A stretch of DNA of 48,984 nucleotides from Chloroflexota bacterium (GTDB taxonomy: Bacteria; Chloroflexota; Dehalococcoidia; Lucifugimonadales; Australimonadaceae): NCBI GenBank assembly GCA_022561455.1, contig JADFRC010000001.1:1-48984 (forward strand). Reading direction: 5' to 3'. Positions 1 to 48,984 of the stretch are shown one piece after another. Each line of letters begins with the position of its first letter. Position 1 is the first letter of the stretch. The notes below the pieces were generated by a model that was not told where the DNA came from, did not search any database, and saw only the letters and a list, made by a program, of their open reading frames with translations. The translations under genes were made by a program, and so were the position numbers.

Positions 1-319
1 GGGGGGGTAAGAGACCAGCCCCGCAGTCGCGTGTGGCGGGCCGTGGAGCGAGCCGCGCACGTCCGGAAGACGGTGCGGACAGATTGTCCAAATTCCAGTG
101 ACCGCAGCGCATTACTCTCCCCATTTCAACCGTCCTGCGGAGTCCTCGCTGCCAAGGCTACTGCCTGATAGGATCAAGCGGCAAGGTACTTTCGTACAGT
201 ATCGAAGCAGGCCGTGGACAGCTGATGGTTATCATGGTAGCGCTCGTTTGCATCCGTAATCCGTACTACCACGTAGACCACGTACCGGAAATACCCAGTC
301 GCGGAACATCGGCGCGCCC
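1..319 (-). ncRNA. Possible tmRNA (ssrA), 3' part running off the left window edge; tentative
   Basis: No credible protein ORF in 1-741. The minus strand 251->174 reads GCA AAC GAG ... CTT GCC GCT TGA = ANERYHDNHQLSTACFDTVRKYLAA*, with the AN(D/E) start and LAA-stop end typical of tmRNA tags. About 68 nt upstream, GGGCGCG CCGATG TTCCGCGAC TGGG loosely resembles the tmRNA 5' end (GGGGnnG ... GnTTCGAC nGGG). The T-arm and ACCA end are not visible and would lie left of position 1. Not verified by a covariance model. Confidence 0.3.
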
Positions 320-741
320 GCTCGCCAGAACGTGGGTCGAGGGGTGGGCGGGGGACCATGGGCATCTTCGTAGGAACCTTTGGGAGGAACCTGAGGAGGC
401 GCGATTGGTCCGCAGCGCTCAGCGCGTAGCGGTAAGGTGTTCGCAAGCCGCATCATGAGGCGCTCTATCACGCGGCGATCCGCGGGTATCTAGCTAATGG
501 GGGCTCGGGCGTTTGGGCCCAGCACAGATAGCCTGTGTTCAGGGTCGAGATTGACTCTCCCCCATCTCCACCACGAACACGGAACCGGCCTCTGGCCTCG
601 GCCAGCGGCCTCTGAGTCTCAAGGCGGAAACAAGCGGCTATGCGGCCGGGATTGACGCTGGCGCTCTTTGGCGCATTGGCCACCACGAACCAGGAGGTCG
701 TGCTGGGATGCCTGATCTAGATCGGCGCGAGGGAGGCTGAG

Positions 742-1344
742 ATGCACGTGTCCGGAAGAGTGGTCAGCGCGGCCATCGCGGGAGTGGCGTTCACGGGGCT
801 GCTGGCGCTCATGGGCTGGGGGATGCTGACCCGCGAGCCGCTCACGGGACGGAGTGGCATCACCCGCGTGGGCCAGCCGGCACCTGATTTCACCCTCCCC
901 GTGTTGGACGCGGACGAGGAGCTCACGCTGTCGGACTACCGTGGGACGCCCGTGGTGCTGAACGTGTGGGCGTCCTGGTGTCCCCCGTGCCGCATCGAGC
1001 TTCCCCTGCTCGAGCGCGGCTCCAACGAGTACGCCGCATCAGGTGTGCAGTTCATCGGGCTCGACATCCAGGACACTGAAGCAGCCGCGCTATCCACGGT
1101 CCGGCGGTTCGGGCTCACGTACCCGAACGTCCGCGACGCGCGCGGCCAGACCGCCGTCGACTGGGGCATCGTGGGCCTGCCGGTGACGTTCTTCATCGAC
1201 CGTGACGGCTTCGTGGTGCGGCGGGCCGTGGGCGCGCTGACCTCCGAGAAGCTGGCCGTCGCCGTGGAAGAGCTGATCGCAGATACGACGCCCCGAGACG
1301 ATAGCGACTTGGTCAACCCCGACCAGTACTACGAGCTGCAATGA
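742..1344 (+). CDS. TlpA/ResA-like thiol-disulfide oxidoreductase (thioredoxin fold, membrane anchored)
   Basis: 200-aa ORF with an N-terminal hydrophobic anchor and the motif VLNVWASWCPPC. SD-like GAGGGAGG lies just upstream of the ATG. Confidence 0.85.
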   Translation: MHVSGRVVSAAIAGVAFTGLLALMGWGMLTREPLTGRSGITRVGQPAPDFTLPVLDADEELTLSDYRGTPVVLNVWASWCPPCRIELPLLERGSNEYAASGVQFIGLDIQDTEAAALSTVRRFGLTYPNVRDARGQTAVDWGIVGLPVTFFIDRDGFVVRRAVGALTSEKLAVAVEELIADTTPRDDSDLVNPDQYYELQ

Positions 1345-1400
1345 TCTTGAACCCGGAGCTGCGCCGCTTCGAGCCAAGGAAAGGTTGAGCCTGGTCCTGA

Positions 1401-2240
1401 TTGATGGAAGCCCTTCTCGCGTTCGGCCTTCGGCTGCTCCGAAACCTCGTGGCCAACGTGGGTCTGCTGATCCTGTTCGGTGCGTATCTCGGGCTTTCCC
1501 AGCTGGTCAAGCTCAGAGCAGCGCGACGAGGCCTGGACGCGGACGCCTTGGCGGACGTCACGTTCTGGGTGGGCATCGGTGCGGTCGTTGGCGGGCGCCT
1601 GGCTCACCTGGCGCCATCCTTAAGCGTGTATGTCTCCAACCCGCTGGACCTGCTGCTCATCAACACCGGCATGAATCTGTACGGCGCACTCGGCGGGGGC
1701 CTCCTGGTGGGCGTACTGCTGACCCGCCGGCGGGCATTGCCACTCGGGGAGGTCGCTGACCTGTATGGGTTGTACTTGCCGCTGGCCATCGCGGCGGTGC
1801 GTTTCAGCTGCCTGATCGACAACTCGTGCTATGGGCGGCAGGCGCCAGCGCCCCTTGGCATCCTTTTCCCAGGTCTCACCCAACCCCGGCTCCCGTCGGA
1901 CCTGTACGAGGGTTTCCTGACGCTGCTCCTGTTTGCCGGATTGCTATGGCTCAGCGAGCGTCACGCTCGGCGCGGTGGGACGCTGTTCCTGGGCTTCCTG
2001 ATCGGCTATCCGCTGATCCGGGCCGCGGTGGACATGACCAGGATCAGCGTGGGCGGGATGGTGCAGACCGTCGATCCGCTGCTTTCGATCGGCCTCGCCG
2101 CAGCGGCCGGGGCTCTGACTTGGCACCTCGCGCGCCAGCCCGTTCGAGACAGCGGAGACAGCCTGGACGAGCGCGCTATCCCGGTGGATCCCGGCCGAGA
2201 GCGGGGGAGCGGCCGGGCAAAGCGCAGGTCGCGGAGGTGA
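1401..2240 (+). CDS. lgt: Prolipoprotein diacylglyceryl transferase
   Basis: Polytopic membrane ORF with Lgt-like blocks VGGRLAHL, YGALGGGLLVG, RFSCLIDNSCYGRQ and PSDLYEGF. TTG at 1401 is followed immediately by ATG at 1404, so the start is ambiguous by one codon. Confidence 0.8.
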   Translation: MMEALLAFGLRLLRNLVANVGLLILFGAYLGLSQLVKLRAARRGLDADALADVTFWVGIGAVVGGRLAHLAPSLSVYVSNPLDLLLINTGMNLYGALGGGLLVGVLLTRRRALPLGEVADLYGLYLPLAIAAVRFSCLIDNSCYGRQAPAPLGILFPGLTQPRLPSDLYEGFLTLLLFAGLLWLSERHARRGGTLFLGFLIGYPLIRAAVDMTRISVGGMVQTVDPLLSIGLAAAAGALTWHLARQPVRDSGDSLDERAIPVDPGRERGSGRAKRRSRR

Positions 2241-2405
2241 CGTCTTCAGTGAAGGATCAACGTTCGCCTGTCGGGCCGGGAACCACCAGCCGGCACCTGC
2301 GTTGTCGCGAAACCCTGCAGGCGGTCCGAGTGGTCCGCGTCGCTCAGTGCGAGAGGTGAATCCGACAGGCACTGGCCCCGACGGCGCCCGACACGGGCCG
2401 GCGAC

Positions 2406-2984
2406 TCAAGCCAGCCGGCCTAGTATCCCTAGGTACTTGGTCTGCAGGTCCGCGCCGTCGGCGACGGCGGCCTCGCTCTCGCCCCAGGCGGTGCCGCTGC
2501 GGAGCCGGTCCCTATTCCGCAGGACTCGTTCGTACGCGACCTCGACCAGCTCGGGGTCCATGGCCGTGTTCTGGCCCGTCGCTTTCGCCAGGTCCCACCC
2601 GTGGACCAGCATCTCCTGGAGCTGCCCGATGGCGTAGTCGGCCGCCGGCCGCTCGCCCTGGCGGGTCGTCACGGTGCGGGCCATGGCGCCGGGGGCCTTC
2701 ACGGCGGCCAGCGCATCCGTCCTCGCCTGGTCGAACGCCCCCAGTGGGTCGTCCCCGAGCACGTTGTCTCCCCAGTTCTGGGGGCCGTTGCCCTCCATGA
2801 TGCTCTTCACGTTGCGCGTGGTGCTCACCATGTGGCTCACCAGCTGCCGGACGTTCCATTCCGTGCACGGCGTGGGGTCATCCCACTGCTCCGGCCGGAC
2901 GGCCGCGATGTATTCGCGCGTGTGCGTCACCGCCTTCTCGTAGAGCCGAGGGGCGTCTGCTCCAGGATCCGTCTGCGTCGTCAA
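2406..2984 (-). CDS. DinB-superfamily / TIGR03086-like (mycothiol maleylpyruvate isomerase N-terminal domain) protein
   Basis: 192-aa ORF. PCTEWNVRQLVSHMV ... LQEMLVHGWDLAKATG ... YLGILGR is the pattern I recognise for this actinobacterial-type family. Confidence 0.7.
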   Translation of the reverse strand: MTTQTDPGADAPRLYEKAVTHTREYIAAVRPEQWDDPTPCTEWNVRQLVSHMVSTTRNVKSIMEGNGPQNWGDNVLGDDPLGAFDQARTDALAAVKAPGAMARTVTTRQGERPAADYAIGQLQEMLVHGWDLAKATGQNTAMDPELVEVAYERVLRNRDRLRSGTAWGESEAAVADGADLQTKYLGILGRLA

Positions 2985-3041
2985 TCGCTCTTCTCCAGGT
3001 TTGTCGATCCATCGATCACGCTACCGGCCGCCGTTGCCGCG

Positions 3042-4088
3042 CTACAACCCAAACAATCGTTTCGCGTTGTCGTACACGATCTTACGGAGGCTCTCCGCGG
3101 GGATGTCCTCCCGAGACTCCAGGAACTCGAGGTTCTCTGGGAACCGGGCATCCCAGTGCGGGACGTCCGAGGCGAACAGGAAGTGGCCGTCCCCGATGTG
3201 CTCAATGACCTGCGGCAGCAGTGTCTCCTCCGGTTCCACGCTGACGTAGACCTCGTGCTCGCGGAAGACGTCCGTCGGCCGTTTGCTCACATGGGGCATC
3301 TCGTGCTCGCCGCGCAGCTCCCAGTGCTCGTCCAGGCGGTCCAGCCAGTACGGGAGCCACGTCGCGCCGATCTCCAAGAACGCCAGCTTCAGTCGCGGGA
3401 AGCGCTCCAGGACCCCGTTGGCCATGATGCTCGTGAAGTGAAGCGTGATGGAGGCGGGGAACACGTAGGTGTGGACCTCGGCGAACGTCTTGAACTGGTC
3501 GCCTCCCACCTCCTCCAGCTTGGAACGGGTGCCGTGGATGCACAGGGGCACGCCGAGGCGCTCGGCCTCGGCGTAGAGCGGGTCGTAGGAGCGGTCCCCG
3601 AGCCCCACGGACAGACCCTGCGAGAGTATCTCGAAACTCACGAGGCCGAGCTCGGTGACGGCGTGGCGAAGCTCGTCCGCCGCCGCTTGCGGGTCCTGCA
3701 TGGGCAGCACGCCCACCGGACGGAGCCGCGGTGACCGGGAGCCGTAATCGTTGGCGAAATGTGTGTTGACGGCGCGGCATACAGCCACGGCCCACTCTGG
3801 CTCAGGGATGTACGCAACGTGCCCGGAGCCCGTTGGGAAGAGGACGACCGTCTCCATGTTCTCCCGATCGGCGATCCGCAGCCACGTATCCACCTGGCGC
3901 TCCGGCTCCAAGCCGCCGTCACGATAGTCGTGGTTGGTCAGCGTTCCGCGGAGCTCGGTGTCCCACGGGTAGCTCCCCTCCCAGAGCCCTCCACGCCGCT
4001 TGTCCCATGGCGGCTCCAGGTACTTCCTCACGTCTTCCTGCCGCTCCAAGATGTGGCCATCCGCGTCGATCACGGGAGCTCGCGCCAT
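3042..4088 (-). CDS. Amidohydrolase_2 family metal-dependent hydrolase/decarboxylase (ACMSD/LigW/LigI-like)
   Basis: 348-aa ORF starting MARAPVIDADGHILE (the DxH metal motif at the N-terminus typical of this TIM-barrel family). Also CIHG and FASDVPHWD near the C-terminus. Confidence 0.85.
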   Translation of the reverse strand: MARAPVIDADGHILERQEDVRKYLEPPWDKRRGGLWEGSYPWDTELRGTLTNHDYRDGGLEPERQVDTWLRIADRENMETVVLFPTGSGHVAYIPEPEWAVAVCRAVNTHFANDYGSRSPRLRPVGVLPMQDPQAAADELRHAVTELGLVSFEILSQGLSVGLGDRSYDPLYAEAERLGVPLCIHGTRSKLEEVGGDQFKTFAEVHTYVFPASITLHFTSIMANGVLERFPRLKLAFLEIGATWLPYWLDRLDEHWELRGEHEMPHVSKRPTDVFREHEVYVSVEPEETLLPQVIEHIGDGHFLFASDVPHWDARFPENLEFLESREDIPAESLRKIVYDNAKRLFGL

Positions 4089-4296
4089 GTCTCCCCTCCT
4101 CAGTCGGTGGTTGCCTTGGCGTACCGGCTGCCGGTGCCGAGCCTACACCTGAAAATCGTCTTCGGCGATATCGCGCCGCTCAGGACCAGCAGAACCGCAT
4201 CCGGCCGGATCCCACCGGTTGCCAAGATTGTGGCGGGTCCTCATCCGCTACCATGGCCGCGCCGCATGGCACCGGGACGTGTGAACGGAGGCGTGC

Positions 4297-5208
4297 ATGT
4301 TGCAGAAGGTCGTGCTGGGACGCACGGGGCTCGAAGTCACCAAGCTCGGCTTCGGCGCCCTCGAGATGCGCGACGTGGTCGAGAACGGTGGACGTCTGCC
4401 CAGCGAGGAGCACGCCGGGGTCGTCCTCAACGCGGTGCTCGATGCGGGCATCAACTTCATCGACACGGCGCCCGGCTATGGGCGGAGCGAGGAGTTCATC
4501 GGCCGCTTCATCTCAGGCAGGCGCGACGAGTACTACATCGAGACGAAGTGCGGCCGGCCGCAGACCGGCGTCCCCCGCGCGGAGTCCGAGTGGTCGCGCG
4601 AAGCCATCCTCCGTTCCATCGACCAGAGCCTTGAGCGCCTCAAGATGGACTATGTGGACGTGCTGCTGCTGCACGGTCCGACGGTCGAGGACGTCGAGAC
4701 GCACGACTGCATCGCGACGCTGGAGGAGGTCCGGGCGTCGGGAAAGGCACGTTTCATCGGGGTGTCGGCGGTCAGGCCGCACATCGACACGTTCGTGAGC
4801 TGGGGCACCTTCGACGCGTTCCAGATCGTGTACTCGGCGTTGGAGCCGGAGCACGAGGCCACGATCACCGCGGCGGAAGCCGCCGGTGCAGGCACGGTCA
4901 TCAGGGGCGGGGCCGTCAAAGGCGCCCCCTTGCGGGAGCAGGGACGCGGCAACGAGTTCCCGGTCGTGCGGAAGCGCTGGGTGCGCTCGGGTCTTGCCGA
5001 GGTGCTCGAAGGCCGTGATGCCGTCTCGACGATGTTCCGGTACGCGTTGGCCCACCCTTCGGCGCACACCTTCATCAACGGCACTCAGGACCTCGGCCAC
5101 CTGAAGGCGAACGTCCAAGCGGCGGAGATGGGGCCGCTGGACAGCGATCTCCAGTCGACGATCCGAGAGCGTGTCGTGGCCGCCGTGGCAGCCGAGCCCA
5201 CGGCGTGA
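4297..5208 (+). CDS. Aldo/keto reductase
   Basis: 303 aa. VVLGRTGLEVTKLGFGA, INFIDTAPGYG and DVLLLHGP are typical AKR blocks. Confidence 0.88.
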   Translation: MLQKVVLGRTGLEVTKLGFGALEMRDVVENGGRLPSEEHAGVVLNAVLDAGINFIDTAPGYGRSEEFIGRFISGRRDEYYIETKCGRPQTGVPRAESEWSREAILRSIDQSLERLKMDYVDVLLLHGPTVEDVETHDCIATLEEVRASGKARFIGVSAVRPHIDTFVSWGTFDAFQIVYSALEPEHEATITAAEAAGAGTVIRGGAVKGAPLREQGRGNEFPVVRKRWVRSGLAEVLEGRDAVSTMFRYALAHPSAHTFINGTQDLGHLKANVQAAEMGPLDSDLQSTIRERVVAAVAAEPTA

Positions 5209-5403
5209 GGTGCCCGAGTGGGCAAACCTCAACGGATGGTGCTTAGCTATCAACCTCGAAAGGCCACGAGTCGCGACGGAGCCGCCATTGCCTGTACTCT
5301 TCCTCCGTCCAAGGAGTTCTCGGCTGCCGAGATCTAGAGGGTCCCGGCGGCTTGCGGCCGGTGTGTGCCGGCCGGCAGCGGACGGAATAGAAAGGGGGGA
5401 ACG

Positions 5404-6465
5404 ATGGTAGAAGCGGGGCGGATAGAAGGCCAACGGGGAGTTCCCAGGGATTCGCCGTACGCGATCTGGCAGAAGGCGGAAGGCGTTCCCCTCTACAAGG
5501 CATCGTATATCGAGAACCTCTATACGCTGGAGCTCGGCCCGTGGCCCCGGTTGGGGCAGAACGGTGCCATCGTGAACCTGGCCGACCAGGAGCACGACGA
5601 CGCGTGGGTGATCGAGATCGCTCCGGGGCAGCAGACCTTGGTGCAGCACCACCTGTTCGAGGCCACCTTCTACGTCCTCTCGGGGCGGGGGGCCACCACG
5701 TTCTGGCAGGAGGGCCATCCGAGCGATTCGGTGGAATGGAAGCGGGGCAGCGTGTTCTCGCCGCCGCTCAACTGCTACTACCAACACTTCAACGGGGACG
5801 GTCAGGAACCCGTGCGCCTCTTTTCGGTCACGAACGCCCCTATGGTGATGAACCTGTTCAGAGAGGGTGAGTTCCTGTTCAACGACAGCTACCAGTTCAA
5901 AGGCCGTTACGAGTCCGGGGCTGGTTTCTTCGAGGCGGCGGCCGAGAAGGTAACGAGCAACAAATGGGTGACCAACTTCATCGGCGACATCCGCACATTC
6001 GGGCTCGATCCGGCGGTGGGCCGGGGCGCGGGAGGTCTGCTCACCCAGTTCTCCATGTCCAACAACTCGATGGTGGCTCACTGCAGCCAGTTCCCCCCGG
6101 GCACCTACAAGAAGGCCCACCGCCACAACGTCGGTGCGCACGTCATCATCCTCGATGGGCAGGGGTATTCCCTCTTGTGGTTCGAGGGGGAAGAGCCAAC
6201 CAGGGTGGACTGGCAAGACGGCAGCGTCCTATCACCCAAGGAACGCGAGTATCACCAACACTTCAACACGGGTTCGACGCCCGCCCGGTACCTCGCGATG
6301 CGGCTGGGAGAGCTCGACGCCAGACACTACCGCGGCTTCATGCCCGAGCAGATCGAGTATGAGGACGAGGACCCGGCGATCTACGAGTCGTACGCTCGCG
6401 AGTGCGTCGGCAACGGAGTGGACGTGGTTCTCCCGCGCCCCGAGTACGCGGTCGATGCCGGTTGA
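5404..6465 (+). CDS. Bicupin-domain protein (gentisate/aromatic dioxygenase-like; function unknown)
   Basis: Two cupin-like halves (QHHLFEATFYVLSGRG and AHRHNVGAHVIILDGQG). The start is placed at ATG 5404 because of GGGGGGAACG immediately upstream; the track ORF begins at 5365. Confidence 0.72.
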   Translation: MVEAGRIEGQRGVPRDSPYAIWQKAEGVPLYKASYIENLYTLELGPWPRLGQNGAIVNLADQEHDDAWVIEIAPGQQTLVQHHLFEATFYVLSGRGATTFWQEGHPSDSVEWKRGSVFSPPLNCYYQHFNGDGQEPVRLFSVTNAPMVMNLFREGEFLFNDSYQFKGRYESGAGFFEAAAEKVTSNKWVTNFIGDIRTFGLDPAVGRGAGGLLTQFSMSNNSMVAHCSQFPPGTYKKAHRHNVGAHVIILDGQGYSLLWFEGEEPTRVDWQDGSVLSPKEREYHQHFNTGSTPARYLAMRLGELDARHYRGFMPEQIEYEDEDPAIYESYARECVGNGVDVVLPRPEYAVDAG

Positions 6466-6531
6466 CCCAGAGCGCGTGCGGCACAGCCTGCTTGCGGCAG
6501 TAGACGGATCCTCTCGGCCGCCCAGCCAGAG

Positions 6532-7803
6532 ATGGCGCCGGCGGACCGTGAGGCGATGCGTTTGACGCAGAACCGGTCCGGCCTGCGCCAAGCACTGAGC
6601 GCCCTCGCCTACGCGGGCTACCGGCGCTTCGCGGTCTCACATCTTTTCACGTCGCTGGGCACGCACCTACTCCAGACGGCGATCTTCTGGCAGGTCTACG
6701 AGCTGACCGGCAGCGCGCTGCTGCTTGGCCTGACCGGCCTGGCGCGCGCCGGACCTCACATCGTGCTGTCGCTCGTGGGTGGCGTCTTCGCCGATCGCCT
6801 CGACCGCGTGAAGGTCATCCAGGCGGGGCAGTCGTTGAACGCAGCCCTGCTTTTGGTGCTGGCAGCGCTAGCGGTATCCGGCGCCGTGGAGGTCTGGCAC
6901 CTCTACGTGGTTACGGTCCTGAATGGTGCCTTCAGCGCGGTGACGCAACCCGCTCGGATAGCACTCATCGCCAACCTCGTGCCGCGGGGGAGTTTCGTCA
7001 ACGCAGTGGCGCTGAATGCAACCGTCGCCCAGGTGTCGCAGGTGGCTGGGCCTGCGCTCGCCGGAGTGGGCATCGCCACGGTCGGCCTGGGCCCAGCCTA
7101 TCTCCTCAACGCACTGCTCTATGTGGCCGCGGTCATCTCCATCGTTGGGATCCGGGTGCCCACCGCGTCGTCGAAGCCGGCCGAGGGTCCCTGGCAGAGT
7201 TTCGTGGACGGCATGAGCTTCGTGCGGAGCAAGCCGGTGATCATCTCGCTGCTGGCGCTCGATCTGGGCGCCGTCGTCCTCGGCAGCTATCGAGCCCTGC
7301 TGCCGATCTTCGCCGAGGCGCTCGGGGCTGGGCCGGGTGGCTATGGCTTACTCAGCGCGGCGCCCGGCGTGGGGAGTCTCCTCGCGGCTGTGTTCATGCT
7401 GAGTCTGGGGGACATGAGGTACAAGGGGCTCTACACGGTCTTCGGGGTCCTCGCGTACAGCGCCGCGCTCGCGCTCCTCGCCGTCTCGCCCTGGTTCTAT
7501 CTCAGCCTTTTCGCGGCCAGCCTGCTGGGCGCGACCAACTCCGTGCAGATGATCCCCCGCAACTCCGTGATCCTGGCGATCCCGCCCGACGCGCTCCGAG
7601 GGAGGGTTGCGGCGTTCCGGAGCATGCTTGCCGGAGGTGGCCCTCCGCTGGGCTATACCATCAGTGGAGCAGTCGCAGCGGCCCTCGGTGCGCCACTGGC
7701 CTTGATGGTCGGCGCGGCGGCGTGCGCGCTCCTCGTCGTCGGGATCGGCACCATGCACCGCGAGCTGCGCGACCCCTATCTCGGCTCGATGGATAAGCCG
7801 TAG
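6532..7803 (+). CDS. MFS transporter (EntS/MFS_3-like)
   Basis: 423 aa with about 12 hydrophobic segments and GGVFADRLDR between TM2 and TM3. The start could be the internal ATG at 6553. Confidence 0.85.
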   Translation: MAPADREAMRLTQNRSGLRQALSALAYAGYRRFAVSHLFTSLGTHLLQTAIFWQVYELTGSALLLGLTGLARAGPHIVLSLVGGVFADRLDRVKVIQAGQSLNAALLLVLAALAVSGAVEVWHLYVVTVLNGAFSAVTQPARIALIANLVPRGSFVNAVALNATVAQVSQVAGPALAGVGIATVGLGPAYLLNALLYVAAVISIVGIRVPTASSKPAEGPWQSFVDGMSFVRSKPVIISLLALDLGAVVLGSYRALLPIFAEALGAGPGGYGLLSAAPGVGSLLAAVFMLSLGDMRYKGLYTVFGVLAYSAALALLAVSPWFYLSLFAASLLGATNSVQMIPRNSVILAIPPDALRGRVAAFRSMLAGGGPPLGYTISGAVAAALGAPLALMVGAAACALLVVGIGTMHRELRDPYLGSMDKP

Positions 7804-7882
7804 CCGCACGGGGCGGCGTGCGGCGAGGCCGGCAGCCTATACTCCACGGCGTGCTCTGCAGCGCGCGAAGCGAAGGAGGCGT

Positions 7883-8848
7883 GTGTTGAAAGCGATCCGG
7901 TTCCACGAGTTCGGCGGTCCAGAGGTGCTCAAGCTCGAAGACGTGCCCGATCTGGAGCCCGGCCCGGGCGAGGTGCTCGTGCGCGTGCACAGCTCGGGCG
8001 TCAACCCGACCGACATCACGACGCGGTCCGGCCGAGCGAGCTACCCGTCCACGTTCGCCTTCCCCGCCATGCTCGGCCGGGAGGCCTCGGGGACCGTCGA
8101 GCGCGTCGGCGATGGCGTCACCGAGCGCAGCGTCGGGGAGCGCGTGGTTGTGCGAGGCGCCGGCTTCAGCTATGCCGAGCTGGTCGTCGCGCCCGAGCCG
8201 GCTGTGTTCAAGCTGCCGGATGGGCTCGGCATGACCGACGCTTCGACCGTCGCCATCACGTACACCACGGCCTGGGACGCGGTCGTGAACCGGGCGAACG
8301 TGACCGCGGGCCAGACGGTCTTGGTGCAGGGGGCCGCGGGCGGCGTGGGCGTCGCCGCGGTGCAGATCGCCAAGAGCCTCGGGGCCACGGTGATCGGCAC
8401 GGCGGGGTCTGACGAGAAGCTCGAGTGGGCGAAGGCTCAAGGGCTGGACCACGGCGTCAACTACTCGAACGGAGAGTACGCGCCGGCGGTCAAGGAGCTG
8501 ACGGGCGGCGACGGCGTGGACGCGGTGATCGACGGCGTTGGCGGCAAGGCGTTCGTGGAGTGCTTCGGCTGCCTCAAGTCCGGCGGCCGCGTGGTCATCT
8601 ACGGGACGGCCGGAGGGCGCGAAGTCAACTTCAACCTCGCGAACCTCTTCAGGACGCGTGCCCAGGTGATGGGCGCGGGCGGGACCGGAACGTCGCGCGC
8701 GGATTTCGAGCGCATCCTCCAGATGCTGGCGGATGGCACGCTCCAGCCGACCGTGGACCGCACCTGGCCGCTCGCCGAGGCGGGAGAGGCGCAGCGCTAC
8801 GTCGAGGAGCGGCGCGTGCGAGGCAAGGTCGCCCTGGTCGTCGCGTAG
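7883..8848 (+). CDS. NADPH:quinone oxidoreductase / zinc-type alcohol dehydrogenase-like (MDR family)
   Basis: 321 aa. EVLVRVHSSGVNPTD, cofactor loop VLVQGAAGGVGVAAVQIAK and C-terminal GKVALV. GAAGGAGG lies upstream of GTG 7883 / TTG 7886. Confidence 0.9.
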   Translation: MLKAIRFHEFGGPEVLKLEDVPDLEPGPGEVLVRVHSSGVNPTDITTRSGRASYPSTFAFPAMLGREASGTVERVGDGVTERSVGERVVVRGAGFSYAELVVAPEPAVFKLPDGLGMTDASTVAITYTTAWDAVVNRANVTAGQTVLVQGAAGGVGVAAVQIAKSLGATVIGTAGSDEKLEWAKAQGLDHGVNYSNGEYAPAVKELTGGDGVDAVIDGVGGKAFVECFGCLKSGGRVVIYGTAGGREVNFNLANLFRTRAQVMGAGGTGTSRADFERILQMLADGTLQPTVDRTWPLAEAGEAQRYVEERRVRGKVALVVA

Positions 8849-8906
8849 GGACGCTACCGGCCCGCACGGCTATCGAGTCCTTCAGCGGAGGTGGGCCGTG
8901 CCTCTG

Positions 8907-9449
8907 CTAACCTGCGCCGCGCCGCCGCTCAAGCATCTGCAGGTACGCCGCTCGCAACCCGACCATGCTCGCCATCAAGGTGGCCCCGGCGATGGCGGCC
9001 CAAGCGGTGGTGGGAAAGCTCACGATGAGGAAACCGAGGTAGCCGGCGCCACCGGCACGGCCGGTGTTGCGCATGAGTGCCAGCGCCGCGAGCGTAACAG
9101 CCCCCGCGATGATCCCCGCCATCGGCGACAGCCCGATGACGACGCCACCGGCACTGGCCATCCCGGTTCCTCCTCTGAACTTCAAGAAGAGGGGATACCA
9201 GTGCCCGACGAGACAGGCAGCCCCTGCTACCGCCACGATCGGTGCGGGCGTGCCCAGCACGTCGGCCGCGGCCACCGCCGCGATCCCCTTGAGGACATCG
9301 GCAACGAGGACGAACACCCCCAAGGGGCGGCTCACCGTCCGGAACACATTCGCCGCGCCTGGATTCCGGGTCCCGGCCTCCAGGATGCCGATGCCGCGAG
9401 AACGCGCCACGAGGTAGGCGACGGGTATCGACCCGAGCAGATAGCCCAC
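8907..9449 (-). CDS. plsY: Glycerol-3-phosphate acyltransferase PlsY
   Basis: YLLGSIP, GTRNPGAANVFR and HWYPLFLKFRGGTG blocks. The 5' end is uncertain (see finding). Confidence 0.85.
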   Translation of the reverse strand: MGYLLGSIPVAYLVARSRGIGILEAGTRNPGAANVFRTVSRPLGVFVLVADVLKGIAAVAAADVLGTPAPIVAVAGAACLVGHWYPLFLKFRGGTGMASAGGVVIGLSPMAGIIAGAVTLAALALMRNTGRAGGAGYLGFLIVSFPTTAWAAIAGATLMASMVGLRAAYLQMLERRRGAG

Positions 9450-9497
9450 CAGAACGGCGATCGCCGTGGATGCTAGCGGATGGATGTGCCACCTCCC

Positions 9498-10346
9498 CTA
9501 TCGCGCGAGTTGTTCTAGGAAGCTCGCGAGGACCGCGAAATACGGCTCACCACCCACGATGTAGGTATCGTTGTGACCGGCACCGGGGATGACGTGGAAC
9601 CGCTTGGGCTCCCGGGCCGCCTCGAAGAGCCGTCTCCCCGCATCGAGGGGGACGATGTCGTCCTTGTCCCCGTGCAGGATGAGCAGAGGCACCGCGACGT
9701 CAGCGATCTTGGAGAGAGCATCGTAGCGGGCGCGGAGGATGCGCTGCACGAGCCAAGCCGGAAGGAACGGGTAGGCCTGCCGGGCCACGAACGAGACGGA
9801 CGGTAACGGGGACTCCAGGATGAGACCGTAAGCGGGTTGGCGCCCCGCCAGGTCGACGGCGACCGCGCCGCCGAGAGAACGGCCGAAGTAGACGATCCGG
9901 TCTGAACGAACGTCCTCGCGGGAGTTGAGGTATGCCAGCGCGGCCTCTGCGTCCAGATAGAGCCCCTTCTCGGAGGGCGTTCCCTCGCTTCGGCCGTAGC
10001 CCCGGTAGTCGAAGAGAAAGACGTTCACGCCCAGGCGGTCATGGAGCTGCTTCAGGTTCCCCAGCCGATCGCTGACGTTCCCCGCGTTCCCGTGGAACCA
10101 GAGCCACGTGACGTCGCCGCGCCCAGGCACGAACCAGCCGTGGAGCGTGATCCCATCCTCGGTCGTGAACGACACGTCCTCGTAGGCCAATCCGGCCTCC
10201 GAGGGAGTAGCGGCCAACCCCCTCTCCGGGAAGTAGAGGAAGAACCGTTCGAGCACGCCGGCCACCCCGGCAGCCCAGATCAGAGCGAGAGCTGCCGCCC
10301 CACCAATCGTCAGGCGCATCGTCGATCGAAACAGTCGCCGTGCCAT
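9498..10346 (-). CDS. Alpha/beta hydrolase (S33/BAAT-like serine hydrolase), membrane anchored
   Basis: Real start judged to be ATG at 10346 (MARRLFRSTMRLTIGGAAALALIW). Nucleophile elbow GRSLGG, HGDKDDIVP and GAGHND. The longer track ORF (to 11096) overlaps the CPBP gene out of frame. Confidence 0.85.
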   Translation of the reverse strand: MARRLFRSTMRLTIGGAAALALIWAAGVAGVLERFFLYFPERGLAATPSEAGLAYEDVSFTTEDGITLHGWFVPGRGDVTWLWFHGNAGNVSDRLGNLKQLHDRLGVNVFLFDYRGYGRSEGTPSEKGLYLDAEAALAYLNSREDVRSDRIVYFGRSLGGAVAVDLAGRQPAYGLILESPLPSVSFVARQAYPFLPAWLVQRILRARYDALSKIADVAVPLLILHGDKDDIVPLDAGRRLFEAAREPKRFHVIPGAGHNDTYIVGGEPYFAVLASFLEQLAR

Positions 10347-10405
10347 CACTTGACCACCGTCCAGGCTACCGGATACGAGCCGCCGCGTGTCGCACCGGGC
10401 ACAGG

Positions 10406-11119
10406 TCAGGCCGCCAGGTACGACGCCACCAGCGCGAGCGAGTTGATCAGGCCGTGCGCCACGACGGGCGCGGCGATGCCGCCCGTGCGTACGCGTAGTG
10501 CCGTGAAGAGCAATCCGGCGAGGGCGGTGGCCAGGACGCTGCCAGCCACGAACAGGAGGGCGAGCCCTGCGGAGGCGTCCGGCCGGTTGGCCGCCAGTGC
10601 CTCCAGGCTCGGCGTGATGTGCCACAGCCCGAAGGCGGCGCTGGGGACGGCCCACGCCGCCCTTGCCCCGGCAGCCCTCAGCCACGCCGCGTGGAGCACG
10701 CCCCGGAACATCCACTCTTCGAACAGCGCGGTACCAAGAGGGATGCGGACGGCAGCGGCGTAGACCAGCGCGGGCAGGCCCAGGTCCTGCACCCGCGCGT
10801 CCTCGAGCAACCCCTGGCCGGCGGGCACGAGCAGAGCAATATAGAGCGGCGCGACGATCGCCAGCCCGGCCGCCGTGCCCCAGCGCAGCCCAGGAAGGAG
10901 CGCACGGCGGTCCAAGCCCAGGCCCGCTCGCCCCAGGCGCAGCCACCGCCAGGCCACGAGGCCGAAGACCACGCCCACTGCCAGGTTGAGCGGGACGTAG
11001 AGTACGTCGTGGACGTTCTGGGGCAGCAGGTTGACCAGGTTGTTGTAGATGACCGCCGCCAGGGTAAGGGCGACGGCGGTCGGGACGGGCCGCCATGAAC
11101 CGTGGGCAGCGCGGCCCAT
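10406..11119 (-). CDS. CPBP (CAAX) family intramembrane glutamic endopeptidase
   Basis: EEWMFRG, FGLWH and HGLINS motifs in a polytopic protein. ATG 11119-11117 overlaps the oppF-like stop (ATGA). Confidence 0.8.
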   Translation of the reverse strand: MGRAAHGSWRPVPTAVALTLAAVIYNNLVNLLPQNVHDVLYVPLNLAVGVVFGLVAWRWLRLGRAGLGLDRRALLPGLRWGTAAGLAIVAPLYIALLVPAGQGLLEDARVQDLGLPALVYAAAVRIPLGTALFEEWMFRGVLHAAWLRAAGARAAWAVPSAAFGLWHITPSLEALAANRPDASAGLALLFVAGSVLATALAGLLFTALRVRTGGIAAPVVAHGLINSLALVASYLAA

Positions 11120-12099
11120 CAGGTCTCGTCCTCGTAGAGGTAGCACGCCGCGTAGTGGCCCGGCTCGACCTCGCGCAGCGTGGGCCGCTGGAGCTCGCAC
11201 CGGCCCGCCATGAACCGCGGACAGCGGGGGTGGAAGGGGCAGCCCGCGGGCGGGTCGGCGGCGCTCGGCACCTCGCCCGGCACGACCGGCCGCTCGCGGA
11301 GGCGGTTCGCCGGGTCGGGCTCCGGCACGGCGTCGATCAGCGCCTTCGTATACGGATGCAGCGGGCGCTCCACCACCGCTTCCGGCGTCCCGATCTCGAC
11401 GATGCTGCCGAGGTACATCACGGCGATGCGGCCGGCGAAGTGACGCGCGCTGGCGATGTCGTGCGTGACGTAGAGGAAGGCGATGCCGTACGTCGCTTGG
11501 AGGTCGCGCAGCAGGTAGAGGAGCTCGGCCCGGCTCGAAGCGTCGATCATCGACACCGGCTCGTCCGCCACCACGTAGCGCGGCTCGAGCACGAGCGCCC
11601 TCGCGATGCCCACCCGCTGGCGCTGGCCGCCGGAGAGCAGGTGCGGGTACATCGGCAGGAAGACGTCGGCCGGACGCAGCTGCACGTCCTCCAGCGCCTT
11701 GCGCGCGCGGTCGGTGCGCTCCGCCGCTGTGCCGATGCCGTGGACGGCGAGCGGCTCCTCGACGGCCTCCCGCACCGTGTGGTAGGGGTTGAGGCTCGAA
11801 TAGGGGTCCTGGAAGATGGCTTGCGCTTGGCGCCGGAAGCCCTTCAGCTCCCGCTCGGGCGCGTCCGTGATGTCGCGGCCGTCGAAACGCACAGAGCCGC
11901 TCGCCGGGCGCACCAGCCGCAGGGACGCGCGTCCGAGCGTCGTCTTGCCGCTCCCGGACTCGCCGACGAGCGCGACGGTCTCGCCGGCCTCGATCGTGAG
12001 CGAGACGCCGTCGACCGCGTGGATGGCGACGGTGCGGAACAGCCCCGTCCGTGCGTGGAAGCGGACGACGAGATCGCTGAGCTCGACGAGGCCTGCCAC
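11119..12099 (-). CDS. Oligopeptide/dipeptide ABC transporter ATP-binding protein (OppF/DppF-like)
   Basis: Walker A GESGSGKTT, signature LSGGQRQRV, and the C-terminal HPYTKAL...PAGCPFHPRCP oligopeptide-type extension. Confidence 0.92.
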   Translation of the reverse strand: MAGLVELSDLVVRFHARTGLFRTVAIHAVDGVSLTIEAGETVALVGESGSGKTTLGRASLRLVRPASGSVRFDGRDITDAPERELKGFRRQAQAIFQDPYSSLNPYHTVREAVEEPLAVHGIGTAAERTDRARKALEDVQLRPADVFLPMYPHLLSGGQRQRVGIARALVLEPRYVVADEPVSMIDASSRAELLYLLRDLQATYGIAFLYVTHDIASARHFAGRIAVMYLGSIVEIGTPEAVVERPLHPYTKALIDAVPEPDPANRLRERPVVPGEVPSAADPPAGCPFHPRCPRFMAGRCELQRPTLREVEPGHYAACYLYEDET

Positions 12100-12101
12100 G
12101 T

Positions 12102-13079
12102 CTATCCCCTACCCTTCGACTGCCCCAGCAGCCAGCACCGCGCGTGCTGCGCGCCGCCTGCTTCGAACCACGGCGGCACGTCGCTGTCGCAGGGCTCGAA
12201 GGCGAAGTCGCAGCGCGGGTGGAAGCGGCAGCCGGACGGCGGGTCGACGAGGTCGGGCGGGCGGCCGGGGATGAACTCGGGCTGCGCGGGGTCGTGGAGG
12301 CGCGGGATGCTCGCGATGAGCTTCTGCGTATACGGGTGCTTGGGCGCCGTCAGCACCTCCGCGAGCGTCCCCGACTCGACGTGCTCGCCGCCGTAGGCGA
12401 CGACGACCCGGTCGCACAGGTCGCTGGCGAGCGCGATGTCGTGCGTGATGAACAGCATCGCCATGCCCCGCTCGCGCTTGAGCTGCTTGAGCAGGTTCAT
12501 GACCTGGGCCTGGACGCTCACGTCCAGCGCCGAGGTCGGCTCGTCGAGGATGAGGATGCGTGGGTCCATCATGAGCGCCATCGCGAGCACGACGCGCTGC
12601 TTCATGCCGCCGCTGAGCTCGTGGGGGTAACGCTTGATGATGTCCCGTGGCAGCCCCACGAGCTCCAGCAGCTCCTCCGCCTTGCGGTACGCCTCCCGCT
12701 TGGACGCGCCGCTCTCCACCAGCACGCGCTCGGTCACCTGGCGCCCCACGTTCAGCACTGGGTTCAGCGAGCTCATGGCGCCCTGGAAGACCATCGCCAT
12801 CGTCCGCCACCGCACCTCCTTGCGGAAGCGCTCGTCCGTCAGCGCCATGAGGTCCTCGCCGTCGTAGAGCACCTCGCCGTCGTAGCGCGCGACGTTGCGC
12901 GGCAGGATGCGCATGAGCGCGTTCGCCATCGACGTCTTGCCGCTGCCCGATTCGCCCACGATGCCGACGACCTCGCCCGGTGAGCCGATCTCGAACGACA
13001 CGCCGTCCACCGCCCGCACGGGCCCGCGCGGCGTCTCGTAGTGGAGCCGCAGGTCGCGCACGTCGAGCAGCGGCGTCAC
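12102..13079 (-). CDS. Oligopeptide/dipeptide ABC transporter ATP-binding protein (OppD/DppD-like)
   Basis: GESGSGKTS, LSGGMKQRV and HPYTQKL...PSGCRFHPRC. The GTG start at 13079 overlaps the upstream permease stop (GTGA); the rest of the 764-aa track ORF is out-of-frame overlap. Confidence 0.9.
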   Translation of the reverse strand: MTPLLDVRDLRLHYETPRGPVRAVDGVSFEIGSPGEVVGIVGESGSGKTSMANALMRILPRNVARYDGEVLYDGEDLMALTDERFRKEVRWRTMAMVFQGAMSSLNPVLNVGRQVTERVLVESGASKREAYRKAEELLELVGLPRDIIKRYPHELSGGMKQRVVLAMALMMDPRILILDEPTSALDVSVQAQVMNLLKQLKRERGMAMLFITHDIALASDLCDRVVVAYGGEHVESGTLAEVLTAPKHPYTQKLIASIPRLHDPAQPEFIPGRPPDLVDPPSGCRFHPRCDFAFEPCDSDVPPWFEAGGAQHARCWLLGQSKGRG

Positions 13080-14530
13080 CGGCCCGCCCCCAGCGCGCGA
13101 TAGCCCGCCGGCGCGCCCGAGCGCAGCCGCGGGTTCACCACCGGCTCCATGCCGAGCGCGAGCAGCATGAAGGTGAGCGCCGTGATGACGATCGCCACGC
13201 CGGGCGGGATCACCCACCACCACCAGCCGAGGAACACGGCCCCCGTCCTGAACCCGGACTCGAGGATCTGCCCCCACGTCACCACGGACGGGTCGCCGAG
13301 GCCCAGGAAGCTCAGGCCGGCCTCCGCCAGGATGGCCGCGGGAGCGAAGAAGATCATCTGCGCGAGCACGTACGGCGCCGTGTGCGGGAAGATGTGGCGG
13401 GACATGATCCGCCACCTTGATGCGCCGATGACGACCGCCGACTCGACGAGCTGCCCGCTCCGCAGCTGGAGGACCATCGAGCGCACCAGGATGGTGAGCC
13501 CAGGCCAGCTGAACGCGACCAGGAAGAGGATGATGAGCAGCAGGTGCGAGCCAACGACGAAGACCAAGAAGATGAGCAGGGGCAGCAGCGGCACGTTGGC
13601 CACGACGTCCGCCAGGCGCTGGATGACCAGGTCCGTCTTGCCGCCCATGTACCCACTGACGATGCCGAGCGTCGCCCCGATCGCCGTCGACGCAATGGAT
13701 GCCGTGATGCCGATGAACAGCGCGATGGGGAGCCCGATCAGCAGCCCCTGTGCCAGGTCCCGCCCGAGCGAGTCGGTCCCCATGAGGCCGAAGCGCGAGC
13801 CGCCCGCGACGAACCGCACGCTCCCGAGCTCGTCGCGCGGGTCGTCGAACGTGGCGCGCAGCTCGAGGTCGTAGGAGCCCCGCAGGAGCCGCAGCCCGTC
13901 CGGCGCGCCGGGCTCGGGCACCGAGACGATCGCGCGGGCCAGCGCATCGCGCAGGTCCTCCGGCGGCACGTCGGCTGCGTATTCGTCCAAGAAGAGCTCG
14001 CGGAGCGCCGTCGTCGTACGCTCGCCACTCGTCAATGCGACGCGCAGGGACCCCTCGCCGAAGCGCTCGTAGGGCGCGGCCTCCCCGCTCCGCGGCCCCG
14101 GCACCTGCGGGCGCGCGAGGACGACCGACGTGCCGTCGGGACGGCGCACGACGACCTCCAAGCGCGGCGGCCGGGCGTGATACCTCACGCCGGCGACGGC
14201 GACCGTCAGGAAGGTTGGCGGCACATCGGCCTCGAACTCCAGCCGCAGGCGGTAGGTCCGCGTCGCGCCGCTCACCTCGGCGGGCTCCTCGGTCTCGAGC
14301 ACCGTGTGGGGCATCGACCGCCCGCCGCTCAGCAGGCCGGTCCACACCGGCGGCACGCTCCGGGGGTTGTCCGCCCAGACCGACGGGTTGCTCCACCGCT
14401 TCGCGCCGAAATCCAGCGGGAAGGCCACCAGCGCATAGAGCGAGAGCGCCAGCAGCGCCACCAGCAAGCCCATCCCGGCCTTGCCTGGGCCGGTGGCCAG
14501 CAGCTCCCGGAGCATGCCGCGCGGCGTCAT
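13076..14530 (-). CDS. Peptide ABC transporter permease (OppC/DppC-like) with a long extracytoplasmic insertion after TM1
   Basis: The C-terminal half has the BPD_transp_1 pattern. The start MTPRGMLRELL at 14530 overlaps the OppB-like stop (ATGA). Confidence 0.85.
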   Translation of the reverse strand: MTPRGMLRELLATGPGKAGMGLLVALLALSLYALVAFPLDFGAKRWSNPSVWADNPRSVPPVWTGLLSGGRSMPHTVLETEEPAEVSGATRTYRLRLEFEADVPPTFLTVAVAGVRYHARPPRLEVVVRRPDGTSVVLARPQVPGPRSGEAAPYERFGEGSLRVALTSGERTTTALRELFLDEYAADVPPEDLRDALARAIVSVPEPGAPDGLRLLRGSYDLELRATFDDPRDELGSVRFVAGGSRFGLMGTDSLGRDLAQGLLIGLPIALFIGITASIASTAIGATLGIVSGYMGGKTDLVIQRLADVVANVPLLPLLIFLVFVVGSHLLLIILFLVAFSWPGLTILVRSMVLQLRSGQLVESAVVIGASRWRIMSRHIFPHTAPYVLAQMIFFAPAAILAEAGLSFLGLGDPSVVTWGQILESGFRTGAVFLGWWWWVIPPGVAIVITALTFMLLALGMEPVVNPRLRSGAPAGYRALGAGR

Positions 14531-15582
14531 CAGGTGTACCGCACGCGCGGGTCCAGCAGGACGTAGAGCACCTCGAGCAGCCAGCGCGCGGCGACGTAGA
14601 GCAGCGTGAAGACGAAGGTGAGCGCGACGATGACCGCTTCGTCCGGCGTCCCCGCGACGGCGTCGAAGTAGAGGCGGCCCATGCCCCGCCAGTTGAACAC
14701 CGTCTCGATGAGGATGGAGCCGCCGAGCGAGCTCGTGAGCCCCAGGATGAGGCCCGTGACGATGGGCGGCGCGGCCACCCGCAGGATGTGCCGCCGCACG
14801 ACGACCCCCTCCGGCAGCCCCTTCGCCCGCGCGACCATCACGTGGTCCTCCTGCGCCACGCTCAAGGTCATCGTCCGCACGCTGTAGAGGTACGGCCCGA
14901 CGGTGACGAGCACCAGCGAGAACACCGGCAGCACGGCGTGCCAGAGGAGGTCCAAGAAGCGCAGGAGTCCGGCCTCCGGAGGCGGCGTGCTGTACATGCC
15001 GCCCGCGGGCAGCAGCCGGAGCTGGAACGCGAACAGCAGGATCATCAGGATGCCGAGCCACCACGCCGGGATCGCGAACGACGTCGCCGCGAAGTACGAG
15101 AGCGCGCGGTCGAGCTTCGTCCCGGCGCGCGCGGCCATGGTCGAGCCGACGACGAGGCCGATCGCGGCCGTGATGACGAGCGCGGTCGTGATGAGCAGCG
15201 CCGTGTTCGGAAGCCGCTCCAGGATGATGTCGGAGACCCGCCTGCTGCCGGACGAGCTCTTGAGCGTGCGCGCCTCGCCCAGATCGAGCGTGATCACGCG
15301 CAGGACGGTATCTGGCAGCCGGGTGTACCAGGAGCGGTCGAGCCCATAGAAGCGCTCGAGCTCGCCGCGCTGTGCCTCGACCGCGCGCTCGAGCTCCACG
15401 GGGTCGCGGATCGTCTCGGCAAGCGCCGTCCGCAACCCCCGCACCTCCTCGCCCACCACGGCGCGGAGCATGCGGTCGGAGAAGCCGGTGGCGCCGAGGC
15501 TGACCACCAGTAGCACGAGCACGGCGAGCAGCACGCCGATCAGCGTGACGGCCCGGACCGCCAGCGGCCTCACGAAAGACAT
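14530..15582 (-). CDS. Peptide ABC transporter permease (OppB/DppB-like)
   Basis: Polytopic permease ending ...LLDPRVRYT. The start is taken as ATG 15582 (MSFVRPLAVR); ATG 15633 is an alternative but would overlap the divergent promoter. Confidence 0.85.
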   Translation of the reverse strand: MSFVRPLAVRAVTLIGVLLAVLVLLVVSLGATGFSDRMLRAVVGEEVRGLRTALAETIRDPVELERAVEAQRGELERFYGLDRSWYTRLPDTVLRVITLDLGEARTLKSSSGSRRVSDIILERLPNTALLITTALVITAAIGLVVGSTMAARAGTKLDRALSYFAATSFAIPAWWLGILMILLFAFQLRLLPAGGMYSTPPPEAGLLRFLDLLWHAVLPVFSLVLVTVGPYLYSVRTMTLSVAQEDHVMVARAKGLPEGVVVRRHILRVAAPPIVTGLILGLTSSLGGSILIETVFNWRGMGRLYFDAVAGTPDEAVIVALTFVFTLLYVAARWLLEVLYVLLDPRVRYT

Positions 15583-15623
15583 GGCTCGCAGTCTACCGCC
15601 GATGGGCGCCAGCGTCGCCGCGA

Positions 15624-15652
15624 TTGAACCCATACGAGCGGGTGGGTAGAAT
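15624..15652 (+). promoter_or_regulatory. Sigma-70-like promoter for the LigB-type dioxygenase gene
   Basis: TTGAAC (15624-15629), a 17-nt spacer, then TAGAAT (15647-15652), about 60 nt upstream of ATG 15713. Confidence 0.4.
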
Positions 15653-15712
15653 CGCCAGCGCCAGACCTACCCCTGGACGTTGCAATCGACACGGGCAAAG
15701 CGAGGTTGAGCG

Positions 15713-16717
15713 ATGGCAGAGCTTGTTGGCGGCATAGGGACCTCTCACAGTCCGATGCTGAGCATGGCATCCGACGCCTGGGCGGCGCGGGCCGGAGCCA
15801 ACGATCAGCGCAACCAAGGCCTGGTCGGGACCGATGGGATCGTCTCCAACTACGAGGATCTCCTGACCAGGACCGACGTCAGCCGGATCGCGAAAGAGAT
15901 CACGCCTGAGAAGATGCTCGAGCGGCACCAACGGAATCAAGCCGGCATAGCCTGGGTACACGACCAGCTGTATGAGCAGAAGCTGGACGTGCTCGTCCTG
16001 ATCGGAGATGACCAGCACGAGTATCTGCGTGACGACAACATGCCCGGTTTCTGCGTCTACTGGGGAGACGAGGTGAAGGTCAAAGGCCAGGGCACCGAGT
16101 ACACGGGCTCGACGGGGAACCAGCCGCTGATCGGCTATGCCATCGAGGACCGGATGGTGCCGACGCACTCCGTGCTGGGCAGGCACATCATCGAGTATCT
16201 GGTCGAGGCCGAGTTCGACGTCGGGTGTTCGAATCACCTGGACTACGACAAGGGGGGACGCTCTCGCGGTGGGGTCGGCCATGCGTTCGGATTCGTCTAC
16301 CACCGGATCATGACCGAAGCGCTGATCCCGACCGTGCCCATCATGGTCAACACGTACTACCCGCCGAACCAGCCGACCCCGAAGCGGAGCTACGATTTCG
16401 GCAGGATGCTCCGCCGCGCCATCGAAGCGTGGCCGGTGGACGCCCGCGTCGGTGTCCTGGCCACCGGAGGGCTCAGCCACTTCGTGGTCGACGAGGAGCT
16501 GGACGGCATGGCGCTCGACGCCATGAAGGACAAGGACATCGCCACGCTTTCAGCGCTGCCGCGGCCTCGGATGAACTCGGGCAACTCGGAGATCCGCAAC
16601 TGGATCGCGCTGACCGGTGCTACGGAGCATCTGGACATGGAGCTCCACGACTACGTGCCCTGCTACCGCTCCCCCGCCGGGACCGGCTGTGCCATGGCGT
16701 TCGCGAAGTGGTCTTGA
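15713..16717 (+). CDS. Class III extradiol ring-cleavage dioxygenase (LigB/gallate dioxygenase-like)
   Basis: 334 aa. N-terminal ELVGGIGTSHSPML is typical of LigB-family catalytic subunits, and GGLSHF lies near the C-terminal third. Confidence 0.78.
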   Translation: MAELVGGIGTSHSPMLSMASDAWAARAGANDQRNQGLVGTDGIVSNYEDLLTRTDVSRIAKEITPEKMLERHQRNQAGIAWVHDQLYEQKLDVLVLIGDDQHEYLRDDNMPGFCVYWGDEVKVKGQGTEYTGSTGNQPLIGYAIEDRMVPTHSVLGRHIIEYLVEAEFDVGCSNHLDYDKGGRSRGGVGHAFGFVYHRIMTEALIPTVPIMVNTYYPPNQPTPKRSYDFGRMLRRAIEAWPVDARVGVLATGGLSHFVVDEELDGMALDAMKDKDIATLSALPRPRMNSGNSEIRNWIALTGATEHLDMELHDYVPCYRSPAGTGCAMAFAKWS

Positions 16718-16744
16718 GGCGCTCGCGCCGAGCCATCCCTGGCG

Positions 16745-19225
16745 TTAGCGCACGACGAGGTCGATGGTCCGCTCGACGAGCGTGGCGTTCTCGCTGCTGA
16801 AGAGCGCCACCGACAGCGGGTACACGCCGGGCGCCAGCCCGGCCGTCGCATCCGCGGGGAGGCGCACGGTGAAGGAGCCGCCGGACGTGCGCTCGGCCGT
16901 GCCGCTAACGACCACCGCGCTCGCGACCGGGTCGACGAGCACGTAGCGCAGCCCAAGCTCCCCCGTGCCCTCGATTTCCACCGTGACCTCGGCCGCCGCT
17001 CCGGCGCTGACCTCGTCCGCGCTCACACGGCCGATCGTGAGCGGCGGCGGTGCGCCGAAGTACCAGTCGCCCGGCTTGAAGGGGTACGACGGGTCGCGGT
17101 AGGCATCGAGCTGTGCGAACTGCGCCGGCGGGTCGTAGCGCGTCAGCATGTACGGACCGTTGCTGATGACCAGCAGTCCGTAGCGCTCGAACCAGTCGAT
17201 GGCCGCGGCGTAGCGCTCCCGGGCGTCCTGCGCCCCGCCGACCACGCTCCCGCCCATGTCGAACACGCTCCGTGGGAGCGTGCCGTCCGATGCGAAGCTC
17301 CGCAGCGTTCGTACGACGAGGCGCGCGTCGCGGTCCATGACCAGGGAGAGCCACGGCACGTTGAAGCGGGCCGCCGCCGTATCACTGTAGGCGGCGCGCC
17401 GCTGCTCGAACACGACGTCGTCCATCGCCGCGAGCACCTCCCACGGCATCGTGAGGCTCGCCGGCATGGCGTACGAGGCGATCTGGCGCTCCTCGAAGTG
17501 CCAGAAGTCCACGTAGACCTCGATGCGGTCCGCGTCCAGCACGCGGTAGCCGCGGATCGTGTTGAGGTAGGGCCGCGCGGTGACGCCGAGCGCGAATTCG
17601 ATCGCCGTCTTCGCCGGGTCGAACGCGAGCTCGTAGCCCTGCGCGATGGGGTAGACGACGTCGGCCATCGCGATCGGCCGCCCGTGGTGCCACTTCCCGT
17701 CGAAGTAGCGGGAGTAGTCGAAGACGACCCTGCTCGTCGCGCGCACCCCGCCGCCCACCGGCTGCCACCGGTCGGCGTCCGCGTCCCACAGCACCGCGTC
17801 CGCGGGCACGTCGAGCTTCCCCTCCGGCCCGGCGGTCTCCACCTCGAAGTCTGTGCGGAAGGGCATCGGAATGCCCGTGAACGGGTGGTTCCAGATCGGC
17901 GGGTCGTGCAGACTGAGCCAGATGTCGTTGCTGTAGACATCCCCGAAACCGCCGACCGGGTTCCAGGTCGTGCGCTCCGTCCACACCCACAGGTTCCCGA
18001 CCGTGAGCTCGCTCTTGCCGGGCAGATACGCCTCCCGCACCGTCCACGGGCCCTTGGGCCCCGCGACGACGTCGCTGGTGACGCCCGCCAGAGCCGCGTT
18101 GGCCGGGAAGCTGTTGAGGACCGTCGCCACGCCGATCCGCACCGACTCGTCCAGCGCGATCGCCGTCATCTCCCGATAGATGCGGTCGCGCTCATCGGCG
18201 TCCGCGAAGTCGCCGGTGAAGAGCTGCTGGCCCAGGTCGTCGAGCTCCTGGTTCTCGTACTGCCAGAAGCCGGCCTCCCGCCAGCCAGGCATGTTGCCGA
18301 GCCACGGCGCGGACATCTGATTGATGGTCGAGAAGTCGTAGCGCTGCGGGGCCGAGCGCCCCCAGCCCTCGGTGTAGAGGTGCCAAGCGAAGGCCTGGGG
18401 GTCGGTCGAGTAGACCGAGAGGACGGCGGGGGCGAACTGTTGGTAGCTCGCCGCGACGGCGAAGCCGGCCTTCTCCAGCTCGATGCGGAGCAGGTCGCCG
18501 ATGTCGCGGCGCTCGTCCTCCACGCGGATCACGAACTTGATCCGGACGGGCCGGCCGGCGAACGCCCACGTGCCGTCGACGAGCTCGGCGCCCATCGCGC
18601 TCATCTCCTCGCGGATGACGGCGCGGGCGCGCTCCGGGTCGTAGCGGATGTCCGACCCCTTGACCAGGTCGTAGACCGTCAGGAAGTCGAAGTCGCTCGG
18701 GGACACGTGCGTGAGCATCGGCTGCGCGAGGCCCTGGTAGATATCGCTGACGATGAAATCGCGGTCCACGAGGAAGTTCACGGCCTGACGGATGCGCTTG
18801 CTTGCGAACGGGTTGAGCTGGCCCTCGGGGGCCGGGGCCGGGTTGAGGACGAGCGAGAGCGTCGTGGCCGGCGCCTCGTAGAGCCGGATGTCCGGGTCGC
18901 TGCGCAGCGCTCTGGCGGCCGCGGTTTTCAGGCTGAAGACGTAGAGGTCCATGTCGCCCGCGGCCATGTGCAGCGGCGCGCGGTCCACGTGGAAGGCGTT
19001 GAAGTAGACGGTGTCGGCTGCGGGCCCCGGCCGGTCGTGCGGCGGTGCGTAGTCGACCGGCGGCAGCGTCGGTGTGGGCGCCGCCGTCTGGCCCGCCTCG
19101 GCTGGGGACGAGCCCGTCGGCGCCGCGTCCGGCTCCGTTGGGCCCGAGCATGCCGCGGCCACGGCAGCGGCCGCGAGGAGCAGCAAGCCGGGGCCAGCGA
19201 GACGTGCGAGGCGCGCGAGACGCAT
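16745..19225 (-). CDS. ABC transporter substrate-binding lipoprotein, family 5 (peptide/nickel type), unusually large
   Basis: Start taken at ATG 19225 (MRLARLARLAGPGLLLLAAAAVAAAC, a lipobox). 826 aa, placed in family 5 by context with the Opp-like genes and overall layout. The track ORF extension to 19990 overlaps the BNR gene. Confidence 0.82.
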   Translation of the reverse strand: MRLARLARLAGPGLLLLAAAAVAAACSGPTEPDAAPTGSSPAEAGQTAAPTPTLPPVDYAPPHDRPGPAADTVYFNAFHVDRAPLHMAAGDMDLYVFSLKTAAARALRSDPDIRLYEAPATTLSLVLNPAPAPEGQLNPFASKRIRQAVNFLVDRDFIVSDIYQGLAQPMLTHVSPSDFDFLTVYDLVKGSDIRYDPERARAVIREEMSAMGAELVDGTWAFAGRPVRIKFVIRVEDERRDIGDLLRIELEKAGFAVAASYQQFAPAVLSVYSTDPQAFAWHLYTEGWGRSAPQRYDFSTINQMSAPWLGNMPGWREAGFWQYENQELDDLGQQLFTGDFADADERDRIYREMTAIALDESVRIGVATVLNSFPANAALAGVTSDVVAGPKGPWTVREAYLPGKSELTVGNLWVWTERTTWNPVGGFGDVYSNDIWLSLHDPPIWNHPFTGIPMPFRTDFEVETAGPEGKLDVPADAVLWDADADRWQPVGGGVRATSRVVFDYSRYFDGKWHHGRPIAMADVVYPIAQGYELAFDPAKTAIEFALGVTARPYLNTIRGYRVLDADRIEVYVDFWHFEERQIASYAMPASLTMPWEVLAAMDDVVFEQRRAAYSDTAAARFNVPWLSLVMDRDARLVVRTLRSFASDGTLPRSVFDMGGSVVGGAQDARERYAAAIDWFERYGLLVISNGPYMLTRYDPPAQFAQLDAYRDPSYPFKPGDWYFGAPPPLTIGRVSADEVSAGAAAEVTVEIEGTGELGLRYVLVDPVASAVVVSGTAERTSGGSFTVRLPADATAGLAPGVYPLSVALFSSENATLVERTIDLVVR

Positions 19226-19233
19226 CGGGGGGC

Positions 19234-21651
19234 CTACGTCTCCGCGGCGGACGGCGGGCGCGAACGCCGCCGCCAGAGGACGTAGACGAGCGCGCCGATG
19301 CCGCCTGCGGCCACGGTGGCGCTGATAGTCACGGCCACGATGGCGGCCAGCTCCGCGCCGGTACTGCCGCCGTCCTCCAGCAGCTCGCGCACGCGAGCGA
19401 GCTCGGCGCTCAGGCGGGTGGCCTCGGGCGCATCCGGCGCGCCGAGGGCCTCGGCCAAGGCGGCCAGCCTCCGGTCCAGGTCCTGCTGCGTGTCCCGGAT
19501 GCTGCCGAAGCCGAACTCGGAGAAGAACGAAGCGGTGGCCAGGTTCCCGGAGTCGTCGAACACCCTGACTTCCTGGGCTCCCTCGCCGGTGACCGGCATG
19601 AACAGGCGGGCCGTGAAGCGGCCCTCGTCGTTGGTCCGCTGCGACGCGACGGTCACGCCACCCACCTGCACGAAGACGTCGAGGTTGGGCTGGAAGTTGA
19701 ACCCCTGGAGCGTGACCTCCTGGCCGCCGGGTCCGGCGCCGGGGCTCAGGAAGACCTCGACCCCCGGGATGGCGCTGCGGCGCGCGAACGCGATCTTCTG
19801 GTTCGCGCCGCCGAACTCCCCGAGCCGCGTGTCGGCCCACACGGCGTACACCTCGTCCTCTGTCGCCGCCACCGCGAAGTAGTCGCCGATGAACAACCCG
19901 TTGGGGAAGCCCTTGTTCGGGTTGGACGGGAAGTCGCTGATACGCGTGTCGTCTCTGCGGATGCCGAGGTCTGCGTCCTCGAAGCCCCACGTGTCGCCGC
20001 CGTCCTCCGACGTCGTGTAGTAGATGTGGTAGCGCGACTCCGACGGGTCGTCGCGCATGTCGCCCCAGATGACGTGGAGGTTCCCGTTCGGGTCGGCGTC
20101 GATGGCGGGGAAGAACTGGAACCGGTCGGTCTCATCGCCGCCGAGGCGCTTCGCCCGGGTCCAGCTGCGGCCGCCGTCCGTCGAGCGGATGAAGTAGACG
20201 TCGCCGTCGTCGGAGGGTTTGCTCGCGGCACGGCCGACGTAGACGATGTAGACCTCGCCGTCCGGTCCGATGGTCATCTGGGGGAACGACGACGCCCAGG
20301 AGCGGAAGAAGGTGCTCTTGGAGCGGAAGCCGGTCTCTTGGAAGAGGCTGGCCTGGACGGGCCGCGAGAAGGTGCGCCCGGCGTCGGTCGAGCGCGCGAC
20401 CTGGATCTCCGCCAGTCCCTTCTGCGAGTCGTCGTCGGTCGAGTCCATCCACGCCACGTAGAGGGTGCCGTCCGGGGCAACCTCCGGCCGGGAGCCCTGC
20501 ACGACCCGCTTGAGCCCCTCGACGACCGTATCGGCGGGACCGGGCGCGTCCCCGGAGGCGCGGCGGACCGTCGGGCTGACCGCGATGGGCGTGCTCCACG
20601 TCACGCCGCCGTCCTCGGAGCGCACGAGCTCGATGGTCGTGCGCAGCTCGGTCACCGCGAACGTGGGTATGTCCCCGATGTAGAGGACCGACGCGACGGT
20701 GTTGAAGTTCGTGTACGTCACGTAGATCACGTCGGAGGACGGGTCGGCCGGATTGGGACCGATGGCCATCCACGGCTTGTCGAGGAAGGACAGGAACACG
20801 AAGCCCCGTACCAGGCCATCCCCGTCGATGCTCAGGTCCGTCGTCACGCCGCCCTGGGCGGTGGCGGACGACCCCGCCCACGACCTGCCGCCGTCCGGAG
20901 ACACGGCGTGCGCGATCGTGGACAGCTGCGCCTGAAAGACGAACGGCCCGACGGTGAAGTCTTGGAGCCCGATGGAGATCGACACCATGCTCGGGTTGCC
21001 GTCGCGGTCGAACGCCACCACCGGGTCCCCCCCGGAGACCAGGTCGTCGCGCAGGAAGGGCTTCTGGAACGGCCCCTCCCACGTCGTGCCCCCATCGAAC
21101 GTCACGTAGGAGGCGATGGACGGCAGGTTGAAGTCGATCACGCCGACGACGAGGTGGTCGGGGTCGGTCGGGTTGACGGCGATGTGCGGCTCGGTCTGGA
21201 ACGGCACGTTCCCGAGGTCGCGGCTGAGCAGGATGTTCCTGCTGAAGGAAGGCGCTGGGTCGCGGAAGGGCACGAGCACGCCGCCGCCCGCCTGAGTGGG
21301 GATGCTGGCGTCGGCGAGCGAGGTATCGAGGTCGCTCCACCGCAGCCGCGTGAGCACGTCCCACGGCGGCCGCTTCTGCAGCCGGGGGTCCAGGCCTTCG
21401 GCCATGAGCCACGCGGACCCGGAGGCCGCCCGCCGGAAGATGTCGAGGACGGTCTCCTGCCGGACCTTGGAGACCTCTCCCTTCAGCAGCGGCCCCCAGA
21501 TGCCGCCGTCGCTCTGGGGCGCCACGGCAGCCGATGCCGGGATAGTGGCGAGCCCGAGTGCGACGGCGAGGAGCCCCGCGGCGGCGCGGGAACGCGCACC
21601 CCGCGCCAGGAGCCCCAGCCCGAAGGCGCGGCGTGGCGTCGGGCTACTCAA
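19234..21651 (-). CDS. Secreted BNR/Asp-box repeat (sialidase-fold-like) protein with an IPT/TIG-like domain and a C-terminal TM anchor
   Basis: Signal peptide. Asp-boxes SPDGGRSW, SEDGGVTW, STDAGRTF, STDGGRSW and SEDGGDTW. An Ig-like segment GQEVTLQGFNFQPNLDVFVQVGG. Terminal hydrophobic helix AAIVAVTISATVAAGGIGALVYVLW followed by RRRSR. Confidence 0.8.
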   Translation of the reverse strand: MSSPTPRRAFGLGLLARGARSRAAAGLLAVALGLATIPASAAVAPQSDGGIWGPLLKGEVSKVRQETVLDIFRRAASGSAWLMAEGLDPRLQKRPPWDVLTRLRWSDLDTSLADASIPTQAGGGVLVPFRDPAPSFSRNILLSRDLGNVPFQTEPHIAVNPTDPDHLVVGVIDFNLPSIASYVTFDGGTTWEGPFQKPFLRDDLVSGGDPVVAFDRDGNPSMVSISIGLQDFTVGPFVFQAQLSTIAHAVSPDGGRSWAGSSATAQGGVTTDLSIDGDGLVRGFVFLSFLDKPWMAIGPNPADPSSDVIYVTYTNFNTVASVLYIGDIPTFAVTELRTTIELVRSEDGGVTWSTPIAVSPTVRRASGDAPGPADTVVEGLKRVVQGSRPEVAPDGTLYVAWMDSTDDDSQKGLAEIQVARSTDAGRTFSRPVQASLFQETGFRSKSTFFRSWASSFPQMTIGPDGEVYIVYVGRAASKPSDDGDVYFIRSTDGGRSWTRAKRLGGDETDRFQFFPAIDADPNGNLHVIWGDMRDDPSESRYHIYYTTSEDGGDTWGFEDADLGIRRDDTRISDFPSNPNKGFPNGLFIGDYFAVAATEDEVYAVWADTRLGEFGGANQKIAFARRSAIPGVEVFLSPGAGPGGQEVTLQGFNFQPNLDVFVQVGGVTVASQRTNDEGRFTARLFMPVTGEGAQEVRVFDDSGNLATASFFSEFGFGSIRDTQQDLDRRLAALAEALGAPDAPEATRLSAELARVRELLEDGGSTGAELAAIVAVTISATVAAGGIGALVYVLWRRRSRPPSAAET

Positions 21652-22366
21652 GCGTCAGGTCCACGAGGACGTCGATGCGGTCGATGACCACGAGGAGGAC
21701 CCTCTGCCAGAACTCGTCGACGGCGCGGAGATAGTTGCTTGCCCCGGACTGAAGCAGGCCGAGTGCGACAGACGGGTCGGGGTCGGAGGCGGATGCCAGC
21801 CACTCCAGGTAGGACGGCAGGGAGCGCGACACCCGGTCCAGCAGCGGTCCCAGCGACGGGTCGGACCGGACCGCCAGCGGCTTGATGTTCATCCAGAACC
21901 GCTGGGCCTCCAGCGGGTCGCGAGGCGGCGTCTTGCGCATCTCCGCCAGCAGCAGCCGGTCCGTCTCGAACCGCGCCGCCACCGACTCGATGGACCGGAT
22001 CGTCCGCTCGGTGCCCGTCGCCCTCGTGGCGTCCAACACGCGGTCGGTGATGCTCTGGCTGAGGTCGATGGCATCGGCATCGGACGAGCCGCTCCCCGCG
22101 CCGGTCCCCTCGGTGATGCCGATGGCCTGGCGGAGCTCGTCGAACTGCTGGCTGAGCGCTGCCATCTCGTTCGTCACCTCGTCGGACTGCCCGGAGAGCC
22201 GCACCGCCAGATATCCACCGCCGAAAGTGACGCCGATGGCAACCAGGGCCGCGCCGGCGCCGAGCCACCACCGCTTCGAGACCCGAGGCGGCCGCAACCG
22301 CGGCACGAACCGCCTGCGCCGGGGAACGGGTGCATCGACTAGCATGCCGGTCGTGTCTGCTTCCAT
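21644..22366 (-). CDS. Hypothetical single-pass membrane protein
   Basis: High-GC3 ORF with one TM (WWLGAGAALVAIGVTFGGGYLAV) and no motif I recognise. The start is uncertain (ATG candidates at 22345, 22366, 22399 or 22600). Its 3' end overlaps the BNR gene start by 8 nt. Confidence 0.5.
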   Translation of the reverse strand: MEADTTGMLVDAPVPRRRRFVPRLRPPRVSKRWWLGAGAALVAIGVTFGGGYLAVRLSGQSDEVTNEMAALSQQFDELRQAIGITEGTGAGSGSSDADAIDLSQSITDRVLDATRATGTERTIRSIESVAARFETDRLLLAEMRKTPPRDPLEAQRFWMNIKPLAVRSDPSLGPLLDRVSRSLPSYLEWLASASDPDPSVALGLLQSGASNYLRAVDEFWQRVLLVVIDRIDVLVDLTLE

Positions 22367-22572
22367 CGTCAAGGACGCCTCGATCCGCTGTCCAAGCATT
22401 CTAACCGCACGGGCCGAGGCAGGCTCGCTGCTGGTCACGCGGGACGGGGCCGTGGCATCTAGGGGTCGCCAGTTATACGCTTGCCGGGCCTGATCGGATT
22501 GGCGGAGACAGCGGAGGCGCTGGTGGGATACCGAACGTGCGGGATCACTCATGGGCCCGGCCGGTCCGCACC

Positions 22573-23859
22573 ATGAGCCGGGCCCTTCGCCTCGCCTCAC
22601 TCCTGGCCGCAGCGTTGTCGCTCGCGGCCGGCTGCTCGCTCCTCCCGTCCTCCACTCCCACGCCGACTGCCACGGCGCCCGAAGAGCCAGCCGCCCTCCA
22701 GCGCGTCGTGTTCGTCGGACCGGGATTCGACGTGGGTACAGTCCTCCGCGACGGGAGCGGACGCAGAACGATCGCAGCGCCCGGCGCGGGCCGTGGTGGG
22801 GTGCGTGCGCCTCTCGGCTACACCTGGCCGGCGTGGTCGCCCGACGGCCGCCAGGTTGCGGTCTCCCGCATCCCCGGCCCCGAGCGGGGCGACATCGCAG
22901 CGTTGGTCGTCCTCGACGCCGACGGCTCGAACGAGCGGTTCGTCCACGTGACCAACGACGGGCAGGTCAACTTCGTCGCGGACGGCGCCCCGCACTACAC
23001 GCACTGGTCGCCGGATGGCAGACGTCTCTCGTTCGTCGCGCCGAGGGCCGACGGCACGCGCCTCGGCCTCTTCGAGACGGCGGTTGCCGACGCGGATCCC
23101 TACCTCGTCGCCGAGAACGCCCCGCTCTACCACACCTGGTCCCCGGACAGCTCCGGCATCCTCCTGCACCGCCGGGAGCAGCTACTGGTGCACTCCGTGG
23201 CCGGCCGCTCGACCCAGGCCATCGGACGGAACTCCGGGAGCTACCGCGTGCCGGCCTACAGCAGGCGCGGCGCGTGGATGGCTTACGCAGCGGACATCGG
23301 TGCTGGCGAGCAGCTCATCGCATGGTCGCTGGAAACCGGCGCCGAGCGTGAGCTGTGGCCGCTGGAAGGCGAGGTCGCGTTCGCCTGGTCGCCACGGGAG
23401 GACGTCCTCGCGGCAACGCAGCGGGTTGACGCTCTCTCGGCTGGCACCGACGGCCTCGTCCTGATCGACGCCGCGACCGGCGAGCGCCGCCGCATCTTCG
23501 ATGGCAGCGTCCTCTCCTTCTTCTGGTCGCCCGACGGCTTCCGGATCGCCATCGCGACGCCCGGCTCGACGAGCAGCCGCTTCCAATGGTTCGTCGTTGC
23601 CGTCGATTCCGGCACCGAGACGGCCCTCACTTCCTTCATCCCGGCCTCGGACTACCTGACCTTCCTCCAGTTCTTCGACCAGTACGCCCCTTCGCACCTG
23701 GTGTGGTCCGCGGACTCGAGGTATCTCGTGTTCGCCGGCACCATCCCCGGGGACGAGAGCCGGTCGCGCGCGTGGGTCGTCGACGTGACGGGAGCCTCGG
23801 AGCCGCGCTCCGTTGCGGACGGCCGCCTCGCATTCTGGGTGCCGCCGCTCGCGCCCTAG
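22573..23859 (+). CDS. PD40/TolB-like beta-propeller lipoprotein
   Basis: Lipobox LSLAAGCS from ATG 22573. Repeated WSPDG-type blades (WSPDGRQVAVS, WSPDGRRLSFV, WSPDSSGILL, WSPDGFRIAIA, WSADSRYLVF). Confidence 0.8.
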   Translation: MSRALRLASLLAAALSLAAGCSLLPSSTPTPTATAPEEPAALQRVVFVGPGFDVGTVLRDGSGRRTIAAPGAGRGGVRAPLGYTWPAWSPDGRQVAVSRIPGPERGDIAALVVLDADGSNERFVHVTNDGQVNFVADGAPHYTHWSPDGRRLSFVAPRADGTRLGLFETAVADADPYLVAENAPLYHTWSPDSSGILLHRREQLLVHSVAGRSTQAIGRNSGSYRVPAYSRRGAWMAYAADIGAGEQLIAWSLETGAERELWPLEGEVAFAWSPREDVLAATQRVDALSAGTDGLVLIDAATGERRRIFDGSVLSFFWSPDGFRIAIATPGSTSSRFQWFVVAVDSGTETALTSFIPASDYLTFLQFFDQYAPSHLVWSADSRYLVFAGTIPGDESRSRAWVVDVTGASEPRSVADGRLAFWVPPLAP

Positions 23860-23981
23860 CGCCATCCCAGCGCGGACTCAGCTGATGTTGTCCGCAGACC
23901 GCACCGCCCGAGGCCGCCCATATCCGCCATCTCGCAGAGCCCGCTGGTCGCAGATGCGTGGATAAAAGATGAGTGGATTAT

Positions 23982-23990
23982 TGATATAAT
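23982..23990 (+). promoter_or_regulatory. Extended -10 promoter element upstream of the amino-acid ABC operon
   Basis: TGATATAAT (TGn + perfect TATAAT at 23985-23990) sits in the only AT-rich patch of this intergenic region. GAGGAG SD lies before ATG 24049. Confidence 0.45.
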
Positions 23991-24048
23991 GTGGGGCGAT
24001 AGGTTCAGGGCCGACGACTCGGAGCATTCCTAACGGTGAGGAGAAACC

Positions 24049-25101
24049 ATGAGGCAGATGAAGCTAAGGTACCCACTCTTGCTCGTCCTCGCGACTATGG
24101 TGATCGCGGTACTTGCCGCGTGCAATGGCGACGACGACGCGACGGCCGGAAGCCGTCTCGACACGGTGAAGGAACGCGGCAACCTGATCATCGCGGGCCG
24201 CACCGACCTGGCCGGATTCGGCTTCCTCGACGCTTCGGGGAAGAACGTCGGGTTCGACATCGACCTGGGCCGGGCCGTGGCAGCGGCGATCTTCGGAGAC
24301 CCCAACGCCATCGAAGTGCGGCCCATCTCCGCATCCGAGCGGGGGCCGACGATCCAGGGCGGTGAGGTCGACGTGCTCACCAGGAACGTCACGTGGACGT
24401 CCACGCGCGATGCCCAGTGGGGCAACTACACGACCATCATGTTCTACGACGGCCAGGGCTTCATGGTGCGCGCCGACAGCGGCTTCGACAGCGCCTTCGA
24501 CCTGGACGGCACGACGGCGTGCGTTACGAGCGGGACGACCACCGAGCTCAACCTGGCGGACTTCTTCCGTCAGAACGGCCTGAGCCTGGAGACGGTGGTG
24601 TTCGAGGACACCGCAAGCGTGTACGGGGCGTATGAGTCCGGGCGCTGCGACATCGCGACCAGCGACAAGAGCCAGCTGGCGGCGATCCGCAGTGGGTTCG
24701 CGAACCCCGGCGACCACAAGATCCTTCCCGAGACGATCTCCAAGGAGCCGCTGACCCCCGTCGTCCCGCATGGCGACGACCAGTGGTTCGACCTGGTCAA
24801 GACGGTCATGTGGGTCCTGATCAACGCCGAGGAGATGGGCGTGACGCAGGCGAACGTGGACTCGATGGTCTCCAGCGACAACATCGCCATCCGGCGCATG
24901 CTGGGCGCCGAGGGTGAGTTCGGCCAGGCGGACCTCGGACTGGACGCGGACTTCGCGGTCGACGTGATCAAGGCCGTCGGCAACTACGGAGAGATCTACG
25001 ACCGCTACATGGGCCCGAACGGCATGTCCTTCGAGCTGCCGCGCCAGAGCAACGAGCTCTGGCTCAACGGTGGCCTGATCTACGCTCCGCCGCTCAAGTA
25101 G
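24049..25101 (+). CDS. General L-amino acid ABC transporter substrate-binding lipoprotein (AapJ/BztA-like)
   Basis: Lipobox VLAAC. GFDIDLGRAVAAAIFGD, VDVLTRNVTWT and MFYDGQGFMV resemble the AapJ family. Confidence 0.88.
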   Translation: MRQMKLRYPLLLVLATMVIAVLAACNGDDDATAGSRLDTVKERGNLIIAGRTDLAGFGFLDASGKNVGFDIDLGRAVAAAIFGDPNAIEVRPISASERGPTIQGGEVDVLTRNVTWTSTRDAQWGNYTTIMFYDGQGFMVRADSGFDSAFDLDGTTACVTSGTTTELNLADFFRQNGLSLETVVFEDTASVYGAYESGRCDIATSDKSQLAAIRSGFANPGDHKILPETISKEPLTPVVPHGDDQWFDLVKTVMWVLINAEEMGVTQANVDSMVSSDNIAIRRMLGAEGEFGQADLGLDADFAVDVIKAVGNYGEIYDRYMGPNGMSFELPRQSNELWLNGGLIYAPPLK

Positions 25102-25116
25102 CCGCTCTCGACCTGG

Positions 25117-25159
25117 GGGGGTACGTGTGGACCCGGCTCAGCCGTCCGCACGTGCCCCC
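25117..25159 (+). other. Long intercistronic stem-loop between the SBP and first permease gene
   Basis: GGGGG-T-ACGTG-T-GGAC ... GTCC-G-CACGT-G-CCCCC: about 17 pairs including G-U, with an 11-nt apical region. No U-tract follows. Confidence 0.5.
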
Positions 25160-25173
25160 TGGTCTAACTATCG

Positions 25174-26361
25174 ATGAGCCCAATCCGTCGCCTGCTCTCC
25201 TACCGCGGCATCCCGATATGGCGCGACGTTCGCGTCCTCCAGGCGGCCGGCCAGCTCGTGTCAGTCATGTTCGTCGTCTCTGTCCTCGTGTTCTTCGTCG
25301 CCAACCTGATGTCGGCCGCGGACGAGCGCGGCCTCTCGCTGGGGTTTGATTTCCTCGACCAGGAGGCGGGCTTCCCCATCGGAGAGTCCGTCATCGACTA
25401 TCACCCTGCCGACTCCTTCCTCTATGCGTTCGGAGTCGGCATCGCCAACACGCTGAAGGCGGCGCTGCTCGGCGTCATCTTCGCCACGCTGCTCGGCGTC
25501 GCCGTGGGGCTCGCCCGCCTCTCCTCCAATTGGCTGGTGCGGAACCTGGCCGGCGTCTACGTACAGACCATCCGCAACGTCCCGCTGCTCGTGCAGCTCT
25601 TCTTCTGGTACTTCGCCGTGTTCCAGGCGCTGCCCCTCGTCCGAGAAGCGGTCCGCCTGCCGGGCCCGGTGTACTTGAGCAACCGGGGGCTGTTCATGGT
25701 CTGGCCGCGCATGACGTCGACCTTCGACACATGGCTGGGCTTTCTCGCCGTCGGCCTCGTGGTGGCGGTCGGCCTGCGCTTCGTGCTCATGCGGCGCGAG
25801 CGGCGATCGGGGCGCCCCTCGCATGCCGTCGTCGTGCCGTGGCTCGCCTTCGCCGCCATCGGCGCGATCGGTTGGATCGCGGCGGGCGAGAGCCCCCTGG
25901 GCCGAAGCGTGCCCACGTTGGGCGAGTTCAACTTCGAGGGCGGGGCCCGGATCACGCCTGAGTTCGGCGCTCTGTTAGTGGGGCTCGTCCTCTACACGGC
26001 GACGTTCATCGCGGAGATCGTCCGCGCGGGCATCCAGTCCGTGAGCCGCGGCCAGAGCGAGGCTGCCCTGGCGCTGGGGCTGAGCAGCTTCCAGACCACC
26101 CGGCTCGTGGTCTTTCCGCAGGCGCTGCGCGTGATCGTGCCGCCGCTGATCAGCCAGTACCTGAACCTGACGAAGAACTCGAGCCTGGCCGTGGCCATCG
26201 CCTACCCTGAGCTGTTCACGGTCGGGCGGACCATGATCAACCAGGCGGGACGGGCTGTGCCCATCTTCCTGCTCATCATGGCCGCGTATCTCGCCATGAG
26301 CCTCACCTGGGCCGCCGTCGGCAACCTGTACAACCGGCGGGTCCAGATGGTGGAGCATTGA
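25174..26361 (+). CDS. Amino acid ABC transporter permease (AapQ-like)
   Basis: 395-aa polytopic protein with GQSEAALALGLSSFQTTRLVVFPQALRVIVPPL (EAA loop of the His/Glu/Gln/Arg permease family). Confidence 0.9.
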   Translation: MSPIRRLLSYRGIPIWRDVRVLQAAGQLVSVMFVVSVLVFFVANLMSAADERGLSLGFDFLDQEAGFPIGESVIDYHPADSFLYAFGVGIANTLKAALLGVIFATLLGVAVGLARLSSNWLVRNLAGVYVQTIRNVPLLVQLFFWYFAVFQALPLVREAVRLPGPVYLSNRGLFMVWPRMTSTFDTWLGFLAVGLVVAVGLRFVLMRRERRSGRPSHAVVVPWLAFAAIGAIGWIAAGESPLGRSVPTLGEFNFEGGARITPEFGALLVGLVLYTATFIAEIVRAGIQSVSRGQSEAALALGLSSFQTTRLVVFPQALRVIVPPLISQYLNLTKNSSLAVAIAYPELFTVGRTMINQAGRAVPIFLLIMAAYLAMSLTWAAVGNLYNRRVQMVEH

Positions 26362-27743
26362 GCATGGTTGGCACACCCGAAGTGCTGCCTCCTTCCACGA
26401 GCGTGGGCATCGTGGGCTGGCTCAAGGCCAACCTCTTGAGCTCGCCGGTCAACGTGGCGCTCACGGTGGTGGTGGGCACGCTGACGGCGATCGCGGCCGT
26501 CGCCATGGCCCGGTGGCTCGTCTCCGCCGACTGGAGCCCCATCCACGAGAGCCTCAAGCTGTTCTTGGTGGGCCAGTATCCCAGCGAGGAGCTCTGGCGC
26601 ATCGGAGCCGTGGTGGTCGGTGCCACCGCGCTCATGGGCGTATCGTGGGCGGTGTGGGGGGGCGTCATGCGCACCTTCGCGAGGATCGTGGCCGCGGCCG
26701 GCTTGATCGTCGCGCTCACGCCCATCGAGCCGGCCGGATTCGACCTTGCGGTCCGGCTGTGGTACCTCGGCAGCGCCGCGTCGGTCGCGCTCGGCTTCGC
26801 GGTCGGACGCGCGGCCTCACTCGGCCCGAAGTGGGTCATACGGGCCTGGGCGCTGGCATTCTTCCTCGGCATGGCGCTCATCTGGGGCTTCGACGAGCGC
26901 TCGCTCGGCTCCAGCCTCCGCATGCTCTTCGGGGCGGGCGCGACGCTCACCGTCGTGTTGGCCGGCGCGGGCTGGGTGGGACGCTTCCCGCTGGCCGTCG
27001 TGCTGCGATGGCTCGCCTGGGGCTGGGCCGTGGTCTTCGTCGTGACCATCGTCATGGCCTGGGGGCTCGGTCAGACGGACCTCGCGCCGCGTGTGAACAC
27101 GAGCCGGTGGGGAGGACTGCTCCTCACGTTCGTGCTTGCCATCGTGGGTATCGTCGCATCGTTCCCCATCGGGGTTCTGCTGGCGCTGGGACGGAGGAGC
27201 CGGCTCCCGGTATTGAAGGGCCTCAGCGTCGCCTTCATCGAGCTCGTCCGTGGCGTTCCCCTGGTCACGCTGCTGTTCATGACCGTCGTCATCGTCCCTC
27301 TGTTCCTGCCACAGGGCACGAGCTTCGACCTCGTCCTGCGTGCGGTATTCGCCATCACGCTGTTCAGCTCGGCATACATGGCGGAGAACATCCGGGGCGG
27401 GCTTGCGGCCGTGCCGCTTGGGCAGATCGAGGGAGCGAAGGCGCTGGGGCTGGGCGGGTTCCAAACGATGCTGTTCATCGTGCTGCCGCAAGCGCTGCGG
27501 GCGGTCATACCGGCCATCGTTGGCCAGTTCATCAGCCTGTTCAAGGACACGAGCCTCGTGGTCATCGTCGGCCTGCTGGACATCCTCGGGATCGGGAAGT
27601 CCCTTTTCCTGGGCAACGTCCGGTGGTTCGGCGCCCAGGCGGAGGTGTACCTCTTCGTCGCCGCCGTCTTCTGGGTCTTCACGTTCGCTATGGCGTACGC
27701 GAGCAGGAAGGTAGAGGAGTCGCTCGGCGTTGGCTCCCGCTAG
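26358..27743 (+). CDS. Amino acid ABC transporter permease (AapM-like)
   Basis: 461 aa with [34 protein letters not shown]. The start TTG 26358 (or ATG 26364) overlaps the upstream stop. Confidence 0.9.
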
Positions 27744-27759
27744 CAACGAGGAAGGACAT

Positions 27760-28515
27760 ATGACGAGCGAGTCGTCGGAAAACCGGACAGAGAGCATCGT
27801 CTGCCGCGACGTCCACAAGTGGTTCGGCACGTTTCACGTGCTCCGAGGCCTGAGCGTCACCATCTATCAGGGGGAGGTGGTCGTCGTCTTCGGCCCTTCC
27901 GGGTCGGGCAAGTCCACCTTCATACGGACGATCAATCACCTCGAGGACCACCAGCGGGGAGAGATCGTCGTGAACGGCGTGGCGCTTACCCACGACGTAC
28001 GGAACATCGATGCGGTCCGCCGAGACGTGGGCATGGTCTTCCAGTCGTTCAACCTCTTCCCGCACCTCACGGTGATCCAGAACATCACGCTGGCGCCAAG
28101 GCGCGCGCGGAAGTGGAGCCGTGAGCGGGCGGAGGCGACCGCTGTCGAGCTCTTGGAGCGCGTTCACATCGCGGAGCTCGCGGACAAATACCCCGCGCAG
28201 ATCTCCGGCGGACAGCAGCAACGAGTGGCCATCGCCAGGGCGCTCGCCATGCAGCCGAAGATCATGCTGTTCGACGAGCCCACCTCGGCGCTCGACCCCG
28301 AGATGATCAAGGAGGTGCTGGACGTCATGCGCGAGCTGGCCACCTCCGGCATGACGATGATCGTCGTGACCCACGAGATGGGGTTCGCGAAGGAAGTCGC
28401 CGACCGCATGATGATGTTCGACGAGGGCACGATCATCGAATCGGGGACCCCGGCGCAGATCTTCGATAACCCCCAGAACGATAGGACCAAGCTCTTCCTG
28501 TCACAGATCCTCTAG
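27760..28515 (+). CDS. Amino acid ABC transporter ATP-binding protein (AapP/GlnQ-like)
   Basis: [24 protein letters not shown] and [14 protein letters not shown] 27760 is preceded by GAGGAAGGA. Confidence 0.93.
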
Positions 28516-28602
28516 GATGCGCCGCGGGCACGCCACGCGCCGCGGTGCCCCCCGGAGGTTGCCAGCCGGCCAGGATCGGGCGCTCTACGCTATCCTTCAC
28601 CC

Positions 28603-29547
28603 GTGACCACGTTTTCGAGCACCGCGATCGAGGGGTTCCAGCGCCGGGTCCAGGCTCTCACGGACAATATCCTGGAGGTCGTGGTAGCGAAGCCCGGCGT
28701 CGTCAGGATGGCCGTGCTGGGGCTCCTATGCCAGGGCCACGTCCTGCTGGACGATCTGCCCGGCGTGGGCAAGACTCTCTTGGCCAAGGCGCTGGCTCGG
28801 TCGCTCGATGCCAGCTTCAAGCGCATCCAGTTCACCCCGGACCTGTTGCCCTCCGACATCACCGGCTCTTCCATCTACGATCCCAGCAGCCAAGCGTTCC
28901 GCTTCGTCCCCGGGCCGATCTTCGCGAATGTCGTGCTGGCCGATGAGATAAACCGCTCCAGCCCGCGGACCCAATCGGCGCTGCTGGAGGCGATGGGCGA
29001 GGGGCAGGTGACGTTCGATGGCGTGGCGCATCCCCTGCCCCGCCCCTTCTTCGTCATCGCCACCCGCAACCTGGCGGAGATGCACGGCACCTTCCCGCTG
29101 CCGCAAGCCCAGCTGGACCGCTTCTTGCTGGCGTTCGGCATCGGCTATCCCAGCCAGGAAGAGGAGGTGGAGATCCTGGAGCGCCATGAGCGCGGGCGGT
29201 CCAGCCCACCGACGGTCCTGTCCGCGGAGGAGATCGTGACCATGCAGGACCAGCTCTACCTGGTGGAGGTATCCCGCCCGGTGAAGGAGTACATCGCCCG
29301 CATCGTGGCGGAGACCCGCGCCAGCGATGAGATAGCCATCGGCGTGAGCCCGCGCGGAGCGGTGCACCTGCAGCGGGTTGCCCAGGGGAGGGCCGCGATG
29401 GAGGGCAGGAGCTTCGCCACGCCCGATGACGTGAAGTCGGTGGCCCCCGCCGTCCTCCTGCACCGCCTGTTGCCCCGCTCCTCGCAGTCCGGTGCCGCCG
29501 CCGCGAGCCTCGACGCGGTCCTGGACGCGGTCCCCATCCCCCTGTAG
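28603..29547 (+). CDS. MoxR-family AAA+ ATPase
   Basis: Walker A DDLPGVGKT, FKRIQFTPDLLPSDITG, Walker B VLADEINR and SPRG sensor region. GTG start. Confidence 0.92.
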   Translation: MTTFSSTAIEGFQRRVQALTDNILEVVVAKPGVVRMAVLGLLCQGHVLLDDLPGVGKTLLAKALARSLDASFKRIQFTPDLLPSDITGSSIYDPSSQAFRFVPGPIFANVVLADEINRSSPRTQSALLEAMGEGQVTFDGVAHPLPRPFFVIATRNLAEMHGTFPLPQAQLDRFLLAFGIGYPSQEEEVEILERHERGRSSPPTVLSAEEIVTMQDQLYLVEVSRPVKEYIARIVAETRASDEIAIGVSPRGAVHLQRVAQGRAAMEGRSFATPDDVKSVAPAVLLHRLLPRSSQSGAAAASLDAVLDAVPIPL

Positions 29548-29561
29548 GGAGCGCCGCCCCG

Positions 29562-30764
29562 ATGACCAAAGCTGGCGCAGCATTCATCGGAGCGGGGGTG
29601 GCGGTCTACGTCCTGGGCGGTCAGACCCAGATCGGCTGGCTCTACCTTCTGGATGCGATGATCTGGAGCCTGGTAGCGCTCTCGGCGCTCCTCCCCTGGT
29701 GGAGCCTCCGGTCCTTGCGGATAGAGCGCCAGGTGTGCCTCCCTACCCCTCCGGGCGAGCAGCAGGACCAGGCCCTCCCGGTCGAGGGCGGGACGGTGGA
29801 GGTCAGGCTGACGGTGACGAACCGGGGGCGCCTGGCCCGATACTTCGTCAAAGTGGTCGAGGAGTGTCCTCTGGAGGAGCCCGAGGCTCGGTCCAAAGCC
29901 TTCCTCCTCCCGGCCGTGGGGGCGCGGTCCGATGTGGTCTTTTCCTACACGGCCGCCTGCTACCGGCGGGGGCGGTACACCTCCGCGACGGCCGTCCTGG
30001 AGACGGCCGCGCCTCTGGGCCTCTTCGTCCGCCGCCGCCGTTACGATCTTCCTCTTGCCGTGACCGTCTACCCCGCGTCCTACGAGATGGAAGGAGTGCC
30101 CGCCACCAGCGACGTCTGGGCAGACCAAGGACAGGCGGTCCGGTCCAGCGCCGCGTCCGACTTCTACGGTTCTCGGGAGTATCAGTACGGGGACCCCCTC
30201 AGGCACATCCACTGGCGCAACACCGCTCGGCTGGGCCGGTTCGTCGTCAAGGAGTTCGAGGAGACCAGCCAGGGCTCCATCGCCGTGGCCTTCGAGACCG
30301 CGCGGGAGTGGGGCGTGGGCAAAGAGACCACCGTGGAGTACGCCATCAGGATCGCTGCGAGTCTGGCCCGCCACGGGGGCGGCGCTGGGCGCAGCATCGG
30401 CATCCTGGCCGGCCCGGCGCCGTTGTCCGGGGCTCACTGGTTGGAGGCGATGGACTATCTCGCCGGGCTTGCGCTGGGCGAGACGGCCAGCCTGGACGAG
30501 CTCACCGCGGCACCGGAGGCCGGGCGGACCCTCTTGGCCATCGTTCCGGCCAATGAGACCGGTCTCATTCCCAGCCTGCAGCGCCTGGGCGAACGGGAGA
30601 GGCGCCTGGTGGTGGTGCTGACCGAAGGCTTTGGCGCCGGCGAGATGCCCGAGGAGTTCGCCTCGCGGTTGGGCGGCGGCAGCATCGACCTAGTCCGCTG
30701 CTCCCGAGGCGATCTCGGGGCAGCCGTGGAGGCACTGGGCCGTTCCCGGCTGTTCGCGGGTTAG
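29562..30764 (+). CDS. DUF58 domain protein (MoxR partner, vWA-like)
   Basis: N-terminal two TM segments plus the diagnostic FYGSREYQYGDPLRHIHWRNTAR block. Confidence 0.88.
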   Translation: MTKAGAAFIGAGVAVYVLGGQTQIGWLYLLDAMIWSLVALSALLPWWSLRSLRIERQVCLPTPPGEQQDQALPVEGGTVEVRLTVTNRGRLARYFVKVVEECPLEEPEARSKAFLLPAVGARSDVVFSYTAACYRRGRYTSATAVLETAAPLGLFVRRRRYDLPLAVTVYPASYEMEGVPATSDVWADQGQAVRSSAASDFYGSREYQYGDPLRHIHWRNTARLGRFVVKEFEETSQGSIAVAFETAREWGVGKETTVEYAIRIAASLARHGGGAGRSIGILAGPAPLSGAHWLEAMDYLAGLALGETASLDELTAAPEAGRTLLAIVPANETGLIPSLQRLGERERRLVVVLTEGFGAGEMPEEFASRLGGGSIDLVRCSRGDLGAAVEALGRSRLFAG

Positions 30765-30788
30765 CGCACGGCGGCCACGGGCCAAGGC

Positions 30789-32873
30789 GTGAGCATGACC
30801 AGATACGCCCTTAATTTCAGGTTCCTGGCCTTCCTGGCCATCAGCTGCTCGATAGCCGCGGTCGCGCTGGTGAGTAGCGATCCCCTGCTGTTTGGGGTCG
30901 GCGTCGCGGGGCTGGCCACCGGCACCGTCTACATGCGGCGCGTGCGCTATGCCCGATCGCGGGTGCGCACAGGCGTTCTGCTCCTCCTGCTCCTCGTCCT
31001 CCTGGCCCTCCTGGGGCGAGACATGCTCTTCTCGCTGAACAGCGACCCGCTCCTGCTGGCACGCTACCTCGTCTTCGGGCTGATCGTCGGCAGCTTCGAC
31101 CTGCGGACCCGGAGGAACGTCCTGGGCACCCTGGTCCTGGCGGGCATGCTCTTCGTGCTGCTCACCACGATGGCCTTCAGCCTGTGGTTCCCTGTCCTGA
31201 TGGGCGCCTTCGTACTCCTCGCGCTCGCCGCGGCGACGGTGGGCCACATCGACGAGGAGGCCAGCCGGGCGGTCGTGGTGGGCGGGGGCACTCGACGGGC
31301 GGCAGGCATGCTCTGGACGGGCTTCGGGACGGTGTTCGTGCTCCTCTCGGTGGCCCTTTTCCTGCTGATGCCCCGGATCGGAGCCGCCGGCCTCGTCCAA
31401 GCGAACTGGCTTCCCAGCCGGATCGACCTGACCCGTGGGGGGCCGTCTTTTCTCCCCAGCCGGCCCGGCGTTGGCCTTTCGCCCGGGGTACTGCCCTCTG
31501 AACAGCTTCGCGGAGCCGGTGAATACGTTGCCCTGGGATATACAGGCTCGGCCGCGGACAAGGTTGTGATGTACGTCCGGAGCCGCGTGTCCAGCTATTG
31601 GCGTGGCGCTACCCTCGACGAATACGATGGCGCGGGATGGCTGCCCTCGACCTCCAGAGTCACGCTGGTCGATGAGGGCCAGGGCGGCTACGTATTCCCG
31701 GATTCGAACCTCCGCACGGTGGGGCGCAGCTGGTACTCCCAGACCTACTACCTCCAGACTGACCAGCCCAACGCCATCTTCACCGGCTACAGCCCCGGGC
31801 GGCTCTTTCTGCCCCGCACCAGTCAATCGGGACTCTATCGAGGCACCGTCTACCGCGCCGTCTCGCCGGTGCCGAACCTCACCCCCGGGCAGCTCCGCCG
31901 CGACCAGGCGGATGCAGCCCAGCAGGCAGACCTGGCCCTCCCACCCATCGGCGCGAGGACCAAAGCCCTCGCAGAATCGATCGTCGAGGGCGCCGCGACG
32001 GACTGGGACAAGGCGGTCCGTCTGGAGCAGTTCCTGCTCCGCAACTACCCCTATGACCTGGACGTGGAGCCACTGACCCCAGGGAGAGATGCCGTCGAGG
32101 TCTTCCTGTTCGAGCAGCAGGCGGGCTACTGCTCGCAGTTCGCGACCGCCATGGCCGTCATGGCGCGCCACGTCGGGCTGCCGGCCCGCGTCGCCATGGG
32201 CTATCTGCCCGGCGTGTACGACCCGCTGACCGGTGCGACCGCAGTGCGCGCGGGCGATGCCCACGCATGGGTGGAGATCCGCTTCCGGGTCGCCGGCTGG
32301 GTGGCGTTCGACCCCACGCCGAGGCCCGACTTCGTCCTGAGCCCGAGGGCAGGCCAAGGCTGGGTCTCCTTCGGCCTCATGGACTTCGTCGGCGTCGACT
32401 TCACCCGTGCCATCGCGTCGCTCGCGGCCGACTGGGACCTCGGCCAGCTCACCCTGCCCGGTTGGGGCGCGCTCGCCGTCCTTGGAGCGGCCGCCCTGGC
32501 CGTGGCTTCGGCCGCGCTGTTCCTTGCCCGCCGCAAACGAAGCGGTGGACCGAGCGTAACGGGATACACGGCGCTTGCTGGCGAGCCCCGGCGGGCCGTC
32601 TTGGACGTCTACCGCCGGATGGCCCTTCTGCTCGTCAGGAGGGGCTTGGCGCCGCGGCGACCCGCCCAGACACCCCACGAATACCTGAGGCAGGTCGCCC
32701 CCCAGCTTGCCGGCGGTATCGAGACGGTGGAGTGGCTGACCGAGGCGACCAGAGCAGCCGCCTACGATCCAAGGCCCTTCGACCCATCCGTGGCCCGGGA
32801 AGCGGGCGGCAGATTCGCTGCCCTCCCGCGCACGCTCACCGTCAAGATGATCGAGACGCCACCGCCACCGTGA
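30789..32873 (+). CDS. Transglutaminase-like membrane protein (TgpA-like: N-terminal multi-TM + transglutaminase core + C-terminal DUF4129-like)
   Basis: GYCSQFATAMAVMARHVGLPARVAMGY (Cys), GDAHAWVEI (His) and FDPTP (Asp). Multiple N-terminal TM helices and one TM after the core. Confidence 0.88.
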   Translation: MSMTRYALNFRFLAFLAISCSIAAVALVSSDPLLFGVGVAGLATGTVYMRRVRYARSRVRTGVLLLLLLVLLALLGRDMLFSLNSDPLLLARYLVFGLIVGSFDLRTRRNVLGTLVLAGMLFVLLTTMAFSLWFPVLMGAFVLLALAAATVGHIDEEASRAVVVGGGTRRAAGMLWTGFGTVFVLLSVALFLLMPRIGAAGLVQANWLPSRIDLTRGGPSFLPSRPGVGLSPGVLPSEQLRGAGEYVALGYTGSAADKVVMYVRSRVSSYWRGATLDEYDGAGWLPSTSRVTLVDEGQGGYVFPDSNLRTVGRSWYSQTYYLQTDQPNAIFTGYSPGRLFLPRTSQSGLYRGTVYRAVSPVPNLTPGQLRRDQADAAQQADLALPPIGARTKALAESIVEGAATDWDKAVRLEQFLLRNYPYDLDVEPLTPGRDAVEVFLFEQQAGYCSQFATAMAVMARHVGLPARVAMGYLPGVYDPLTGATAVRAGDAHAWVEIRFRVAGWVAFDPTPRPDFVLSPRAGQGWVSFGLMDFVGVDFTRAIASLAADWDLGQLTLPGWGALAVLGAAALAVASAALFLARRKRSGGPSVTGYTALAGEPRRAVLDVYRRMALLLVRRGLAPRRPAQTPHEYLRQVAPQLAGGIETVEWLTEATRAAAYDPRPFDPSVAREAGGRFAALPRTLTVKMIETPPPP

Positions 32874-32980
32874 GCGAGTCTCGGTCTAGCTGATAGCGGC
32901 CTCGTGCGTTGACACCTTCCGAGCGCCCGCCTATAGTCCGCGCAAGCTTATTGAACGCGTTGTCGGAGGAGGTTGTTGGG

Positions 32981-33469
32981 ATGGTCGCACCTAGCCCGAA
33001 GAAGCAGAACGCACCGAGCAAGGAAGTCACGATCAACAACGTCTGGGACAAGGTCGAGTTCACCAGAGCGCGACAGCGGATCGCCCTCGCGCACGAGCCA
33101 AAGGACATCGAGATCGCGGTCAACTGTTACGCCCCCGGTGCCCGCAACGAGATGCACTTCCACGTCGGCACCGGCCAGACGTTCCTGGTGCTCAAGGGCA
33201 CCGCTGAGATACGCCACCGCCACAAGGACCTGCCGGCCGAGGAGACGAAGACGGACACCCTGGTCGAGGGCGGCAGCATCCTCATCCCCGCCAACGTGTA
33301 CTACCAGCTCCACAACCCCGGCCCGGACGAGCTCGTGCTCTACCAGGTCAAGCAGCCCGGAGAGCTCATCTCGGTCGAAGGCAAGGGCGTGATCAAGCCC
33401 GGTGACTACTTCACGAAGGACAGGGAGGCACAGGCCGACCTCGGTGGCTCGAAGCAGACCGTGAGCTAA
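32981..33469 (+). CDS. Cupin domain protein
   Basis: NEMHFHVGTGQTFLVLKGTAEI ... IPANVYYQLHNPG single cupin barrel. ATG 32981 is preferred over TTG 32909 (GGAGGAGG upstream). Confidence 0.72.
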   Translation: MVAPSPKKQNAPSKEVTINNVWDKVEFTRARQRIALAHEPKDIEIAVNCYAPGARNEMHFHVGTGQTFLVLKGTAEIRHRHKDLPAEETKTDTLVEGGSILIPANVYYQLHNPGPDELVLYQVKQPGELISVEGKGVIKPGDYFTKDREAQADLGGSKQTVS

Positions 33470-33615
33470 CCGGTGGAGTCGGAGCGAAGAGATCAAGGCC
33501 TCGCGGCGCGCGATAGACGCGGAGAGAGCCGTCGACGCCGCGGCGTCGTACACACCTAAAGACACACCCAGATCGGCGGCTCGGGTCCGAATCACGGTGG
33601 AACAGAGGAGACTCG

Positions 33616-34857
33616 ATGATGCGGAACTCACTGGCACCAAGGATGATCCGATGGTCGACGTTGGTCGGCGCCCTCGGGGCGTTGGCGCTGTTCGCGGCAG
33701 CGTGCGGATCTGACCCGACGGCCACGCCGCTCCCAACGGCTACGCCCGCGCCCACGGCGACGTCCATCCCCGGGCAGCCGACGGCGACCCCGACGGAGGC
33801 CCCGCCGGCCTGGGTGGCCGAGTGGGATGCGGCCGTCGCGGCCGCGCAGGCGGAGGGCAAGGTCGTCATTGCGCTGGGCGGCAACGCGAGCCGGACCTAC
33901 TCACCGCGGTTCGAGGCATTCGAAGCCGAGATGGGCATCGAGGTCATCGCAGGCACGGGCGGCGGATCGGTGCAGTTCGCGAAGATCAGCGCCGAGCGGG
34001 AAGCGGGCGTCTTCACGACGGACGTTTGGATGACGGGCGTGACGTCGACCAAGAACGTGAACAGCGTCGGCGCCCTGAAGGACAACATCTCAGACCACCT
34101 CATCCTGGCCGACGTGGTCGACCCGAACACCTGGGTCGATGGACACCTCTGGTTCCCGAATGGGCTCGAGGACACCACCATCGCGTTCTGCGCTTCGCCG
34201 AACGTCGCGTTCTCCTACAACACGGACCTGGTAGACGCATCGCAGCTGACCTCGTGGTGGGACCTCGTTGACGGGCGCTTCAAGGGACAGTGGGTAGGCA
34301 AGCTCCCTTGGGAGCCGGGGCAGACGGACTCCGAGCACTTCATCAACAAGCCGGAGCTCGGCGAGGCATTCATCCGGGCGTTCATACTCGACCAAGACGC
34401 GGAGTGGGTGGCTGACGCTCAGCAGGCGGTGGACCTGCTCGCGAAGGGCGTGAAGTCCATCTTCATGCCGACGGGCAACGCATCGAGCGACATCGAAGCC
34501 CTCGAGAGCTTCGGTCTGCCCGTGAAGAACCACTTCGCTCAGGGCTTCAAGGAAGGTGGTGTGATTGGCATCGGCGGCCTCTGTTCTCTGTCGCTGCTGA
34601 AAGACCCACCGCACCCCAACGCTCAGAAGGTCTTCCTCAACTGGTGGCTCACCAAGGAGAACCAATACGCGGCGGGCGGGATCAACGGGCTCAGCCACTC
34701 GCTCCGCGTGGACGTTCCGACGGACAACCTGCTGGAGAACTACATCCGTAAGGAAGGGGTCGAGTACTTCTTCCCGGAGGCCGACCCGAACGTCCCCACG
34801 GACAACCCTGGCCTCGCATTCAACAGGCAGCTTGCCGACGAGGCGGGATTGCGGTAG
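33616..34857 (+). CDS. ABC transporter substrate-binding lipoprotein, family 1 (iron(III)/polyamine/thiamine-type)
   Basis: Lipobox LFAAACGS followed by a Thr/Pro-rich linker. The family call is from size and the operon partners. Confidence 0.8.
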   Translation: MMRNSLAPRMIRWSTLVGALGALALFAAACGSDPTATPLPTATPAPTATSIPGQPTATPTEAPPAWVAEWDAAVAAAQAEGKVVIALGGNASRTYSPRFEAFEAEMGIEVIAGTGGGSVQFAKISAEREAGVFTTDVWMTGVTSTKNVNSVGALKDNISDHLILADVVDPNTWVDGHLWFPNGLEDTTIAFCASPNVAFSYNTDLVDASQLTSWWDLVDGRFKGQWVGKLPWEPGQTDSEHFINKPELGEAFIRAFILDQDAEWVADAQQAVDLLAKGVKSIFMPTGNASSDIEALESFGLPVKNHFAQGFKEGGVIGIGGLCSLSLLKDPPHPNAQKVFLNWWLTKENQYAAGGINGLSHSLRVDVPTDNLLENYIRKEGVEYFFPEADPNVPTDNPGLAFNRQLADEAGLR

Positions 34858-34905
34858 GCGGTCGCTGCGACAGCGCTTCGGAAGCGCGCAAGGCATAGTA
34901 ACGGC

Positions 34906-34933
34906 GGAGTGGCCCGCGGGCGAGGGCCACTCC
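34906..34933 (+). other. Perfect 10-bp intercistronic stem-loop after the SBP gene
   Basis: GGAGTGGCCC - GCGGGCGA - GGGCCACTCC. A second small hairpin GCGCTTCGGAAGCGC lies about 25 nt upstream. Confidence 0.55.
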
Positions 34934-34967
34934 GCAACGTGATAGGGCACGGGCCGGAGATAAGTTC

Positions 34968-36809
34968 ATGGCGAAGTTAGGTGAGACGCTGACCCGTCGG
35001 CGGCCTCTGATAGAGCTGCACCGGCCAGCCAACAGCACGGTGTTCGTCGCCGTGCTGGTCGTCTTGCTCGCCGGCTATATCCTCTATCCCACCCTTCTGA
35101 TCCTCATCAACAGCTTCAACACGTCGACGATTCCCCAGCAGGGGTTCAGTTTCGGACTCGACAACTGGCAAATCGCGTTCACGAAGCCGGGCATCTTCTC
35201 GGCCCTCTGGCACACGGTCCTGATCTGGTTCCTTTACACGGGCATCAGCTTCCCCGTGGCCGTGCTGATCGCGTGGGCCTTGGCGCGCCTGCACATCCCC
35301 GGCAGCTACACGCTGGAGTTCATGTTCTGGGTGTCGTTCATGTTCCCGACCATCGCGGTAGCGACGGGATGGATCATGCTCCTGGACCCGAACCTGGGCT
35401 TCATCAACATCCTCGCCGCCAAGCTGCCGTTCGTCGATCGCTTCATCTTCGACATCTTCAGCGTCCCGGGGATCGTGCTGGTGCACCTCCTGTCCACCGC
35501 GATCTCGGCCAAGGTGATGCTGCTGACTCCTGCGTTCCGCAACATGGACTCCTCGATGGAGGAGGCCAGCCGTATGGCGGGCGCGTCGACGTTCAAGACG
35601 ATGATGCGCGTGACACTGCCGGTCATGACGCCGATCCTCGTCGTCGTCTTCGCGCTCAACACAATCCGCCTGTTCGAGTCGTTCGAGATCGAGTGGCTCC
35701 TGGGTGTCCGCTTCAACTACTTCGTCTACTCGACGAAGCTCTTCTCGCTGATCCGGGACGAGGTGCCGCAGTGGGGTCAGGCGACGGCGCTCGGCTCGAT
35801 CACGCTGATCATGATCGCGATCCTGCTGCCGCTCCAGCGCTGGCTCCTCGGCCGGCGGAACTTCGAGACGGTGACGGGGCGTTTCCGCCCCGGCTTCATC
35901 GAGATCGGCCGATGGCGCTGGGTGATCTTTGGCGGCATCACCACGCTCCTCTTCCTGCTGACCGTCGCGCCGTTCTTCTCGCTCATCCTGGGCAGCTTCA
36001 TGAACCGGATCGGCTACTTCGAGTGGGTCCCCATATTCACGCTTGATCACTGGAAGTTCGTGTTCAACGATGGGCAGTTCTGGGACGGGATCAGGACGAC
36101 CCTAATCCTGGCGTTCTCGACGGCGTTGATCAGCCCGATCCTCTTCTCGATCTTCGCCTACATCCTGGTGCGTACGAAGTGGCGGTTCAGGGCGGCGCTC
36201 GAGACGATGATCTGGCTATCGGCCGCCATCCCGGGCATCCTGTCCAGCATCGGGCTACTCTGGGCGGTCTTGGGCACCGAGTTCTTCGGCTGGCGTCCCT
36301 TCCTGCCCCTCTACGGCACCATCTACCTCCTCATACTGGTAGTCATCCTCCAGGGCAAGCTGACGAGCACGACGTTCATCAAGGGCGTGTTCATCCAGCT
36401 CGGCTCGGAGCTCGAGGAGGCCTCCCGTATCGCCGGTGCAAACTGGGTGCAGACCTATCTGCGCGTCTGGATGCCCCTAATCATGCCCACGCTGATCCTG
36501 CTGGGCACCTTCAATTTCGTGCTGGCTGCTTCGACGACGAGCAGCATCATCCTGCTGTCGGCTATCGGCACCAAGACGCTGTCCATACTGACCCTGGAGC
36601 TGTCCTCGCCGGGCCTCGGCATGCGGGAGGAGGCCGGCGTCGTGACCATCGTCATCATCATCATGACGGTGGGCGTTGCACTTGTCGCACGCCGGTTCGG
36701 ACTGCAGCTCGGCGTCCGCCACGACGCGCGGGCCCGAGACGCCGCCCGCCAGGGCGTACCGGTGACCGTCGACCCCGCGGCTGCCTCGCCGGGGCAAGGC
36801 GCGCGGTAA
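34968..36809 (+). CDS. Fused two-domain ABC transporter permease (FbpB/ThiP-like)
   Basis: 613 aa with two EAA-type loops (MEEASRMAGASTFKTMMRVTLP and LEEASRIAGANWVQTYLRVWMP). Confidence 0.88.
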   Translation: MAKLGETLTRRRPLIELHRPANSTVFVAVLVVLLAGYILYPTLLILINSFNTSTIPQQGFSFGLDNWQIAFTKPGIFSALWHTVLIWFLYTGISFPVAVLIAWALARLHIPGSYTLEFMFWVSFMFPTIAVATGWIMLLDPNLGFINILAAKLPFVDRFIFDIFSVPGIVLVHLLSTAISAKVMLLTPAFRNMDSSMEEASRMAGASTFKTMMRVTLPVMTPILVVVFALNTIRLFESFEIEWLLGVRFNYFVYSTKLFSLIRDEVPQWGQATALGSITLIMIAILLPLQRWLLGRRNFETVTGRFRPGFIEIGRWRWVIFGGITTLLFLLTVAPFFSLILGSFMNRIGYFEWVPIFTLDHWKFVFNDGQFWDGIRTTLILAFSTALISPILFSIFAYILVRTKWRFRAALETMIWLSAAIPGILSSIGLLWAVLGTEFFGWRPFLPLYGTIYLLILVVILQGKLTSTTFIKGVFIQLGSELEEASRIAGANWVQTYLRVWMPLIMPTLILLGTFNFVLAASTTSSIILLSAIGTKTLSILTLELSSPGLGMREEAGVVTIVIIIMTVGVALVARRFGLQLGVRHDARARDAARQGVPVTVDPAAASPGQGAR

Positions 36810-36815
36810 GGGGCC

Positions 36816-37985
36816 ATGACTGACCACGTGGACACGGCAAGACGCTCGTCGCTGGTCTCGCCAACAGGGACCGGCGCCGCGGTGCGTATCGAGGGGTTGC
36901 TGAAGACCTTCGGCGCCGTCGCCGCGGTCGACCACATCGACCTGGACATCAAGGCGGGCGAATTCTTCACGCTGCTCGGCCCGAGCGGATGCGGGAAGAC
37001 GACGACGCTCCGCATGATAGGGGGCTTGGAGAGACCTGATGCAGGCAAGGTGACCGTGGGCGACGACGTGGTCGTCTCGGTCAGCGACCGGCGGTTCGTT
37101 CAGCCAGACAAGCGTGACATGGGCATGGTGTTTCAGAGCTATGCACTCTGGCCACACATGACGGTGTTCGAGAACGTGGCCTACCCGTTGAAGATGCGCG
37201 GCCTGAGGAAAGCGGATATCAGGGATCGTGTGGAGGAGACGCTCCGGCTGGTCGGCCTCGAGGGCTTCAGCAGCCGGCCGTCCCCACTGCTCAGCGGCGG
37301 ACAGCAGCAGCGCGTGGCTCTCGCGAGGGCTCTCGTGTACTCACCGCGGGTCCTGCTGCTCGACGAGCCCTTGAGCAACCTCGATGCCAAGCTGCGCGTC
37401 ACGATGCGCCAAGAGCTCAAGGACCTCCAGACCCGCGTCGACGTCACGATGATCTACGTCACCCACGACCAGACAGAGGCACTGAGCCTGTCGGACCGCA
37501 TCGCGATCATGAACTCGGGCCGCGTCGAGCAGGTCGGGACGCCGCAGCAGATCTACCTCCACCCAGCGACCGCCTTCGCCCAGGACTTCCTCGGCCAGAC
37601 CATCAGCATCGACGGCCGGGTCGACGGGCCGGGGGTGGTCAAGGTCGCGGGGGACGTGGAGAACCTGATCCACGTGGCGATGGACCCCGCCAAGATCGCC
37701 GTCGGAGACGAGGTAACGGTCGCCATCCGCCCCGAGCAGATGCTGACGCACGACACGATGCCGAGCGGGGCGGAGAGCCGGAACATCATCCGCCTGGTCG
37801 TCGAAGAAGCGACGTTCGTTGGTGACCACTACGAATACAAAGGGCAGGTCGGGGACGCGCTCGCCGTCATCCCGCTGCCCTCCAACAAGCGATACGCGGT
37901 CGGAGAAACCGTCTACTTGGAGTTCCCCGAGTCAGCCGCCGCGGTGTGGCCCAAGGGCGCCGAGGTCGCGGACCATATCGATTAG
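36816..37985 (+). CDS. ABC transporter ATP-binding protein (FbpC/PotA/MalK-like with a C-terminal TOBE-like domain)
   Basis: [26 protein letters not shown] and LLLDEPLSNLD. Confidence 0.92.
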   Translation: MTDHVDTARRSSLVSPTGTGAAVRIEGLLKTFGAVAAVDHIDLDIKAGEFFTLLGPSGCGKTTTLRMIGGLERPDAGKVTVGDDVVVSVSDRRFVQPDKRDMGMVFQSYALWPHMTVFENVAYPLKMRGLRKADIRDRVEETLRLVGLEGFSSRPSPLLSGGQQQRVALARALVYSPRVLLLDEPLSNLDAKLRVTMRQELKDLQTRVDVTMIYVTHDQTEALSLSDRIAIMNSGRVEQVGTPQQIYLHPATAFAQDFLGQTISIDGRVDGPGVVKVAGDVENLIHVAMDPAKIAVGDEVTVAIRPEQMLTHDTMPSGAESRNIIRLVVEEATFVGDHYEYKGQVGDALAVIPLPSNKRYAVGETVYLEFPESAAAVWPKGAEVADHID

Positions 37986-38102
37986 CCCCCGCGGGAGCTT
38001 GAGTCGCGACGGTCCCGTGGGCTCGGGTTAACGGCGCAGAGCCACTCTCCCGTCTTCACCACGGATACGGCACCGGCCGCTCGCTTCGCCTGCCGCTGGA
38101 TG

Positions 38103-39410
38103 CTAGAGAGCGCGCGCCGGGCCACGCTCGGTGCGCTCCGCCGCGGCCGCCGCTGCCGTTTCGCGCAGATCGGGCAGCTTCCGTAGATGCAGGTTCGGCG
38201 CCGCGAAGAACAGCGCGAAGACCACTACCATCGCGCCGCTTGCCGCCAGCGCGAATGGCGCCGAGACGGCCGCCGCGATGCTCGTCAGCTGGATCTCGCC
38301 CATCGGCCGCACGCTCGTGTGCACGATGCTCCAGATCCCCATCACGCGGCCCCTGAAATCGTTCGGGACCATCATCTGGAGGTTGGCTTGCACCGCGACG
38401 TTGAGAGCTGAGGCACCGGTACCCAGAACGAACAGCGTCCCCAGCGACAGGAGATACGCCGTCGACATCGCGAACAGCACCATGGACGCCCCGAGCGTCA
38501 CCGACCCCCCGACCAGCAGACGGTGCTGGAACCGAGGACTCGCTAACGTCGCGGCGACGACAACCCCCGCCACACTCCCGACGCCGACGGCGGTATGCAT
38601 CATGCCCAGCCAGAACGGGCCGACGTCCAAGATATCCTTCGCAACCACGGGGAAAAGGACGCCGAGAGAGATCCCGAAAAACATGTTGTAGTAGGCCACG
38701 CCGATCAGGTGGGCAAAGATGCGTTCGCGCCAGATGTACCTGGCCCCTTCCGCCATGTCGCTGAGCAGGGTGCCCCCGCGCGACCGCTTGACCGGCGGCA
38801 GGTGCACGCGCATCAGCATCATGGCGTAGACGGCAACGCCCCCGATGGTCAGCAGCAGCACGGTGCCGCCCGCGATCCGCGCTGAGTCGGTCACCGCCAA
38901 AACGCCGGCCAGGATCAGCCCGCCGAGCCCTGGAGCGAAGATCCGGGTCGCTGGATGGATCGACGAGTTCATCGCGACCGCGTTCGGCATCGCGGCCCGG
39001 TCGACGAGGTGCGGGAACATGGACTGGCGCGCGGGATTCTCGAACGAGCTGACCGCGGAATGGAGGAAGGAGACGACGAAGATGTGCCAGACCGCGAGGA
39101 CCTCGGTGAGCGCCAACGCCGCGAGTAGTCCCAGCAGCACGATGTAGATCCATTGGATCCCGATCAGCAGCTTGCGTTGATCGAACTTGTCCGCAATCAC
39201 GCCGCCGAGCAGCACGAGGACGGTCGCGGGTACCGCCTGAGCGAGCGCATTCACGCCCAGGTACACCTTCGAGCCGGAGATCTCGTAGATGAGCCAGGGC
39301 TCGACCATCCAGAGCATCTGCTGGCCGGAGATCGAGACGACGTAGCCTATCCAGTAGAGGCGGAAGTCCCGGTGCCGAAGGGAGCTGAAGCGTGCGAGCG
39401 TGGTGGGCAT
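38103..39410 (-). CDS. MFS transporter
   Basis: 435 aa with about 12 TM segments. RHRDFRLYWIGYVVS N-terminus and GGVIADKFDQRK loop. The same-strand 460-aa ORF 38056..39438 is the wrong frame. Confidence 0.85.
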   Translation of the reverse strand: MPTTLARFSSLRHRDFRLYWIGYVVSISGQQMLWMVEPWLIYEISGSKVYLGVNALAQAVPATVLVLLGGVIADKFDQRKLLIGIQWIYIVLLGLLAALALTEVLAVWHIFVVSFLHSAVSSFENPARQSMFPHLVDRAAMPNAVAMNSSIHPATRIFAPGLGGLILAGVLAVTDSARIAGGTVLLLTIGGVAVYAMMLMRVHLPPVKRSRGGTLLSDMAEGARYIWRERIFAHLIGVAYYNMFFGISLGVLFPVVAKDILDVGPFWLGMMHTAVGVGSVAGVVVAATLASPRFQHRLLVGGSVTLGASMVLFAMSTAYLLSLGTLFVLGTGASALNVAVQANLQMMVPNDFRGRVMGIWSIVHTSVRPMGEIQLTSIAAAVSAPFALAASGAMVVVFALFFAAPNLHLRKLPDLRETAAAAAAERTERGPARAL

Positions 39411-39552
39411 GTGGATGCAAGTCTAATCGACAGAGCAAGCCGTGCGGTGCCGCGCGCGGCCGAATCGGCCCTGGCGAGCTTGGATTGTTCGTTCGCGTCG
39501 TGACCGGACTGTCCGGACTGCGGACGGCCGCGGCCTTGAGGCTCGCGCGACG

Positions 39553-41169
39553 CTACTCCTCCCGGGCGCGGTTGTACCCGCCGTAGTAGTACTGCGAGTA
39601 GTACGCATACGTATCGGCGTCCCGGCGGAGTTTGTTGAGGACGACGTCCACGCGCGCTGCCTTCACCATGTCCAGCCCCTGCCTGGCGCGCTGGACCGCC
39701 GTATTGCGCAGCATGCCTGACCAGACAACCAGGATCACCCGGTCCACTGCATTCGCGACCACAAGCGCATCGCTCGAGTAGAGCACCGGCGGGCTGTCCA
39801 GGATGATGACGTCGGCCATCTCCTTCATCTCATCCAGCATCCGCCGCATGCGCCCGGAGCTCAGGATGGCAGTGGGCGTCGAGGTCGAGGTCCCCGCGAC
39901 CAGGACCCTGAGGCTCCCCGAGCGCGCATCTGAAGGCAGGGGGCAGTCCGTCAAGAAATCATCTAGCCGCGCGTCGTCTCGTGAGAGATATTCGTTCAGC
40001 CCCTCATCCTGTGGGAGCCCGAGCGCGCGGTGCAGGCTCGGCCGCCTCATGTCCGCATCGAGTGCGATGACTTTCTGACCGGCCATGGCGTGAGCCAGGG
40101 CCAGATTGGACACGACCGTCGTCTTGCCTTCTCCGATCTCGGCGCTGGTGACGAGGATCGTCTGCGGTTCCGGCCCGGGCCGGGAGAATTGCAGGTTCGC
40201 GCGTAAGAGGTGATAGGGCTCCAAGAGCGATGGGTCCTCGACCCTGCTTTTCACGCCGGCGGGACCCCCCCCCGGCTTGAGCAGGCTGTGGATCGGCAGC
40301 GCACCCATGACCGGAACGCCGAGGAGACGTCGCACCTGGTCCGGGTTCCTTACCTTGTTGGTGTCCAGATATTCCAGACCAAACGCCAGCCCGAGCCCGA
40401 TCATTGCGCCCAGGATCAAACCCAAGGCGGCGATCCTGCGCGGGTTGGGATAGATCGGCGAGCTCGGGGTCGAGGCACGCGCGCGCACCGTCAGCACGTC
40501 GGTGATCCGCGCCGTCCCCAGCCGCATCGCCTCAAGCTCCGTCAAGCCGACCGCGTATTGGCTTTCGAAGGAGCGCAGCTGCAGACCGAGCGATTGCGGG
40601 TCGCCTTCTCCCGCGGCGAGAGCCCCCCTGGTTTGTTCGATCTGCTGCAGCAGGCTGTTGGTGCGGACCTGGAGGATCGCCGCGGCCGTTGCCGCCCGCC
40701 GGTGCCACTCGAGCAGACTCTCCGCTCGCATCACGTCGGCCAGCTCGTTGGCGACGTCCGCGGCCAGCATGGGGTCTGTGTGTTCTACCGTGATACGCAG
40801 GAAGGCCGTGCTATTTATCGCAGCCAAGGTGATCTTGCCCAGACCCACTCCCGCGGGGAGGTCGAGGTTATCGGCCACCTGGTTGAGGATGGGGGGCGTC
40901 TTCATCAGCTCGATGAAGGTGGGCACCGCCTCCCGGCTCAAGAACAGCCCCGAGAAGGGGTCCATCTGCGCCGGCCGTATCGCCGCCGCGTTGACTTGGA
41001 GGATCGCTTCGGTGCGATAGCGCGGCGTCAGCGTGAACGTGAGAACGACAGCGCCGGCGAGGCCAAGGACAAGCGGAAGGACGATGATCCACCGCCGTTT
41101 CCACAGCATCTGGGCGTATTCGGCTAACGAGAGCCCCGTGTCTTCGGCGTCCGTCTGATAGTCCTGCAT
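39553..41169 (-). CDS. Polysaccharide co-polymerase (Wzz) fused to a BY-type tyrosine autokinase
   Basis: Start MQDYQTD at 41169. Wzz-like N-terminus with two TM segments, Walker A SAEIGEGKTT, A' VIALDADMRRP, B VIILDSPP, and C-terminal tyrosine cluster DTYAYYSQYYYGGY. Confidence 0.88.
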   Translation of the reverse strand: MQDYQTDAEDTGLSLAEYAQMLWKRRWIIVLPLVLGLAGAVVLTFTLTPRYRTEAILQVNAAAIRPAQMDPFSGLFLSREAVPTFIELMKTPPILNQVADNLDLPAGVGLGKITLAAINSTAFLRITVEHTDPMLAADVANELADVMRAESLLEWHRRAATAAAILQVRTNSLLQQIEQTRGALAAGEGDPQSLGLQLRSFESQYAVGLTELEAMRLGTARITDVLTVRARASTPSSPIYPNPRRIAALGLILGAMIGLGLAFGLEYLDTNKVRNPDQVRRLLGVPVMGALPIHSLLKPGGGPAGVKSRVEDPSLLEPYHLLRANLQFSRPGPEPQTILVTSAEIGEGKTTVVSNLALAHAMAGQKVIALDADMRRPSLHRALGLPQDEGLNEYLSRDDARLDDFLTDCPLPSDARSGSLRVLVAGTSTSTPTAILSSGRMRRMLDEMKEMADVIILDSPPVLYSSDALVVANAVDRVILVVWSGMLRNTAVQRARQGLDMVKAARVDVVLNKLRRDADTYAYYSQYYYGGYNRAREE

Positions 41170-41174
41170 GGCCG

Positions 41175-42200
41175 CTACGCTCGCCCTGCCAGCCAACGGG
41201 CCCCACGCACCGTGAAAGCCCACGCCTGGAGCGGCCGGGCCGGCGTGTTGCTCGACGGCGCCCGCCACTTGGCGGCCGCTTGGATCCGGCTCGGCCAGCG
41301 CATGCCGATCCCTTGGAGCACCCCGGCCGGATGGCGCAGGTAGCTTCCGAACCGCCGCGCATACCCCGGGTGGCCCGCTCCCCACGCTCGGAGCACGTCG
41401 GAGACCAGCCACTCGGGCAGCTCCACTGCCATCCGTCCCTCGCGTGGTACGTCGAGGCGCGCGCCCAGGAGTTCCTCAGCGACGCGGAGGACGCACATCA
41501 CCCAGCTCGAGTGGTGCTCCTTCCCGCTCAGGAAGTACTCCCAGTCGAACCCCGCCGGCAGGCGGTCCAGCGCCACCCCGACGTCGCATAGCCACGTCGG
41601 CCGCCAGAAGCCGTGGCGCAGCAGGTGCAGACACAGGAGGCGCAGATGGTCCTCGGGCCCCAGCATGCGTATCTCGACGTCTCCCAGGGCGGCGAGCTGA
41701 GAACGGCGGTAGAGCTCGTCCAGGGGGCGGTCGGCGAGCTCGCTGAACCGTGGGTGCAGGTCCACCCCGGCGCGCATCACGTTCGGCGTGGCCTTGGCCA
41801 CCGCAAAGGTCTCGGGGGGGACCAGCAGGTCGAGGTCGCCGTAGGGGCGCAGGCCCGGCTCCGGATAGAGCCGCGCGATGGCCCAGCCCTTCGCCAGCAG
41901 CGGCTCGATGCCGGCCGAGCGCAGCAGACCGACCGTGCGCGCGAGCTCGTGCTCGTGGACGGCAGCCTGGATGGTGTGCAGGCGGTAGGAGCGCCGCAGC
42001 CGTCTCCCGGCACGGGACGTGGCCAACGGGGAGTGCTGGAAGCGCCACCAGCCCAGCGCCCCCCCACCCGTCTCCAGGAGCAGCGGCGTGATCTCGCCCA
42101 GCTCCTCGGCCGACATGGCCATGGGCGGGGGCGGCTGGCGCCACGCTCCGGCAAGAGCCGTCGCCAACAGGCCGCCTTTCTTGCTCGTCGATCTGGTCAT
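41175..42200 (-). CDS. Uncharacterised nucleotidyltransferase family protein (NTP_transf_5 / PF14907-like)
   Basis: GIEPLLAKGWAIARLYPEPGLRPYGDLDLLVPPE is the block I associate with this family. The start is either ATG 42200 or GTG 42230; the latter overlaps the upstream gene by 8 nt. Confidence 0.7.
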   Translation of the reverse strand: MTRSTSKKGGLLATALAGAWRQPPPPMAMSAEELGEITPLLLETGGGALGWWRFQHSPLATSRAGRRLRRSYRLHTIQAAVHEHELARTVGLLRSAGIEPLLAKGWAIARLYPEPGLRPYGDLDLLVPPETFAVAKATPNVMRAGVDLHPRFSELADRPLDELYRRSQLAALGDVEIRMLGPEDHLRLLCLHLLRHGFWRPTWLCDVGVALDRLPAGFDWEYFLSGKEHHSSWVMCVLRVAEELLGARLDVPREGRMAVELPEWLVSDVLRAWGAGHPGYARRFGSYLRHPAGVLQGIGMRWPSRIQAAAKWRAPSSNTPARPLQAWAFTVRGARWLAGRA

Positions 42201-42222
42201 GATTCGCAACCGTGCAGACTCC

Positions 42223-42732
42223 CTAGACACACTCGGGTTCGCTGATGTTTCTGCATTTGCCCAAGCAGCAGATCTTCGTGCAGTTCGGGGGGCCGCATGG
42301 GAGAAAGTTGTTTATTCCCGCACAGCCGTTGGCGGCGACACACGTACCGGCCTGAGCGGCGGTCGGCGACACGATCGATATGACCGTGGGTAAGAGGACC
42401 GCCAGTCCGACCACCCCCGCCTTCACCAGGAACTTCCTCCGCGAGTAGCGAGCCGCGAGCAACGGCGGCGCGAGGCGCTCGACCAGGAGATGCGCCTTGT
42501 CGAGTCCCGCCAGCCCCAGCCGCACCACGTCCTCGTCCCGTGGCAGGCCGAGCTCGCTCTGGAGCACCGCTGCCATCTGGTCCGCATCCGTCTGACCGTC
42601 GCAATGACTCCAGATGAGTCCCGCGGCCGCGTTCAAGCAGTACGCCCGGTGCCGCTGGAGGTCGTACACCAAAGTTTCGTCCGCCACCCGCTTGATCACC
42701 AGGTGGTCGTTCCGCGCTCGCGGCAACGTCAT
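42223..42732 (-). CDS. PqqD-family (RRE-type) domain fused to a twin-arginine signal-anchor and a Cys-rich C-terminal tail
   Basis: Residues 8-95 have the PqqD pattern (VIKRVADETLVYDLQRHRAYCLNAAAGLIWSHCDGQTDADQMA...). Then YSRRKFLVKAGVVGLAVLLPTVISIVSPTAAQA (S-R-R-x-F-L-K Tat consensus, h-region, AxA). Then a 41-aa tail with 8 Cys. Confidence 0.75.
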   Translation of the reverse strand: MTLPRARNDHLVIKRVADETLVYDLQRHRAYCLNAAAGLIWSHCDGQTDADQMAAVLQSELGLPRDEDVVRLGLAGLDKAHLLVERLAPPLLAARYSRRKFLVKAGVVGLAVLLPTVISIVSPTAAQAGTCVAANGCAGINNFLPCGPPNCTKICCLGKCRNISEPECV

Positions 42733-42786
42733 CGCTGTGCACCAGTTCGTAAAGGCTCATATGCCTGCTCAGCCGCGAGAATCGGC

Positions 42787-43611
42787 TCAGCTCCCCACCG
42801 CCGCGAGTAACGGTCCGGCGGTTTCCACGGCTTCGCCCCGCGAGCCGCGGAGCACGCGCGTGCCCTCGACGATCCGGGCCAGCTTCGTGAGGACCTGCTC
42901 CGGCTTCCTGCGGGCAGCCACCGTGTTGGCCAGCAGGGAGAGGACCGCCTGCCCGGGGGACAACGGCCGTGGCCGCCACCGTGCGCCGGGCCGGTACGTA
43001 GCCACCGCGATAACGCCGACCGGCAGCGGTTTGAGCCCGCCAGGGGGCTTGGGCATGTCCACCCGCACCTTCTCGGGCGGCATGTCAGCCCCTTTCCTCA
43101 GGGAGAGAGGGACTCGGTAGGGGTGCACGAGACCGTGGTCGTCGAACACCGCGTATTCGTCGGAGAAGTACGTCGCCCCGGCCCGTACCAGCGCCTCGAC
43201 GAGCGTGCTCTTGCCCGAGTAGCTGCGTCCGGGTATCACGATCGCCCGGCCTTCCCAGGCCACCACCCCCGCATGGACGAACAGCTTGCGCCGCGACCAT
43301 TCCGCGACGTAGAGGCGCACGTCATCTTCGAGGCGGTCCAGCACCTCGTCTGGGTCCATGGACCTGGCGATCCGGGCTGCGCCTGCGTAGAGAAGGCTGT
43401 AGCGCCGCACGCCGGAGCGGCCCCCGTCGCCCCCGGCGATCAAGGAGTAGAGGCGGTCGACGACGTTGGACGAGGCCGGCCTCCACCCCGGAGGCAGGCG
43501 TTGCGGCAGCTCATCGAGTAGCTGCGGGTCGTTCATCCGGATGCCGATCCTCAGCCCGTGTGCCACGAAGCTCATGCCTGTCGCCCACCCGAGGCGATCG
43601 AGCGTCTCCAT
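42787..43611 (-). CDS. HprK-related P-loop kinase (HPr kinase C-terminal-domain-like)
   Basis: 274 aa. VHAGVVAWEGRAIVIPGRSYSGKSTLVEAL P-loop in the position and context typical of HprK-related kinase A/B families. Confidence 0.78.
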   Translation of the reverse strand: METLDRLGWATGMSFVAHGLRIGIRMNDPQLLDELPQRLPPGWRPASSNVVDRLYSLIAGGDGGRSGVRRYSLLYAGAARIARSMDPDEVLDRLEDDVRLYVAEWSRRKLFVHAGVVAWEGRAIVIPGRSYSGKSTLVEALVRAGATYFSDEYAVFDDHGLVHPYRVPLSLRKGADMPPEKVRVDMPKPPGGLKPLPVGVIAVATYRPGARWRPRPLSPGQAVLSLLANTVAARRKPEQVLTKLARIVEGTRVLRGSRGEAVETAGPLLAAVGS

Positions 43612-43707
43612 TCAGGTGGAGCCCCGTTTGAGACGAGGAAGCGCATCGGGGTCTCCCCGATGCATCGGGGAGCTCCGTGGCCCCTTCACGAAAAGGATCT
43701 CTTCCAT
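43612..43707 (-). CDS. Candidate 31-codon upstream ORF / leader or precursor peptide (speculative)
   Basis: ATG at 43707 preceded by GAGGA with 8-nt spacing. It encodes MEEILFVKGPRSSPMHRGDPDALPRLKRGST. Its TGA (43614-43612) abuts the kinase ATG (TGAATG). GC3 is lower than in neighbouring genes, so coding status is unproven. Confidence 0.25.
   Translation of the reverse strand: MEEILFVKGPRSSPMHRGDPDALPRLKRGST
43644..43672. promoter_or_regulatory. Three-segment inverted repeat (mutually exclusive hairpins or palindromic operator) upstream of the kinase gene
   Basis: CATCGGGG (43644-51), tct, CCCCGATG (43655-62), CATCGGGG (43663-70). 43653-43672 is a perfect 20-nt palindrome, CTCCCCGATGCATCGGGGAG. 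Confidence 0.45.
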
Positions 43708-44160
43708 CTGGATCGTCCTCACCCTTCTCCATCACGATACGGGAGCGCCTTGCGAAGCGCCATCGCTCGATAGGATGGCGGCGGAGTGATGATGGCTGTG
43801 CGAGGGTAGTCCGATAGAGGTACCCCGGCTGACGCGTGACCCATACCGACGAGCCGAGTAGCGGTGCGGCCGCAGGCAACGGGCGTGACGAAGCGTGTCT
43901 CCAGCAGAGCCCTCCCCCGGTCACGGCAACGACCGCCCTATACGCTTGACCTCATAGGCTGCGGGAATGCCCGTTTTCGTGTCAATGGAGTTCGCCACAC
44001 GTTTTTCAGGCGTTGCGAAGACGCTGCCTGAACGAGCACCGGTCCACCTCGGTGGCAGAGGGAACTACGGATGCGGCAGGTTCGCTCGCGCGGGGGTCGA
44101 GCGCGGTGGCTGCGGTGCTTAGCTCCGCGTGGGCCTTGCGGCCGCCGGCGCAGCCCGCCG

Positions 44161-45963
44161 CTACCGCTGTGCAGACTCGATCCGAAAGACCTGGACGCGG
44201 TGGTTGTTCGTGTCGCTCACGTACGCGTTGCCAGACCCATCGAGCGCGATCGCGGTGGGGAACTGGAACCGGCCGGGCCCCGTCCCCTCGCTGCCCCACG
44301 CAGCCAGGAACCCCCCACGGCTGTCGAAGACCTGCACCCGGTTGTTGCCGGCGTCGGCCACGTAGACCCTGCCCGCGCCGTCCACCGCGATGCCCGCAGG
44401 GGAGGAGAACTGGCCTTCGGCGCTCCCCTCGGACCCCCAGCTCCTGAGGAACTCGCCAGCGGAGCTGAACACCTGTATCCGGTGGTTCCCGCCGTCGGCC
44501 ACGTAGATATCGCCGTTGCTATCCGATGCGATCGCGGAGGGGCGCACGAGCTCCCCGCGTTCATCGCCCCGTCTGCCCCACTCGGCCAGCGGCTCGCCGC
44601 CGGGGCCGAACACCTGTATCCGGTGGTTCCCGCCGTCGGCCACGTAGACATTCCCGATGGCGTCCACCATCACGCCGTTCGGGATCTCGAGCTGCCCGGC
44701 CCCAGCGCCTTCGGTACCCCACTCCGCCACGCGCTCCCCGCTCGGCGCGAAGACCTGCACGCGGTGGTTGCCCGTATCGGCCACGTAGACGTCCCCAGAG
44801 CTATCCACGGCGACGCCCCGGGGCCACCGGAGGTTCGAGGTCTCCCAAGCAGCCAGCAGCTCGCCCGCCGGAGTACGCACCTGCACCCGGTGATTTCCGG
44901 CGTCTGCGACATAGACGTTCCCATCACCGCCAACGGCTACCCCGCGGGGCCAGAGGAAGCCATCTTCGCTCGGTTGCCCGCCCCAGGTTGCCAAGACCGC
45001 CCCACTGGGATCGAACGCGATGACCCGATTTTCGAGATCGGTGACATACACCTGACCACGCCCATCGACTGCGACTCCCGCCGGGTCACGCAGCTCCGAT
45101 CCCCAGCTCGCGATCGGATTCCCTGTTTGATCGTAGATCCGCACCCGGCCGCCGTCTGCATCGGTGACGTAGACCCTCCCTGAGTCATCGACCGCTATCG
45201 CTCGGGGGTCGAGCGTCCCCTCCAGCGCCGTCTTCAAGTCCCACGCCCGCAAGAAAAGACCACCGCTGCTGAAGACGTGCACGCGCTCCGCCGTCAGCTC
45301 CAGCACGTACAGCTTGCCGTCCATGCCCAGCGCTATGCCGCCGGGGGTACGGACATGGCCGCTTTCGCCCGGAGGACCCAGGATGGAGAGGAATTCACCG
45401 CGATCGCTGAACACCGAGACCCGCCTGTTGCGGGCGTCTACGACGTAGACCCTGCCGAAGCGGTCGGCCACGATATCCGATGGTGCCTCGAGCTGGCCCT
45501 CACCGTCTCCTCGCTCGCTCCACGTGGCGACCAGATCGCCGCTGGGCTCGAATACCTGGATCCGGTGGTTGCCGGTATCCGCGACGTACACGTTCCCGAG
45601 GAGCCCAACCGCGATCCCCATCGGGTGATCGAAATCTCCGTCGCTACGACCGAGGCCCCCCCACTGCCGGAGCACCTCGCCGTCCGGGGAAAAGACCTGC
45701 ACCCGGTGATTGAGCGTATCGGCGACGTAAACGTTGCCGGCGCCGTCGAGGGCGACGCCGGATGGACCATTCACCTGGCCCGGCGCGGCAGCGCCGCCCC
45801 AGGCCTGGAGGAAGCTGACGGTCAGGGTCTCCTTCTCGTCTTGGGCGCAGGCCCCGAGCAGCCAGACTGCCGCGGCACACAGGAGGAACGCTCGGCCGAG
45901 ACTCACCGGCAGGGACCACGGAGGAGTCAGTACTTCGCGCAACGGTGCTCCTCGCTGGTCCAT
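44161..45963 (-). CDS. NHL-repeat lipoprotein (12 blades, two six-bladed beta-propellers)
   Basis: Lipobox LLGAC after MDQRGAPL (ATG 45963; the track start is 45999). Twelve repeats of the type YVAD.GNHR[VI]QVF...G. Confidence 0.88.
   Translation of the reverse strand: MDQRGAPLREVLTPPWSLPVSLGRAFLLCAAAVWLLGACAQDEKETLTVSFLQAWGGAAAPGQVNGPSGVALDGAGNVYVADTLNHRVQVFSPDGEVLRQWGGLGRSDGDFDHPMGIAVGLLGNVYVADTGNHRIQVFEPSGDLVATWSERGDGEGQLEAPSDIVADRFGRVYVVDARNRRVSVFSDRGEFLSILGPPGESGHVRTPGGIALGMDGKLYVLELTAERVHVFSSGGLFLRAWDLKTALEGTLDPRAIAVDDSGRVYVTDADGGRVRIYDQTGNPIASWGSELRDPAGVAVDGRGQVYVTDLENRVIAFDPSGAVLATWGGQPSEDGFLWPRGVAVGGDGNVYVADAGNHRVQVRTPAGELLAAWETSNLRWPRGVAVDSSGDVYVADTGNHRVQVFAPSGERVAEWGTEGAGAGQLEIPNGVMVDAIGNVYVADGGNHRIQVFGPGGEPLAEWGRRGDERGELVRPSAIASDSNGDIYVADGGNHRIQVFSSAGEFLRSWGSEGSAEGQFSSPAGIAVDGAGRVYVADAGNNRVQVFDSRGGFLAAWGSEGTGPGRFQFPTAIALDGSGNAYVSDTNNHRVQVFRIESAQR
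44467..44648 (-). repeat. Intragenic tandem duplication within the NHL gene (141-nt period)
   Basis: A 41-nt exact copy gaacacctgtatccggtggttcccgccgtcggccacgtaga at 44467-44507 and 44608-44648. The offset is 141 nt, or 47 codons, which is one NHL blade. Confidence 0.85.
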
Positions 45964-46176
45964 GCCGCACATCATTAGGGAGACACGGTACCATTGCAAT
46001 CAGAACATAAGTTCTTTTACGCTGCGCCTTCACCCGATGCCGCGGGGTGCTCCAGTGTTCGCTTGTGTGCTCATCGACCACCTGCCGGTCAAGGCAGAGG
46101 TCCACCGGGCGCCGTCCGCTCCCACGGATGACGTTCGAGTGCGCGGGGCACGATTCATGAGCGTAAGATTGGCCGC

Positions 46177-46398
46177 ATGGCGACGATTGAAGAGATCGAG
46201 CTGACGGTCCTCGACAAGGCGATCTTCTGAGCCGGCTGAGAGCACCGCATCGTGCGCGAGCTCGGCGGTCTGCCGGGCGTGGAGAAGGTGACAGCCGACC
46301 ACAAGACGCAGGTCGTGCGCCTCACGCTGGACGTCGAAAAGATGTCCCCTGACGAGGCAAGGAAGCAGCTGGAGCGCGCGGGTTTCCCTGCGCGCTGA
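46177..46398 (+). CDS. HMA/CopZ-like metallochaperone ORF with in-frame TGA at both positions of the CxxC motif (candidate UxxU selenoprotein, or pseudogene)
   Basis: A single frame reads MATIEEIELTVLDKAIF-TGA-AG-TGA-EHRIVRELGGLPGVEKVTADHKTQVVRLTLDVEKMSPDEARKQLERAGFPAR*. High GC3 is kept before and after the TGAs. The spacing from the second TGA to L.GV matches the HMA fold. It lies 15 nt upstream of copB. Confidence 0.5.
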
Positions 46399-46413
46399 AC
46401 CGTCGAGGCTCTC

Positions 46414-48456
46414 ATGGAGCACGCATCCCACGCCGCGCACCAGCCCGAGGCCGGCCAAGCCGGTCCCCAGCACTCCGCGGGCCACGGCTCCCATCACGCC
46501 CACATGGTGGCCGACTTCAGGCGGCGCTTCTGGGTGTCGCTTGTCCTGAGCGTCCCGATCCTCGCGCTGGCGCCGCTGATCCAGGAAACGTTGGGCGTCG
46601 CCGATGCCTGGGCGTTCGGGGGCGACCGCTTCATCCAGTGGGGCTTTTCGACGGGCGTGTACTTCTACGGTGGCTGGCCCTTCCTGACGGGCATCGTTAC
46701 CGAGCTGCGGGGCCGGGCCCCAGGCATGATGACGCTCATCGCCGTCGCCATCACGACGGCCTACGTCTACAGCAGCACCATCACCTTCGGCGTCTCCGGC
46801 GACGGCTTCTTCTGGGAGCTGGCCACGCTGATCGACGTCATGCTGCTCGGGCACTGGCTGGAGATGCGCTCGATCCTCGGTGCCTCGCGGGCGCTGGAGC
46901 TCCTTGCCAGCCTCATGCCCGCGGACGCGCACCGGCTGAGCGCGGACGGCACGACCTCAGACGTACCCGTCGCGGAGCTGCGGCCCGGCGACCGCGTGCT
47001 CGTGCGGCCCGGGGAGCGCGTGCCCACGGACGGCGTCGTGGCCGACGGCCGCTCGTCGGTCAACGAGGCCATGCTCACCGGCGAGAGCGCCCCCGTCGAG
47101 AAGAGGGAGGGCCTCCAGGTGATCGGAGGGTCCGTCAACGGCGAAGGGGCCCTCACGGTCGAGGTCCAGCGCACCGGCGAGGAAACGTACCTCGCTCAGG
47201 TCATCGAGCTGGTGCGCCAGGCACAGGAGACGCGCTCACGCACGCAGCGGCTGGCGGACCGCGCGGCGTTCTGGCTCACGATCGTCGGCATCACCGCCGG
47301 CGCCGCGACGCTGATCGGCTGGTTCGGCGCGTCCGCCACGGCCAATTTCGCGCTCCAGCGGGCGGTCACGGTGGTCATCATCACGTGCCCCCACGCGCTC
47401 GGCCTCGCCATCCCGCTCGCGGTCTCCGTCTCCACCTCGATCGCCGCGCGTCACGGTCTGCTCATCAGGGACCGCGCGGGCTTCGAGCGGGCCCGGTCGA
47501 TCGACGCGATCGTCTTCGACAAGACCGGCACGCTCACCGAGGGGCGCTTCGGCGTCACCGCGGTCGTCCCGCTCGACGGCCGGAGCGAGGACGACGTCCT
47601 GCGCTTGGCCGCCGGTATCGAGCGCTCCTCCGAGCACCCGATCGCCCGCGGCATCGTCGAAGCAGCTGAGGCTCGCGGGCTCGGCGGCGCGCGTGTCAGC
47701 GGCTTCGCCGCGATCCCAGGCCGGGGCGCGAGCGGCGTCGTCGACGGGCGGGACGCGAAGGTCGTCAGCCCCGGTTATCTGCGGGAGCAGGGGATCGCCG
47801 CCGACGCCGGCAAAGTCGGCGCTCTCGGCGGCACGGGCGACACCGTCGTCTATCTCCTGATCGAAGGCGCGCTTGCCGGGGCGATCGCTCTCGGCGACAT
47901 CGTCCGCGAGGAGTCGCGCACGGCGGTGAACGACCTGAAGGCCATGGGCATCCGCGTCATCATGCTCACCGGCGATGCCGAAGCCGTCGCACGCTCGGTG
48001 GCCGATGAGCTCGGGCTCGACGACTTCTTCGCCGAGGTCCTTCCGGGCGAGAAGGCCGCGAAGATCCGTCAGCTTAAACAGCGAGGTCTGACGGTAGCGA
48101 TGGTCGGAGACGGCGTGAACGACGCACCCGCGCTGACCGAGGCGGACGTCGGCATCGCGATCGGAGCGGGGACGGACGTGGCCATCGAGTCGGCCGACGT
48201 CGTGCTCGCCCGCTCGGACCCGCGCGACGTCGTCACCATCGTCCGGCTCGCCCAAGCGACGTATCGCAAGATGGTCCAGAACCTCTGGTGGGCGACGGCC
48301 TACAACCTGATCGCCATCCCCCTGGCTGCGGGAGCGCTCTACAGCTGGGGCTACGTCATGCCCCCCGCGGTGGGCGCCGCGCTGATGTCGGCGTCGACGG
48401 TGATCGTCGCGATCAACGCCCAGCTCCTCCGCCGGTTCGAGCGCACATTAGCCTGA
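46414..48456 (+). CDS. copB: Copper-transporting P1B-type ATPase, CopB-like (His-rich N-terminus, CPH motif)
   Basis: N-terminus [10 protein letters not shown]...HGSHHAHM with no HMA domain. TGES, TM6 [24 protein letters not shown] and [10 protein letters not shown]. Confidence 0.92.
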
Positions 48457-48458
48457 GG

Positions 48459-48677
48459 TCAGTGGTGCTCGTGGGGGCCGCCGAGGTGCAGCAGCTCGTG
48501 GTAGAGGTCGTGGGCCTCCTTGGCCGTGTCCGTGACCGGGTCGAAGTGCGTGTGGAAGTCGGCGAACTCGAATGAGGGCTGCACGAATGCCTTGAACGCC
48601 GCCGTCGCCTTCTCCAGCTCCTCGACCTTGGCGATGAGCTCCTGCATCTTCCCGTCGAATAGAACGTTGGTCGTCAT
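48459..48677 (-). CDS. Small hypothetical protein with a His-rich C-terminus
   Basis: 72 aa, very high GC3, predicted helical, ends LYHELLHLGGPHEHH. Its stop is 2 nt from the copB stop (convergent). Confidence 0.6.
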   Translation of the reverse strand: MTTNVLFDGKMQELIAKVEELEKATAAFKAFVQPSFEFADFHTHFDPVTDTAKEAHDLYHELLHLGGPHEHH

Positions 48678-48970
48678 GCCGATCCCTCCTCGATCTCGTA
48701 ACGTGCGGTCCGCTCCGCGCTCTCGCGCCGGATCTTGAACTTGAGCCCCTCGTACTCGCCCTCGTTCTCCTCACGGAGCAGCTCGATGCCCTCGCAGATG
48801 GAGCCTGCGCCCGCGAGAAGCTCGTGCGACGTGCCGGACGCGTCGCGGACCGCGAGTGCGGCCGCGTACCCGCGGACGGTCACCACCACGTAGGGGTTCG
48901 CCTCGAGCGTCAGGTCTATCCATTCGGTACCGACCCGGAGCCTCGGGACGTCTTGGTTCAGCTCGCTCAT
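48674..48970 (-). CDS. Hypothetical protein
   Basis: High GC3. ATG 48970 is preceded by GAGAGGTG (the track begins at GTG 48976). Its stop overlaps the downstream small gene start (ATGA). No recognisable motif. Confidence 0.55.
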   Translation of the reverse strand: MSELNQDVPRLRVGTEWIDLTLEANPYVVVTVRGYAAALAVRDASGTSHELLAGAGSICEGIELLREENEGEYEGLKFKIRRESAERTARYEIEEGSA

Positions 48971-48984
48971 GCACACACCTCTCG

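Follow-up and report, generated by a model that had tools for sequence, protein, structure and literature searches.

A conserved kinase-nucleotidyltransferase unit with an RRE protein that carries a Tat-type motif and a hypervariable cysteine-rich tail

Results

The RRE protein and its gene cluster

We analysed a 48,984-nt stretch of a Chloroflexota contig (JADFRC010000001.1, the window) and found that the PqqD protein encoded in a minus-strand operon is not a free-standing chaperone, since its RRE (PqqD-like) domain is always joined to a Tat-type motif (S-R-R-x-F-L-K), a hydrophobic stretch that is strongly conserved and ends in A-Q-A, and a hypervariable cysteine-rich tail. In six-frame translations, each of the 106 signal-plus-tail segments carries the fused PqqD domain. 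The tail, which the sequence-only reading had mentioned in passing, is the key feature, and the RRE protein most likely carries the substrate or cargo. Our tentative explanation, to which we give somewhat less than an even chance, is that this 169-aa protein is a self-contained, RRE-led precursor or cargo that undergoes cytoplasmic tailoring and export, and not a chaperone for a separate peptide. Thousands of uncultured soil bacteria have the unit of kinase, PqqD protein and nucleotidyltransferase (the trio), of which we found no description. The features of the region are as follows.

44161..45999, minus strand: NHL-repeat beta-propeller with a lipobox-like LLGAC (PF01436, 308 bits), upstream neighbour
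43612..44000, minus strand: 5′ leader including the 31-codon uORF and the palindrome CCCCGATGCATCGGGG, clade-specific
43707..43612, minus strand: uORF, MEEILFVKGPRSSPMHRGDPDALPRLKRGST, abutting the kinase start
43611..42787, minus strand: HprK-like P-loop kinase with a PEPCK/HprK fold, 274 aa (TIGR04352, AlphaFold/Foldseek)
42732..42223, minus strand: PqqD/RRE protein, 169 aa (PF05402, 27.9 bits)
42463..42732, minus strand: RRE (PqqD-like) domain, residues 1-90 (PF05402, AlphaFold model)
42349..42447, minus strand: putative internal Tat-type signal/recognition stretch, residues 96-128 (motif conservation)
42226..42348, minus strand: hypervariable Cys-rich tail, residues 129-169, GTCVAANGCAGINNFLPCGPPNCTKICCLGKCRNISEPECV, proposed exported product
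41175..42200, minus strand: PF14907 (NTP_transf_5) nucleotidyltransferase, 341 aa from the ATG (96.2 bits)
39553..41169, minus strand: Wzz + BY-kinase (Wzc-like) with a C-terminal tyrosine cluster (PF02706, TIGR01007), accessory neighbour
38103..39410, minus strand: MFS transporter (MFS_3/EntS-like; PF05977, 129.5 bits), outside the conserved unit

Every gene that the sequence-only reading had named is present, and its co-directional order (kinase, PqqD/RRE, nucleotidyltransferase, Wzz + tyrosine autokinase) was borne out. The uORF and the kinase are separated by 0 nt, the following gaps are 54, 22 and 5 nt, and the MFS gene lies 142 nt further on. The nucleotidyltransferase ORF opens at GTG 42230, which would turn the 22-nt gap after the PqqD gene into an 8-nt overlap; ATG 42200 is the start kept in relatives. 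Similarly, with its listed start at 41412, the Wzz/BY-kinase ORF would share 238 nt with the nucleotidyltransferase, and ATG 41169 (MQDYQT...) is the realistic start.

Homology of the trio to lasso peptide tailoring proteins

Profile-HMM searches placed the genes in the families proposed for them, with PF05402 and TIGR01007 matches above the cut-off. The kinase has no match in the local Pfam copy and matches TIGR04352 HprK_rel_A with an E-value of 1e-15. Its AlphaFold model (pLDDT 85.5) resembles PEPCK (Foldseek E 2e-5) and HprK/P (1kkl, TM 0.52). The proposed membership in the NCBI HPr-rel-A system was not upheld, as the kinase scores 57.5 bits against a threshold of 200 and the PqqD protein 14.7 against 35.

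The analogy with phosphorylated lasso peptides, in contrast, turned out to be real homology, as profiles built for the three proteins match BsfB1, BsfK and BsfN of bsf, a lasso cluster that has been studied biochemically and contains PqqD, Hpr_kinase_C/ScmC and NTP_transf_5 genes. The kinase-family profile covers the catalytic core of the lasso kinase BsfK (E 2e-9) with the catalytic residues aligned, and a profile-profile comparison gave a probability of 92.3%. The residues H113, G128, G133-K134-S135 and D151-E152 have the same spacing as H148, G163, G168-K169-S170 and D186-D187 in BsfK (PMC10368454), and the catalytic residues are invariant among family members. The PF05402 match of the PqqD protein exceeds the gathering score of 23.4, and its family profile matches BsfB1 with 36.6 bits (E 2e-13). 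The RRE is predicted to form a three-stranded sheet with three helices (AlphaFold, pLDDT about 90), and in structure comparison this model comes closest to lasso B1 proteins, namely TbiB1 with leader (5v1v, TM 0.73) and 6jx3; the domain is lasso-B1-like. The nucleotidyltransferase has a GDLDL motif (D132/D134) plus D157 and H159 (ORF numbering), all invariant in the family, and aligns with BsfN, itself a PF14907 protein, over 153 columns (hhalign probability 93.5%). On our reading, the system is neither an HPr-rel-A member nor a lasso cluster.

A Tat-type motif precedes a hypervariable tail

Residues 96-128 of the window protein read Y-S-R-R-K-F-L-V-K, AGVVGLAVLL-P115-TVI-S119-IVS-P123-TA-A126-Q-A128. 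Directly ahead of the hydrophobic peak, RR is found in 196 of 197 members. The motif is [S 77% / T 15%]-R-R-x-[LFVM]-[LIVM]-[RK], whose S/T-led form occurs in about 92%. P-x7-P with S/T at +4 (94% S/T) is kept in 189 of 191 members and is followed by T-A-A-(Q)-A, with A-Q-A placed right before [T/S]-C. This pattern suggests a Tat-type signal peptide with A-Q-A as the signal peptidase I site; alternatively, the hydrophobic segment could anchor the protein permanently in the membrane. AlphaFold predicts a strand, not a helix, at 117-120, with confidence locally above that of the flanking residues. We know of no precedent for a Tat motif that follows a folded 95-residue N-terminal domain.

The tail of the window protein has eight cysteines in the framework C-C-C-C-CC-C-C and no Pfam match. 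Across the family, tails carry 6, 8, 10 or 12 cysteines, with an even count in 193 of 197, and these are the sole conserved residues between hypervariable loops of differing length. The commonest framework is C-x6-C-x5-CC-x3-C-x4-C, and the spacing is often a conotoxin-like C-C-CC-C-C. Just 4 of 196 tails end in Ser, which rules out the classical C-terminal-Ser lasso chemistry.

Variation is concentrated in the tail. Tails are 25-50% identical in proteins whose RREs are 80-99% identical, and the tail is 43% identical at 99% RRE identity. In a near-identical strain (L086), identity is 99-100% over 2.7 kb and drops to 58-75% only at 42372..42193; the two differ solely in the ~150 nt that encode the tail. 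The dN/dS ratio is 0.44 in the tail (35 codons), which is below 1, compared with 0.19 in the rest of the gene, and purifying selection acts on the RRE and signal (about 0.2). Near-identical strains carry the tail as alternative alleles, and its sequence changes very quickly while the cysteine scaffold stays fixed. A secreted interaction molecule, for example a bacteriocin, pheromone, protease inhibitor or adhesin, would be expected to vary in this way. The gene also occurs in tandem arrays and extra "orphan" copies (three each in L002, L055 and L077), as is usual for precursor genes, and we count this in favor of a precursor. At E <= 1e-30, the PqqD-tail family comprises 1,930 clusters (50% identity).

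Conservation of the trio and its neighbourhood

Among 80 genome loci of several phyla, sampled from 432 matches, the trio is co-directional in most. The unit kinase, PqqD, nucleotidyltransferase is conserved in about 75% of the 52 well-flanked loci (at least 15 kb; Acidobacteriota, Gemmatimonadota, Methylomirabilota and Chloroflexota), with the kinase in 40 and the nucleotidyltransferase in 36. In the samples taken from the kinase side, where there are more than 6,337 relatives, both partners were present in all. Conservation of this adjacency across phyla shows that the arrangement is more than chance. About one quarter of the PqqD-tail genes have no kinase or nucleotidyltransferase within 10 kb, which suggests that tailoring may act in trans or be optional.

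No RiPP core enzyme, be it a lasso cyclase, B2 protease, radical SAM, YcaO or LanB/C protein, was found in Pfam scans of 20 further window ORFs at 7883..34857 and 46414..48456. Two transporter ORFs lie between these scanned ranges, at 34968..37985. A transglutaminase at 30789..32873 is of the TgpA type and lies beside MoxR and DUF58. In tblastn searches, the lasso cyclase BsfC and the B2 protease BsfB2 had no counterpart in the window; in 89 other loci, BsfB2 was absent and BsfC gave two weak partial matches only (L005 and L066). When ORFs of at least 90 aa were clustered, no other gene family recurred across the trio loci. As to the description of the RRE as "orphan", class-defining RiPP enzymes are found neither among the scanned window ORFs nor as recurrent neighbours in related loci. 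The peptide most likely resides on the RRE protein itself as the Cys-rich tail; if the protein carries its own cargo, the RRE is not orphan for want of a peptide.

The Wzz/BY-kinase matches PF02706 (47 bits) and TIGR01007 (141.7 bits, cut-off 108) and shows Walker A GEGKTT, A′ VIALDADMRRP, B VIILDSPP and a C-terminal tyrosine cluster YAYYSQYYYGGY. It adjoins the trio in L081, L082 and L083, all of the window's clade; elsewhere, it lies within 10 kb in 10 of the 52 loci as one of several frequent polysaccharide-locus neighbours. The coupling to a tyrosine kinase that had been proposed is thus retained as a recurrent link, since tyrosine-kinase/polysaccharide-export genes occur within 10 kb in 24 of the 52 loci and the kinase-side samples agree, but direct adjacency is confined to the clade. 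The MFS gene is dispensable: it is absent in L081, where the flanks are joined directly, an indel between close relatives. The uORF is clade-specific and not a conserved component; L081, L082 and L086, which are the window's three closest relatives, have it, and the other 86 loci lack it. The 5′ leader (100% identical in L086, 83-90% in L081/L082) is missing from all other loci and has no Rfam match. The NHL propeller is kept within the clade (84% identity in L081/L082, 47% in L084/L085) and was found in none of the 80 genome loci. We regard Wzz/BY-kinase, polysaccharide genes, C25 peptidases and the NHL propeller as frequent envelope-related neighbours and not as part of the core.

Discussion

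In the precursor model, the N-terminal RRE would remain cytoplasmic and dock in cis on the protein's own, strongly conserved stretch A-h-h-L-P-x-[VI]-x-[S/T]-I-V-[A/S]-P-T-A-A. The docked complex would recruit the HprK-like kinase, much as BsfB1 greatly stimulates BsfK (PMC10368454). The PF14907 nucleotidyltransferase would act next, as PsmN decorates phospho-serine by putting a hexose on the phosphate; lasso kinases work on linear precursors (PMC8498205). The likely acceptor is a conserved Ser/Thr, with S119 in the stretch or T130, two residues past the predicted cleavage site, as candidates; for comparison, BsfK phosphorylates Ser3 of its core peptide (PMC10368454). The C-terminal part of the tailored protein would then be exported via the Tat-type signal (S-R-R-K-F-L-V-K ... 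A-Q-A) and cut by signal peptidase I, which in the window would yield a 41-residue peptide with eight cysteines (four disulfides). This model leaves the recurrent polysaccharide and C25-peptidase context unaccounted for.

In an unlikely, though not negligible, alternative, the protein is a single-pass, membrane-anchored regulator with the RRE inside and a Cys-rich knob outside. Reversible modification of its cytoplasmic or juxtamembrane part (e.g. S119 or the RRE) by the kinase and nucleotidyltransferase would be a switch that controls how envelope polymers are made or exported (Wzz/BY-kinase, Wza, Wzy_C) or how active neighbouring surface proteases are, and the variable knob would be a surface sensor, or an antigen selected by phages or competitors. 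The nearby polysaccharide-export genes and the Wzz/BY-kinase adjoining the trio in the window's clade point this way, and a conserved Ser amid the hydrophobic stretch would fit a switch. HprK/P-type enzymes are classically regulatory kinases acting on small proteins, and uncleaved Tat-type signal anchors exist (Rieske proteins). However, the Gemmatimonadota trios are flanked by rpoC and rpsL and have no polysaccharide genes near them, A-Q-A with Pro at -6 resembles a cleavage site, arrays of three paralogues and allelic cassettes fit secreted products better, and each protein of the trio has a homologue among the peptide-tailoring proteins of a lasso cluster. Tat substrates typically contain cofactors, and an exported small metalloprotein or cofactor protein, whose cysteines bind a metal or Fe-S-type cofactor loaded in the cytoplasm, would account for the well-kept Tat consensus and for a tail in which cysteines alone are conserved; the RRE would then chaperone the signal peptide in cis, much as Tat proofreading chaperones do, with the kinase and nucleotidyltransferase serving loading or quality control. 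We consider this improbable, since the varying cysteine number, the conotoxin-like CC spacing and the hypervariable loops are more in keeping with disulfide scaffolds than with a defined metal site, no cofactor-biosynthesis genes recur near the trio loci, and allelic cassettes are unusual for redox proteins.

Free-standing RREs normally act in trans (PMC7470986), and the PqqD protein might bind a separate small precursor that the two enzymes tailor, for example the product of the uORF abutting the kinase start, with the tail only anchoring the chaperone at the membrane near an exporter. This is quite improbable given that the uORF is limited to the closest clade and no further family recurs at the trio loci among ORFs of at least 90 aa, and it leaves the hypervariable tail on its fixed scaffold and the tandem copies unexplained. 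Finally, homology with the lasso proteins BsfB1, BsfK and BsfN, and the position of both the bsf cluster and the Gemmatimonadota trios directly upstream of rpsL-rpsG, might indicate a decaying leftover, with no coherent function, of a phosphorylated-lasso cluster whose cyclase, B2 protease and transporter are gone. The conservation data largely refute this and make it barely credible: thousands of intact members across phyla keep the catalytic residues, selection maintains the RRE and signal, and the obligatory fusion is a conserved architecture of the family's own.

The operon and its gene families

The operon lies on the minus strand, and its genes and those beside it are as follows.

Genes of the locus (coordinates, strand, product, profile evidence)
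44161..45999, minus, upstream of the trio: NHL-repeat beta-propeller protein with a lipobox-like LLGAC (profile search)
43707..43612, minus: uORF of 31 codons, first in the row
43611..42787, minus: HprK-related kinase, 274 aa (TIGR04352, E 1e-15, 57.5 bits)
42732..42223, minus: PqqD-tail protein, 169 aa (PF05402, 27.9 bits, above the gathering score)
42200 or 42230..41175, minus: NTP_transf_5 nucleotidyltransferase, 341 or 351 aa (PF14907, 96.2 bits against a gathering score of 31.2)
41169 (ATG)..39553, minus: Wzz domain with polysaccharide tyrosine autokinase (BY-kinase; PF02706; TIGR01007, 141.7 bits, above the cut-off of 108)
39410..38103, minus: MFS_3 transporter, 435 aa (profile search)

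The kinase, PqqD-tail and nucleotidyltransferase genes are referred to below as the trio. The families named in the sequence-only reading agree with the profile searches (TIGR04352, PF05402, PF14907 and PF02706/TIGR01007), and all operon ORFs show the GC3 bias of genuine genes in a window of 68% GC. The Wzz/BY-kinase ORF was listed as 619 aa, and its realistic start is the ATG at 41169; in its translation the Walker A, A' and B motifs and the C-terminal tyrosine tail YAYYSQYYYGGY can be read. The kinase, PqqD protein, nucleotidyltransferase and BY-kinase had no match to PADLOC models, and a known anti-phage defence system was therefore rejected.

That reading had also stated that the operon holds no known RiPP core enzyme, and this was borne out. 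The Pfam scans, which covered 26 window ORFs beyond the first 7.8 kb other than two transporter ORFs (34968..37985), revealed no gene for a lasso cyclase, a B2 protease, a radical SAM enzyme, a YcaO or a LanB/C enzyme. Tblastn with two proteins of the studied bsf lasso cluster of Bradymonas sediminis was likewise empty in the window: the protease BsfB2 had no match in 1.42 Mb (related loci and window), and the cyclase BsfC had two weak partial matches among 89 other loci. A lasso cyclase or B2 protease hidden nearby was rejected on these results. Besides the operon, the Pfam scans (20 more ORFs) identified ABC transporters, a LigB dioxygenase, BNR and PD40 proteins, a CAAX protease, a P-type ATPase and, at 28603..32873, a MoxR-type AAA_3 ATPase with a DUF58 protein and a TgpA-type transglutaminase, which is a standard trio of its own. 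This transglutaminase is the only one in the window, and it was rejected as a lasso B2 protease because it is of the TgpA type, stands beside MoxR and DUF58 and lies 10 kb away.

The trio is homologous to lasso peptide tailoring proteins

HPr-kinase homologues phosphorylate linear lasso precursors, and the nucleotidyltransferase of the pseudomycoidin cluster adds hexose to the phosphate (PMC8498205). In Bradymonas, the kinase BsfK phosphorylates Ser3 of the core peptide and is strongly stimulated by the free-standing RRE BsfB1 (PMC10368454). We translated the bsf gene sequences printed in the latter paper and set the products against the families of this study. The PqqD-tail profile matched BsfB1 with 36.6 bits (E 2e-13). 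The kinase profile matched BsfK over the catalytic core (hhalign probability 92.3%), such that H113, G128, G133-K134-S135 and D151-E152 align with H148, G163, G168-K169-S170 and D186-D187 of BsfK, residues that are experimentally important (motif from PMC10368454); the H...G-x4-GKS...D[DE] motif has identical spacing in the lasso kinases and in the window kinase. The nucleotidyltransferase profile matched BsfN, itself a PF14907 protein, with a probability of 93.5% over 153 columns including the GD-x-D motif. These profile matches show that the trio proteins are homologues of the lasso B1/K/N set, and the resemblance to lasso tailoring proposed from the sequence alone is thereby placed on homology. 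Searches of PDB sequences, with single sequences and with family profiles of the kinase and nucleotidyltransferase, returned nothing significant; the kinase was placed structurally through fold comparison only.

The phosphorylated lasso clusters (paeninodin, pseudomycoidin and bsf) share with the trio a B1-type RRE, an HprK-like kinase and a PF14907 protein, but the trio loci differ from them in several respects. An Asn-synthetase-like cyclase, a B2 protease and an ABC exporter are missing, both here and as recurrent neighbours elsewhere. The lasso RRE is free-standing, whereas that of the trio is fused to a putative substrate; in place of a short lasso leader the trio protein has a signal-peptide-like segment; and its core is a multi-cysteine peptide of 25-80 residues without the C-terminal acceptor Ser of the paeninodin type. 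The bsf locus reads FG-GAP protein, Asn_synthase, ABC transporter, PqqD, Hpr_kinase_C/PF27840 'ScmC', Transglut_core3, NTP_transf_5, rpsL, rpsG and fusA. In four Gemmatimonadota loci (L002, L003, L004 and L008) the trio is found between rpoB-rpoC and rpsL-rpsG, as identified by reading gene-cluster representatives, so that the bsf cluster and the Gemmatimonadota trios both lie directly upstream of rpsL. This shared insertion site before rpsL-rpsG may reflect common ancestry of the bsf and trio loci.

The trio differs from the HPr-rel-A and SynChlorMet sets

The kinase and PqqD protein had earlier been assigned to the NCBIfam 'HPr-rel-A system', and this assignment was given up. The likeness consists of an HprK-related kinase with a dedicated PqqD-family protein, and the best NCBIfam match of the kinase is indeed TIGR04352 (HprK-related kinase A), but the match is partial (residues 60-172) and scores 57.5 bits (57.7 and 69.3 in relatives) against a cut-off of 200 bits. 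Against TIGR04353 (cut-off 35 bits) the isolated RRE domain scores 14.7 bits, and the whole protein gives no match at E <= 0.01. Judged by these model scores, HPr-rel-A is the nearest named set, although the proteins fall far short of both models. With only 74 positions, the TIGR04353 profile seems to describe an RRE that stands alone, in contrast to the 169-aa protein with signal and Cys-rich tail found here.

A kinase-like and PqqD-like pair also occurs in the SynChlorMet cassette (ScmC/ScmD), the centre of which is formed by radical SAM maturases together with a short peptide encoded separately. ScmD is the best NCBIfam match of the RRE, and the kinase relatives and BsfK carry Pfam PF27840 'ScmC'; all SynChlorMet matches are weak and below cut-off. 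Neither a radical SAM maturase nor a separate short peptide was found with the trio.

An RRE domain is fused to a Tat-type stretch

Alignments divide the PqqD-tail protein into a conserved N-terminal domain (residues 1-90), a linker with a hydrophobic stretch, and a tail that cannot be aligned save for its cysteines. AlphaFold predicts a three-strand, three-helix RRE fold for the N-terminal domain (pLDDT 80.6 overall and about 90 in the domain). In Foldseek searches with this model, the top matches were the lasso B1 proteins TbiB1 (leader-bound) and 6jx3 (TM 0.71-0.74), followed by PqqD.

The linker closes with the motif S-R-R-x-[LFVM]-[LIVM]-[RK], and a hydrophobic stretch without charges comes next. 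The arginine pair stands immediately before the hydrophobic peak in 196 of 197 members and is preceded by Ser (77%) or Thr (15%); its median distance to the first Cys is 33 residues. The window protein reads S97-R-R-K-F-L-V-K through to A126-Q-A128, with Pro at -6 and a canonical A-Q-A site, and hence has three features of a Tat signal peptide, namely S/T-R-R-x-F-L-K, an uncharged hydrophobic region and an A-x-A site. Two differences from usual signals were noted. The motif is internal, beginning at residue 97 after a 95-residue domain that is predicted to be folded; and the hydrophobic region, which is not sequence-conserved in ordinary signal peptides, is kept here as A-h-h-L-P-x-[VI]-x-[S/T]-I-V-[A/S]-P-T-A-A, with P-x7-P spacing in 189 of 191 members and Ser or Thr at the central position in 94%. 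AlphaFold places a short strand at residues 117-120, with a confidence above that of both flanks. B1-type RREs bind a strand-forming conserved h-x-x-P-x-h element (the YxxPxL motif) in lasso leaders (PMC10368454). From these predicted structures, the RRE may bind its own conserved stretch in cis. Chaperones of Tat substrates such as TorD, DmsD and NapD follow the same logic, in which a domain that binds the signal could retain it for as long as maturation is under way; in the trio protein, the putative 'chaperone' would differ in being covalently attached and of the RRE type.

The fusion is obligatory. In six-frame translations of all loci, 106 of 106 signal-plus-tail segments were fused to a PqqD domain, and free-standing 'signal + Cys-rich' peptides that could be bound in trans were not found. 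Four seeming exceptions could be traced to truncation or frameshift in assemblies of low coverage. Two short PqqD genes, L083:7232-7930 (130 aa, in a locus of the window's clade) and L087:8908-9510 (118 aa), are such artefacts of long-read, low-coverage assemblies: the former has a premature stop and the latter a frameshift, and the Cys-rich tail can be read past the stop or in another frame. The literature found consists of lasso-peptide papers only, in which an RRE fused to a signal and Cys-rich tail is not described.

The Cys-rich tail is hypervariable

The sequence-only reading had mentioned the Cys-rich tail in passing; the tail is present, and it changes the picture, as the RRE is fused to a probable substrate. 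The number of cysteines is even (6, 8, 10 or 12) in 193 of 197 tails. The commonest framework, C-x6-C-x5-CC-x3-C-x4-C, occurs in 55 of 196 tails, with a tandem double of it in 11 more, and C-x6-C-x5/6-CC-x3/4-C-x4-C is the spacing class of inhibitor-cystine-knot toxins such as omega-conotoxin MVIIA. Like knottins and omega-conotoxins, the tails carry hypervariable loops on a fixed Cys scaffold; they differ in being bacterial, and the window tail, GTCVAANGCAGINNFLPCGPPNCTKICCLGKCRNISEPECV, has 8 Cys in the order C-C-C-C-CC-C-C. AlphaFold predicts a beta-hairpin at 153-162 of this tail (pLDDT 75-84), for which neither a Pfam nor a structural match was obtained. In 173 of 196 members a Ser or Thr lies at most two residues before the first Cys. 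A terminal Ser is rare, being present in 4 of 196 tails, and the window tail ends in ECV.

The family shows the pattern of RiPP precursors, that is, a conserved leader part, a hypervariable core and several copies. Tandem arrays are present in many genomes, with three copies in L002, L055 and L077, two complete trios occur in L008, and many genomes have extra PqqD-tail copies without a kinase, often beside C25 peptidases. In NHLP/Nif11-type precursors, a large domain-derived leader likewise precedes a short hypervariable core, often in multi-copy arrays, but the leader here has an RRE fold and its junction resembles a signal-peptidase site instead of a GG/C39-protease site.

Among close relatives, the RRE and signal are 80-99% identical, whereas the tail is 40-57% identical, or 25-46% without the cysteines. 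In the extreme case, P0008, the PqqD-tail protein of the close relative L086, is identical to the window protein at 99% in the RRE, 93% in the signal and 43% in the tail. At the DNA level, L086 is 99-100% identical over 2.7 kb including the intergenic leader, with a divergent patch at 42372..42193 (58-75%) that starts right after the first Cys codon and stops just past the stop codon. A diversity-generating retroelement was rejected as the source of this variation: the 56 differences between the window and L086 are of all types without adenine bias, and no template repeat was found in the window. On these results, the patch is an allelic cassette that arose through recombination or old polymorphism, and not a product of retroelement mutagenesis. 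In comparison with the close relatives L081 and L082, the tail has a dN/dS of 0.44 and the remainder of the gene one of 0.19-0.21, in a small sample.

The trio is conserved across phyla

A pattern scan of 185,579 species genomes gave 432 loci encoding relatives of the 169-aa protein, of which 80 were fetched; they belong to uncultured Acidobacteriota (Blastocatellia, Pyrinomonadaceae), Gemmatimonadota, Methylomirabilota/Rokubacteria, Chloroflexota and others. Among genomes, the PqqD-tail gene has its closest relatives in Methylomirabilota (53%) and Gemmatimonadota (about 48%). Tblastn with the window proteins showed that most loci have kinase, PqqD protein and nucleotidyltransferase in this order and co-directional, as a rule next to each other; of the 52 loci that span 15 kb or more, 40 have the kinase and 36 the nucleotidyltransferase. 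When sampled from the kinase side, every neighbourhood has the PqqD gene, and all but L083 have a called PF14907 gene; in that low-coverage assembly the nucleotidyltransferase is visible solely as a disrupted reading frame, its start lying in the called 'gap'. The PqqD-tail family comprises 1,930 clusters (50% identity, E <= 1e-30), nearly all of 155-205 aa and aligned end to end, and the kinase has more than 6,337 relatives, all unnamed or 'hypothetical'. Thus, the adjacency of the three genes that had been noted in the window is kept across phyla in most loci.

Other genes that had been counted in the operon fared differently. The uORF is present solely in the three closest relatives, where substitutions are mostly non-synonymous, and it was rejected both as an operon component and as a precursor peptide. 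The leader of about 390 nt 5' of the kinase (43612..44000, minus strand) shares 100% identity with L086 and 83-90% with L081/L082, a conservation equal to or higher than that of the coding genes, and is absent beyond the closest clade. This leader contains, beside the uORF, a perfect palindrome, CCCCGATGCATCGGGG, of which L082 keeps the stem and changes the loop. A riboswitch or other known RNA is without support there, as Rfam gave no match at E <= 1, and a convincing promoter or terminator was not found. The MFS gene is missing from L081, in which the flanks are joined directly: the BY-kinase gene is followed almost at once by an ABC-transporter operon that matches window 37985..33616, and window 38103..39517 is an indel carrying the MFS gene, which was rejected as a dedicated exporter. 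The Wzz/BY-kinase follows the trio in the window's clade (88% kinase identity in L081/L082 and 60% in L083), but elsewhere it lies within 10 kb in 10 of 52 loci only, and hence is an accessory neighbour and not part of the core.

A looser association of the trio with envelope functions is real. Polysaccharide genes (Wzz/BY-kinase, Wza, Wzy_C or GT4 transferase) are found in 24 of the 52 loci of at least 15 kb, and the trio is embedded in polysaccharide blocks in L087 (Wza-Wzz-GT4) and L088 (TPR-Wzy_C-Wza-Wzz-BY-kinase). Giant C25 peptidases are found in 20 of these 52 loci; they flank PqqD-tail genes in 25 of the 80 fetched loci and are especially common beside 'orphan' PqqD-tail copies without a kinase. 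Examples of these gingipain-family proteins (Peptidase_C25, 1,000-1,900 aa) are L030:10780-14367, L036:6674-9925, L041:6801-9953 and L046:5315-8692, and more occur at L088:1-2686 and 4602-7826 and at L089:401-7343. It may be that the Cys-rich tails inhibit the C25 peptidases, act as their partners or serve as their substrates.

Proposed mechanism and alternative explanations

We tentatively favour the explanation that the 169-aa protein is its own precursor, which is tailored, exported and cleaved. The RRE would dock in cis on the conserved P-x-V-x-S-I-V-x-P stretch and offer a nearby Ser or Thr (S119 or T130) for phosphorylation by the kinase, after which the nucleotidyltransferase would decorate the phosphate. 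Once released, the stretch could act as a Tat-type signal through its S-R-R-x-F-L-K motif and A-Q-A site, and the tail would be exported, cleaved and oxidised to a disulfide-rich mini-protein. Since the tail evolves quickly and in allele-like fashion while its Cys scaffold stays fixed, and since the gene occurs in multi-copy arrays, the product probably has other cells or proteins as its targets; candidate roles are a bacteriocin, a pheromone, an inhibitor of proteases such as the neighbouring C25 peptidases, or an adhesin. In this account the folds, the homology to the lasso proteins, the obligatory fusion, the motifs, the cysteine parity, the local hypervariability and the conservation of the trio are established, and the cis docking, the chemistry with its site, Tat export, cleavage and biological role are inferred. 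Of the earlier interpretation, the missing core enzyme and the lasso-tailoring resemblance have been retained, and the uORF, the MFS transporter and HPr-rel-A have not.

The genomic context would be explained by a permanently anchored single-pass regulator or sensor, tied to polysaccharide export, whose cytoplasmic side is switched by the kinase and nucleotidyltransferase. We regard such a regulator as rather unlikely, as it accounts less well for the arrays, the allelic cassettes and the cleavage-like site. The Tat motif would also fit a small exported metalloprotein, but the variable numbers of cysteines and the variable loops do not, which makes this alternative improbable. Slightly poorer still are the prospects of an RRE acting in trans on an unseen peptide such as the uORF product, given that the uORF is not conserved, and a decayed lasso cluster is hardly credible in view of the conservation and purifying selection of the genes.

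Returning to the self-precursor, we take the system to be RRE-guided peptide tailoring with a lasso-type kinase and nucleotidyltransferase, and there is a fair chance that it forms a distinct class, undescribed and very widespread. New ribosomal natural products are found, whatever their class, chiefly by way of RREs, and RREs of the 'orphan' kind tend to be left aside. A very large family (about 1,900 clusters at 50% identity, with more than 6,000 relatives of the partner kinase) has apparently been mis-read as a lone chaperone, and precursor finders that seek a separate short ORF would miss the whole class if RRE and substrate are indeed one protein. The predicted products are small hypervariable disulfide-rich peptides from uncultured soil phyla, a kind of scaffold valued as toxins, inhibitors and drug leads, and PF14907 proteins and HprK-related/ScmC kinases would, if this is true, have a function outside lasso peptides. 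More speculative, and possible but doubtful, is the full proposal of an unrecognised, very widespread ribosomal peptide class in which the RRE inside the precursor serves as both enzyme dock and cis-acting Tat-signal chaperone, and which exports phospho-, phospho-glycosyl- or nucleotidyl-decorated 'knottins' as strain-specific alleles with pherotype-, bacteriocin- or inhibitor-like roles in soil Acidobacteriota, Gemmatimonadota and relatives. From an ecological viewpoint, the allelic tail cassette leads one to ask whether kin recognition or antagonism takes place among these bacteria. With three genes in about 2.4 kb, the system is directly testable by expression and mass spectrometry.

Additional neighbours of the trio

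The NHL-repeat protein upstream of the trio is found in the window's clade (84% in L081/L082 and 47% in L084/L085) and is absent in other phyla, which have C25 peptidases or TPR+CBM proteins at that position. It scores above the cut-off of the NCBIfam 'ScyF' model, probably due solely to its NHL repeats. About 30 kb from the trio, at 10406..11200 on the minus strand, lies an Rce1-like CAAX protease (PF02517), for which no connection to the trio was established; members of this family are often bacteriocin immunity or processing proteins. A DsbH-type thioredoxin (PF03190, 256 bits; L089:10217-10986) lies directly 3' of the nucleotidyltransferase in a locus from Entotheonellia, which would fit oxidative folding of the Cys-rich tail. 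In eight loci, mostly from Gemmatimonadota, a 383-aa protein of the zinc/iron-chelating type with a CxxCxxCC motif (PF03692-like, 22 bits, just below the cut-off) is encoded between the PqqD-tail gene and the nucleotidyltransferase (L002:10786-11937, L003:11948-13096, L008:10669-11820 and L011:10651-11802), and the tails in these loci are strongly cationic (K/R-rich, defensin-like). In addition, a 435-aa protein without a Pfam match adjoins the PqqD-tail genes in six Blastocatellia loci (L020, L025, L046, L047, L050 and L077; for example L047:1812-3119).
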